A stretch of 63,643 nt of DNA, the filler included, from Collodictyon triciliatum (lineage: Eukaryota), in NCBI GenBank assembly GCA_043381765.1. It is 5 parts of 5 records of this genome, joined end to end, with 100 filler letters (N's around TTAATTAATTAA, not from the genome) between each part and the next. Parts side by side here need not be neighbours in the genome. Positions count along the whole stretch, not along the records: positions 27,943 to 41,848 come from JBHJMP010001899.1; 4 more parts are not named here. One strand, 5' to 3'. Position 1 is the first letter of the stretch; each line of letters opens with the position of its first letter. Of the stretch, positions 1 to 63,643 are shown in pieces. The notes under the pieces are model-generated. The model searched no databases. It saw only the letters and a list, made by a program, of their open reading frames with translations, and was not told where the DNA came from. Both the position numbers and the translations under genes were made by a program.

Positions 1-123
1 AAAAAAAAAAATAAAAATTAATATTTTTTATATTAACACCCCCCCCCCCCCCCTTTTTTTTTTTTTTTTTTCTTCTTCTTCTTTTCATTTGTACACAATC
101 ACATATTCTAACTCCACGAAAAG

Positions 124-3100
124 ATTCTCCTTGATCAGAATTCGATGCTAGAAAAGCAAAGCACCATTTTGGAGAATTTGGAGGATCAAATTAGAAGAGA
201 TTATGGATTTTCTCAGGTTGAAGGCTTTATTTTAATAATCACACATCCTACGCATTTACCTCCTCTTTTTGTAAAATTGGTTTTATTTTACTATGTTTGT
301 CGTATGATCATAGGCGAAAAAGCCTGAAACCGATACACGTTCGCATAGTTTCCAATCAGACACAGCTAATGTAATTTACACCTACTGATTCATCCATCTT
401 TATATAGTTTTTTAAAACATATAATACAATAGTGAACTGTATATTATGGCGTGTAGTACCAATTTAGCTAGCATCAATACTTTACATTATAATCTATTGG
501 TTAGGAGCATGAAAGTGAATTACAGCTGCTAAGAAGTCAACTAGAGGAGCAAGTGAGTATTAATGCCTCACTCGAACAGCGCATCAGGCAAGCAGAGAAG
601 TTTCCTTCACAAATTACCCAGAATATGTATATATGTTAATATAATAAACAATCATTTCGTATCTTTAATCCCTCGTGTAATTAAATAAGGTATATGCGTT
701 TATAAAAACATTGTACTACATTTCATGCTTGCCACTTATAATTGCATTTGGTAACTTTTACCAGAGGCGATAGAATGGAGACTCTACTTCGTGACTTGGA
801 GGATAAATATGCACATATTTCGGAGTTGGAGCATAATCTTTCTGATATTACTCATGAAAGGGATGACTTAATGCAGCAATATGACGAGTAAGTATTTGGT
901 GATTTTCATCACATCTCCTTTCCATTCCTTTTTTTTTCTTTTTTTTGAGAATTCCCGCTAATAGTTTGATCTAATCAGGACACTTCATAAATATCGGATT
1001 GCAAGGGAAAGAAATGATGAACTTGAGAGGCAGCTTGAACATAAAGATGAGCTTCTCCTTAAATATCAGGATTCATCTCTAGGCCATGAAGGAAGCAGTA
1101 CCATATCCGAAGAAGACTACATAGAACATAAGGCTCATTCGTTTGAGCTAGGAGTAATCAAATAATCATTATTTATTTATCTATTTAATTTTATTTATTT
1201 ATTAATAACATGCTGTATCATTGAAAGAAAGGTTGTATTCCATATCAATATCATTTTTTACGTCTCAAAAGACCTCCAGAAGAGGATTAGCTCATTCTGG
1301 AATGACACCTTACCGAGTCGAGTCAAGCGCCAGCTCTTCGAGCACTATTTCTGACTTTAAGCAAAATATGCGATGTTTGATATCTAAAGTAGGAATCACT
1401 TACCGATTTATTTTTTTCTAACTCTCCCCATGTGGAAATATGTTATATTCACTCAAAAATGGTATTTTATACCATCGTAGTTAAGCTCTTTAGTTGAGGC
1501 TAGGAAGAGCAATGAAACTAAAAGGCATCTTGAGGTGATTCATTTTTCATGTTCATTTTTTTCTAGAAGCAAAGTTGCATTATTCTTAATATATGTAATA
1601 ATGATTCAATATCAAGAAGGTTCTCCATTTAACATTTTTATGCAAAAGCATGCTTATCATGCGGAGGAAATTTCAGAGAGAATTCAATCACTTACAGAGC
1701 TTACAACAACTGATGGAAAAGTAGGCTTTTTTATTTTATTCTTGTTTTTTTGTTTTTGTTTTTATTCTTATTTCCATCGATATTGCTATTTGTTACTATT
1801 TGTAATACTTATATTATAGCATGACATATAAGAAAAAATAACAGAGTTTGAGGTTAGTGTATTATCACATCACAATGGGAGCTAACACACCAAATCATCT
1901 GGCTCGAAATGTTAGATGGAAGATGAATCTAATCAGCATGGTCTAAACGAATTGCAATTTGTCGAAGAGATGACTATATTATTGAGCGATATGGAAAAAT
2001 TGGTAATATAATTAAGTCTTTGATATGTGTATTCGTATCCCATCGAAGAGCTGATGTTTTTTTTTCTTTTAAAAATGATTAGGAGTCTGATTATAGTCGT
2101 CTCGAAACCTCTCAACTATCTGAATTGCTCGAAAAAATACACTTGCTTGAAGAAGACAATCTATCTCTTTTGGTAAACGTAATGTCCTTGGGCAGTGCAA
2201 AAATGACTTTCTTTTTTTTTNNNNNNNNNNNNNNNNNNNNNNNNNNNNNNNNNNNNNNNNNNNNNNNNNNNNNNNNNNNNNNNNNNNNNNNNNNNNNNNN
2301 NNNNNNNNNNNNNNNNNNNNNNNNNNNNNNNNNNNNNNNNNNNNNNNNNNNNNNNNNNNNNNNNNNNNNNNNNNNNNNNNNNNNNNNNNNNNNNNNNNNN
2401 NNNNNNNNNNNNNNNNNNNNNNNNNNNNNNNNNNNNNNNNNNNNNNNNNNNNNNNNNNNNNNNNNNNNNNNNNNNNNNNNNNNNNNNNNNNNNNNNNNNN
2501 NNNNNNNNNNNNNNNNNNNNNNNNNNNNNNNNNNNNNNNNNNNNNNNNNNNNNNNNNNNNNNNNNNNNNNNNNNNNNNNNNNNNNNNNNNNNNNNNNNNN
2601 NNNNNNNNNNNNNNNNNNNNNNNNNNNNNNNNNNTTTTTTTTTTTACTTTTTCATAATTTTTCATCTATTTCCATTCAACTATACTTATCTATTCATAAT
2701 ATCTTTTCCTTCAGGTGAGAAAAAAGAGATTGATGAATCTTTCGATTCATTTCCACTAAACAGCGAAGCAAATATACCTTTCTCTCCTGGAAAACTTGAA
2801 TATGTATCAGCCGACGATTTGACTCAGTCAGTTGGTAGGGTAGTCGACGGTGAACCCAGTGATAAGAAAGACATCAAATCTAACGCAGAATCCCAGGACA
2901 TGATCGAATCATTAAACCGAAGAATCGTACTGCTCGAAATTCAGCTCGTTGAGAAGGATGATGTGATTAAGAAATTAGTGACTGAAAAGAAAAGCCTTCA
3001 GAATGAGATAGAAAACATATCGCGGCTTATGGAGGCTGATCAAGACGATTACATGAGATCAACGAGTTCACAAAGTTCAAAAACCACATCTCACGAGAGC

Positions 3101-4006
3101 AACCAAACCATAGAAACCATGTATATGGAAACGGCAGAAAATGGGGTGAGATCAAATTTACACTTTGCACTGCTTTCTTATCATCTTACATCACGAAAGG
3201 CAGAAAGAGCAACTGAGTAATATATTTATCGTATATTATTCACTCTTGTGAATATTTGGTTGCTGAATTATTATATCATTTGGTATGCACGTTTATTTTG
3301 TATCTAATTTTCTTGAAATCTTCACAAATGTGAGCGAGAATCATAAAGATCGAATCGCTCCTTACTGAATAAGAAACAAAAATAATAATAATAATTAGAA
3401 TTGAATTCTAAAGAATTTATTGGTTCAATAATTTTTTTTTTAATATTCATAATGTCCTTCATCTTAGAAGGTCAAGCGTGAAGAAGATAATGCAGACTCA
3501 CAAAGTAAATCTAATTGTTGCTATTTAGCATTTGATGACATATTTTGTAGAATTTTTCATAGGAATCATATTTTGGAATAAAACCAGAAAATCATTTGAA
3601 AATGTCTATTTTAGTTCACATACCCAGTGGCTTAGCACTTCGGTTCTACTTTAATACCTTTTTAAGACAATATCCGGCACTAATATATCAAACATAATTT
3701 CATTCGATTAGTATATTTTCGATCTTTGGATAACAATATCGTATAACTGTTGAATTTGCAATAGACATATCCCTGAAAATGTGAGCATAGAATCCCCGTC
3801 CCATGAGGATACTTCGGTCTATAACCATAAACCCTATTTCGTTACCATGTTTTATCTACTCAGCTATTGCAATTCAGGTTTATAACTTTAGCTTTCCTTT
3901 GCTATACATATAGGGTCTGAGGACTGAAATTTCAAATCTTCGTTTAGAACTTGAGACTCTTCATATGGAAAATTCGGAATTAACAAGTCCTCTTCTAAAT
4001 GAAAAC

Positions 4007-4037
<31 letters not shown>

Positions 4038-7000
4038 ACAAAAACAAAAACAAAAACAAAAACAAAAACAAAAACAAAAACAAAAACCAATTATGCACTA
4101 CTCACGAGATAACTCGCAATTTGACTTTCAAAATTAAGGAATAACATGACTCAATTCTACTAGATAAAATCAGGGCAATGGTGTCTCAAAATAGCTTAAT
4201 TGAGGAGCAAGTTAGAGAAAAAGATGAAACCATACTTAAAAATTCGAATAACACACAGGCTTTCTTACTGGATATTCAATCTTTACGCTCCAAGGCGATG
4301 GTGCGTTATTCAATAAACATCCAATTTTTATAATTTTGATAATAATGGCTTGATACCTAATCCAAAGTTGCCTAATTCTTTCAACAATTTTTCACTCGTG
4401 AATTTTGTCACATAGTCGGCTGAAAAAGAACTATTCGAATTGAGAACTCAGCTTGAAATTTTGAAAACGCAAGAGCTTGCCTTAAAAGTACATACTAAAA
4501 TGATTTTCATCAACCTATAAGAAATTTATAAATTGATCTTGATGTACCGAAATATAATATCCAATTTGACTTGGGGTGTATGTAACAGAAGCAACTTGAC
4601 GAGCTTGAAAAGTCTAATGAAAGCCTCGAAGAGTTGATGAACACACTGCAAAGTCAATTACAGGTCAATAGCATGGAGATTGCATCCAAAGATCGACAAA
4701 TTAAGTCACAAAATGAAGTGATTTTTGCCCACGAAAAAGAGGTATTTTGTCGCATTACAACTCTTTCAAAAAGCCACCCCCTTTGAAAAATGTTGTGATA
4801 TCCCCTCAATAGACTACAATTTTTTCCCCCGAATTTATTCATCACACAGGCAAAAAAATTCGTGGAATTATTTGAAACTTGTAAAAAAGATACCATTCGA
4901 CTATTTGAACAGGTTCTTAATTTATTTTTTTTACTTATATACGTGCAATATACCAGCATTTTGTAAAATGTTTTGGATCTACAAATATTATTTCGAAAAC
5001 TGAATATGTGAAGTTAAATTTTAAGCTGTCATTAACTTATGAAATCTCACTTTAATTTTTTTATTACTAGATGGATTCCATGAAGGACGAAAACACTACA
5101 TCCATATTGTCCTTGGTAAGTTAAACATTCATTTGATTATTATTCATTACTTTTTGTACGTAATGCGTGACACAGGGAATTAATAGATGTAATCATATGC
5201 ATTTATTATCCAACAGGAGCTACCAAAGCTGTTAAATGTCGCATATTCTCGATGGAATGAATTCACACAAGTTCAAAAAACAAAGTTTTCACAGTTATTG
5301 GAGGAACTTAACATAACTAAAACGGCTTTACTTGACGAGCAAAATATGAAAAAAAGACTTGAAGTATATACTATGTTCACCAATATATTAAATTGAACGA
5401 AATAAAACAAATAAAATCTTTGGAAACTTGCACTAAATATATAGATATCGTAATTTAAATTAATTATTATATACATATTACGTGTTTAACATGATGTTTT
5501 CAACTTGATTGTTTTTATATTGTACCACGGAAAATACATTGAACAAATGTTTGGAATCTATCAGGACGGTATATCTTAACATCCTAATTACACTTGATTG
5601 GATTTCATTTTCTCTCTCTTTTTTTTTTTTTAAAAAAAAAATGCTTGTTTTGTTATACATTGTTTTTTTTTTATCCTTTCTAACCTCCAACGTAAAATAT
5701 ATTTATTGCATTTCCCTCTTAATCATGGAAGCTCAAATCACAACAATTCAAATTTATCAATTTTAATAGAAATACAAAAATCAGCGCGTAAGTGCAAGGA
5801 AATCACAACCCGTTTGGAAGAATCCATATTAGTAAACAGTGAGCTAGTGTCAGAAAAGGAGAAGCTCTCAGGACAGGTAATTAATAAAAGACCATTTTTC
5901 TTTTTCTTTAATAAAAAGTTACAATACTTGTACGTTTAGTGATATATTTAATCCAAAAATTAAAAAATCACTTTTGGTTTTAATTGATTGCCTCTCCATG
6001 CACAACAATGATTTTCTTCCCAGCCCTATTTTTTAAAGTAAAAAATAGAAAAAATAAAACTGTTCTAAATCAGATATCAAATTGGGCGTCTGAAATCGAC
6101 CTTCTTAACCGTAGTAAAGTGGAATTGCAAGAAAAATTTGAAAAAATAAGTTTGCACGTGAGTTATTTTATTATCCTCTCAAAATTATACACACATCTTG
6201 CTTTGATGATGTTCTTACATAGTTTGACGATGAGCGCCGTTCCCTTCAACAAACAATTAATAAGCTCAAGATTGACTTAGAGGAGAAGAACGCACTATTA
6301 TATCATGAGGTGTATTCAATTTTCCTATTTTTCCCATTAGTTTTATGTGGTGTTTACATCGGAGATTGTGTTATTGATTAATTTGCATAAATTGTTTAAA
6401 ATATACTAGAGGGAATACACAAGCGTACCATTTTGTCAGTCGATTTTTTTTTTTGCACTATCTAGACTATATCATCACGGGAGCGATTGACATCACAAAC
6501 AGAGCATAATCAGACCCACAGACAGACAGATATACCAAAATATCGTGCCCATGTATTTCTCCTTCAATGTTTAATGACATAATAAATCATATAAAAAAGC
6601 AACAAAACAACATCAACAGCAGCAACAACAGCAACAACAAAAAGAAGCATACATAATTTTTTTTTTAGCCTAAATCATAGATTCCTAAGCATAACCACTC
6701 TACAGGCCTCTCCCTATTTATCACCAGCTCATGAGTCCTCCCGACAATACACTCCAATTAAGTAAATAGAACGACATACATGTTTTTTTTTTATTTTGAT
6801 GCTGATGATACTTCTTAAAACGTGTATTGAACCTATAGTCATACCTTGACAACATGAACATCTAGTTCGGCACGGGAGTATACGCCTCGCTATGCAGCAG
6901 CTTTGAATAAAGAATCTATTGATCCCAGTCATTTGCGACCTACCTCTGGCATCGGGACCGAATTACGTCACCACAACCACCGGTTTTCAGGAGATTACGG

Positions 7001-7772
7001 ACAAAAAACTGCAGAACGAGCCATTTCTCCAAGATATATGTCTCTTGGTACACCGCCTATGGTAGCCTTTCCCCCCCCCCCCCCCCCCCCCCCCCCCTTA
7101 CGAATATTTTTCTTTAAATACCCTACAACTCTATCAAATACATCCACCAAAATAGTATATTTTAGAGTATAAAAGCAACAACAACATTCAATTACATGCA
7201 CGGTGCATTGCTACCTTATTAAATATATGGTTATACTTTCCATAATGACTTTGTCGATTAACCCTAGGGAAATCGTTTGGACACAACTATTCGAGGTGAA
7301 TCTGGTTCTCGGTTTTCCTCCAGAAGTGAGAGACTTTTGGCGGAGCAAACTGATCTATACCACGACACAAACCGCTCGAAGTCACCTGGGATTTGTGCTA
7401 CACCGCTCTCTACCATAGACTCAGCGAGAAGACAAGCAGACAGTGGGATGTTTGCTGACACAGCAGCGCCTCTGAATTCCGCCCGTGACTCTTTAGCGTC
7501 CGACTTGAGAACTAATGTTGTAAGTGGGCAATTATATTAACACAAAGGGGGTATAGAACCATCGATTCTTGTGTGTAATGCAGCCTAAATTTTTGTTACC
7601 ATGTATTTTTTCGTTACATAATCGATTTCATATATATAAAAAAAAGATGAATGCAAGCTCTGCTACAGAGTTGTTGAACAGCATTAAAAGAACACAAACA
7701 AAAGTTATGCAAACATACCGCTCCGTGTCTAATGGGAGTGTTACACCAGGCAGGAGACTGGATGAAAGCTAG
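124..7772 (+). CDS. Multi-exon long coiled-coil protein (5' partial, contains N gap), low-complexity Ser/Thr/Arg-rich C-terminus
   Basis: Many short GT-AG bounded exons with heptad E/L/K/Q-rich translation (EHESELQLLRSQLEEQ; ESLNRRIVLLEIQLVEKDDVIKKLVTEKKSLQNEIE; GLRTEISNLRLELETLHMEN); last exon ends ...GRRLDES* at 7772. Could be more than one gene. Confidence 0.65.
4003..4086. repeat. (AAAAC)/(AAAAAC)n microsatellite, intronic
   Basis: Directly visible tandem repeat. Confidence 0.95.
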
Positions 7773-7804
7773 AATAAACAAACACACTATCTCACTCGTG
7801 AATG

Positions 7805-8275
7805 TACATACATACATACATACATACATACATACATACATACATACATACATANNNNNNNNNNNNNNNNNNNNNNNNNNNNNNNNNNNNNNNNNNNNNN
7901 NNNNNNNNNNNNNNNNNNNNNNNNNNNNNNNNNNNNNNNNNNNNNNNNNNNNNNNNNNNNNNNNNNNNNNNNNNNNNNNNNNNNNNNNNNNNNNNNNNNN
8001 NNNNNNNNNNNNNNNNNNNNNNNNNNNNNNNNNNNNNNNNNNNNNNNNNNNNNNNNNNNNNNNNNNNNNNNNNNNNNNNNNNNNNNNNNNNNNNNNNNNN
8101 NNNNNNNNNNNNNNNNNNNNNNNNNNNNNNNNNNNNNNNNNNNNNNNNNNNNNNNNCATACATACATACATACATACATACATACATACATACATACATA
8201 CATACATACATACATACATACATACATACATACATACATACATACATACATACATACATACATACATACATACAT
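7805..8275. repeat. (TACA)n microsatellite spanning an N gap
   Basis: Directly visible on both sides of the gap. Confidence 0.95.
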
Positions 8276-8515
8276 TCGCATTTGTGGATCTTATCGCCTT
8301 TTCAAATGAAGTGATGCTTTTGGGCAAAAATAACGTATTTGTAACGTACTAAGTGAAAGAACACGATCTTTTTGGCAGTAGCATTTGATACGTCTGCTGT
8401 TCGGGAGTTGTGATCATTCCTAGCTTATTGGAGTTATGAGTCTTTTGGTGGTCAGAGGGTCGATGCCCCGACATCATTTATATATTAATATTATTATATA
8501 AATGATGTCATGCCC

Positions 8516-8705
<190 letters not shown>

Positions 8706-8746
8706 GAAAACAAAAGGCAGGTGATCTTTCCAATCGTCCAAGCGAA

Positions 8747-11700
8747 ATGACCACCGGCAGATCGGTGGCTGTGAACATATCCGTGGAGAGTTCGTCACCA
8801 GAGCCACCCATGAATCACGCACCAGCGAGTCAAGCTCCTCCGGGCCATCCACAAGTAATCAGCGGGCAAGCAAACAAACACGGCATACTTGCGTTTCACC
8901 ACTTTGGATTGTCTGTGAAGAACATCTTCCAGTCTAACCGCTCTAATAAAGTTGAGCCCCAAGTTGTCCTGGATGGTATTTAATATGACTTTTATTTATC
9001 AATTCTTATTATGCAAACTCAGAATCTACTCAACTGTTGACACATTCGTATTTTTTTATTTATTTTATTATTTTATTATTTTATTATTTTATGAATATCA
9101 AATATATAGGTGAAAGCAGAATGCTTCAGAAAATATCCGCTTTGAAAGACAAACAATTGCATGTGGGAAGTGCGCTCCAACATCTACAGGAACGCAAGCG
9201 ATTCAACTTTGATATTCAGCTCTTGATTTACATGTTTCACGTTGGTTTCTTCTTGGCTACAATTTTGAGCTGTATTCCAGTCCATTTTTCCTTCGAACAA
9301 GTACTTCTCAGCCGTTTTTCTCTTTTCTTTTTTCTTTTTTTAAAAAAAAAACAGATGTACCTACCAATACAGAAAGCTATTTTTCTCCTTATCTAATAAC
9401 CCATTGGAAGCAATATATTTATTTATTTCTATGATTCTAACCACACATTCCCTCTTCTTTTCCTTTTTTAACAACCGAAAGGTCGACATGATTGGCACTT
9501 ACTTCAGCAACAGTGCGTCCTATTATCTTCCATTTAAACAATCCATACATTTAAATTTTTTTTTTATTAAAATTAAGCCAACAACGTACTTAGACCAAAA
9601 CTCGGCGTATATGAACTACGATATGGTCACCACAAAGGTAAATTATAAGACATCATGGCTTTATCTATGACCCTCATGCATGTTGTTGATAGTTAAAACT
9701 CATACCCTCACAAATGTAGAAATTTAAACCTCTCTCCTAACCTTAATACATATCAACTCAATACACCACGTAAACAGGACGACATTTATACGGTATTTTT
9801 TTATCATAATCAAAGACAAAAACGGAAACAAGAATTATACGACATATGCATCATAATTCATTAGCAAAAATAAAAAAATAATGTTGATTACCACTAAAAT
9901 TAAAATCTGGCCCAGTTCTTGAAAACGACGGTTCTCACTGGGCTGGAGATAGACCCAAAAACCCGCTGGGTTCATGACATAAATCCTTTGGCGAGTAGCC
10001 AGCGCTTGGTTGGATTACCTCTTTTGCGTCAGGTCCGCACACAACCATCACCGTGTCACTACGACCCAGAGGAAGTCGAATGTTTCGAATTTTTCGAAAA
10101 AGAGCACGAAGAAAAACGACCGATGTAACTTTTCTTCTCCCAACAATCGATATAGCCTTGCCTTGATTTATGCTTTGTGATATCACAACTGTCGCAATTT
10201 CATATGTAATTATCAGGGATTGGAGCATGGGCTTCCTCATGCTATTTCCCCTCTATCTAATATCCCTTATGTTATGTCAAGAAACGGAATGTATAATTGG
10301 ACAGACGGATATCCTTTTCTCTATCCATCATCGGCATTTTATCGTGACTTCCATTTGGGAATCCAGCAGAACTATGGTACTGGTGGGTACGCCATACTCT
10401 TACCCATAAACAGCTCTGGTTTTGCAACAATTGAACAGTTGCAGGTAAACTGTGATAATTCTTCACATTCCACTCAAATGACTTTTCCTCATTTACGATT
10501 TGACTTGAGCCCTTTATCATACCCAACCGATTTCATCCTTTGATAAATTCATGCAAGTGACAAGTGGTGACTCACTCTTCTCGACATTTTTTTCCCCAAT
10601 TTTTGTAGTATCGTTAGATATATAATATGTTTAATGATACTACAATTTTTTTTTAAAAAATTTTAAACAAATATTGTGACTGAGCCAATCGATTATTTCT
10701 TTCGACTACAGGATGACAGATGGATTGATAGACCAACTCGGGCCGTCTCGATTAATTTTTCCTTTTTCAATGCCGACCTTGGGTTTATAACATCGGTTGA
10801 ATACGTATAATATTCATGTTCCTTTTATGAAACAGCTATATCATATCATCAGAAGAAACTGAATTTTTACTTGTACTAACTCGTAATATTTGGATTGTAG
10901 TTGTTCGAACTCTCTCCTACAGGAAGAATTGAGCCAACTAGGCGAATAAATAGCTATCCTTTAGTCTCGTAATTTATGAATACTTGATGCATCTACAATT
11001 TCATACATGTTACACTTTGCTTTGGATAACCCATCTGATTGGTAACATCGATTTTATTCCGTTTTAAATTCCAATTCTTGAAATGACCTGGGATTGACGC
11101 TTCAAGTATGTAATGAATAATCTCACCACCAATAAATAGACTTTCTGAAATTTTTCATTCTTTTGGATATATATTGTTATATGTACTTTGAATCGAATAA
11201 AGGAAAAAAAATATATATTGTTATATGTAAATATTTTTTTCTCAATAACAAAACATTTTATCACAGTTTGAAAAGAATGGACAATGATTCCGCCAAAATT
11301 GGTGTCTACATTATATTCTGCATCGTCACTGCGATATGGATGATTGATGAGTGTCGACATGTAAGCTCACGAAAATAGAGGGAAAAATGCAACTCCCATA
11401 TGTGATTCATTGACTAGCGATTTTGATTTCTGAAATATTCATTGCTTGTGTTAATCATTCACGAAAATTTAAAGATTATCCACGAACCTGGTGATTACTT
11501 TTCGACACGCTGGAATGTACTCGAGTTTGTCAACATGATGGTCATATATCATAATAAAACACCCTTAGTTTCAAATCCAATAAATGACAGAACAATCAAT
11601 TTTTACTCGAATTTACCAAATTCTAAATGATGACTTTATTTCATTTCCAGCTTTTTGGAGCATTTATTATAGCCTTGGGGGTATACATGCAAGAGTCCTC

Positions 11701-13830
11701 AAAGGCAATCGACATTCTGTTTCGTGTCCCAATTATCAAGGAGCTCAAAAGATATTATGATTTCCAGTCACCTGGTTTTATGTATTATTCACTCCAGGTA
11801 ATTGAGTGACAAAAATAGAACATTTAAGCCAGGAATTTAGATTATCATTTGATTATACAGATTGATACCCTTAGACTTTTTTTACGAAGCCACTATCAGT
11901 CATTTATTCATACCCATTTTTCTTATTAAAAAAAAACAACCACTCTAATGAAATTTTTGTCAACTTCAATGAAATCTAGCAACTAGCTGGGGTTTGTTGT
12001 CTTTTGATTTTTATGAAGATATTCAAATTCTTTCGAGCTGTGAAAAAGCTAAACTTGTTGTGGAGAACTCTGGAACTAGCCTCAGGAACCCTTGTTGCTT
12101 ATGCAGCCATTTTCTTGATTGTTTTCATGGCATTTTCTTTGCAAGGGTGCGTGCTTAACAAATATAAATCCCAACAAAACAAGCCCTTCTTTCTTTCTAA
12201 AAAAACGCCCACATATTTTCCTACTGACCCTAAATAATCTTTTTTATTTCAGGTATTTTCTGTTTGGCTTTCAAATGAAAACTTTCCACGCTTTTCCAAT
12301 ATCCATTTTGACAACCTTCCGAATGATGTCAGGAGATTTCAACTTCTCTGACATCCAAACAACCAGTCCCGTCTTAGGACCTTCATTCTTTATCGTATAT
12401 ATGGTCTTTGTGTTTCTGATTCTGGGTATTTTTTTTTCCGTCTTACCTTAATATACCCTTTAGGGGATGACATACATTCACGCTTAGAATTTTTGTTTCT
12501 GGACATAAGTATTGAACTTATTCAATGAAAATGTCTAATTTTTTTTTCACAGTGAATATGTTTATCGCAATCCTGACTCAATATTATGACGCCGCTTCAA
12601 CCGAAGCTCGAGAGGTTGAACAGTTAGGAAATAAAACTGGTGTAGAGTACGAGCTCGGGCAGGTAAATTATCCGTATTGTACGCAAACAATACATTATTC
12701 ATACATTCACAATTCTTGGGGTTGATTCCATTTATGTAAGTGATTTTGGCATTATAGAAATAAAAAATGCGAAAGACAGCTCACCTGATATAAACAAATA
12801 TCAACAGAGAATACATCAGGGACGTCCCCGATTAGCCTTGAGTAAAAATGATGTTTTTGTCGCTTTGGAGCAGGTGTCTACTTTATTTTCTTTCGCATAC
12901 CTTCTTTCCGAATTATTTCTGGATTCATTGGTAATTTTGTTTTTTCCTATTTAGAACATGATTGTTTTTGTTATACTGTCAAATCACGAGTTACCAAATG
13001 GGACAGCCATTCCAGGAAATGCAAAAGTATTTGAAATCAGATAGCGTTAACCTATGAACATCTCAATCCCTTTTACAATAACATGATTTCTTTGATGCAG
13101 GTCTTATATATCCGGTCAGCTTTTCTCTCTGATACGACTTTGGAAACAATCATGAATGAATCATATTTGGAGTGTTCCATCAATGATGACATTCAAACAT
13201 GGTATTTCGGTCTCATTAACATATCACCAAGCCCAAGCCAGGTTGAAAAATGTATTCTTGACGATGTAAGAATTCACTCGACATATTACCTTGCTTTGTG
13301 AATTCCTATCTTTAGGGAAAAATGTTTCTCGAGTGATTAATTTCGGAATCAATTATATTTCCTATAATCCGCAACTCATTCGCTAATAAGAAAGAATTGA
13401 ATAATTGATAAACGACTTTTGTAGCTGGACTCAAAAATCCGCCAATTCTATGATTTCGTGAATCAAATTCCGGACTGTGAGTGCGCAGTTTACAGAGCTG
13501 ATAACTATTGTCGAATCACAAAAGATGCTGTGATTTCCATTCCGTGGCCACTTGGCGTGCGGTTGTTGAAGTTGAAGCTAAATAAGTCCTTTGATGGAAC
13601 CTCCTTGAAAACATCACACGAACAGCATATTTTTTCTGCAAATCAAGTAAGTTCAAAAGTATGAAACTTAAAGTCTACATAAAACAATGTTTCTCATACA
13701 ATTTGTTTAAAATGTTCCTGTAGATCGAAAGGATGTTTGAAAAACTTTGTTCTGGAGATTCGAAAAGCAACAAAAATATAGGAACCATCCTAAATATGAC
13801 CGTGGAAGACCTGGGGAATAGCATAGATGT
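8747..13830 (+). CDS. PKD2: Polycystin-2 / TRPP-family cation channel (3' end truncated or uncertain at contig end)
   Basis: Spliced translation shows PKD-channel motifs: RLVGLPLLRQVR, YGTGGYAILLP, LQDDRWIDRPTRAVSINFSFFNAD, FELSPTGRIEP, WNVLEFVN, KIFKFFRAVKKLNLLWRTL, YFLFG...ISILTTFRMMSGDF (pore), VLGPSFFIVYMVFVFLILVNMFIAIL (S6). Family-level call, not proven orthology. Confidence 0.9.
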
Positions 13831-13928
13831 TTTTTTTTTTTTTTTTTTTTGACTGAAACTACAAAATATTTGTCTTGCCCTTATGTCTATTCAGGAGATG
13901 GATGATTCTTCTTTTCTTTGTAAAATTT

Positions 13929-14028
13929 NNNNNNNNNNNNNNNNNNNNNNNNNNNNNNNNNNNNNNNNNNNNTTAATTAATTAANNNNNNNNNNNNNNNN
14001 NNNNNNNNNNNNNNNNNNNNNNNNNNNN
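13929..14028. other. Artificial contig-joining linker N44-TTAATTAATTAA-N44
   Basis: Exactly 44 N + palindromic 12-mer with stops in all six frames + 44 N; identical 100-bp unit occurs four times. Confidence 0.98.
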
Positions 14029-14107
<79 letters not shown>

Positions 14108-14176
14108 AAAAAAAAAAAAAAACAAAAAAAAACAAAAAAACAAAAAAACAAAAAAACAAAAAAAACAAAAAAACAA
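14029..14176. repeat. Poly-A / A-rich run at contig end
   Basis: Directly visible. Confidence 0.95.
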
Positions 14177-14196
14177 AGGGAGGATAAAAAAGTGCA

Positions 14197-14861
14197 TAGG
14201 TATATCTTGTTTGGATGAAAGGTTCTACTTCGTTTGCGATTCTGGTGGTATCCAGACGCTTTGTCTTTTGTCGTAGCAGGTCCCGACAATTATTGACTAA
14301 CAATCCTAATTCAACGTCATTCAACTTAAAGAAGCGATAAATAACCTTCAGATTTTCATGGATAGTCTCTTTCTGCTCCATTTCTCTGCCTATAGTGAGT
14401 AGATTTATAATTATCAAACAAGAATGCGATAAAGAGGGACGTAGGACACCTCCTTTGAGCACATATAGAAAATGATATAAATTGTCTCTAGAGTTAAACA
14501 ATAAATATTTGGCACACTATGATGATAAAATTTTGAACAAGTATGTTATTATATAATTAAACCTCATCAATTAGTTATTGGTGACATATAAAATATCATT
14601 ACTCGTGTTTCCTGTGTCGTTTACATAGTACTTGGGTATTGCGTGGGTGTCCCGGAAAATCCGAAGCGATTCCTGAAACTCCTCTTCACCCGACATAAAT
14701 ATTCGCTCCAACTCATCATCGTCATATGAAAAATGTATTACAGAGTCTCCAAAGTCAAAGTTGCGCCTGACGAAAGCAATCAACTCAGACAGTCGAGGCG
14801 CATCGCTTCCAGGCCAATGCAGTCTTCTTGTGCGGTCATTGACGACGACTTTGAAGAGCAT
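14197..14861 (-). CDS. PB1-domain protein (3' partial)
   Basis: MLFKVVVNDRTRRL...LSELIAFVRRNFDF..IHFSYDDDELERIFMSGEEEFQESL fits the PB1 pattern (N-terminal K, acidic YxDxD/ExD OPCA-like loop); further exons run into the poly-A contig end. Confidence 0.7.
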
Positions 14862-15440
14862 CTGAGAAAAGCGTAACAGCTAGGCACATCCTTGATTAGT
14901 TTCAAAATGACGGCCAATCATCGTAATGGAAAACTTCGGAAGTGAAATCAGGCGACTCAGTCACAGTTTCAGATCGCCCGGCAGAGCAGAGTAAACTGCT
15001 GGGACGTTGCAACGCAGCAGGCTGACGCCCAATACAGCTCTCTACAGAGTTGTTTTCTCCATGTCTGTCTTTCTCTTTTTTCTCATGTGATGCAGAAAGG
15101 GCTCGTTGCATCTTCCTGGTGCGTTTTCTCACTCATTAGGCACCAACGCCAATCGCATCAATGCGCGCGCCGCTTCAGTCCTATGTTCATCTGTTTGTCT
15201 CTCTGATCTATTCGCAGATCACGCCGAAACTTAAATCCAGATTTAACCCAGGTTTGACTCGACTTGATTCAAAGCAAGTTGCGTTCCAAAATCCCGAAAT
15301 GGGCAGATTTCTGTTAGTTCATGCCTGATATATATTCCAAAATAGGACATGTCGCGATGAATCAAAGGCAAGGTTCAAATGTGGATATGTTCTTTTATGT
15401 ATAGGAGTCGTTAGTCGAGGCTAGATGCGGCAGAAACGAA

Positions 15441-18400
15441 TCAGAGCTGCGCAGACGAGAGAACGGACGAGGACGAATCGGGCTTGATTTCCTCTATCAC
15501 GTAGAAGAAGGTGTCCAGAAGGATGTTCCCACCATCAAGGTCCTTCAACTCAAAGAAATCGTTGATAGATTCAATCGGAAGGCATCTATTGACTTGTGTC
15601 TGGACAACATCGGGTTTCAGCTTCAGCTTGGCACTGTATAGAGCACCTTGGTCGTTCTATTACCGCCAAGAAACAAAATGGTTGAGATGTCTGCGTTTTC
15701 AGAAATGCTACATCGTTACGCTTGTTCTTGGGATGGATTGCTCATCCCCGTTAAATAAAAGGAGTATTTTCAATCGGCATGTTGCAAAAAATGGGTGTAT
15801 ATACCATAGAACTGATATCAAATCCACCATCCTGCACAAAATTGAAAGAAAGAATAAAAAAAAACCATAGAACTGATATCAAATCCTTCGGGCGCTGTTG
15901 CGTAGCCGGGCTTCAAAAGTAAACGGACTTGTGATAGCCTCATATCCCTCGCGATCAGCTGCGATGAGATAATATATGTAGATATATTTATGAGGAAAGC
16001 TTTGTTTATTTCGAGCTGAGAAAGAAAAAAGATGAAAACATATTAAAATAATTCATACATGGTTGTATTAGACGATGTTAAATGTAAATTTCTCTGCTCG
16101 GATACGACCAACATCACAACACTTACCCTAATATTGTAAACATGAGAGAAAGTCTTTGTATTTCCTCGAGAGTCTAAGAGTAACTCGATTCTTGAAAGGC
16201 TCAAAGGCTCCCCATCCACATTCATCACAACTTCTTTGTTTCGAACCTCGTAGTGGGTCATGCATACATCGAATTTAGCCTCATATTGGCGCTTTGTTTC
16301 CAAGAATGCTAGATATTCATTAAAATTAAGATGCAGATTATGAAGGTTTCATTAAAAGCACAATAAATGAAGGAAGACTAGTTTAGCTATTACTAAGCAA
16401 GCTTTCGTGCTTCAGTGTCTGTTCTTCGATTTGTCTGGTCTCATGGCTCTACCACAAGCACATGTGTAAGTATGGTTACCCATTTTGTGATATAAACTAT
16501 TCTTAATATCGCTGACTCCATAAACTGTAAGTGAATTGAAAGGCTATTCCACATATACACACGACACACCTCGCCCAGCTGGAGATAGAATGACCCATTT
16601 TCTTCAGCAATCGTCCTGAATTCTCCGGCAATCGATTTCCCAACTATCTTGCCACGATAAAATGTCGGGATAACCGCGTATGATTCTGGAAAATAATAGA
16701 TTTTATGCACATATGTTCTCCGATTGAATTGAATTACAGTTGGATTTAAATCGAGACGAACCTTTGAGAAGCTCGTTCTCAGAGAATAATATGATATTGT
16801 CTCTCACGTATCCATGTAATCTTTTAGAAATACATGCACATATTTTGTAAGGTTTATCTCTTCGTTTAACATTGTTTGTCTTTGACTGCATTAAGAATTC
16901 GATTTCGCTTTTGATAGCCAAAAAATATCAATCTTACCGAGTTATGGTCCCTTTCAATGTTTCCCACTCTAAAAATCCAGTAAACTCAAACAAGGAACCG
17001 CCACCTGAGACCTCCTTCACTACCAATATCATCGGAATCGGACTTTTTCCTAGCCATACAATTTTACCACCAAAATATATGGAGAAATTATCGGACTTTG
17101 TCTCTGAAATTACCCTTTTGGATGCAGTGGCCTTTCCAAATTGAGTTTTCAGCAACCAAATCAGACTTTGCTTTTGAACTCATGCTATTCTGTTCTTCAT
17201 CTGCGAAAATAAAGAAAAGGTTGTATTGCGGATGAGTAAATAAAACGAAATTAGTTTGTCGGTATGCTTATTTAAATGCAAAGGAATCAAATATCTTATT
17301 TTAGAATCACTCACTAGATGGACTAACTTTGGAGTGATGCTGTCCCTTTGACATACGCTTTTCTGTTCACAATACCAAATCTTGAGATTAATCACAGAGT
17401 ACCATAATCGAATGAAACATGTACCCAAATCCTACTCATTAAAAAGGCACCAACAACCATGAGAGGCGCTATTCCCACAAAAAATAGATACTCTGGTAGG
17501 TTATTTTCCTACATAGGATGCATTGAATTCGCGATGTTCATTAACTCATTTTTAAAAGTGATATAAATAAATGTCCTTAACTGGGTTCTTCAAAATAACC
17601 ACAACCAAAGCAGTTGTATTGGTCCATAATAGTCCACACGAGAGACAGAATCTCTTTGTGTGCGATATTGATACATTATCGTTACCTCAAGCTTCAAGCT
17701 TATTCTTTCAAGATTGCTATGGATTATTGCAGAGAAAGGAATTATGATCTTAAAGAGGAATAGTTAGTTAACGTACCAAAATATTGATATACTGGTTGTA
17801 ATATGGCATCGACCAGTAAGTCCAGCACAAGAAGATGAAAGAAACAATCATGTAAGCCAAAGCTTGAATAATTTGGAATCTACAAATTGACCTCGCTTGA
17901 TTATTAAGATACTGAAACATAGCATTCATGTAAGCGTAGGAGCCGAATAATCAAATTTTTAAATATTTTGTTTCATTTAAAATTTCAAAAACTAAACCCA
18001 GGAAAGAAAATGAGAACCTGTGAAAATAAATGGAGACAGCTATTGTTTGAGGAAAATAATCATTTTTTTTTTCATTAGAGGAAGATTAAAGTGTGACCTT
18101 CACAGGGATATTGCGATTTCAATGATAACATTACCCGATACATTTCATTTTTCTTTATTTAATTCAAAGTATGTCGAAAGATTTTGTGAATATATTACCA
18201 ACAAGTAAGAATTCTACAATCGGATCGACAAGGCCTTCGTTTGAACTTTTTCTTGAAGCAATGTGCTCATACTCTGTATTCTCCTCATCTGATTTCCAGT
18301 CGAACACGTTCTTTTTCCTAACATAATTATGCTGCATTAAAATCATGATGCAAACTATGTGAAGCATTTAATTCATCATTTAAATCCCAACCACTGCAAA

Positions 18401-19202
18401 CGTGACATATCTCCATCACATCTTCTCAGGCGTAGCGACAATGGAATGTAAATACAGAGCATCAGGGCTGAGACATGAGCAAATATCAAATGCGTTTCTG
18501 GTTCATAAATACCCATTAAGATATAATGAAACAGCAACCAAGGATAAATAAAACAAGATAAATGGTAAACATATAAATATATAATAAGTGATAAAAAATG
18601 AAGAAAAAACCTGTCCAACAGCTCCCTCCTTCGGAAACTCCAAATTTAATTGTTGTAGATGGGCAATTAAACGACAATAATAAGTATCTTGTGAAGGGGA
18701 TGTACAAACTAGAAAGGAAAAATGTTTTTGTGAATGAATCAGGTAGTTTTATCGTAATTAATGGACTAGAATGACACAAATGCTTTGTACATATTTAAAT
18801 AAAATAGGACTGCGCAAACATCAGATAAAACACTTTCACTACTTTTTGAACAATTCAATAAAAATGCCGACGAGCCGAATACCTTGTTGTTATGATTTGG
18901 GCAGATAAAGCATAACCCAAAGAAAGGGCAAGATAAATATATTTGGTATCCCTTTTATCACATTCAGTTCTTTTTGCTTGCATGCTCACGAATGGCCACG
19001 TCAGAAAGATGCAAACAAGTATAGCTTATTGATCAATCCAGAATTAAGGCCGATATCAAACATAATACTAATATGCTTTATATAATAGAATGGAGTCATC
19101 AGATATGAAATATTGATTATTACGGTATATTACACTCACCAATCATTATATAGCTCCACAAAAGAAGAAAAGAATATTCCACAGATATCGATAATTGAAA
19201 GA
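15441..19202 (-). CDS. Multipass membrane protein with C-terminal beta-rich soluble domain; 5' part runs into N gap (possibly the 3' half of the RCC1-WD40 gene)
   Basis: Hydrophobic exons: SFLLLWSYIMIAILVCIFLTWPF; LYIPFTRYLLLSFNC...SCWTETHLIFAHVSALMLCIYIPLSLRL; EYLFFVGIAPLMVVGAFLMSRIW; then SIWKGHCIQKGKSPIPMILVV...FTGFLEWETLKGTITRLHG; stop at 15441. Confidence 0.65.
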
Positions 19203-19803
19203 NNNNNNNNNNNNNNNNNNNNNNNNNNNNNNNNNNNNNNNNNNNNNNNNNNNNNNNNNNNNNNNNNNNNNNNNNNNNNNNNNNNNNNNNNNNNNNNNNN
19301 NNNNNNNNNNNNNNNNNNNNNNNNNNNNNNNNNNNNNNNNNNNNNNNNNNNNNNNNNNNNNNNNNNNNNNNNNNNNNNNNNNNNNNNNNNNNNNNNNNNN
19401 NNNNNNNNNNNNNNNNNNNNNNNNNNNNNNNNNNNNNNNNNNNNNNNNNNNNNNNNNNNNNNNNNNNNNNNNNNNNNNNNNNNNNNNNNNNNNNNNNNNN
19501 NNNNNNNNNNNNNNNNNNNNNNNNNNNNNNNNNNNNNNNNNNNNNNNNNNNNNNNNNNNNNNNNNNNNNNNNNNNNNNNNNNNNNNNNNNNNNNNNNNNN
19601 NNNNNNNNNNNNNNNNNNNNNNNNNNNNNNNNNNNNNNNNNNNNNNNNNNNNNNNNNNNNNNNNNNNNNNNNNNNNNNNNNNNNNNNNNNNNNNNNNNNN
19701 NNNNNNNNNNNNNNNNNNNNNNNNNNNNNNNNNNNNNNNNNNNNNNNNNNNNNNNNNNNNNNNNNNNNNNNNNNNNNNNNNNNNNNNNNNNNNNNNNNNN
19801 NNN

Positions 19804-22800
19804 TATCCTCGTCGTAGAATCATCGCTTCATAATAATTAAAAATTGTTGTTTTCTCCATACTTTAGAAAATATTTTATTGGTGTGAAATAGAAGGAAATG
19901 GCACAAACCTTGAAGAAAAAATATTCAGGTCATTAATCGCCAAGGAACGTATAGCATCAGTGTGGCCTCTCAACACATTTGTGCACATTGCAGTCTTAAT
20001 AATGTAAATAAAGTGGAGATGATATATAGGCATATACCATCCATTTCACATATATAAATTAATTCATTTAAGTAGACAGAAAAATATTCAGATTACCTTT
20101 TTGTCCCAAATCCGTACTGTGCAATCCATAGATCCAGTAACAAGTGTATACTCGTTCAGTTTCATCGATGTAACCCAATCAGTATGGCCTTTCATGCATA
20201 TGTACTCATTTTTCTGTACATTATATCACATTCGAAAAATACCAAACGTACCGATTAATTAAACCGAGCCACAATCCAACGGTCTGTTTTTAACCGAGAA
20301 AAAAAACGAGACTTACTTTAACATCCCATTTTGTGCATTCTTTATATTGGCCAGTGAATAAGATCTCATCTTTTTCACAAAACTCCATACATAATATGGA
20401 TGAGTATGAGTTATTGTCCAATTGCCGAATACATGAGAAAGGCTGTTATATCAATTTGCAATTAGGACATTGAATTGTTCAGGAATGAAGATATTAATTA
20501 ATATTTGGTTAATCGTTTCAAAACTCTATCATTCAGATAAGTCAAGAACTAGTGTTACGAAATTCATCATACTGGTTCAGCCTCATAAACTACGACGATA
20601 CCGTTTGCACCAGCAGTATAAATGCAGTTTTTGTGCATAATGAGGCGATAATAGCTATGGATTGAGTGATACTGTTTGGCCACGTTCATAGTACCGATGG
20701 GGTTTTGTTTCTATACAAAAGGAAAGAGGCCTCTTCAGTAAGTTCTTGACGTAATTTTTTCCATGAAAATTAAATTATTAGCAATAATCATATTTATTCT
20801 ATTCAGCGAAGGCGGTTTCCTCGGCTTTGTTTTCTCTCAATAAACTGTTGAAAAGAAACCAAAAAAAATATTTATTCTATTCACATAGATGATTGCAACC
20901 TTGTAGTCGTGAACAAGAACATTCCATCCTGTTCCCCCGGAGTACAAGTATTTTTCTCCCACGTGAATGCAAGTAGCGATATTGGGATGTCCTTCATAAA
21001 CTTGAATACAAGTGCCGTCCTGTAAGAAAAATAATCATAGCCTTTTATTGCGGATTCTTTAAGTTCGTTGGTTCATAAAATGAGACAAAATTGATATAAT
21101 AACATCATTTCGTCAAATATCACCTCGATTTTATACTGTCTAACTGTTTTATCATGGCTACAAGAAAAAAGATTTGCACTCAACGCCTGAATATCCGACA
21201 CAGCGTCTGTGTGACCCGTATACTTTTGAAAGAACCTTTTCGGATGTAATTTTCATAGGTAGTAGACATCAGAATTCAAAAGAGAATTTAATTTTCGTAG
21301 TGTAACTCCTGCTCTTATTTTACTTACTTCAAATTATTGGCGACAGAATATGAGCGGATAGTCCCATCAGCTGATGCAGTAAAGACAAGACCATCAAATA
21401 TCTGGTATGAAAATTTTAATGAATTATTCCAATTACAAATGCATTCAGCGGTAAATAGCGAGGGAAAAAATTAATATAAATACGTACTATCTTTGAATCG
21501 AATAAAGAGGAAAATATGCAAATACCCACTATAATTTTTGTTATACGGTCTGAATGGTGACTGATGACAAATTTGCATATGCCACTGGTTTTACTCCAAA
21601 CTCTGAGAATATAATGATTAAGTAGGATGAGTGACATGTAACATACAAAGTTTTCAGAAACAAATGAAATTCTGAAACGGAAAACACTATATATATATAT
21701 AAAGGTCGCGTTATATAACCACCGCATCTCGCCGTCAAAACTGCCAGTGTATACAAGGGACCCGTATGATTCTATTGCGGTTACAGGCTTCAAGAAATTT
21801 TTGTTTCAATGGAACGGTTTTTCTTTCAATCAAAAGCTCAATCTTGAAAATGAGTGAATTACTTGAAAATGTAAAGCAATCAAAAATTATTTGAAAAATT
21901 GTAACTGAAGAAACCTTTATGTGTCCACTTGAATCGAATTGAGACCAACCCTGCAATAGTTCTGGTTGTATATTTGAATTATTTGAAATAAATAGTTCAA
22001 GGACTTAAGAATGACATGAGAAGGAATATAAATGTGATAAAAAAAACCTTTTTCTATTTCTGCGTAGTAAATTCTGATATCTTGTTTAGGATTACTTCGA
22101 TCTAAGTAATCCATCCATTGTCTGTTATTTAGAATCTCTACTTTAGCACCGTCTGATATGTAATAAAACGAAACATCCTAATAACGAAGCGCATTTTTTT
22201 TATTTATGCCTTATACATCCACAAACTATTCTCTAATATCTTTCTCTTCATTGAAGCTAAGTGCGCTCAGTAGTAAATATTCATAATTGAAATTTTGTGT
22301 TTACTTTTTTTTGGAATATATTATCCTTGAATTGCTTGAGATTCATATTTGGGTGGATTGGAACGATGATTGATTTCATATCAACATCGGTCTGGCTGTG
22401 AAGAAAGGCGTTAAAATATCTATCTCCTATGAAAATTTAGATAAGTTCCAAAATAGTTTAACAATTAGTAGGCAGGTTCCCTGCTCAGTAATTGTTAAAA
22501 AGATGAAAACCTTTCAGTCTAGGTATATCTGGAAAGACTGAGTTTGATTCTCTGTAACCACATTTCAATTAAGAATTAGTTAACCGATGTCCGGAAAAAT
22601 AAAGAAAACGAAGGCATAGAACTAATATTACAATTGGGATGTCAAGACTTGCTTCATAAAATGAAATTGAAAGCTCTTCGTATGCATCATAACAAACCCG
22701 ATTACTAGTGTTATTCCATGCCCGCATGCTATTTGTCGAACACTTCGAAGAGGGATTTTCACAGTGTGCATATACTGAGCAGGACTTTGAGGTCCGTCAA

Positions 22801-25064
22801 ACTCAGCACCGCCATAAGCACAAAAATCACCCCAAACGTAAAATTTATCATCTAGTTCAGGATAATTTAATGTGGTTTCATATCACCACATATAATAAAT
22901 TTTGTCATATTCACTCGTGCTTCTATATATAAGAATATATGGAAGTATCGTCATTGATTTTTCAAAGTTATCAAAAATTATGCTTTTAATAGATTTGTGA
23001 CCTGCGTAAAGACACCCATGAAATTTGCCGCATGCAATAATTCGACCCTTTTCGTTCTCAGGAATACACAATCTCTCTGGTAAAAGTCTTTGACTACATT
23101 CACTTGCAGGTAGTCCCAATTCACCGTAATCTATTGATGTTTTTTTTTTTTACTTACTTTGTTCTTGAAAATGGATATCATGTATTTTTGATATATGTAA
23201 TTGGTAATATTTTTTTAAAAAGAAAAGAGGGAAAAATAACAATGGATTTCTTCGCTATCTTGCAATTTGCAGCCAAAAGAGAATATATGCAAACCATTAG
23301 ACCCAAATGTAAAGACGAATCCTGAGTCATTCAAACAGCAAGTGAAAGTATGCCCACACTCAACGCTTAGCACTCTCGATGAACATGGCAATCCTATTAC
23401 CAGCGTTGGTTCTGTTCGATGCATCAGGTCACCGTGTCCAAGTTGACCACGAAAGTTGTGTCCCTTTGTACAGAAGTTAAGGTTCAGCTCAATCGTCAAT
23501 TTCACATATGTCTAAGGATGTATTTTAACACTGTGATATGTAAATGAAAACCCAAGTGTAAAGCTTCCCATCGTCCGATATGGCGCATGAGTGCATCCCT
23601 CCACAGGAAACACTAATTGCTTTCAGGGAACAGGTTATCACCCGAGGAATAAGCTGTATGCAGGCTAGATTTTAGCGTCATTTTTTTGCACGACTGGGTC
23701 GATATCAATTACGATGCATATAATTGGATAGTATCCCATATGTGAGTGATACAAAGGAAACAGGTAGGAAAAAGGTGTTTACATACCTCATTCTCTTCGC
23801 ATCTATTTCCGAGGCGCCCTCCGAAACCTATTGGCCAGGTGGTCAGCATTATGAGTTGACCGAGACATTCTTTTTTTTTTTCGTGTTCATGTGTGTGTGT
23901 GTGTTAATTTCGGTTATGCAAATGAATATCTTCGTTATATTAAATAAACTAAAAACAAAGAAATGAAAACATAACCATTTCCAAACGACCATATACGATT
24001 TTCTTTATCAATTATCAGAGTATGTTCATCCCCACATTTCACTGAGACAACCTGTATGAAGGGCTTTAGAAAAGAATGATGCAAACAAAACAACTACAAT
24101 CATTCTTCGAGGATTTTATGATACCTGTCCTCTCTGAATTGAGTCCACAACAGAGGCGAGTAGGGAGTCCTTTTCACTCCCAATACCTAGCCTTCCATAC
24201 TTCCCTCTTCCCCAGGAAACAAGGTGACCTAATCTTTCATTTGTTTAATCATACAAATATAACGTGGAGTATTAAAAAAAAAAAAAAAACAGATAGCATG
24301 CGTATCATATGATTCAAAGTATTGACCTTGACTCAGGCCGACCATGTGTTCAGGACCTGCAGAAACGTCCGTAAATTCACAACCAACGAGTTGAAATGTA
24401 TGCTCGTTGAAGCGTGTATTATTGCAAAGCTGACCATAGTTGCCTGGCGTAAGATTTCATTGAATTCCATAAGATTTCATTTCATCTGATGATTTGTGGC
24501 TTGATGTAAAACTAAGAGCTAAGACTTTCAAGAAAATCATAGGTATCGCCTTGTTTTGTCACTTTTTTTAATTGTTATTATCATGGTTATTGATCTGGCC
24601 ATCGTCATGGCGTAGAATTAAATTATCATTGGATAACCTTGACCGCTTGTGTACAAAGACCCATCAGAAGTTAGGATGGCAGATGTTTTACCCTTACAAA
24701 TCACCTGAGGCGTGTATCATGTAAATGAGGGCATATTGGGAAAATATAAACAGGTATTAGTATCACAGCTTAAAGCACCACTCATTATCTCGTTTGGATA
24801 TGAATATGAGCGAAACCTTCGTCGGATGGAGAGAGCGGACCGGAATCCGTACGGCTTTGAGTTGGTTTGGTGTTGAAATCCAGGCGAGCCCTAACCCGCC
24901 GCAAAATGCTATTTAATGATATGCACGAAGTTAATTAGCCGCTGATGTAAACGCACGAAACACTCTGAATGCTTTCAGCCTCTGGGTCGACTTCTTTGTT
25001 GTGCTAATTGAAAATACGCGTAAGATGAAGAAAGGAAACCGTCTCCAAAACCAAACACTTCCAT
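19804..25064 (-). CDS. RCC1-repeat plus WD40-repeat protein (3' end enters N gap)
   Basis: Start MEVFGFGD at 25064; RCC1 repeats (GHNFRGQLGHGDLMHRTEPTLVIGL...VLSVECGHTFTCCLNDSGFVFTFG; RQIACGHGITL); WD40 repeats (GHTDAVSDIQ...LFSCSHDKTVRQY; GHTDWVTSM...LVTGSMDCTVRIWD; GHTDAIRSL). Confidence 0.85.
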
Positions 25065-25494
25065 CGAACGCCACAGTAGGGAGCCTCTAACCCGGTCGAA
25101 ATAGCTGCTGACTGGAGGCCACTTAAAATAAAGAAGGGTTGTGAGTTGCTTACAGTCTGGAACTATGAAGAAAGGGGCGAACCAGAGCTATGAGACTGCG
25201 TAAGGCAAGCAGGCCTCTGATAGGGTTGGAACATGCATACATCACTTTCTTTCTGCGAAAACCCCCACAAACACTAAGCTTATTTTTGTGTTGTCTGTGT
25301 TAATGACTGTAACGAGTTTTGTGACGTGTTGATGTCTTTTGTTTGTTTATTTATATATATTGTTTGCTGGGTTCTTCGTTTTTTCTGTTCTCTTGTTATT
25401 CTGGGAGCATTCTTAATGACAGAAACTCGCAATGCCCAACAGCACATGTCATTGAGATTCTTATTCCTTTTATCTATACCCTAGACAACAGAGG
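25065..25494. promoter_or_regulatory. Probable bidirectional promoter / 5' UTR region between RCC1-WD40 and LRMDA-like genes
   Basis: Divergent start codons about 430 bp apart; no specific motif identified. Confidence 0.4.
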
Positions 25495-27475
25495 ATGAAC
25501 ATCGAATGGAAGGACGGGAGGCTCGATCTTGCGTACAGAGATCTCAAGACTCTGTCGCTTCCCTTCCTTGAAGCATACACAAGTGATGCCACCCACCTTG
25601 ACTTGTCTGGCAACTTTTTCGTGTAAGTATGCTGCATGGCTCGAAAAAACTTGTGTCATGCTGCCAAAAGCTCTGCGGTGCTGACGCCATGAACCGCACT
25701 CATTTATTTCTCCATTTACTTATTCATTTGCTTCGTTCTATTACTTATTTGAATATTTGCTTCAAAGCGATCTCCCCTGGCTGTCAGAGTTTAGGATATT
25801 GAAAACTCTCATCCTTGATGACAATAAGATTAACTCGGCATCAAAACTTGGCAAAGTTATTTCTCATTACCCCATCTTTCTTTTCTTTCGGACGCCACAT
25901 GGGATTTATTTATTTATTTACTTATTTACTTATTTACTTATTTACTTATTTACTTATTTACTTATTTACTTATTTACTTATTTACTTATTTACTTATTTA
26001 CTTATTTACTTATTTACTTATTTACTTATTTACTTATTTACTTATTTACTTATTTACTTATTTACTTATTTACTTATTTATAGATTTCAAGTCTTCATAC
26101 ACTTTGTGTGAACCGCAACCTTATTGAGGACCTTGATCTTTTTTTGGATGTTGTCTGCAAAAGCTTCCCAAATATTCGCTATCTATCCATGCTAAACAAT
26201 GCCGCTTGCCCAAACTTTTTAAACCAAGGGAGCTTACGGCAGTACAATGAATACCGGTTTTTTTTAATCCAAAATATCTCAATCTTATGACTTCGTAAAA
26301 ACTGACTGTATCTTATTAATATGAGAGAAAATAAGCAGCGTGATGATATCAAAGAGTCAAAGAATCTAATCTAAACATCGTGTTCATCAGCATCAAAGTT
26401 ATATCACGCCTTCCCAATCTACTGTTTCTGGATTCATCAAAGGTCACAGACTCCGAAAAGCACCAGGCAAACGCAAACGCAAGCGCAAGCCTGTATTCTC
26501 AGGCAGTCTGTTTCATTTTTTAAAAAACTTTTTTAAAAAAATCATAAAAATAATCAAATGTGAACTCATTTAGGCAAGTACATAAAATACAAAGCGCATT
26601 CTATTTATTTTTTATTTACTATATGCATCGTCCATTAAAACTTTAATGCGGGCTAATCTTTCGCTAAAAAAAAAAAGGAATCCGAAACACGAAGTAGTGT
26701 TCGGTTCTCTGAAATCCTGGATACAGATGACCCTTCGGTACGCTACCTGTCCTACTTCGACATATCTTTCATTTATTGTCTACAACAAGCGATCTAGTAT
26801 TACTGATGAAGGCTGTTTATGACTTCATTTATTTCACTATCCCGAATTATGAGCGCATAATTATTTTCTGAGGTCTCGTACTGGCGTATTGCATGGTAAA
26901 CCATTCTTGTTTTTTTAAAGATAATACAAAGGAGACAAGCATATGGGAGTGAAGCCCGATCTGGTCCCAATTCAGAAAGCTCAAAATCCACCCGGCGTCG
27001 TTCCAGCACCAGGAAAATAACCGTTCCTTCAAGCCAAAGTGCCGCAAACAGTCCACTTACCCAGCCGGCAAACTCACTGGCACCGTCCACAAGCAAGGCC
27101 TCATTCTCAACTCCAAATAGTCCACAACAGGGCTCTTCGAACAGGGCACCCGACCTCACCTCGAGAGGCATTCTGCTTACCACAAATCTCAAGGTTGAGC
27201 CCACTACTGCTTACATGGAGGAAGTTGTCGACCCTCCCGTAGTGAATCGTTTCCACCGACCATCAGTCGACGAAACATCGCTTTCCCTTCAGATTGCTCT
27301 CTCGCTGCGTCCTCATGTACACAAAGATTTATATCATAATGCACCAGAACCGCCGCCTCTTGTTCTTCCTGAGGTTTCAAATAAGCCTCTTGTTTTGGTC
27401 GCCGCCCCACCTCCACCCCCGCCTCCACTGAACCATGGAAATCGCTCGTATGATGATTGGTCTGATGGGGATTAA
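25495..27475 (+). CDS. LRMDA: LRMDA (C10orf11)-like leucine-rich repeat protein with Ser/Pro-rich tail
   Basis: Spliced: ATHLDLSGNFF / LKTLILDDNKI / LHTLCVNRNLIEDLDLFLDVVCKSFPNIRYLSMLNNAACPNFL...YNEYR / VISRLPNLLFLDSSKVTDSE (LRR cap); last exon open to TAA 27475. Confidence 0.75.
25904..26080. repeat. (ATTTACTT)n 8-bp satellite in LRMDA-like intron
   Basis: Directly visible; ends immediately before the TAG acceptor. Confidence 0.95.
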
Positions 27476-27748
27476 ACGAAAGAATCAGAATGAGCTTTCT
27501 ACCGTTTCCTCTTTTATATTTTCTTTCCTTTTTCTTGAAATTACCTACATTTTTTTTTTACCTTTTTGGTCGATGCACTTTATCGATTTTATGTATGCCG
27601 AGGCATATCGTCATGAATTCTTTGCTTTCCTTTTACTATTACTGTATGGCCGTGTAGAATTGCCAATTCGAGGTGCCCTACATCGGTTTCCAACATAAAT
27701 AAACGAATGAGCTGAATGTTTCCTTGGCTTGGGTTGTCTTTTGTTGTC

Positions 27749-27750
<2 letters not shown>

Positions 27751-27842
<92 letters not shown>
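27751..27842. repeat. (ATT)n at contig end
   Basis: Directly visible. Confidence 0.95.
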
Positions 27843-27942
27843 NNNNNNNNNNNNNNNNNNNNNNNNNNNNNNNNNNNNNNNNNNNNTTAATTAATTAANN
27901 NNNNNNNNNNNNNNNNNNNNNNNNNNNNNNNNNNNNNNNNNN
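27843..27942. other. Artificial contig-joining linker
   Basis: N44-TTAATTAATTAA-N44. Confidence 0.98.
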
Positions 27943-28009
27943 TGTTTTGTTTTGTTTTGTTTTGTTTTGTTTTGTTTTGTTTTGTTTTGTTTTGTTTTGT
28001 TTTGTTTTG

Positions 28010-28036
<27 letters not shown>
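27943..28036. repeat. (TTTTG)n at contig start
   Basis: Directly visible. Confidence 0.95.
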
Positions 28037-28041
<5 letters not shown>

Positions 28042-28115
28042 GTAAACTTTTGAGCAGTTTTCGGCTTTTCTTTTCACTTTTATTACATGTTGCGATGTAT
28101 TTGAGATGAAGTCGG

Positions 28116-30073
28116 CTAAGGTGGGATTGTTTCCGACTGGCGTTGCTGAGCCTTAATGACATAGAGGGTTTCTATTCCGGCTGTTCGTTTGAAAGAAATC
28201 TACAAGATATGCGATATCAATGATAAATTATTCCCCAAGGCTCAACAGCAGCAGTGCAAGAATATTCATCATAATCCTTCTCTCTTTTAATTAGGAATTG
28301 ATTTATGTATCGTTTTTTTTGTCTTCTTTTGTTTTCTCTTGTTTTTAACATATAAATCAAGATTGCTGTAAACTTTTGCGGTTAGACCCAAGGACATAAT
28401 CCTGGAAACCAGCCTCTTCGGATTGTTAGAATGGAGGGCCACGAAGTAGAAGAGTCCGTTTGGAGAGAGAGTTTTCTATCGGAGCAGTTAGGATTTAATG
28501 CCGCACTAGATATTTAAATTGAAGAGCGCATTGACATTGAAGCGGAAATTTTCAGAGCCGTCATTTTTTTTAAAAATAAAATAAAATAAAATAAAAAATA
28601 GAAATGGCTACAATACAACAACTGTATAAGTGTTTTGAGTATTAATGAAGGAGAACAACCAATCTGAGACGTGAATACTTCACAGGTAATACATATGAGA
28701 CTACCTTGAGCAAGGGCAGAAGCGCCTCGATACAGGCCAATCCCCCAGATCCACCAGCCCATGTTGCTGCAATGATTCCTGAAGTGTCATCCCCGGAGCG
28801 AATCTTTGGTCTGTAAACTTCAATCCTGGAACCCAAATGTACAAAGGATGGATTTAGTTGTTGTTATTTTCAAAAATAATAATAAATGAATAAACAATAA
28901 GGACATCGCCTCGAATCACAGAATAGTTTTTAAAACACAGAGCAGCTCTGGAGAAGTCTCTGAGTGATGTGTTTCGTTTTCTGATTATTAGAGCAAACAA
29001 ATCGATACAACATATCAGTAAAAGATGGGACAGTTACTCGTCGGTTGGGACATATGGAGGGTTGAAAACGAGCAAGTCCACTTTCCCTTCTAACCTTTCT
29101 AGCAAAGGGAAAATTAAATCTGTTCTAACGAAATCAACATGTACCTACAACAATATTTGGATTTCAATGGATTTTTTTTTTCATGAACCAGTGACCAAAT
29201 GGTGGAAATAAATGGGTGATTAATTTGGGCAGAAAAGAGCCAACTCCTAGCTATCAACTATAGTCAGAGATAAAATGACATAGAGAATGTGGTAGATGTG
29301 CTAGTGAAAGTTTTCTTTTGATTCTGTCCATGAATCATATAATAGCTTTGTTTTGTAATCAGATAAATTATATGAATGGAATCTTTATAATAAAATATCA
29401 ATCCGTGTATTCATACCTCATTCATTTTTGCAGTTCTTTGGGAAAAGTCTAATGCGGTGGGATTAATGTCTGTTGCTATGAAGTACCGATATTGTCCGAG
29501 TAACTGTCGAAGAAAACTGATAACCACACCGGAACCGCATCTTTTGGTGAATAGAGGAAACAAAAGGAATGAATTAAAAATAAACCTAAAAATTAAACCC
29601 ATGTATACTTTGCATAGGCAGAATCTCCTATTAATTTTATAAATAAATAAAAAGAAGAGGAGAGCAAAGGATGGAGAGAATAGTCCAATATTCGAAAGAA
29701 TACTTCGACAGCAACTTTTATGCATCTGTATTACTCCATAACATACATAGTATGAAACAGGAATGATACAAATTTAAAATAGAGAATATGAAGGTACTGC
29801 CCGACGCTTTGGCACTTACCAATTACACAGGATATCTCCCTATATATACTTCCGAAAATTATGAAAAGGAGGGGTATATATGAAACCGACGAGAAAAAAA
29901 AAAAGACAAATATTTCACCCCATTTCTATGCAGATAAGAGGATCGGCCTGTTTGAGAACCGGTTCTTCTGCCTCTAAAGCATCAAGTAGAACAAACGTAT
30001 CTTCTGCGGGTTGGTATACCTGCGCGTAGGGCAGTCGATTGAATAGGGACGAAAAGCACGCTGGATTTTTCAT
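28116..30073 (-). CDS. N6AMT1: HemK2/N6AMT1 (Mtq2) eRF1 glutamine N5-methyltransferase
   Basis: VYQPAEDTFVLLDALE, ICIEMG|CGSGVV, ATDINPTAL, VDLLVFNPPYVPT, ATWAGG, LSPNGLFY, RTAGIETLYV; six GT-AG exons; stop TAG at 28116. Confidence 0.93.
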
Positions 30074-30618
30074 TATTTTTATTCATTTATTATTTTATTT
30101 TATTTTATTTTATTTTATTTTATTTTATTTTATTTTATTTTATTTTATTTTATTTTATTTTATTTTATTTTATTTTATTTTATTTTATTTTTACTTCAGC
30201 AAAGATCACACAAATGTACTAGTGTATAAACCGCTTGTAACTTGCATACATGCTCGGCTTCGTAGTCGGTCGGATCGGGCGTGGCTGGTGTTGGATGTTT
30301 CATTTGGGCGGCAGCAAAGTCAGCTTTGTTTTGGCGAAGGAAGAGGGATTCGGCCTTTCCTGACGTAATAGTGCAACCTTTGGTATCTGCGCTTGTGGTT
30401 GTTGTGTGGGGTGTGATTGTATATATTACCATAATATTTACTAATTTAGGTCTACAAAATCGATATAAATTCCATAAAATATCAACATAAGTCAATAATT
30501 AGGAGAAATATTATAATTTCCAGAAATTCATTTCTGAGACTGTCTGAAGTTCAAGCGCGCGATCAAACAGCTTTGATTCTGGGGCACCAAAGGGAAAAGG
30601 CAGCGAAGAGCGAGCACA
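30074..30618. promoter_or_regulatory. Probable bidirectional promoter / 5' UTR region between N6AMT1 and RPN13
   Basis: Divergent start codons about 545 bp apart; no specific motif identified. Confidence 0.4.
30086..30192. repeat. (TTTTA)n immediately upstream of the N6AMT1 ATG
   Basis: Directly visible. Confidence 0.95.
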
Positions 30619-32658
30619 ATGAGCGAGGACGCGGACGTATTCGTGGTAAGAACTTTGAATAATGATTGTTGCCCCCTTTTTTTCTTCTTTTTTCATTTCC
30701 TTTTTTTAAAATGAAAGAAGCATTCATCACAGTATTTAGTCGCTTGTTTTCCTGCAGAGGGTTGACATATTCGTGTTAAAAGATTATTAGTTTTCCTGCT
30801 GGGAAGCTCGTAAAGAAGGACACTAGCGTAATACCCGATCCTCGAAAAGGAACACTCTCTCTGGTCCAGGTAACATTTTACAATCTCTACACAGATCCCT
30901 CCGTAGGGAAACCCTTTCTTTCTTACTTTTCCTTCTTCTTTTTTTTTTTTGTTTTTGTTCTCTCTCTTTTCAGAGCCAATATTGTAGAACGTTTCTTCTT
31001 CCGTGCTTCACTTCTCTTGAATATATCAGCGATCAGTCTCGCATCATTGTCACACTTGACAGTTAATTTAGAATTAACGAATAGGATGAACATGGATTTC
31101 TACACTTGGAATGGAAAGAAAGAGATGCAGCTTATCCCGAAGACGTAAACATCTATCTATCATATCATATAATGGAGTATACAATCATAGTTTCAAGTCA
31201 AATACAAGCTTAATTTCGACGATAAGATACAATATTGTGGATTATGAGGGGGGCTCGTTATGTATTTAATCTAAGCTTCTAAGATCAGGTATATATGTAA
31301 AAATCATTGTCTAGGATATCGTAATATCGCCAGGTTGCGGTTCCATGGAACGTGTGCAAAAGGTTCTCATATAACCTTACATATGATATATTTGATGAGA
31401 TTAACGCTTTATCTGAATACCGTACACAATTAACTGTGGCATTTTTTCTTTTATGTATTTGTGGGTCCATAACTTTACACTCTTTTTTCTCACTCTCTTA
31501 ATTTTGTTCGTGAGGTCAAAGTATACTAAAATTGAGACTTGAGTTATGATCGCGTATTCAAATTTGTCACCCTTTTCACAATAATAATCATAATAATCAG
31601 GTGAAGGATGGCCGGGTATATGTCTTGAAATTTCCTGACTCGAAAGTTAAGCATTTCTTTTGGATGCAAGACCCGACAGATGAAAATGATGAAGAGAGGT
31701 GCCAAATAATAAACCAGGCAATTTTGGATTCTGCAGATTACGAGACCACAGGTATATGCAAGAGTATAAGTTTATGGATAATTAATCATTTGCATTATAA
31801 TGGTTACACACAACTCTCTCCTGTCATGTAACCCTAAAATTTAAATTAAAATCTGAATTCTAACATGATATCAAGAAATTGATTTCTTTAAACTAAAATG
31901 ATTGCATATTAACTCTATCTACATGTTTGCCTGAACGTTTGTAGATTCTATGAGGTAATACTGTCAATATGTACTGCCTACAATATCCTTCCTAGTGTTT
32001 TTTTTTTCTCTTTTCTCTTTTCCCTCTCTGATTCTCAAGTTTCTCAGATTTCTCTTTCTCCTCCTTATATCTCATTCTCTTACATGTTTTTAAGCCGTTA
32101 ATTCTTTTCTTTTAATAATAAATTTTCTGTCTTCAGTGGAAGTTCAGATACTGGAGAAGACACATTACAAAATTCCGAACTCTCGAATCCACCACAAAAT
32201 TATGAGGAGCAAGCAGATGACAGAATGCAATCATCGCCGGTCGATCACCGTATTGAAGCACGCCCAAGTATGGGATTGCCCCTGACATCAGGTTAGTTTG
32301 ACTGACCTTTTGAAACCCTGTCACATACGTTAAAATTAAGCATGAATATTCTATATTAACTTCCGAGTTAATTGCCGATTCATTTGAATAGGCCCCGCAA
32401 GACCAATCACCAGAGACTCACTAGCTTCCATGTTTGCCTCTATTCGCGTACCGACACAGCTGGACCATGGTTTCTTTTCTTTCTTTTCTTTCTTCCTTTC
32501 TTTCTTCTTTTCTTTTCTTTCTTTTCTTTTCTTTTCTTTTCTTTTCTTTTCTTTTCTTTTCTTTTCTTTTCTTTTCTTTTCTTTTCTTTTCTTTTCTTTT
32601 CTTTTCTTTTCTTTTCTTTTCTTTTCTTTTCTTTTTTTTTCTTTTCTTTCTTTTCTTT

Positions 32659-32756
<98 letters not shown>

Positions 32757-33956
32757 CGTCCTTATGTTCAACTTTTCCAAGTGACAGTATCACATAATCA
32801 TGAGGTTATGTCAACATGTATAATGAGTTGTTTGAATGTATCATGTGGCCAACAAAGGACCTGACCTCCAACGTGTTTTGGACCCTGATGAACTAGACAA
32901 AATATTTGAAGACCCAAGTGTCCTAACCGAACTTCAGGTGCGTACTTATGCTTTAATTAATGATGATTTTCTTCTTGGAACTGCATATCTCATCGGCGAT
33001 GTCTCTTTGATTATTTTATTCTTTTCCGCCCATTTAACATATCTGATGTGGGGAGTTTTTGGGCGCGTGTCATACTAAAACGATGCTATCATAGTCTCTT
33101 CAAGATTTTCTCCCAGAAGGAACCTCATATCAAGAAGTAAACCACCAATAGATAGTTAGAGATTGCATAAGACCAAAAAAAAAAATACATTTTGTCATTT
33201 CTTGTAATTTTGGGTATATACCCACATTTATGGGCTACCATTCATATTAAAACATTTTACTGAATTCTCGAATATATATCTTATTTCACTTGTATAAAAA
33301 AAACAAACATGCTATTATAAAGAAAATATATTCTGCCCTGTGTATTTTTGCTGTTGATTTGGATTTAAATGAAGCATGTTATTAATTTTTTTTACACACC
33401 ACGGAATAATTGAGTAACGCTCGGTGCATAGATTCCCGAGCTTGTTCGTTGCGCTCCCTTCAGGCAATTTCTTGCCAAGCTCAACTATGCCATCAAAAGG
33501 TAATTGCCAGTGTTCCTACAGCAACAACAGAACAAAACAAAAAAAAAGACAACTATTATATGACCTAGCAGTTTCTTATGACCATCTTTGTTTGGGGGAT
33601 GGCTGATGCCCGAAAGAAAGTATGTGTAAAAAGATAATATAGTACGAGTGCCTTCATACAAGTTTTCCTAGGGGATATGGAGCAGAGATTTTGGCCCCGT
33701 TTGGTATCCAGATTCCGCCGAATGAACCAATTGGTAAGAGCAAAGTTATAATCACGACAGACAACCAAATCCATTTGTATTGTTATGCCGTTGCCTTTTT
33801 CGTTGTAACAGCGTTAGTTTCTATATTTGGGGTAGCCACGAATACTGTATGCAGAATTCCAGATACCAACTGACTAGTAGTGTAACATTTGTGGAATCTA
33901 ATTATTTTGCAGGCTTGGTGTCTCTACTCAAAGCAATTGCAGCGCACAAGCGTTAA
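30619..33956 (+). CDS. RPN13: Proteasomal ubiquitin receptor RPN13/ADRM1
   Basis: PRU domain: IISFPAGKL...VIPDPRKGTL, DEHGFLHLEWKER, GRVYVLKFPDSKVKHFFWMQD; C-terminal DEUBAD-like: LQDFLPEG, ELVRCAPFRQFLAKLNYAI; stop TAA 33956. Confidence 0.92.
32470..32757. repeat. (TTTTC)n followed by (CT)n polypyrimidine tract in RPN13 intron
   Basis: Directly visible. Confidence 0.95.
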
Positions 33957-34903
33957 GGGCTGTGGCAATATTCGGCATTTTGATGATATAAATGTGAAGA
34001 GTTTTACAGATTGAAGGCATAACACCTTAAAATATAAAATAAGTCTTGGTTTTGCATATTGCGTGCTTGAGGGAAAGCGGGTTATCTATCGGATGACAGA
34101 ATTGGTTGATGAGGTGATGACTGATGGGGTGGCAGGAGCAAAGTGGTTGTGGGACTATGGATTTCCATTCGCAGAGGAGAACCACAGCAACGTCACAGAG
34201 ACGACATTCGGACGGCTGATTGGGATGTAGGATTACCTGATTTATCGACATGTTCGTCATCCTGTGTCATTAGGTCTGGAATGGGGCGTGGTATACAGAA
34301 AGAAGGTATGAATATCAGCCAGAAACAATCGATTGATACTCATAAGGAGTGTAGTTGCTACAGATGGCAACTGGGTCAGACGAGTTGAACCTAAAATGAA
34401 TTTTGAAAGTTACCATATATCCAGAAGAAGAAAAAGCAGAAGAAATCTGCCGGAAAATGCAGAAATTCAGCAGAAAGTAAAATCCAATAAAGGGAAAGTC
34501 TGAGTCGGTGGTTTTCTTGATTAGGATATGCCTTCTGGATGCCGAAGCCAACACAGAAATTAGTGTGATTTTCCTGGGGCGGAATTGCAGGCGAATTTCC
34601 AATGGTACAGTCAATTTGCTGCGGTATTAATAAACGCTAGTTGGATCATGTTGGATCTCAAAGTAATTTACAGATCATTGCAGGAAGCTGAATACTAGGG
34701 GTTGAGACTGCCCGCTCGAAGAAATATAAAAACGAAAGCAAGACAGGCTGAAAGTGAGCCTCAAGAGCGGGTCTTGACCTTGGCTGGGAGAGGGGGAGAG
34801 AGGGAGAGAGGGAGAGAAGACTGCTGCACCGTGAGCCTTAGGGGAGACAAAAGCCAAAAGACTTACCCACCTTGTTACTACGCCCTAGACGTTCAGGGCA
34901 AAA

Positions 34904-37455
34904 ATGGAGAAAACTACTTCGCTCTACACACTGACCCCACTTCGCATCAGCTGCCCAACCAATCTCGGTAAGCAACAACTCACACAGCGTTCTATTCCAA
35001 CGCCAAGATAGGGAGATATTTTGAAAAACAAAAAAAAATAAAAATAAAAAAGAGAAAGAAAAAAACATCAATATTAGTAAAATGAAGGACACTTGCTGGG
35101 AAGATAGGAGAACTTCAAAGGAAACAAAGAGCTAGTAAATGGGAAGTTGGAGAGTTTTGGAGTGAAGCAAAAGTATATCCGATGGACGGAACACTTTTAA
35201 CAAGCCATCCACCACACCCAACAACCCCAATTGCAGGAACATTCCAGCCGCAGACTGTGCCAGCCTGGAAAGCGGTGGACAAAGATGCGGAAGCGGAGAA
35301 GGCGGCGTCTCTGGAGGAGCTGCGACGGAGTCTGCAAGAGCTGCTTGTGCACGACATTGTGCCGCAGCAATTCGTAGAAGGGAAGGAGGCCGCCACACAA
35401 GCGCAATTGCGCACCACTTTGGAGAAAAGGATAGAGACGGAGACGGAGACGGAGACGGCGACGCAGACGGCGCTGGAGGAGCGGGTGACGCGGGAGGCCG
35501 GGGAGGGGGTTGCGCGGGCGCAGGTGCTGAACCGTGCGCTGTGGCGCAGCCGGGTGACGCGGGGGCTGCACTCGCTGACGTGGGCGATTGTGACGGGGCA
35601 CGACGGGCTGGCGCGGCGGCTGATCGAGCAGGGCGTGCACGTGGGCGTGGAGGACGAGCACGGGCTGAGCGCGGCGCACCACGCGGCGCGGCGGGGGAAG
35701 GTGGGGCTGCTGGAGGCGCTTGTGGCGGGCGGGGCGGACGTCAACCAGGCGGGGTCTGTGGCGGGGGGCACTGCGCTGCACGAGGCCGCACGCACGGGGC
35801 AGTTCGACGCGGCGCGCTGGCTGCTGCAGCACGGGGCCGACGGCACGCGCCGCGATGCGGATGGCTGCACGCCGCTCCACTACGCCGTGCGCGCCGGCCA
35901 CGCGGGCCTGGTGGATCTGCTGTCTGTGGACGGGACGGCCGTGCGCGTGCCCGATGCTGACGGCGCCACGCCGCTGCACCACGCGTGCATGGCCACAGCC
36001 ACAGCCACAGCTACAGCCACACGCGTGATTGCGCTGCTGCTCGCGCGCGGGGCGGCCCTTGGCGCGCAGGATGCCGGCGGGGACACGCCGCTGCACGAGG
36101 CTGCGCTGCACGCGGACGCGACGGTTGCGCACGCGCTGCTGCACGCGCTGCTGACCCACACCCACACTGACGTCAACACGAAGACAGAGACGGAGACGGA
36201 GACGGAGACAACCGCCGGCGCGATTGTGGACACGGCCAACGAGGACGGGTGCACGGCACTGCACTACGCGGCGCTGCTGCCCGACCCGCGGCCGTTCCTG
36301 CTGCTGGCTGCGCACGGGGCCTCGCTGGGGGCCGTGGATGCGGACCACCGGACGCCGCTGCAGATCGCGCCGGCCGCGTGGCACGCGCTGCTGCCGTCCG
36401 CGACACCGCCTGCGCCGCCCGTGGTGCGCCTGCTGCCGCGGCCGCTGCCCCCGCTCAAGGCGCGCGTCGTCCTCACGCACGTGCCGCCCGAGCGCGTCCA
36501 CGTGCGCGGCTGCCCGATCCGGCCGGGCTTTGTGGCCGAGTTCCCCGCCGCGGACGGCACCACGGTGCTTGTGGCTGTGGCGCAGGACGAGCGGTGCCGG
36601 CCGTTCGAGTCGCCGGCCGCGGTGTCTGGGCACGTGGAGCGCGTGCGGGGGTCGCGGGCGGTCTTTGGCGAGCTGGCCGTCCACGCGGGTGCGCACGGGC
36701 GCCTGGTGCACCTGCAGTTCTTTGCCTACGAGCACTACGGCACGGCGCACCAGGCCCTCGTCGGGTTCTCGGAGCGCGTGCCCATCGTCCCCGTGGACAG
36801 CGCTGCCACCCGCCGCGACACGCAGCTGCGCCACGTCTGGGCCGACGCCCACCCCGCAAACGGCGCCGCCCCCTGGCCGCCCCTCGCCGCCGCCCTCCAG
36901 CGCCACGCAGCCGCACAGCTCGGCCCCGACGCACGCGGCCTCGCCCCCGCAGACCTGGACTACCTGCGCACGCGCTGCTGCCCCTCCTCCTCCTCGCCGC
37001 CGCCCCTGTCGACATCCGCACCCACATCCGTCCCCCTCCGCGTCTTCGCCGACACCTGCTGGCCCTGGCTGCACGCCGTCCTCAAGACCCTCGTCCACGC
37101 CCCGGGCGTCCGGGCCCTCTGGAACTTCGGCGCCCTCCACGGCTTCGTCCCCCGCGACCAGGCGGAGGCCCTGCTGCGCGCCCTCGAGCCCAACACCCTG
37201 CTCGTCCGCTTCTCGGACGGCGACCCCGGCGCCTTTGCCGTCGGATACCTCGGCCACGACCTCCGCTCCGTCGTCTGGGCAAAGATCTCCCCCGACCAGC
37301 TGCGTCCCGACCACAACCTCGCCGACATCCTCGCAGACTCCAAAATGCCCCGCATCGTCGACTCTCACGGCCTAGTCCACGACTCCGCCGCCTTCCTCGC
37401 ACACTTCCGCTCCTCCTCTGTCCCTTCCTCCTACGTCACCGTCTTCCAGCCTTGA
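34904..37455 (+). CDS. Ankyrin-repeat protein fused to a Dictyostelium-type STAT module (DNA-binding-like domain, linker/EF-hand-like region, SH2, C-terminal Tyr)
   Basis: 757-aa ORF 35182-37455 with 7-8 ankyrin repeats (GGTALHEAA, GCTPLHYAV, GDTPLHEAA) followed by WPPLAAALQRH, RGLAPADLDYL, WPWLHAVLKTL, LWNFGALHGFVPRDQAEALL...NTLLVRFSDGDPGAFAVGY; a phase-compatible first exon 34904-34967 (GTAAGC donor, TTGCAG acceptor at 35236) is likely. Confidence 0.88.
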
Positions 37456-38624
37456 CTCTCGTCTTCCTATACCTCTGCACCATACCTCACGGGCCGGGCT
37501 CACAAAATCCTCTCGGCGCCGTTCTGCTTCCTCCCCACCTTCCATCTCTATCTTTTCATTGAATCAGTCACAAAATCTCCTTTAGCTTCTCTCGTCTTCC
37601 TCTCACGCGATGCCCATCGACTAAACGCTCCATTATACACTCATCTACAAATATCTGAGTATTGCTGATGTGCTGTGCCAAGCAGCCCCGAATACGCATT
37701 GGTCGTGCCCTCCATCTCTTCTTCACCAATCAGCCTTTGGCACACAGATGACTGCACAGCCCGTTCCTTTTCCACCATTTATTACACTTTTGTCCCTTCT
37801 GCAACTTGGTGTCGTCTCTATGGTGCTCCCCTTTGCTGGTCTCGCGAACGAACAAGCTCCTCAAATGCCCCTACTACCGCATCTCCTTCTGCGTTCATAC
37901 GAAAATACATAACGTCATTAGCTAACCCTATCTAAAAAATAAAATAAAAAAAAAAAAGACAGAAAAGCCAACACTCTCAAATTATTGTGCGGTTGGATTG
38001 AATTCTAGACAAAAAAATAAAATAATATGAATAATAAATCAAAATTCATAGGCGGCATATGTCATCCCTTCCTTACGTTTTCATCACACAAATAATAAAT
38101 GAATCATAAAACAAAAGCGAGTGTACTCATTATTGATATCATAATTATTCCTTTTTTTTTTTAAAAAAAAAAATCAATTGTCAATAATAAAAACAATGAG
38201 TCACCAATTTTTTTCCCTGTCTCCAAAAAATAAGCGTCTGCCATGAGCTTGTTAATATGCGAGATTTGTCGAGATTGTTCCTGGGGGTAATGATATAGTT
38301 TCATGGTATATGTAATCATAACAAATATATAAAACAAAAAGAAGAGAAGCCTCATCCATGTATTAATATTTATATCATGGCAATTTCATTTCAGCATTTT
38401 TTTTGAGGGTATATTTTTCTTATTCTCCTTATTATTATTATTAATGAATCCAATAACAAACTTTATATTCGGCACGAATTCGATGTTGTGAGATGAATAT
38501 AGACTTTGAGAATTCCCGCTACAAAATAAATAAATAAAAACGTACATTCTAATCTGTAAATATGAAAGAAGTGTCTGTTCTACAGACGCATCATAATCGC
38601 CTTATAATATAATATTGAACTCCA

Positions 38625-38748
38625 CAAAACCAAAACCAAACAAAATCCAATCAAAACCAAACCAAAAACAAAAACAAAAACAAAAACAAAAACAAAAACA
38701 AAAACAAAAACAAAAACAAAAACAAAAACAAAAACAAAAACAAAAACA
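38625..38748. repeat. (AAAAAC)n microsatellite
   Basis: Directly visible. Confidence 0.93.
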
Positions 38749-38898
38749 ATGCATATGACAAAATGAGGTTGTAAATGAATGAAAGTTCGGAAACCTCCCA
38801 ATATTAAACCTTGATATTCAGAACATAAAATTAATAAATGGTCGACATGAACTACATATCACCAAATCATCCTTACGAAATTGCAGCGGCTTAGAAAC

Positions 38899-41330
38899 TC
38901 AAACCGAGTTTTGCTTTCTGGCCATCTCCATCCTTTGGGTTGTAAGGTCTGAACCAGATACGACAGATTGGAATAAATGCTTCCTATAATTAAATGTCAT
39001 TGAATCCCTTTTCAGATACATAGAGGAACTCAAGTTGAATTACCGAAATCATAATCTATTAATTTCTAATACCATCCATTTGTCTTTAAAGTATTTTGCT
39101 TATATTTGTCTACATATACTTTCGATATTGCCTCCTTTTCTTTCTTTCTTTTTTCCACTCTCTTATAACTTAACATCATATAATATTCAATTATTTACTA
39201 AATATACATTTACATACTCATAGACTGGTCCAAATCTGACGGTGTATATTCACTAAAATTGATTTGTGAATGGGCATAAAGTGCGCTCGTTGTCGACTCT
39301 TTCTATACATTTCCCCCCATTTTACCACTAGTTAAAAGGACTGAAGCGTGGTACTTGATTCATTTTTTTTTTAATAGAAGCAAATAGTTTACTAATATGA
39401 ATAAAGATGTTACATCAATTTCTTTCCAATCTTCTTCACCTTGGCTCCTTGGCTTCTCATGTTCAACAACTTGATTTAAAGTAACATTTTAGGAGAAAAA
39501 AAAAGCCTACAACCAACATTTCCCAGAGTAGGGTGATGTATATATGCAGACAATTAATGTTTTCTTTCGTAAAAAAAAAGAAGAGAATTCTCATCCAAAA
39601 AATCATGATATCGCTTTATGTCTCTGAAAGAGAAGGGCAGAAAAAGAAAAAGACCCGCATTTTGAATTGATTTTTCATATGTTTTTTTTTTTATATATAC
39701 AGAGATAACCTTCTTGGGTCAAATACGATGGAGGTCTGGAGATAAATCTGAGTGGATTAATTTTATCCGAATAAGTATGTTACCAATAGATGAAGTTTCA
39801 AAAGTAATAAAGAAAAAACTTAAGTTCCATACAAACCCATAAGGTAGTTTATGTCTCAACACAATTCCGTTTCCAGGGACAATATCTATATGAATAATTA
39901 GCAGAAAGATTACTATACTAATCCTCATAATCAATACATATCCCAATGAACTAATTTGATTTACCCATATCCGAGACACAAGGGATATTGATTACCGTCT
40001 GAACACCTACCCTCCGCAATAGCAATTATACATATAAATAAAATATGACATGAACGTAAATATCTACCCATGGGATAAACAACAAAATCTCATGTTACAG
40101 TCGACATCTTTGTTTTCATATGCTATTATTCTCACTTTTTGAATTCTTTTTGTGCGGTTGATTGCCGGAGTTTCCATTTGCAGCTATTATCAAAAACTTA
40201 TTTATAACATTACCATTGTATATTATTACAACTTGATTTGTTTTTCTAGATTGCAGAACGAAGAAAATGAAACCAAAAAAAAACAAAAACAAAAAACAAC
40301 TACAATAACTAAAATATAAAACAAATTAGCTATTTCATAATCATGTAGAGTATAAAGCCTTTTATGAGGACGATTTCTCTGTGAACGTGAGTATTCATTA
40401 CATTTCTCATTTTTCGATTGCGATGAAGATTTTTGTGTCTTCTTTGGGATCCCTGGTGAACCGCACAAATAAAAAAAAAAGGAAAAAAAGGGGGAAAATA
40501 TATATAAGTTAGCCATGAAATTTTTACCGCATAAATGGTTTGCCTACCAGAAGCCAACATGGAAATGCCGGGTGCGTTGCTCTGTTCCACTTCGTCCATG
40601 GCTCTTTGTGCTATATTTTGGATTTGATTATCACCTATTCACGATTTAGTTTGGCATTCCTCTCTGATAAACAGGCATATTTCAGTCACGCGTGTTAATA
40701 AAAAAAAATCGGTGGGGTACTGATTGTCTGATTGTCACATAATTAATATAAATTTTCAACCAACTTTTCGCTTGGTGGGGTGAATCGTCGACCACCGGTT
40801 TCATCTCAGAAACCTGTTGTGATGTCCTCTTTTTCCTTGTTGAATATCATACATCCCATTGATTAGAATTTTATTATGCCAAAATTTTGTACAAATCATC
40901 TAGAAAAGGCATTTTTAAATCAATCAATCAACAATGAGTGAAGTATCAAAAAAAAAAGTGAGTTAAATAAGTGAAATAGGATTAGTAAATGAAATGTTAT
41001 ATATCAGTCACTGCTCCGTATGTTTTAGACAGACTACTTCTTTCAAGGAGAGGAATATTTTATTCTTCTGGGGTTAGCTTAGACTTACGAGTTCTGTGGT
41101 GTTTGTTGTTGCATTTCACTCCCGAAACTGCCTGCAAGTGGCGAATATCAGAAGGGGCATTTTCAGTATCGTATTATCTAGCCTTTTTAAACACTCTGAT
41201 ATACAGCTGGAGTCCAGCGACCAAGCAAACACAAAGTAAATTGAACATCAATTCATCAATACAGAAATTATTGACAAGGTTTACCTGACTCCATTCTGGC
41301 CAGGTTTCTTCTTCAAGCGCGCACCCAGGA
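38899..41330 (-). CDS. Hypothetical multi-exon gene, product unknown
   Basis: Series of short AG/GT-bounded, less AT-rich segments on the minus strand (MDEVEQSNAPGISMLASG; SPGIPKKTQKSSSQSKNEK...; KHLFQSVVSGSDLTTQRMEMARKQNSV*); no recognisable domain. Confidence 0.35.
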
Positions 41331-41414
41331 AGAAGAAAAAACGACCAAATTTAATGCAGTTATAATGGTTTTTGTTTGGAAGGAGGCTCAAAGACTGATC
41401 CATGAAAAACTTTT

Positions 41415-41848
41415 AAAAAGAGTGAAAAGAGTGAAAAGAAGAGTGAAAAAAAAAAAGAGTGAAAAAATGAAAAGAGTGAAAAGAGTGAAAAGAGTGAAAA
41501 GAGTGAAAAGAGTGAAAAGAGTGAAAAGAGTGAAAAGAAGAAAGAAAAAAAAAAAGAGTGAAAAAATGAAAAGAGTGAAAAGAGTGAAAAGAGTGAAAAG
41601 AGTGAAAAGAGTGAAAAGAGTGAAAAGAGTGAAAAGAGTGAAAAGAGTGAAAAGAGTGAAAAGAATGAACAGAGTGAAAAGAGTGAAAAGAGTGAAAAGA
41701 GTGAAAAGAGTGAAAAGAGTGAAAAGAGTGAAAAGAGTGAAAAGGGTGAAAAAAATGAAAAGAGTGAAAAGGGTGAAAAAAATGAAAAAAATGAAAAGAG
41801 TGAAAAGAATGAAAAGAGTGAAAAAAAGAAAAGAATGAAAGGAAGAGT
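41415..41848. repeat. (AAAAGAGTG)n 9-bp minisatellite with variants, at contig end
   Basis: Directly visible. Confidence 0.93.
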
Positions 41849-41948
41849 NNNNNNNNNNNNNNNNNNNNNNNNNNNNNNNNNNNNNNNNNNNNTTAATTAA
41901 TTAANNNNNNNNNNNNNNNNNNNNNNNNNNNNNNNNNNNNNNNNNNNN
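41849..41948. other. Artificial contig-joining linker
   Basis: N44-TTAATTAATTAA-N44. Confidence 0.98.
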
Positions 41949-42198
41949 TTTTTTTAATTATTTTTAATTTTTTTAATTTTTTTAATTTTTTTAATTTTTT
42001 TAATTTTTTTAATTTTTTTAATTATTTTTAATTATTTTTAATTATTTTTAATTATTTTTAATTATTTTTATTTTTAATTATTTTTAATTATTTTTAATTA
42101 TTTTTTAATTATTTTTTAATTATTTTTAATTATTTTTGATTATTTTTGATTATTTTTGATTATTTTTGATTATTTTTGATTATTTTTGATTTTTTTTT
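41949..42198. repeat. Degenerate (TTATTTTTAA/GA)n AT satellite at contig start
   Basis: Directly visible. Confidence 0.9.
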
Positions 42199-42285
42199 GG
42201 CTGATAACCAGCTCTCATGGTCAGTTATTTCGGTTTTGCAAACTGGCAAGCAACACTTTGTGATGGAATGAATTCCTTTAATCAC

Positions 42286-45200
42286 CAATATATTTGCTGG
42301 CTTCAAGTCACGATGGAGAATAACAGGGTCAAGTGAATGAAGGTAAGCCATGCCTTCGATGATTCCTGTGACAATCCTCTGTCTGTGTGTCAAAAGTATT
42401 CATCAGCACTGGATTACAGAATATGTCAGAAGGAGAGTAAATACTTTTCTTTCATCCTCAATTCAGTATTTGGGTCTTGTAGAACGTGATGTAAACTCCC
42501 AGGCTCTACTAACTCCATAACAATCGCCAACTTGTGTAATTCGCGGCATGCCCCAACAAATTCGACAATATTTTTATGCCTCACTTTTCTATATCAGCAT
42601 GGATATTAATAAATTAGAATCAGAATCAGAGTTAGAGTCAGAATGATGATTTATATTAACCTGAATATCATCACTTCGCATATGAACAGTATGTAACTTT
42701 CGTCGGGTGTGATTTTGTCGTGTTGAATAAATTTTTTGACAGCAACTCTTTTTCCCTGTGATAGTTTATCAATCAACGCAAATGATATATAAAAAGGATG
42801 ACTTGTTAGACTATAAAATTTGATTTTTGAAAAAGAAAAAAAACCTGTTGACTTTAATCCCCACATTTTTCAAAAAAAAATCTAGATGAAAATAATAATG
42901 GAATTGATAGTCCTACTTGCCTTGTAATTCCCAATAAAAACAGACCCGAATGCACCTCTATCGATACCATTGGGTTCTAAACTGATGTCTTCTATGTCGA
43001 TTTCCCAATCCTTCTTATGTCTAGGAATCTGGACATCATCGCTTGAATTGCTAGTGACTTTTTGTTTAAATTCATAGTCATGAATTCCTTCGGTGCCACC
43101 CGAGTACGAATTCTTATCTGGTAAAGTAAAGATAGATATATCTTGTCCATTTCCGGGAGATACCCTTTCAAACTAAATCGATATTCGTTCATTAAACAGT
43201 CATAAATATAATTAAAATGTCGATTTTTTAGTCTGAATCTTGTATTGAGAGGCTAATAAATAAATAAAAAAAAATACTTCATTATTTCTATCTTCTGTGC
43301 CGGATATTTGTTTTAAAAACACAGCTCGTTTGCTGAATTCCTTTGGAAATGCCTTGGAAAGAAATTGTTAAGGAAAAATTATCTTCAGGGCATAAAGTTG
43401 TCAATATAAAAAAAACCTGATAAACCCTAGCATAACTACTTTCTTCTGTAAATGGCATTTCTTCTAAATAGCATAATCCTTCCATTTTCTTGAATTTGTG
43501 ACCAAGCTCCTGAAAATCATGACTATTCAATTTTTTGGAAAAACTTTACCTTTTCGAATATCTATGCATACCTCATATATCGTATCCGATAACAAAATCT
43601 GCCCTCCATAGCATATTTGACAGAGTTTTATTGCTCTCGATATAACCTGTCATTATTATCTTTATTTACGAGCATATTTTTATTTTTTACAGCAATCGAA
43701 GTAATATTCTCATTTTAACCTTCCCATAATAGCGTGGTTTTGTTTCATGGTTATCCTGCTTCATAGAACACAGACCAAATTGTATGGACTATTTGATAAT
43801 AATTTAATTTTAAGAATTCGTTATGGACCTTGCTATTTAATGTACTAAGAAAAGCAATCATTTCATACCATTTGAACCCTTAACCCATTTAAATTCCCTT
43901 CATCAATAGGTTTTCCTTTTTCATGACACAATATTTTCTTCGGCCAATCAGCATGAAAAAGTGCTCTCTGAGAATCGATGCAAAATCTATCAAAAATATA
44001 TATCATATAAATGCACAGCAATACATCTTGTACTTGAATAATCATTCATTTACTTGATGGCATCTACAGAATCCTCGAAAAGGACAATGTAATTTTCTCC
44101 ATCAAATTGGCTGACATAACCTCTATAATTTGAAATAATCTAAACGACGTTTTAGTTGATGGATCTCTTCATGTCCAGCAGCTTCTACCTGAGGTTATAT
44201 AATTGTGCTGAACTTGAAAATAAAGCATACCTTTCGTAAGATTTCATTTTGCTTCACCACAGCATCTGCCATGGCATCCGGAATATCATCCCAGAGCAAC
44301 TCTGACCCGTTTATCCTGGTGCAAACTATATACAGGTTTCCCTGGGGCGGGAGCTGCTCTTCACTCTCAAACTCCTTCAGTAAATGTAAAAAGAAACAGC
44401 TCTAAGATGGCCGGCTAATTTTGGACAGAGTGGCAAAAAAAATTCTTACCATGAACGATTTTCCATCGTACGAATCAGTTTTAGCGATTAATACCTGTTT
44501 TTTTAAACATTAATTAATTAGAAATATATGAGTAATTTTCAAAATACTAGATATTACATTGAGCAATCTAGTTGCCTCCTGGAAAGAAGGTCGATTATCA
44601 GGATTTTGGTCCCATAGCTTTGCGATAAATTCTTTCATTTCGTTGGGAATTTCTTCCGGAATATTTGGTCTCAGCTGTTCTCTTACTACCCGATAATTAA
44701 TCGACGAGATGGCCTCAATGTCAAAGTAAGGATTTTTCCTTGAAATAATTTCCCAAGCAATTATACCAAAGCTGTATACATCCGATTTTGCTGTGTATTC
44801 ATGGCCACCGATAACTTCAGGTGCTAGCCATAATAAACTCCCCATTTGTTCCTCTGTACCAGACCCTTGTATTTTTGTTAGCCCAAAATCACTATTGCAA
44901 AAAAAAAAAAAATTAAAAAATCTTTTAAGATATAAAGAAAAAATGCTGCTGGGTTGTACACGACAATAATCCTTCATAATCAATCATACTTACCTGACTT
45001 TGAGGCGATACCGACTGTCAACCTTTTCATTTAATTTTTTTAAAAAAACTGATTTGAAATTGAAATAATATTCATTGTATCAATTAATACCAGAATGTTG
45101 AGGCTTTTCAAATCTCGATGGATAACTTGCGGATTGGACATATGAAGATACTGCATTCCTGTTTGTTTGTTTTTTTGAAAAATAGTTATGTCAAAATCGA

Positions 45201-48200
45201 AATTGAAGCTAAAATCGTGATTCTATGTGATATTAAGAGAAAAGGTATTACCTTTTGAAATATCCAACATAAACTGAAGCTTTTGTACATAGCTTATCGA
45301 TTTATTTTGGTGAAGAACGTCGTAGAGGCTTCCGTTTTGCATATACTCACATACAAGGCAAGGATTTTCAGAGTCGAAGCAGGCGCCCATATATAAAACG
45401 ATGTTTGGATGGCGGAGCTCACTGAAGAAAGTACTGTTTTGGTTAGAATCTAGTTGAAACTGATAATTATGTTGTCCTTCCAAGAGACATTTTTCTAAGA
45501 AAAAAAACGTACACCATAATAGAAATCTCTCTTTTGAAGGACTCAATCTGCTCTTTGTTTATCTTATTTTGTTTGAGCACTTTGATAGCAACCTCAGTCC
45601 CGCGCCATTCACCGCTAAAAACCTTGTATCATTTTCAGTAAAAAGAGTCATATTAATTGAATTTTTGATTTCGAATTATGTGTATCTCCTTACCTCGCCA
45701 AAGCTTCCGCTCCCAAGTAATCGACCAAAAACAATTTCGTCTGATTGTATGAATCCGTATAGTTTCTTTTCGGCGCCTTTCATGTTATCATTCATTTTCT
45801 TTCGGTATAGATATGCCATCATCACTGCGATTATGATGACTATTCCTGCTCCTATAGACCCTCCAATTATTCCGTACATGCTGATTGCAGATGATTGAAT
45901 ATCTTGGGGTGATATAATACTCTTAGTTATTTCCCTTGAATAAAATTTCGAATTATTAAACAAGGTTGTTCATTAATTTACCTCTTTCACATCCGTCCTA
46001 ATAACCGGCGATAATTTTAGAAGTATTAATGCTTCTTTTAGAGAGCTATTCAGGGTTGAAAAATTATGCAGTAAAATGAGATATCACCTTTTCAAGTACA
46101 TAGCCTTCATTGCAAACACATTCCAGGCGATGGATATCCATGTGTGAGTTTACAGGACATGCTTTTGAATCATATTGATTAAGAGAAATTAAAATAATTG
46201 TTACTTTAGTTGAATGTGATTTTAAATAAATATTTTCCTATTGATAAAAAATTATTTTAATATCAACCAGCATGAGTTATAGTAAATCCTTCGCATCCAT
46301 CGCAAGGTCTATCTGTAATACTATCATCATTTTTTGAGCTTATGAAATGAATTTTGAATCCATTTTTGGACTCGAATAGTATTTTATCATCGATGTATTT
46401 TCCCGTTACAAGGTCTGAAACTTCAGAGATATTCTTATCCTTAAGATTATAAATAAGCAACCTGATGTTTATGAATTTTTTAAATTTCTTTTTAATAATC
46501 ATTCAAAAACTTCGATAAATTTTAGTATAAATGTATTTCTTACTTGTCTCTTTCCTGAATTCTTTTTTCAACGATGATATGAGTAGCATGTGGAAGAATC
46601 CAGGTACAGTTTGTGTTTTCTAGATACATGGCCTCGCCGCTTCCATCGTCAAAAACCGAGCTTGTTAAGGTGCTACTAATGACTTTCCCAGAATATGAAC
46701 AGAAGCCTGTTTGAAATCATTCGAGTTACGATTTTTTCATCCTATTTTGTAAGAATACATAATAATTTCTTTAAGTTCAGTTGAACCTGGCTTGTAAGCT
46801 GAGACTTGGTTTGTAATCGAAAACCCGTTCGTTCCTCCAAAACCAACAATCACTCCTCCGATTGATATGCTGCTCCCTTTGTATAAATCCTGTTGCACAT
46901 ACGAATTGCCAGAGAATAAAAGACTTCCAGCTCGTTTGAAATCTAAATGGATTTAATAGAAGTGTAAGTTATTTGGTAAACGATATTTTTTTATTATTGA
47001 AAAGTACCGTGCTGAATCATAATTGCCGCCCTCATTCCGTTGTATAGATTTGTTCCATCAATAACAGAAGATGTTCCATATTCTCCACACTTGACGTTTG
47101 ATATTTGGTAATCCATCGTGGATTTAAATTTTTGCTCGCTCCAAGTTTGGTTTCCTTAAAATCGATTTTAATTATAAAAACTTGCCTCGTGTCTGTCCTA
47201 TTCATGCTTTCATTCTTTTTCGTACCTGTGCTATACACCCACGCATCATTGAGCATGTTTCCTGAGAAGTCTTTACCCCCGTACATCAAAAAGCTGTCGT
47301 TATCGATGACACACATGGCATGGTGCATTCTTTTTGCCTATATAATTTCGCCACATATTTATATTTCCTGCTCACATAAGGACATAATTTACCTACTTAC
47401 CGGTATATTGCCTGTAATATTCGCCGAATTGGAAATATTTTGATTGAAGTCAATAACAAGTGTTGCTGAATAGAATTCAGCTTTCTTCGTTCCTGATACA
47501 ATCTATTGTTTTCGGATTTATTATTTTGAATTTATTTTTGTAATGAATGAAAAATTAGTTGATGCAAAAATAAAATCACACATACAAAAGAGTTGGTGAT
47601 ATCCTACCTTTCCTCCCCACATCCAAATTTTGTCATTTATTCTAACAGACCCTATTCCGATGCGACCTTGAGGTCTCTGATATGTTGAAAATCCATTCGA
47701 ATATTGTATGATGTTCCATGTCTTGGAATCTGAATAATAGTTACCACGTTTCGTTAAATATTGGCAAGAATAGCTTGATTCTTACCATTTAACGTAATAA
47801 TGTTTATGTACTAGTATTTTGATGAATGATTATTCACCTTTGTTGAATGACCAAATTTTGTCGTCAAGCTCACTATTTTCTGTTCTTCCTCCGTATATGT
47901 ACACAGCACCCGATGTTGATGTCATGATAGCGCGAGCTCTTGGTGGTGGACCCATATCTGAAGACCCAAAAAAAAGACATCTCCATTCTCTGCTACCTAA
48001 ATTTCAACTGGTGAATTGCAATATTCACCCATTATGTTTTCTTATGTAAATATTTATAAGCAAAATAAAAACAGAGTTACCAATATCAAACAACCACAAG
48101 TCGTTCAATAGCACTTCTTCTATATAGTCTGTTGACCCTCCAAATATGAAAAACGAGGTTTCAGAGTCCTTGGTGATTCCGGAATCGATTCTGTGTATTG

Positions 48201-51200
48201 GCGACCTCGATATGGATGTTTCTGACCATGCCCGAAGCTCTGAAGTATTTGATAAAAATGAATATCATTTACAAAATTTAGTGTTTTTATTCTTTCTTTT
48301 TTTTGATAAAATAATCTTTTTTCTTTTTTTTTTACTTGTATCCCAAGTCCAGACATCGTTTGTGACAAGATTGCCTTTATTTGCGCCTCCAATCATCACC
48401 AGTGAAAAATCTTTTGTTACACTGATGGCACCATATTTGGGTGGCGGATAGCTCAGTGGGAGTGCGGGGTTGGCGAGCCCGTAATTTTCACGATAAATGA
48501 CTTCCGATGAATCTTGAAAAAAATGAAAAATTATTGTAAAAATATATTTTAATAAATAATCATCAGAAAATGATCTTTTTTTTTTAAGAATCTTCACCGG
48601 TATTTATGATGTCCATGTCTGACAGCACTTCTCCTTCCTTAATCCCTCCAAATATGTGTAAATTTCCGTCAAACAGACCATATGCGTGATTCTTTCTGGA
48701 AAAATTACACAACCCACTCTCTTCATCACAGGATATACACTTCTGCAAAGTAACTGTGCCATCCCTCATTATCTCAAGTGAACCTACGAAAAATTATAAT
48801 TATATAAAATAATCAAGTTTAATATTTTATCTTCGTCATTAAAGCCTGAACCAAATATTAAGCAATATATATATATATATATATATATTACCCAACTCAA
48901 TAATCAAGATGTGGCTGTTTTCACCGCGCTCGGTGCTCCCTCCAAACAATATCAATCTGTTATTCGAAGCCACTATGGAGCCAAAGCCCAGTCTTGGTAA
49001 AGCTTTGATTGTTTTTAGTTCTATCCACAAATTCATTCCTACGCGCGGTTGGATTTATATTGTTTATACCCAATATTAATACAGCGCTGAACTAATTTGA
49101 ATAATTAATACAAAATTGTTGTTGAAAACCTGGTTCATATCTATACAGTGAGTTCTGCAAATCTCCTGCTCCCTATAAATATGATATGGTTCAGAATATA
49201 AATCAATTTTTTGTAAACTTTATTTCAAAATTAATAGTAAATCTTACATCACTCCCACCAAAAACAAATACATGTTCATCTTTTCTTGCGCACATAGCTC
49301 CCACTAGTTCAACTGATATGTCAGCTCCTCTTTTCCATCGACTTTCTGAAGGATAGAATGCGTATATATGCGTATCTTTTTCGTTAGTCTGCCCTCCAAT
49401 GACAATCCCGTAGTCTTCCATTCCAATAAGACAAAACTGAGTTCGACTTGACGGTATATCTCCAACCATCTCCATTATATTCCAGACTGATTCGACTATT
49501 ACATAATTTTCTGTTAGTATATCAGTAAACTATTGAATGATTTTTGTAAGCTGCAGCGTTGAATAAATGTATTGCCAACCTGGTTTATCCGTTGTATATA
49601 TAATATTCATCGGATAATATCTTGTGTAGTCTTTCACGTCTGCAGAGCTGCTACCGCCAACGACGTATATTTTTGACCCTATAACACACCCAGCTCCATG
49701 AATTGTCGGTGGAAGGTCAAAGGTCAGTGCAACAGACTCAGTTTGCCCTAAGCTTCTTACATCTAAAGTTTAAGACATAATATAAAGTGACAATCAGATA
49801 AAATATAAGCCCACGTTTTACACCCATGATAACAGATGAATCACTGAGAAATTATCTTACACACCCTTTATCTCTGTTTTGTACTCTTTATTTTGAGGTG
49901 TACAATATCCCTTTGAGCATATTTTGATGGTATGGAGATTTAGTTGATGAAAAACGTGTCTTGCATAATAACAAAAACTGATGTGGTTTGTTTTCTAATT
50001 ATCAAAGGCATTTATGTAAAAAACCTGATTCTGAAGCGGTTGGTATGAGCCCTCTGGGCAAGCAATACAGTCTCCCCGAAAATTAATGTAACGGTCTTCT
50101 TCACATAAACAGCCATTTTCGTCTGCAACAAATCCTTTGCTGCATGCTATTCAGGATATGAAAATTGGATGATAATCTACATGATAATACAAATGCAAAT
50201 CGAAATGAAAATATCGTGTTTGCTCTATATTACAGAAAAGCTTCATTTCGAATCCTTGTGCCGGGTTTGCAGCCGCAGAAACATCGAATCGCAGAATCGA
50301 GGTGGACGATGGAATATATATAACTGTTCCTTTGTCGTATGAGCCCAATCCAAGCTATTATTGACCAAATAACAAGTAAATATTCCATATTAGACAGATT
50401 TTTGGGATTTTTGGAACGATGCTTTTTTGGTTTCTTTTCATAAATTTTGGGACTATTCTTGTTTATTATGCCATTTAATACCATTTTTGAATGTATGTCG
50501 TAGACAATCAAATCATCATCACAATCTGAACTCGCTCCGAGAGTCAAATTTGCACCAAAACCAATGTCCATATTTTGAATCTAATTGATAATTTTTCAAT
50601 AAGGTATATTAAAAGTAATACATAACAATTTGTGTGGGTTTTGATAGTAATATTACCACAATAAAGTTCGTTTTGAGTATATTCCAAATGCACTTCGTTC
50701 CTGGATAATAAGAAAATCCTCCGCTTCCATCGCTGATAGTACCAACTTTGCTGTTTACAGTGTACTCACCTTCACACCATATTTTACCTAAAGATATGAA
50801 ATATTCAACACTTTTATAACCTACTGAGTTTGGTAATAACTTCACCTTTATGGCTTAGAGCTTCATGATAAAATATATTCTGTGTCTATACTTGTGTCAA
50901 GTCGATAGACCGAGCTGGTGACGGCTGATACAGTGTTAATTATTCCCCCGAAAAGGTATATCGAACCATTGTGAATGACTGAAGATGATTTAATGAGTCC
51001 TGGTGGCTTTCTTGATTGAATCGTATTTGTCCATGTATTGGCTTCAACTAATGAGATATGAATAAAAAGAATCAAAATTCATGTCCAAGAATTAAATGCA
51101 GCTTTTTTTACAAATAATAGAAGCTTACCATCGAATACAAACAGTTCATTATTTATGGTATCATCACCATCTATTCCACCAAAAACGTGCAAACTCGAGT

Positions 51201-54190
51201 AGAATCCAGAGACAATAACATTATCAGCCGTTATTTTACCCAGACCACCGATATAATTCCATGTTTTCGAACCTATGAAAATTGAGCGTGGATAATCTCT
51301 ATATCATCTGCTATCATTTATAAAAAACATATAGAAAAATCTACAAGTTTAAAATGAGAACCAATATTTTTTTTCCATTATTCGATTCAAAATGAGCACC
51401 AAGATTGTTGTATATACCTTCATAAAAACACCGTATTTCTCTTTCAAGATATTTTTCTCCGTATTCTATAGTGGTGTCCATGTAACAAAACATCTCATTC
51501 ATGGAAAATCCAAATGCGTGTGTCCTTGTTTTGTTTGAGCCATCTCTTACATTAATTACATAGTGGCTTTTATCTTCCATGTCCAATACAAATATATCTT
51601 TTGAAATGCTTGTTCCGTTTGTGCTCATCCCTCCCCAAATAATCATCTTGAATCCAATTATTGAATAGAGGAAAGAATATCTTGCATCCAACGATTCGTA
51701 CGTGTTATGGTTACATTTCATATTTTCCCACGTTTTATTGCCTATATAGAGTATTTAAACATCTGAACAAAATTTTTATAGACAAATTCATTGAGATTCT
51801 GCTGGTGAAAGGAAAATAAGTTACCTATATGGTATTGTTTCATAATTGGCAAATCGTTTTCAGGAAAGTATCCACCAATCAAGTAAAATACTCTGTCATA
51901 ATATCCGAAGCCCTGTCAGAATAAAAGATAAAAAGAGTCGTTTTTTAATTAAGATTTCAAAAATTCGTGTTTGGTTTTGGAATACATTTTCAATTGGATT
52001 GTTCATTATTAAGACGTAACCCCTACCGCATCAATGACACTCGGACCACAATCCGACTGACGAGGAAAACAGACGGACTCTTGAAGTACTCTATCCCATT
52101 TTTTGGAATCTAATGATAAGAGGAATTAAATGTGATTCCTTAAATTTTTTGAATGAGTTTATTAAACATTTAAAAAAATACCAGTGTAATATATCCACAA
52201 GTCGTTTATCGGCTGCTTTGTATCTAGATGCACAAGTCCTCCAAACATAGCAATTCTGGATTCATCCATCTGGGCTATGTGAGGCTCCTCTCTTCCGATT
52301 GGATACAGTGAGAGACTGCTATTTGTCCATCTTTGAATTCCTATTTTAATTTGAATTTATTGAGTGAGCAGATTTATGTAAATCTTGACTTGAATACAAC
52401 AAAGGGAGAATTATTTTTCTTAATTAAATAGAGATATACTAATTTCATTTTCTGGGTCGAATAAAGGTAAACTGAAAGGTGCATCAATCGAAAGTACCTG
52501 TATCGAAAACCCAGAAGTCATTCATCCTTTTTGTATTATGTCCACCCAAAATGAAAAATGAATCCCTTGAGAATGAGCCAGATACAAAGAATCGAGGTAC
52601 AGGCGAGCTTATGGGATAATTTGACATGAAATTTGGAACATCAGATGTCACGACTCGAGCCGTCATATTAACTATTTTATTTTAGAAAAGAACTTACTGC
52701 TTGTCATATTTTTAAATAATGCAAAAAAATTGGGTCAGCTTTAATGGGATAAAAACCAACCGAGATTGATTATGACAAGTTCATTTGATTTTTTGGAGAG
52801 ACCAAAGTCATATGAACCCCCAAAGACATAAAGGTCGTGCTTGTAAACTGATATTGCCGCAGTATACGTTGATACCACGTTTTCGAATTCCACAGGTTCT
52901 TGCCATTCATACGTTGCTAGTTATATTTTCGTTAGTTGTGAATGATTTTAGTAATTTTTCATTGATATTGAATATTGGCAAAGAGTACTTAGGTTAAAAA
53001 CCCATAGCGTAGGTGAGAAATAATAATAAATATCGCATCCTCCAAAAGCTACGATGGAATCCTCATAAGTTGTCATTTGTGTGTAAGAAAGCAAGGGAGA
53101 AAATATCTCTTTTTTCAGATTTGGTTTGATTTTTTTCCAAGAGCTTGTTTCTAAAGATAATTTTGTTGATACCTTTAATTAACAAACAGCTTGACTAAAC
53201 GTGTAAAAAAGTAATAATTAGAAGAAAATTGTCATACTGATATTGAATTCCCATAAATCTGAAACAGGATTTCCGTTGTAACCGCTCAGGATATAAAGCC
53301 TATGTTGATACGAAGCGCAGGCCATTTGAATTATGGGTTTTGGTTTGTTTTTTGAAGCATAAATCACTTTCTTCCATTCAAAGCTGTGTAAGTTGAGGGA
53401 GAACATTTCGTTTGAAGCAACCAAGCCCTCCCATGTGATTCCGCCAAATATGTAAATCTAAAAGAAAACCGTCAAATATTTGGGTTTTATAATTGAAAGG
53501 ATAAATTAACCTCATCGACACAAAACCCCTCCCTTGAATATACAGGAAAAAAGATAACCTCATCGCCCACTAGGTAAGCGCAATAGTATGTCCTCCTTTC
53601 AGGAATATTTCCAAAAGTTTTCGCCCAGGACCATTCCAATGATGCTAATTTCGATTTTATAGATTGATTTTTATCAAGACTACGTATAATTTATTGATTT
53701 TGAATTTACAATAGAATGTTGCAATTACCCGTGTTTAGCATCCACACTCTGTCAAAACGAGGTACTGGGTCGTCATACTCATTATTTTGACTGCAGAAGA
53801 TGGTGACATTGAATCAGAATGACTCCATGAAATGAATATGCATAATCTAAAAAGATAAGCGAATAAAATATCAAACTCGTCGCCCAAAAGGTATATTGTT
53901 TCATTCCTCGAAATTGTGTAGGCGCTTCGAAAAGGATTGGGAGCCATAGAAGAGTACTCCCATTCCACTTTTAATAAACGATTAAAATTATTTCTCATAA
54001 TTGACTTTCCACAACGCTTACTTTTTTTTTATTCAAAAGCATGGTTTTATATTGAATAAGAGAGGAATAAAATAAATGAATATTTAAAATAAAAACCTGA
54101 TAGTATGAAAACCACCGAAATTGGTATTGAAAAGAGGAATATCTTAATCGATCTTCGGCACAAATCGACAAACTTTCGAGGCTTTCTCAT
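42286..54190 (-). CDS. Receptor-type protein kinase: signal peptide, Kelch repeats, CUB, Cys-rich, Kelch repeats, CUB, EGF-like, TM, TKL kinase, degenerate class III cyclase domain, second kinase (3' truncated)
   Basis: Start MRKPRK...IFLFSIPISVVFILS; many Kelch GG motifs (IYLFGG, MYGGKDFSGNMLNDAWVY); CUB (CEGEYTVNSKVGTISDGSGGFSYYPGTKCIWNI; FDDGSGEAMYLENTNCTWI); TM MYGIIGGSIGAGIVIIIAVMMAYLYRKK; kinase 1 LGSGSFGEV/VAIK/HRDLKSLN/DFG/WLAPE/SDVYSFG; cyclase-like GLRVQM and GGQILLS; kinase 2 RGAFGSV/VAVKK/HRDLKPAN. Confidence 0.9.
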
Positions 54191-55848
54191 GACGAGCTGC
54201 TAAATCTCTCGAATAAAAAAGTATACTTTCATAATTTTTACTGCGCACTTTTGTTGTATGAATTGATTTTCCCTGTTTGTCTTTTTTCTTTTCTTTTTCC
54301 TTTCTTTTTCTCTTTTTCTCTTTTTCTCTTTTTCTCTTATTCCTTCTTTTTTTTCTATTCTCTATTTTTTCTTATTACAAGCCGCCTGTCCTTACCCATA
54401 TTCTCTGCCACAGATCATTCTTCGCTTTTGTTGACCCTTTGCAGAATATATTCAAAACGGTTTTCAATGAATTTTGACAAATATGGAAAAACCTGCGCGT
54501 TCGTATATTAAACCATTTTATAAGCAAAGGTAGCCTGTGGTTTTAAGGTGATAGAGAAGATTTTGGGAGTAGATGAATGATTTTTAGACGACAATGAATC
54601 AAAAATCAAAAGTAAAATAGCATAATAAAATAAACGAAATAAAGGAAAAATAATAGTGGTGCTTTGTAAAAAGCTGCATCCCCTTCTTTCAGTGAAAATC
54701 TCTCGTATTTGAAAGCCTCAGTAAAGGCTCCCCACACAATATCTAAAACATGAAAAATCACATGCCATCAACGCGAGGATGAAAACTTCAAGCATACGGG
54801 AGTCATCCAAATTGAGATAAACATATTTACCGAAATCATGCATGTCACCTACATTAAAACAAAGAAGACATTAGACTCAGATATTTCAATATGTGATGCA
54901 AAAGAGAGCGAAAGTCGAACCATTCAATCTGCTCCCCGGTAAGATTTAACTAGCATGCGATTTCTTCATTTAGAAATTGAATCATATAAGAAACAATTTT
55001 TTCTTTTTTTACAAATGATATCGCGCTGATTCTGTTAGATTTGACTCGATTCCTGTGTTTGAGTCATGGAAGTCCAGAGTTTTTCAGTCTTGGTTGTTTG
55101 TCCAGCGTGATGCCATATCCTGCTGCACTACCTGTACTATGATTTAGCTGTGGGAGTGCGCATTCATCGCGCAGGCTTTTGGAGTTTCCGGGCGAGAAAA
55201 TGGAGGTGAGAAGGAGACCTGATGCCACAAAGATAAAGAAAAGAAGTGTATCGCTACCAGACCTGTCCGATGAAGGGGACTTTCCGTGCAGGTCAAACAC
55301 AACTTTTTTTTTTAACTGGCTCCCAGAGCGAGTTTTCAGCACAGGCAGTATGTCCAACGCGACAATACTTTAATGATACTTAAATATTATAAAATATGAA
55401 TACGCAATTATATTTGTGATAAACATTGCTAACTATGAATCCTCACTTAATTAAAATCATTATATATATCCCACAATTGGCAATTGCTCGTTGACCAGCA
55501 ATCGCAACCGAATCGCTCATCGCAATCACAACCCACGTCGAAGTCCACACGCAGCCAAGCCTGACGCGATGATTGAGGAAAAAGAAGAGGGGATGCGATT
55601 ATTCATGCTTCTTGTCCGTCAGCTTCTTAGAAGACCAGATCCCCTTTACAACCATGACTGATCTTGGCCTTAACCAGGCATTAATTGAGACTATTTTTAT
55701 TATTATTTTAAAAGAGGAGGAATAATATAACAAAGTACACGCTGAGATGATCCAGCTGAACCATCACCGCCTATTTCGCCCCCACGATTTCACTCCAAAA
55801 AAAAACCAAAAAAAACCAAAAAAAACCAAAAAACCAAAAAACCAAAAA

Positions 55849-55948
55849 NNNNNNNNNNNNNNNNNNNNNNNNNNNNNNNNNNNNNNNNNNNNTTAATTAA
55901 TTAANNNNNNNNNNNNNNNNNNNNNNNNNNNNNNNNNNNNNNNNNNNN
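55849..55948. other. Artificial contig-joining linker
   Basis: N44-TTAATTAATTAA-N44. Confidence 0.98.
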
Positions 55949-56397
55949 GTTTGTTTGTTGCGGTGGAAACAAAAAGGAGGTGGGTGTGGCTTTCTTTTTT
56001 TTTTTTTTTCCCCCCCCCCCCCCCCCCCAATAGAATACCTCAATCATTTACGGTATATATTCATGTGATTCCATTTATACCTTATTGTATGATATATCAA
56101 GATTTAATAAGGAGGAAATACAGCAAACTGGTTCAGGAAGATCGACTAGCTATTCATCTCAAATGATCAAAATTAGAGAACCCGACAGTGAATATATGTA
56201 TACAGATGAAAACATAACAATATGAATAATTAGAAAGGAGAAATTACACAATTATGCCCAAGGCACAGATATGTTAGGTTTTGAAAGAGTGAGAAGCTCT
56301 CTGGCAATCCAGTAAGGTTCATCCCATACAGGGTCAAAGACCAAAATCTTGTCTGCAATGCAGTCGGTTCCCATCCCAGTTCCGCAATAGACATAAC

Positions 56398-57509
56398 CTA
56401 GGGATGAAGTTTGGTTAGAGCACGCGTAGAATGCTCCATGATTCCATCAACTACATGGTCGCAGAGTTGCAGCCCATCAATATGCCTGTATTTCTCTCTC
56501 CCTTTTTTCCAGCATGGAAGGCTCGTAATCTCGCTTGGCGCCCTCTTAATGCTGACTTGACCTCTATGGCCAATCAACAAGTCGGTCAGGTTCGAGAGGG
56601 CAGTGATTTGCAGCGGCAGCTCCTTCATCTGTGCGCAGCTAAATCAGAAAAGAGCTCGCCTCTCAACGCACACAATCACATACAATCACATACAATCACA
56701 TACACAATCACACACATAATTGTACACAATCACACATACAATCACATACAATCACACATAATCACACACACAATCACACACACAATCACACACACAATCA
56801 CACACAATCACACACAATCATGCACAATCACACACAATCGCACACACAATTGTACACAATCACACACAATCACACACAATCACACACAATCACGCACTGG
56901 GTTGCTGCAGACATCGAGCCGACTTAGGTTCGTCAGACGCGATATTCCCGGAGGCAGGAAAGACAGCTTGTTGTCATGCACTTGAAGCCGCACAAGATTG
57001 GTCAGGCACTGGATTCCAGGCGGCAGCAACGACAACTTGTTTGAGCAGACGTCCAGAATACTGAGGCCCGTCAAGCTTGACACTCCCGGCGGCAGGAAAG
57101 ACAGATCGTTGTGGCCAACGCGAAGGACTGAGAGGCCAGTCAGGATGGATACGTCTGGTGCCAACGAGGAAAGCTCATTGCTGCGCATATCCAAATGGAC
57201 AAGTCTCGTCAGCGCAAGAATCCCAAGAGGCATGCAGTCCAAGGAGAAGTCCCGCAAGTCCAGCTCTGTGCGGCTAAGAAGGCTGTTGGTGTCGCGATCG
57301 TCCGAGAGTTCGAGCAGATCGTCGAGAAGTTCGGCGTCGTTGAACATGGCAAGGAGACTTTGGTGGAGGCCGAGGTTTGCCTTCTGGTTTTGTAAGGGCC
57401 GAGGAGGCGGGTCTTCCCGAGGTTGTTGGGCGTTTGCAGAGCGCGGGTCCTTCTGGAGAGAAGGAACGAGTACGAGGAAACGTGGAAACTTTAAACGAGA
57501 ATGAGACAT
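56398..57509 (-). CDS. Leucine-rich repeat protein (23-aa LRRs), two exons (57509-56898, 56628-56398)
   Basis: Repeats LxxLPPGISxLTxLxxLDVxxNx; GT donor after CSNP, intron containing a TGTGTGAT satellite, CAG acceptor before MKELPLQITALSNLTDLLI. Confidence 0.85.
56668..56893. repeat. (CACACAAT)-type degenerate satellite in LRR gene intron
   Basis: Directly visible. Confidence 0.9.
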
Positions 57510-57901
57510 GATGCGGGTGGGTCGGGCTTCAAGGGTCCGCTTGATGCTGAAGAGGGCGCGGCTCGCTTTAATGGGTAGCTTCCAGTATTTGGAAATCGGT
57601 GATGATGGACGTAGGTTCGGTCGTGATGATAAAGAGCGTGCGAGGCAGTAAAGTGATGAAAGAAACTTTTGAGAGAAAAGAGGATGATAGAAAGAAAAGT
57701 AAAAAGAGAAACCAAGGGAAAGTGACCAGGATGTGATGGGAGTGCATCATCTTCTGTTTTGTGTTTCTAATCCATAAAACAGAATGCGCAGATAGAGCAC
57801 AGCACAGAGTGGGCAATAGCCCCTATCGAGTTTCCTGTTTCGAGGAAAAAGGGGACTTTGTAGTCGGAGGCTCTCTGGAATGTTTGTAGAACCAGGCGGG
57901 T

Positions 57902-60900
57902 TTATAAGGGATTTACGGCAGTGTATTTCTGTCAAAAACAAGTCCGTTAATATAAAACTACTGATTAAATGATTGAGGCTTATAAACTGCTTGAGTACAT
58001 CGTTTTTATTATCATAATTTAAATTGATATTTTAATTTACAAAACATCTTGAAAGTATTCACATAAATATCTGGGTTATATATTTTCTAAATAAACAAAA
58101 GAATAATTATGTTATATAACCAAGAAATTGCACATAGATTTTTTTTTGCAAAAAGCGCGAATGTAAAAACCACAATTCAAAGAAGCACAAAAAGCGAATT
58201 ACACTCACAGTTCTCGCCCAAGAGCAACTCTTCACAATTTCTTCATCATCGGAGCTCTGGGCTTGAGTAAAGATAGTCACCGCAACTTGAGTGGGAATGC
58301 GATTTACCATGCGGGCTTGAAGGACGTCATATAGATCGCTAAATATAGTAAATATATAAAAATTAAAAAAAATTGGAAAAAAACAGAAAAATCATGCAAA
58401 GTTATTTTGTTGCATTTTGATATAAAATTTGCTATGGCCAGGATAGCAAATTGAGTTCGAATATGGTGATTACTTGAGCGGGATTATGAAATTAGCATGA
58501 GTTTTTACCCAACAAGAGAAACAATATTCTGGAGGAGAGTGTCTGGTTTGTTGGGATCAGCAACATGTGCAGTAATCGAACGGACCAAATCATCGACAAA
58601 GAACATGAGATTGTCAAGGGCTATTTTGCAAAATTAATTAATAAGGGTGCTTTTTCAAAAGATTGATAATTAAAAGCAAAATAAAGTGGAAATAATCCAA
58701 AGGAATTCGTACCACCAGTATCACGGTAGCCTTGCAGAATCCCTGAAAATGATTCGTAGCAGCTCTCCCGAAGAGCGTAAGCGTATTCAGCATCATCGGG
58801 GTTTTCCTGTCATGATTAGTGTTTCTATTTTGTAAGAAGACTTTCACTGTGATTTCAGAACTTCAAGTGATGAAATATTCATTGGAAATGACTGAATAGA
58901 AAAAAAATAATCGTCAACAGGTCATATAGCATTGTTGTACGCAATCTTACCATGTTCATTTCCGTTCGGAGTGCCTCGAGCATCACCACAACAGTGGTTT
59001 GCAAATATGGAGTAAAATGCTGAGAGATACCCATGGCGACGTCTCCAAAGGTAGATATAATAGAGAGCTTCGCAGTCCTGTCGAGATCAGCATTGCTAAG
59101 GTTTTGCACCAAGATGAGCATGATTCTTTCTGTGTAAGGAGCCAGCTGACCCTCAATAGCACGTGTCAGATCACTTAATACACCAACAGCAGCAGTACAA
59201 ACCTATTATGAAGATTGGCTTTGTAAATGTTTTTAATTCATAAGCATGTTAGGGCTATGGATAACTTTGTAACAAGCTAAAAAGAAACCCGTTACAAATG
59301 ACCATTGACAGATATGTGAAAGGATGATTAGGCTCACTGTGTGTTCGGCACTGTTGGAAAGGCAGGTGCAAAGATAATCCACAAAGTGGGGTAGGTATGC
59401 AGCAAAGTTTGCCTTAATTGCTATGTGAGGGAATATAAAACTAAGCAAATATATTCTGCTTTACACCGACGGCGATAGTCTAAGTCATATTGAAAACACT
59501 AAAATGGTATTGAAGGGTGCGCATAAATTGCTACCATTGCAGAGATGTCCGATGGCCATAAGAGCCTCCTCATCGATAGATGCATTGCGGGTAGCGAAGG
59601 CTTGAAGGTACAACGTCATCAGTTGGTCAGAGTAAGGAGCAATCCGCTCATCCAGCTTTTGTGTGAGAGTGCCAAGGACACCACAGAGGGATGCTTGAAG
59701 AACTTGTTGGTGGGAGCGCTCAGCACTTCCCTGGTTCTATGATGGGCCATTTAGTCGATTCATCTCATGATGAAGTCTTGCGGAAGTTAAATCAACAGAA
59801 AGTGATTAGGATACTGCATAAGATACCGATAATAAATTGTTGTGGCGACTATTAAATATTACATCGACAGAGATAGCCTCACGAAGCTTCTCGATCATGT
59901 AAGGAGTGAGTTGCTCGGCAACAGCGATATTTTCGCCGTCGCAAGAATTGATGAGGGAGTTGATGGCCTCGAATGCGGTGGGGCGAAGGTGATTTTCATC
60001 GGCATCCGCTCTGTTTCAAAACAAAGAAGAAAAGAATAATAAATTAAACTAGAATTTGAACGGAATTGCGTCGCATAGACGACTTTGTAAAAATAAATAA
60101 TTAAAAAAAAGAAAAGAGGAGAGAACCAAATTCATGCTTGCCTGTTAGTAACTCCAATGAGGGCGGTGATCGTATTTCGGACAAACGGTGTTATTTTAGA
60201 AGGGTCTTCGGAGAGGGATTCGGCCAACGACATGATTGCATAGCATGCATTATAGGCGACATGGGACGAATCAGTAAGCTTAGATATAATTAGGTTGAGA
60301 AGTCCCTCGATAAAGCTGTCTGGGATGGCCTCGTGGTGGAATTCGCAGATGCGGCCGATAACCCAGACACAAGTGTCACGGATAACTTCATTCGGGTCGT
60401 TGGACAGAGCTCCCAGACTTTGGAAAGCCTGTAATTTTCAATATGAACAGTGAGCGTTTTACTTAATGTCCATGATATTAAGTTGGAGATCACCTTCAGA
60501 TGGTTCATAAGGCGAGGGTATTCGTGCGTATGCTTTGAATTTCTCGAAAGTAAGAATACAGGACACTGTACGGGTGGATAGAATGAAGAATCATGCCTGC
60601 TGAATGAGAGGGCGAATGGGTTCTCCAGTACCCTCCAGAATGGTCCCAAATGTCATCAAGGCAGCTTCTCGAGCGTGCCAATCCGGACTGGCGATGCTGC
60701 CCTGGATAAATGGAAGGACGAGAGGGATGATTTCGTTGCCAAGGAAGATGGCAAAGTAGTTCAAACAAGTTGCTGCAGCCATGGCAGGGTTCCATTCCTC
60801 ATCCAGGTCCTCGCTCTGCGTAATATAATAGCGTTTGTGTTTTGATAGATGAAATGCATTTTCCAAACATATTTCTTAATGTGAGGAAGTGGCATAATTC

Positions 60901-63368
60901 CAAAAGGAAGCGATATCATGTGATATTATACTTTGTAATATGTTTTGGAGTGTAAACAGTAAAATGGCATTGGTTGAAACGATTATTCATGTAGTATGCT
61001 CACCTGCTGCATCATCTTCTGCAACAGAAGGGGAATGATGGTACTGGCTCCGTGCTTTGTGTAATTCAGGCACGAACTGCCCTCTTCCGTCAGCTCAGAT
61101 TCAACCTCAGCCATTGTGCTCCAGAGTTCGATACCTTGAAGGGCAACATCATCGTTGGTGCTTTGAATGGCAGGAACGGTAATCTATAAGTGGACCATGT
61201 GAGAAGCAAAAAAACCATCATCCTCTAGGGTTCAAATCAGTAAGGTACAATGCCGCCCTTAGTAGAGAAAAAGGCAATAGGAGTGTGGTAAATAAAGAGT
61301 TATGAATGGGCTGAACTTCTGTCTAGGAGTGTTGGGATGGTCTGGTGCTCAACTCACAGCAAAAATCCGCTGAATAAAAGGGGACATGTGCTCGTAATAC
61401 TGATAAGTGGCAGTCACTAAGCAGGAAAGAGCAACTTCTTTCAGCTGAAGTTCTTGTGATTCAGCCGCTTCCATAAGAGAGTTCATAAGTACAGTGCGCT
61501 CATTCTAGGTTTGTTATGTAAATAATTAAATAATACCCATTTGAAAAAAAAAAGAATTTAACTTTGATAAGAAAAAAAAAGGTGAGAAGCTCATGGCCCA
61601 TCATGTTTCACTTGTACACCATTCAATAGATTTCATTTGATTATCGGATGTCAGTATGGCTGTTTAAAATAGGTCGGGGGCAGTGGTGGGTACCTCTCGG
61701 CCAAAGTTAGCTTCGATGTAAGGGAGGGCATTGAGCAACGCATTGCAAGCAACAACGCGGGTTGGGACGTCGTATTGTGGGCTGAGAGTTTGGCAGACGG
61801 CTGTAAGCATGGCATTAACGTCGGTCTCGGGAATGGTAACAGTGCTGTTCTCCTAATTATAATTCAGGGTTTAGTTGACTGATAGAGTGAATCCAAGAGA
61901 GGTAAAAGTTGCATCGTTGCAAAACCTCGACCTCATTATTCGCAAAGACATTTATTTAATGAGTGTTTGGAGGTATTTCAATTCATCTGGCTTATTTTGG
62001 CTTGTTATTTTTCTCATGTTGTATTTGCGCTGTACCATTTCTTCACAGATAAATCCCATGCTCTGGAGGCAGGCTTGGCGGAAATCAGGACTTTCGTGAT
62101 TCACACCAGCGCGGAGTTCCTGAATGATGTTTGGCCATTCGTTGCGGGTGATTTCGATCGAGACGATCTTTGCGAGTGCCTTAATGAAGATAATCGATAA
62201 TAAGTATGTATAGTTCATAAACCAGGGGATTTGGGGAGCACGTAGATACGTTAATTGGCCTTATAGCTTAGTGAAGTGGCTCTAAACGAACATACATTAT
62301 GTTGACATAAGCTATTCATACCATAGAAGCGGCGTTCCAAACATCGCGGCTCGGCACCAGCAAACTTTGAGTCACCTTGAGCAGTGAAATCGCCAATTAT
62401 CAAAGAGAAAGGATATGATGAACTCTTTTGCAAGATAGATGGATTCGTGAGTTACGTATCGGAATAATTACAAGTTGTTTGATTTGCATACGAGCAGCAG
62501 GGTCGATGGAGAGCCAGCGACTGTGATACAGCTCACGTTGACTCTCATCCTGGAAACAAAAGGGTTGAGAAGGTGGTGGACAAATAGAAAAAGTAAGGCG
62601 AGGCAAACAGTTTTTGGCAAGTTAGAAAGAACACGAGGGTGAAAAGGCCAGTGTTAGTAGGTTGCATACTTTGGCGTGCAGTGAGTTTTTGAAGATGATC
62701 CCAGCCAGTTGACGGACGGTAGGGTTGGACTGGGCATTGGCCAACTCCGAGGAAAGTGAAAGCAGATAACCAACCTGTGGGTATGGAGATAGTAAACAGT
62801 TATTATCTTTTAAACAGTTCCCATCTTACGTCTCAACATTGCACAGGCGTCACCAGTCCAGTGGCACTATTAAGTTACTCATAAAAGGAGGAGGAGGAGG
62901 AGGAGGAAGAAGAAGAGTTGCAGACATAAAAACTGTATTGAGTTAAGAACCAAAACGCCAATTTTCATTTGTGAATATGTTTTTCTCCATAGGCGGATTC
63001 TGGAGTGGTGATGGGAAGAAATAGAACAAGGTATACTACTTACAAAGTTGGCACCCTCTGCTTGCTTTAAAGCGTCTTCGGCAGCTTTGCGGATGTGCTG
63101 GTCTTGAGAGAGTATTTTATATTTTTGGGTTAGTACAGTCTGTTCTGTAGCAAAATATTGCGGGGATGCTTTCAAGCTCGTGGGCTCGTAACATAGTAAC
63201 TAAGTTGTGAAAAGGTATGAGTAAAACGAGGAGGTAAAGACGGCGTTATTCCAAATGGCTTTTCAACCAATTGGCGGCGGAAGGGTAGAATCAAAACGTG
63301 AGTTGCTGGAGAAAGAACAGAGGATTACCAGGGTTTTGTGACGCAACCAGGATTTCAGCGAGACTCAT
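57902..63368 (-). CDS. KPNB1: Importin subunit beta-1 (karyopherin beta 1)
   Basis: MSLAEILVASQNP|DQHIRKAAEDALKQ, VRQLAGIIFKNSL, EWPNIIQEL, RQACLQSMGFICE, VALQGIELWSTMAE, EDLDEEWNPAMAAATCL, WHAREAALMTFGTILEG, VIRDTCVWVIGRICE, IISTFGDVAMGI; exact last exon approximate. Confidence 0.95.
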
Positions 63369-63439
63369 TGTTCTTTGCTACGGTTGTTACGGGCGGAGCT
63401 TCTCGACTGGATGTGAATTATTCATTAGGACACTGCCAC

Positions 63440-63572
63440 TTTTTGTGTTTTTTGTGTTTTGTTGTGTTTTGTTGTGTTTTGTTGTGTTTTGTTGTGTTTT
63501 GTTGTGTTTTGTTGTGTTTTGTTGTGTTTTGTTGTGTTTTTTTGTGTTTTTTTGTGTTTTTTTGTGTTTTTT
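63440..63572. repeat. (GTTGTGTTTT)n 10-bp repeat upstream of importin beta
   Basis: Directly visible. Confidence 0.9.
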
Positions 63573-63643
63573 CATGCTTTTGTGCGCCATTTTGTGGGAC
63601 TGGGTTGGGTTCCTCGTCTGATTCATCTGTAGCTGTGTCGGAG

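Follow-up and report, generated by a model that had tools for sequence, protein, structure and literature searches.

Structure of the locus

The window, a stretch of 63,643 nucleotides of Collodictyon triciliatum DNA, holds on its plus strand a two-exon gene whose second exon is a GC-rich island, and a convergent gene downstream of it (Table 1). These structures were traced with contigs of X1 and X2, sequencing runs of two related organisms, called here RNA-like because their RNA label is a guess; the contigs exhibited SMART-type adaptor ends, a T run, and GT..AG or CT..AC ends at 10 of 12 joints. X3 and X4 are environmental runs, X3 consisting of metagenome (DNA) contigs. Their short contigs matched the island and its flanks with 0-1 mismatches, bridged no boundary and carried no firm habitat information.

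Table 1 Features of the island gene and its convergent neighbour, in window coordinates.
Feature	Position	Strand	Evidence and remarks
Exon 1: 5' UTR, 21 codons and one base; ATG at 34905; GC 0.51	34666..34967	+	X2 contig 10
Phase-1 intron, GTAAGC...TTGCAG ends; GC 0.368	34968..35236	+	X2 joint and sequence
Exon 2, the GC island: 738 codons after a split Gly codon, TGA stop	35237..37455	+	Reading frame; X1/X2 contigs
In-frame hexamer microsatellite, 6.2 copies	35434..35470	+	Further arrays at 35992-36021 and 36178-36209
Ankyrin-repeat region	35566..36381	+	Pfam Ank_2, E 2.7e-40; colinear with Diphylleia P0121
Ig-like beta domain of the STAT core (DNA-binding domain in STATs)	36469..36795	+	Model strands, residues 24-132
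Strand-asymmetry change point: third positions G-rich to the left, C-rich to the right; Ig-like/linker border	36718		Likelihood ratio
Helical linker (EF-hand-like in STATs)	36802..37128	+	Model helices, residues 135-243
SH2 domain; invariant Arg (R270 of the C-half) at 37207-37209	37129..37407	+	Pfam, 1uur_A
Conserved C-terminal Tyr (Y345), candidate phosphorylation site	37432..37434	+	At least 90% of 22 rows
3' UTR, pyrimidine-rich; GC 0.50, GC skew -0.40	37456..37906	+	X2 contig 15 covers 37435-37906
Convergent downstream gene, 3' end, overlapping the island gene's 3' UTR	37764..37889	-	X1 contig

At the 5' end, X2 contig 10 covered 34666-35018, starting at 34666 after 21 non-matching letters, and one RNA-like X2 contig joined 34966 to 35236 with GT..AG ends. 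With 24 letters on the exon-1 side, below the minimum of at least 31 on the shorter side set by our bridge rule, this joint weakly supports the 5' intron. The X1 and X2 contigs covered 35236-37906 with no internal joint in the 2.2-kb exon; the sole joint within it, from 36123 to 36928, was found in an X3 metagenome contig with 21 letters on the shorter side. A previous sequence-only reading of this DNA had described a normal-looking phase-1 intron, an uninterrupted 2.2-kb exon and microsatellites inside it, and all three descriptions hold. Compared with the Diphylleia and Rigifila proteins, the hexamer arrays represent insertions, and the X1/X2 contigs showed length differences of 6 and 3 bases at 36162 and 36983.

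At the 3' end, an X1 contig with a T run before 37764 joined 37889 to 38207 (73 letters on the shorter side) and ran on through CT..AC introns, thereby linking the 3' flank of the island gene to an AT-rich neighbour gene. The 522-base RNA-bounded exon of this neighbour (38461-38982), tried as an AT-rich long coding exon, had stops in three of three frames, and was dropped as a comparator because it is non-coding.

Chimeric assembly, or the joining of contaminant DNA to the host's, would explain the large contrast in composition; no boundary-spanning DNA read was seen, the X3 DNA contigs being 151 bases long and not bridging, and chimeras are known from amplified single-cell assemblies (bioRxiv 10.64898/2026.06.11.730069). 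Yet the frame is continuous from exon 1 over a canonical intron into the island, independent RNA-like assemblies from two related organisms hold the 5' spliced join (24 letters) and the link between the 3' UTR and the neighbour (73 letters), the nearest N runs lie at 27942 and 41849, and the protein family is eukaryotic. This explanation, by which the sequence-only reading was to stand or fall, is close to refuted, and we reject it.

That reading had also proposed a retrocopy, for which there is no direct support. The locus lacks the marks of a processed retrocopy (no introns, a poly(A) remnant, target-site duplications): the 5' intron is kept, no target-site duplication or flanking direct repeat was found at the locus, and the A-rich tract downstream of the transcript (37933-37957) belongs to a set of 10 such runs within 4 kb. 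Loss of 3' introns mediated by a partial cDNA would best account for the absence of introns after the first, and is a plausible reason for the intronless state; it leaves the GC content unexplained.

Ankyrin repeats fused to a STAT-like core

The structure model of the C-terminal half had a pLDDT of 89.1. In Foldseek it matched 1uus and 1uur over its full length (357-358 columns, E 6e-17 and 3e-16, TM 0.53-0.55), with STAT6, STAT5, STAT1 and STAT3 ranking below. By sequence, residues 217-290 of the query matched 1uur_A (E 3.5e-9), and residues 156-301 matched the linker and SH2 domain of human STAT2/5. The Pfam SH2 match (E 0.0018, 18.7 bits) falls short of the 21-bit cut-off; R270 is unchanged in all 22 aligned rows. 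The Pfam scan of the island protein did not detect STATa_Ig and EF-hand_12 directly, both of which its relatives carry. The tail motif with the C-terminal Tyr recurs in P0121, P0123 and P0272.

The protein thus has the SH2 domain with the phosphotyrosine-binding Arg, and the Ig-like domain and EF-hand-like linker directly before it, as in the STAT family. It shares with the Dictyostelium-type STATs (1UUR/1UUS) this domain order, the invariant Arg and a conserved Tyr after the SH2 domain. In place of their coiled-coil four-helix bundle, for which Pfam detected no family here, it has ankyrin repeats, whereas amoebozoan relatives carry Dict-STAT-coil. Since the N-terminal coiled-coil is lacking, we file the protein as STAT-like and not as a canonical STAT. 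Judged by what STATs do, it would most likely dimerise via SH2-phosphotyrosine contacts and act in tyrosine-kinase signalling.

The gene documents a fusion of ankyrin repeats and a STAT-like core in relatives of Diphylleia and Rigifila, and thereby extends STAT-type phosphotyrosine signalling modules beyond Amoebozoa and animals. Among the papers listed by a limited literature search, none had the term 'SH2 domain' alongside the Diphylleia and Rigifila taxa, which does not prove absence from print.

Relatives and descent of the gene

The STAT core matched Diphylleia rotans P0121 with an E of 1e-55, and the ankyrin half aligned colinearly with the same protein at 44% identity over 288 columns, compared with 30%, of a generic kind, for a bacterial ankyrin match. 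Both halves are colinear with Diphylleia and Rigifila proteins. Full-length colinearity, comprising the ankyrin repeats, the core and the C-terminal Tyr motif, extends to D. rotans P0121 and P0123, Rigifila ramosa P0124 and Logan P0272 (39%, 26%, 30% and 31% identity, respectively), from which the island protein differs by the microsatellite inserts specific to its lineage. In the tree, the core fell, apart from the amoebozoan STATs, into a clade of 9 rows with 100/99 support made up of Diphylleia, Rigifila, one Logan protein and the window protein, with an end branch of 0.52 against 1.14-2.0 for its clade mates.

This GC-rich gene is also present, at about 97-99% identity, in the two related organisms, and the known members of the family are confined to Diphylleia, Rigifila and further assemblies. 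The C-half had no relative among viral contigs (12 pattern matches), nor did metagenome contigs yield one with a single-protein query (184 pattern matches) or with the three-row alignment A3 (198). A protein search with the whole exon retrieved 1665 proteins at E <=1e-3 among 8000 candidates, and the 120 best listed were all ankyrin-only. Of two other window exons used as queries for the host lineage, an importin-beta exon had no match and a kinase exon had 29, the best of them bearing no species name.

Because of the colinearity of both halves and the 100/99 clade with Diphylleia and Rigifila, bacterial or viral transfer is rejected, as is, on the same grounds, a chimeric assembly; the horizontal acquisition suggested by the sequence-only reading is not borne out, the gene being present in two related organisms with its nearest relatives in Diphylleia and Rigifila and none in viral contigs. 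Judged from these sequence relationships, the gene was inherited vertically and not acquired from another organism. What we show here is a genuine host gene, transcribed, spliced and vertically inherited, whose main coding exon forms the island.

Extent and edges of the GC island

GC content was 61-82% per 100 bp across 35301-37400, compared with about 33% in the surroundings. Per 1 kb, it reached 0.63, 0.75 and 0.57 over 35001-38000, whereas the remaining 59 windows had 0.125-0.50, most of them 0.26-0.45. In 200-bp windows with a step of 50, values above 0.55 occurred only in the island (35201-37351) and in an LRR exon (56901-57401; 0.555-0.60). Third positions of the reading frame 35239-37452 were G 0.45, C 0.44, A 0.05 and T 0.06, and exon 2 has a GC3 of 0.89 and a GC1 of 0.77. 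From 35389 on, GC3 in 50-codon windows was 0.84-1.00, with two exceptions of 0.76-0.78 over a microsatellite. The Pfam-supported ORF pieces of other genes, obtained by a Pfam scan of 100 of the 229 ORFs of at least 70 aa, showed a GC3 of 0.24-0.53 (n=13), and 0.59 for the LRR piece. The CpG observed/expected ratio was 1.11 in the island vs 0.85 in the remaining window. A GC- and CpG-rich island amid AT-rich DNA, as the sequence-only reading had it, is thus confirmed.

The description of this island as abrupt is right only in part, because the coding edges are ramps and not steps: GC3 went up through 0.68, 0.72, 0.84 and 0.94 on the left, and down through 1.0, 0.96, 0.90 and 0.86 on the right. 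GC falls sharply, to 0.28, at the transcript end (about 37907). The UTRs had a GC of 0.50-0.51 vs 0.28-0.42 in the adjoining flanks, and the intron, at the island margin, stays at 0.368. Local introns span 0.25-0.37, which puts this one at the upper end together with the two introns closest upstream, both at 0.37. A local GC3 peak with gradual fall-off, as seen here, is one of the marks of a GC-biased gene conversion hotspot.

Divergence and amino-acid composition

In the island core, mismatches per contig were 0/245, 2/143, 1/247 and 6/1087 for X1, and 2/201, 1/98 and 5/1396 for X2, compared with 12/407, 14/568, 8/353, 12/472, 7/361 and 2/126 in the left shoulder, exon 1 and UTRs; compared with the shoulders and UTRs, the core has diverged 4-6 times less from the relatives. 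Of the coding differences listed, 14 of 21 were synonymous, vs 27.6% expected at random. The listed differences were balanced, 8 sites having A/T in the window where the reads have G/C and 10 the reverse, and they are unpolarised. The island looks actively maintained, not decaying.

The ratio of Gly, Ala, Arg and Pro (GARP) to Phe, Tyr, Met, Ile, Asn and Lys (FYMINK) was 4.78 in the island protein, compared with 1.14-2.39 in seven relatives aligned in A1, 2.69 in Logan P0272 and 0.54 in a pool of 14 exon pieces from other genes. Restricted to the STAT core, it was 4.09, vs 0.81-2.21 in 12 relatives and 1.13-2.21 in P0121, P0123, P0124 and P0272. In seven of seven pairs, sites with GARP here and FYMINK in the relative (14-41) outnumbered the reverse (5-9). 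The protein itself is pushed towards GC-coded residues.

A composition so unlike that of the host, in a family whose known members all come from Diphylleia, Rigifila and further assemblies, could be the slowly ameliorating relic of a transfer whose donor was a GC-rich eukaryote within the same wider group or a virus with such a gene, exon 1 and an intron being gained later. We consider this very unlikely: the core diverges less than the flanks, with no one-sided decay, the ramped edges lie inside coding sequence, the in-frame microsatellites are lineage-specific, the gene is common to two related organisms, its end branch in the tree is short, and the viral contigs and the two metagenome scans held no relative. 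We infer that the extreme GC is kept up now, with G/C alleles favoured at all codon positions, and is not a relic of foreign origin; the GC1, the GC3 and the GARP shift are the evidence for pressure at all positions.

Selection on the mRNA or DNA would be another way to keep it up: if introns in this genome are recognised by their AT-richness, a high GC might shield the 2.2-kb exon from cryptic splicing or premature polyadenylation, or serve expression. The enrichment is indeed found only in mature-transcript sequence and peaks away from the splice site and exon ends, synonymous sites of the core are unusually conserved between the relatives, and X1 and X2 have no splice joint within the exon. 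However, a GC3 of 0.9-1.0 with a shift towards GC-coded residues far exceeds what the removal of a few signals needs and is what a non-adaptive bias typically produces, a kinase coding exon of up to about 470 bases has a GC of 0.34, and a change from G to C within the exon (see below) has no obvious selective reading. Selection is accordingly rated as quite unlikely.

A mirror-image strand asymmetry

The third-position G/(G+C) was 0.655 to the left of about 36718 (n=432) and 0.206 to the right (n=223), and the log-likelihood ratio of this change point was 62.2 vs a maximum of 12.2 in 300 shuffles. Fourfold sites had G225 C80 A15 T22 on the left and C121 G26 T6 A13 on the right. The left differed from the right (p 5e-28) and not from the complement of the right (p 0.21), which corresponds to a reverse-complement symmetry. 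For A and T, the fourfold sites showed a trend only (22 vs 15, p 0.32; 13 vs 6, p 0.17). The skew carried on into the UTRs, with +0.08 in the 5' UTR and exon 1 and -0.40 in the 3' UTR. Such a mirror-image flip in one exon cleanly marks a strand-asymmetric process that has a defined centre, and could locate recombination or transcription-collision sites from sequence alone.

Transcription itself could be that process. In a transcription-tied, non-recombinational mutation bias, sense transcription from about 34666 would expose the plus strand, read-through past the neighbour's poly(A) site at 37764 would expose the minus strand over about 36700-37760, and the R-loop-prone, GC-skewed DNA would meet near 36718. 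The skew is co-oriented with each transcription unit, extends into the UTRs and reverses about 1 kb past the poly(A) site of the neighbour, and an X2 contig end at 37464 with a reverse-complemented template-switch adaptor weakly hints at an antisense 5' end. PMC3787257 gives a human analogue, in which closely spaced genes, convergent pairs among them, have co-oriented GC skew and R-loops at both their 5' and their 3' ends. The island shares with those gene ends an undepleted CpG-rich island, a skew co-oriented with transcription and close convergent genes, and differs from them, as described there, in that its skewed DNA is all protein-coding and the skew reverses within the 3' third of the gene itself. 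This bias would account for the skew but not for a G+C of 0.75 in a 33% GC genome; other transcribed exons in the window stay at GC3 0.24-0.53, the intron is likewise transcribed and yet not enriched, and the contigs show neither strand nor expression level. As the full explanation it is unlikely.

A possible ongoing GC-favouring bias

Our tentative preference, unproven and slightly more apt to be wrong than right, is a GC-favouring bias in fixation, still at work and of the kind that biased gene conversion causes, together with a strand-asymmetric process. GC-biased gene conversion at a recombination-prone exon would be the most likely force, and could act between alleles or, ectopically, between paralogous coding sequences; the ectopic form would affect the exon and spare the intron. 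No paralogue of the island gene was found within the window, a loose end of X2 at 36710 being the single hint. Gene conversion alone predicts no G-vs-C asymmetry. A superimposed strand-asymmetric process would have the plus strand gain G to the left and C to the right of about 36718, as expected if the exposed single strand is the plus strand on the left and the minus strand on the right; it could be resection flanking a break hotspot, or the encounter of sense transcription with polymerase reading through from the convergent neighbour.

The sequence-only reading had offered a local hotspot of GC-biased conversion or mutation among its possibilities. Of the three, this fits the results obtained best, with the ramped edges, the amino-acid shift and the low divergence of the core in its favour. 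The biased-conversion reading is nonetheless unproven because the intron is not GC-enriched: it is the only intron within the island's reach, and a purely regional bias should have raised it, its position at the island margin being kept in mind.

Hotspots of GC-biased gene conversion and GC3-rich genes are known in birds, mammals, grasses and the honeybee. The island resembles these in its local rise of GC3, its shift to GC-coded residues and a peak falling with distance, and differs in being limited to a single exon of a single gene within a protist genome of 33% GC, in its non-enriched adjacent intron, and in the sharp internal G-vs-C flip, which the conversion model does not predict. A vertically inherited gene can reach, and stay at, a GC3 of about 0.9-1.0 in such a genome, and a suspicious-looking island is cleared of the usual artefact and transfer explanations.

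In a more specific and doubtful form of the preferred bias, the exon would be a long-lived, sharply centred double-strand-break recombination hotspot in a deep-branching flagellate lineage whose sex is undescribed, conversion giving the near-saturated GC3 and resection the mirror asymmetry centred at about 36718. One locus would then give a sequence-only readout of meiotic-type recombination and its break point, and biased conversion could remodel the composition of a signalling protein. Elsewhere in the window, the LRR exon (GC 0.53, GC3 0.59) shows a weaker version of the same effect, as the sequence-only reading had observed.

Composition and extent of the GC island

The GC island of the window is real and extreme. 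Its GC content in 1-kb windows was 0.63, 0.75 and 0.57 over 35001-38000, compared with mostly 0.26-0.45 elsewhere, and in 100-bp windows it reached 0.61-0.82 across 35301-37400. When the whole window was scanned in 200-bp windows, only two places exceeded 0.55, the island and the LRR exon at 56901-57401 (0.555-0.60), which the sequence-only reading had rightly taken for a weaker version of the same effect. Third codon positions of the frame 35239-37452 were G 0.45, C 0.44, A 0.05 and T 0.06, against a GC3 of 0.24-0.53 in 13 Pfam-supported ORF pieces from other window genes and of 0.59 in the LRR piece. The saturation of third positions with G and C was thus confirmed, as were the abundant CpG (observed/expected ratio of 1.11 versus 0.85 in the remaining window, that is, without depletion) and the microsatellites of the long exon, three in-frame hexamer arrays. 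The term abrupt fits only in part, the edges being ramps inside the coding sequence, with GC3 of 0.68, 0.72, 0.84 and 0.94 on the left and 1.0, 0.96, 0.90 and 0.86 on the right. The GC content was intermediate in exon 1 with the 5' UTR (0.51) and in the 3' UTR (0.50), fell to 0.28 past the transcript end, and in the intron (0.37) was inside the local intron range of 0.25-0.37. A coding kinase exon of the window (up to about 470 bases) showed a GC content of 0.34 and the LRR exon was intermediate; therefore long exons are not automatically GC-rich here. The N runs closest to the island are at 27942 and 41849. Further N runs, each of 44 bases, form four pairs with 12 bases between partners and a spacing of about 14 kb, a regularity that suggests masking more than gaps in the assembly; their positions are those of the filler between the joined parts.

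Coordinates of the island gene and of other features in the window
Feature	Strand	Positions	Remark
Exon 1	+	34666-34967	
Intron	+	34968-35236	
Exon 2	+	35237-37455	GC island
C-half	+	36400-37452	STAT core: Ig-like domain, EF-hand-like linker, SH2
Inverted repeat		36695-36761	18 nt, imperfect
3' UTR	+	37456-37906	
Hexamer microsatellite		38626-38749	21 copies
Tyrosine-kinase-like kinase exons	-	44513-45558	
Kelch-repeat exons	-	47035-51754	
LRR exon	-	56883-57746	
Longer N runs		2221-2634, 7855-8156, 19203-19803	
Paired 44-base N runs		13929-14028, 27843-27942, 41849-41948, 55849-55948	filler

The island exon belongs to a contiguous transcribed gene

Of sampled words from 33000-40000, 29% were present in X1 and X2, two sequencing runs of related organisms whose RNA label is a guess only. 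Contigs of these runs carry SMART-type adaptor ends and a T run, and 10 of their 12 joints show GT..AG (plus-strand genes) or CT..AC (minus-strand gene) ends, so that they behave as spliced RNA. They covered 35236-37906 with no joint within the 2.2-kb exon, in agreement with its description as uninterrupted. The intron proposed beforehand is matched exactly by a joint 34966->35236 with GT..AG ends in one X2 contig; this contig has only 24 letters on the exon-1 side, below the 31-letter bridge rule, and its support for the 5' splice join is suggestive and short of firm. The reading frame also backs this join, the ATG at 34905 being followed by 21 codons and one base, then by an intron with GTAAGC...TTGCAG ends. 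On the 3' side, one X1 contig showed a T run before 37764 and a joint 37889->38207 (shorter side of 73 letters), with further CT..AC introns beyond, indicating that a convergent downstream gene ends within the 3' UTR of the island gene; the same contig, assembled independently, ties the 3' flank of the island physically to host sequence that is AT-rich. Among DNA contigs, none bridged the boundaries, those of X3 being only 151 bases long.

Recombination with partial cDNA is a route to 3' intron loss, and a single 5' intron followed by a long intronless exon fits such cDNA-mediated loss. A retrocopy, one of the three origins proposed, has no direct support: its hallmarks were sought at the island gene and none was found.

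Two adaptor joins fall within the C-rich third of the exon: an X1 contig has a template-switch adaptor ahead of 37287, and an X2 contig has its reverse complement after 37464. They may be library artefacts, or else the 5' ends of an internal sense and an antisense transcript, respectively. The hexamer array at 35992-36021 drew very many contigs (summed depth of about 1850 in X1, 1700 in X2 and 20230 in X3), and their loose ends were all GC-rich in X1 and X2, so that these libraries contain further GC-rich transcripts bearing this repeat, of whatever organism. The hexamer microsatellite downstream falls in an exon of the minus-strand gene that spans 522 bases and is transcribed but non-coding. 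Short contigs with 0-1 mismatches were also found on the island and its AT-rich flanks in X3, a subsurface metagenome, and X4, a freshwater metatranscriptome (shares of 0.08 and 0.06); as a lead only, samples of this kind appear to contain the source organism or one very closely related to it.

The protein joins ankyrin repeats to a STAT-like core

Pfam recognised the ankyrin repeats at E 2.7e-40, and an SH2 domain at 18.7 bits, short of the 21-bit cut-off. Searched exhaustively with HMMER, the C-half gave 214 matches at E <= 1e-3, headed by three Diphylleia rotans proteins (E 1e-55, 8e-37 and 1e-29) and a Rigifila ramosa protein (E 1e-16), followed by amoebozoan STATs bearing STATa_Ig, EF-hand_12 and SH2. 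The closest solved structure by sequence was Dictyostelium STATa (1uur_A, E 3.5e-9), then human STAT2, 5, 1, 3 and 6. An AlphaFold model of the C-half, built from 22 aligned rows (pLDDT 89.1, pTM 0.83), retrieved 1uus and 1uur first with Foldseek (E 6e-17 and 3e-16, 357-358 aligned columns) and other STAT cores after them. In this alignment the SH2 arginine R270 is invariant, and the tyrosine seven residues before the C-terminus is kept in at least 90% of rows. Canonical STATs carry a coiled-coil, whereas the island protein has ankyrin repeats in that place, which makes it STAT-like in its core and not a canonical STAT. By analogy, it probably works in STAT fashion, through SH2-phosphotyrosine dimerisation. 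GC-biased islands and STAT-like proteins are of known kinds; the combination of ankyrin repeats and STAT core is unusual.

Descent of the gene

Horizontal acquisition had also been proposed and was not borne out. The Diphylleia protein P0121 is colinear with both halves (39% identity over the whole protein), and its ankyrin half is 44% identical over 288 columns, against 30%, the level of generic repeats, for the one bacterial ankyrin match that was set beside it. P0272, a 678-residue relative encoded on a Logan contig of 2250 bases, aligns colinearly from end to end and has the same terminal tyrosine motif. In a tree of 25 rows (the window, P0272 and 23 of 150 listed matches picked for coverage or known names), the window core fell in a clade of nine rows supported at 100/99, with six Diphylleia, one Rigifila and P0272, separate from the amoebozoan clade (99/98) and from animal-type STATs. 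The terminal branch of the window was short (0.52 versus 1.14-2.0 in clade mates). The amino-acid make-up of the window row deviates from that of the alignment. No relative was found in viral contigs or, in two scans, in metagenome contigs. Given the colinearity, the clade and these searches, transfer from bacteria or viruses was rejected; a transfer within the same wider group, from a member that is rich in GC, is unlikely.

The GC content points to maintenance

The ratio of GARP (Gly, Ala, Arg, Pro; GC-rich codons) to FYMINK residues (Phe, Tyr, Met, Ile, Asn, Lys; AT-rich codons) was 4.78 in the island protein, compared with 1.14-2.39 in seven aligned relatives and 2.69 in P0272; pooling 14 exon pieces from neighbouring genes gave 0.54. 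Restricted to the STAT core, the ratio was 4.09, versus 0.81-2.21 in 12 relatives. Sites with GARP here and FYMINK there exceeded the reverse in all seven pairwise comparisons (14-41 versus 5-9). On these sequence comparisons, the GC pressure extends to protein composition. The gene is also, as judged from its substitutions, under purifying selection: 14 of 21 listed coding differences to X1/X2 are synonymous, versus a random expectation of 27.6%, the 7-kb stretch having 15 further differences beyond those listed. Other letters per contig numbered 0/245, 2/143, 1/247 and 6/1087 (X1) and 2/201, 1/98 and 5/1396 (X2) in the island core, and 12/407, 14/568, 8/353, 12/472, 7/361 and 2/126 in the left shoulder, exon 1 and UTRs. 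A relic drifting to a 33% GC equilibrium should outpace its flanks; the core instead diverges 4-6 times slower than its surroundings. Together with the protein composition and the purifying selection, this points to a GC content that is maintained and not a relic. The unpolarised listed differences were balanced (A/T in the window versus G/C in reads at eight sites, the opposite at ten).

A mirror-image G/C flip and its possible origin

At the third positions of the exon, G prevails as far as about 36718 and C thereafter, with G/(G+C) of 0.655 on the left (n=432) and 0.206 on the right (n=223); the change-point log-likelihood ratio was 62.2, versus a maximum of 12.2 in 300 shuffles. Counts at fourfold sites were G225 C80 A15 T22 to the left of the change point and C121 G26 T6 A13 to its right; the excess of T over A on the left and of A over T on the right is a trend only. 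The left showed no difference from the right once the latter was complemented (p 0.21) and differed from the right itself (p 5e-28), so that the same process seems to act on opposite strands on either side. This flip is a new feature and the standout part of the finding. The GC skew extends to the flanks, with values on the left of +0.28 and +0.08 and a 3' UTR value of -0.40. The change point is at the border of the Ig-like domain and the linker and adjoins an imperfect inverted repeat. Eight bases from it, at 36710, an X2 contig has a loose end, matching only rightwards and preceded by 255 unlike GC-rich letters, which may represent a GC-rich paralogue or a conversion boundary. Third positions of the LRR exon, read in the coding direction, shift more weakly and in reverse order, C-rich then G-rich, so the flip is not simply tied to gene direction.

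Two processes together would reproduce the observed composition: a force favouring G/C alleles, and a quicker loss of C on the strand that is exposed as a single strand. They predict G far above C, followed by T and lastly A, to one side of the change point, and the complementary pattern opposite. The first would most simply be biased gene conversion, and ectopic conversion between coding sequences of paralogues would enrich the exon and not the intron (0.368). The flip is not expected from gene conversion by itself, nor a GC content of 75% from transcription by itself. The exposed strand would switch at the centre of a break, resection leaving opposite 3' tails, or else where sense transcription meets polymerase running past the poly(A) site of the convergent neighbour at 37764. 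The latter option has a human analogue: where genes lie close together, convergent pairs included, their ends are described as having co-oriented GC skew and R-loops (PMC3787257). Of the three readings proposed, local GC-biased conversion or mutation is the best fit, although unproven.

Other genes in the window

The Kelch-repeat and kinase exons are on the same strand, and two relatives of the kinase exon, P0299 and P0308, have Kelch repeats and kinase in one protein; 44513-51754 is probably one Kelch-kinase receptor-like gene.
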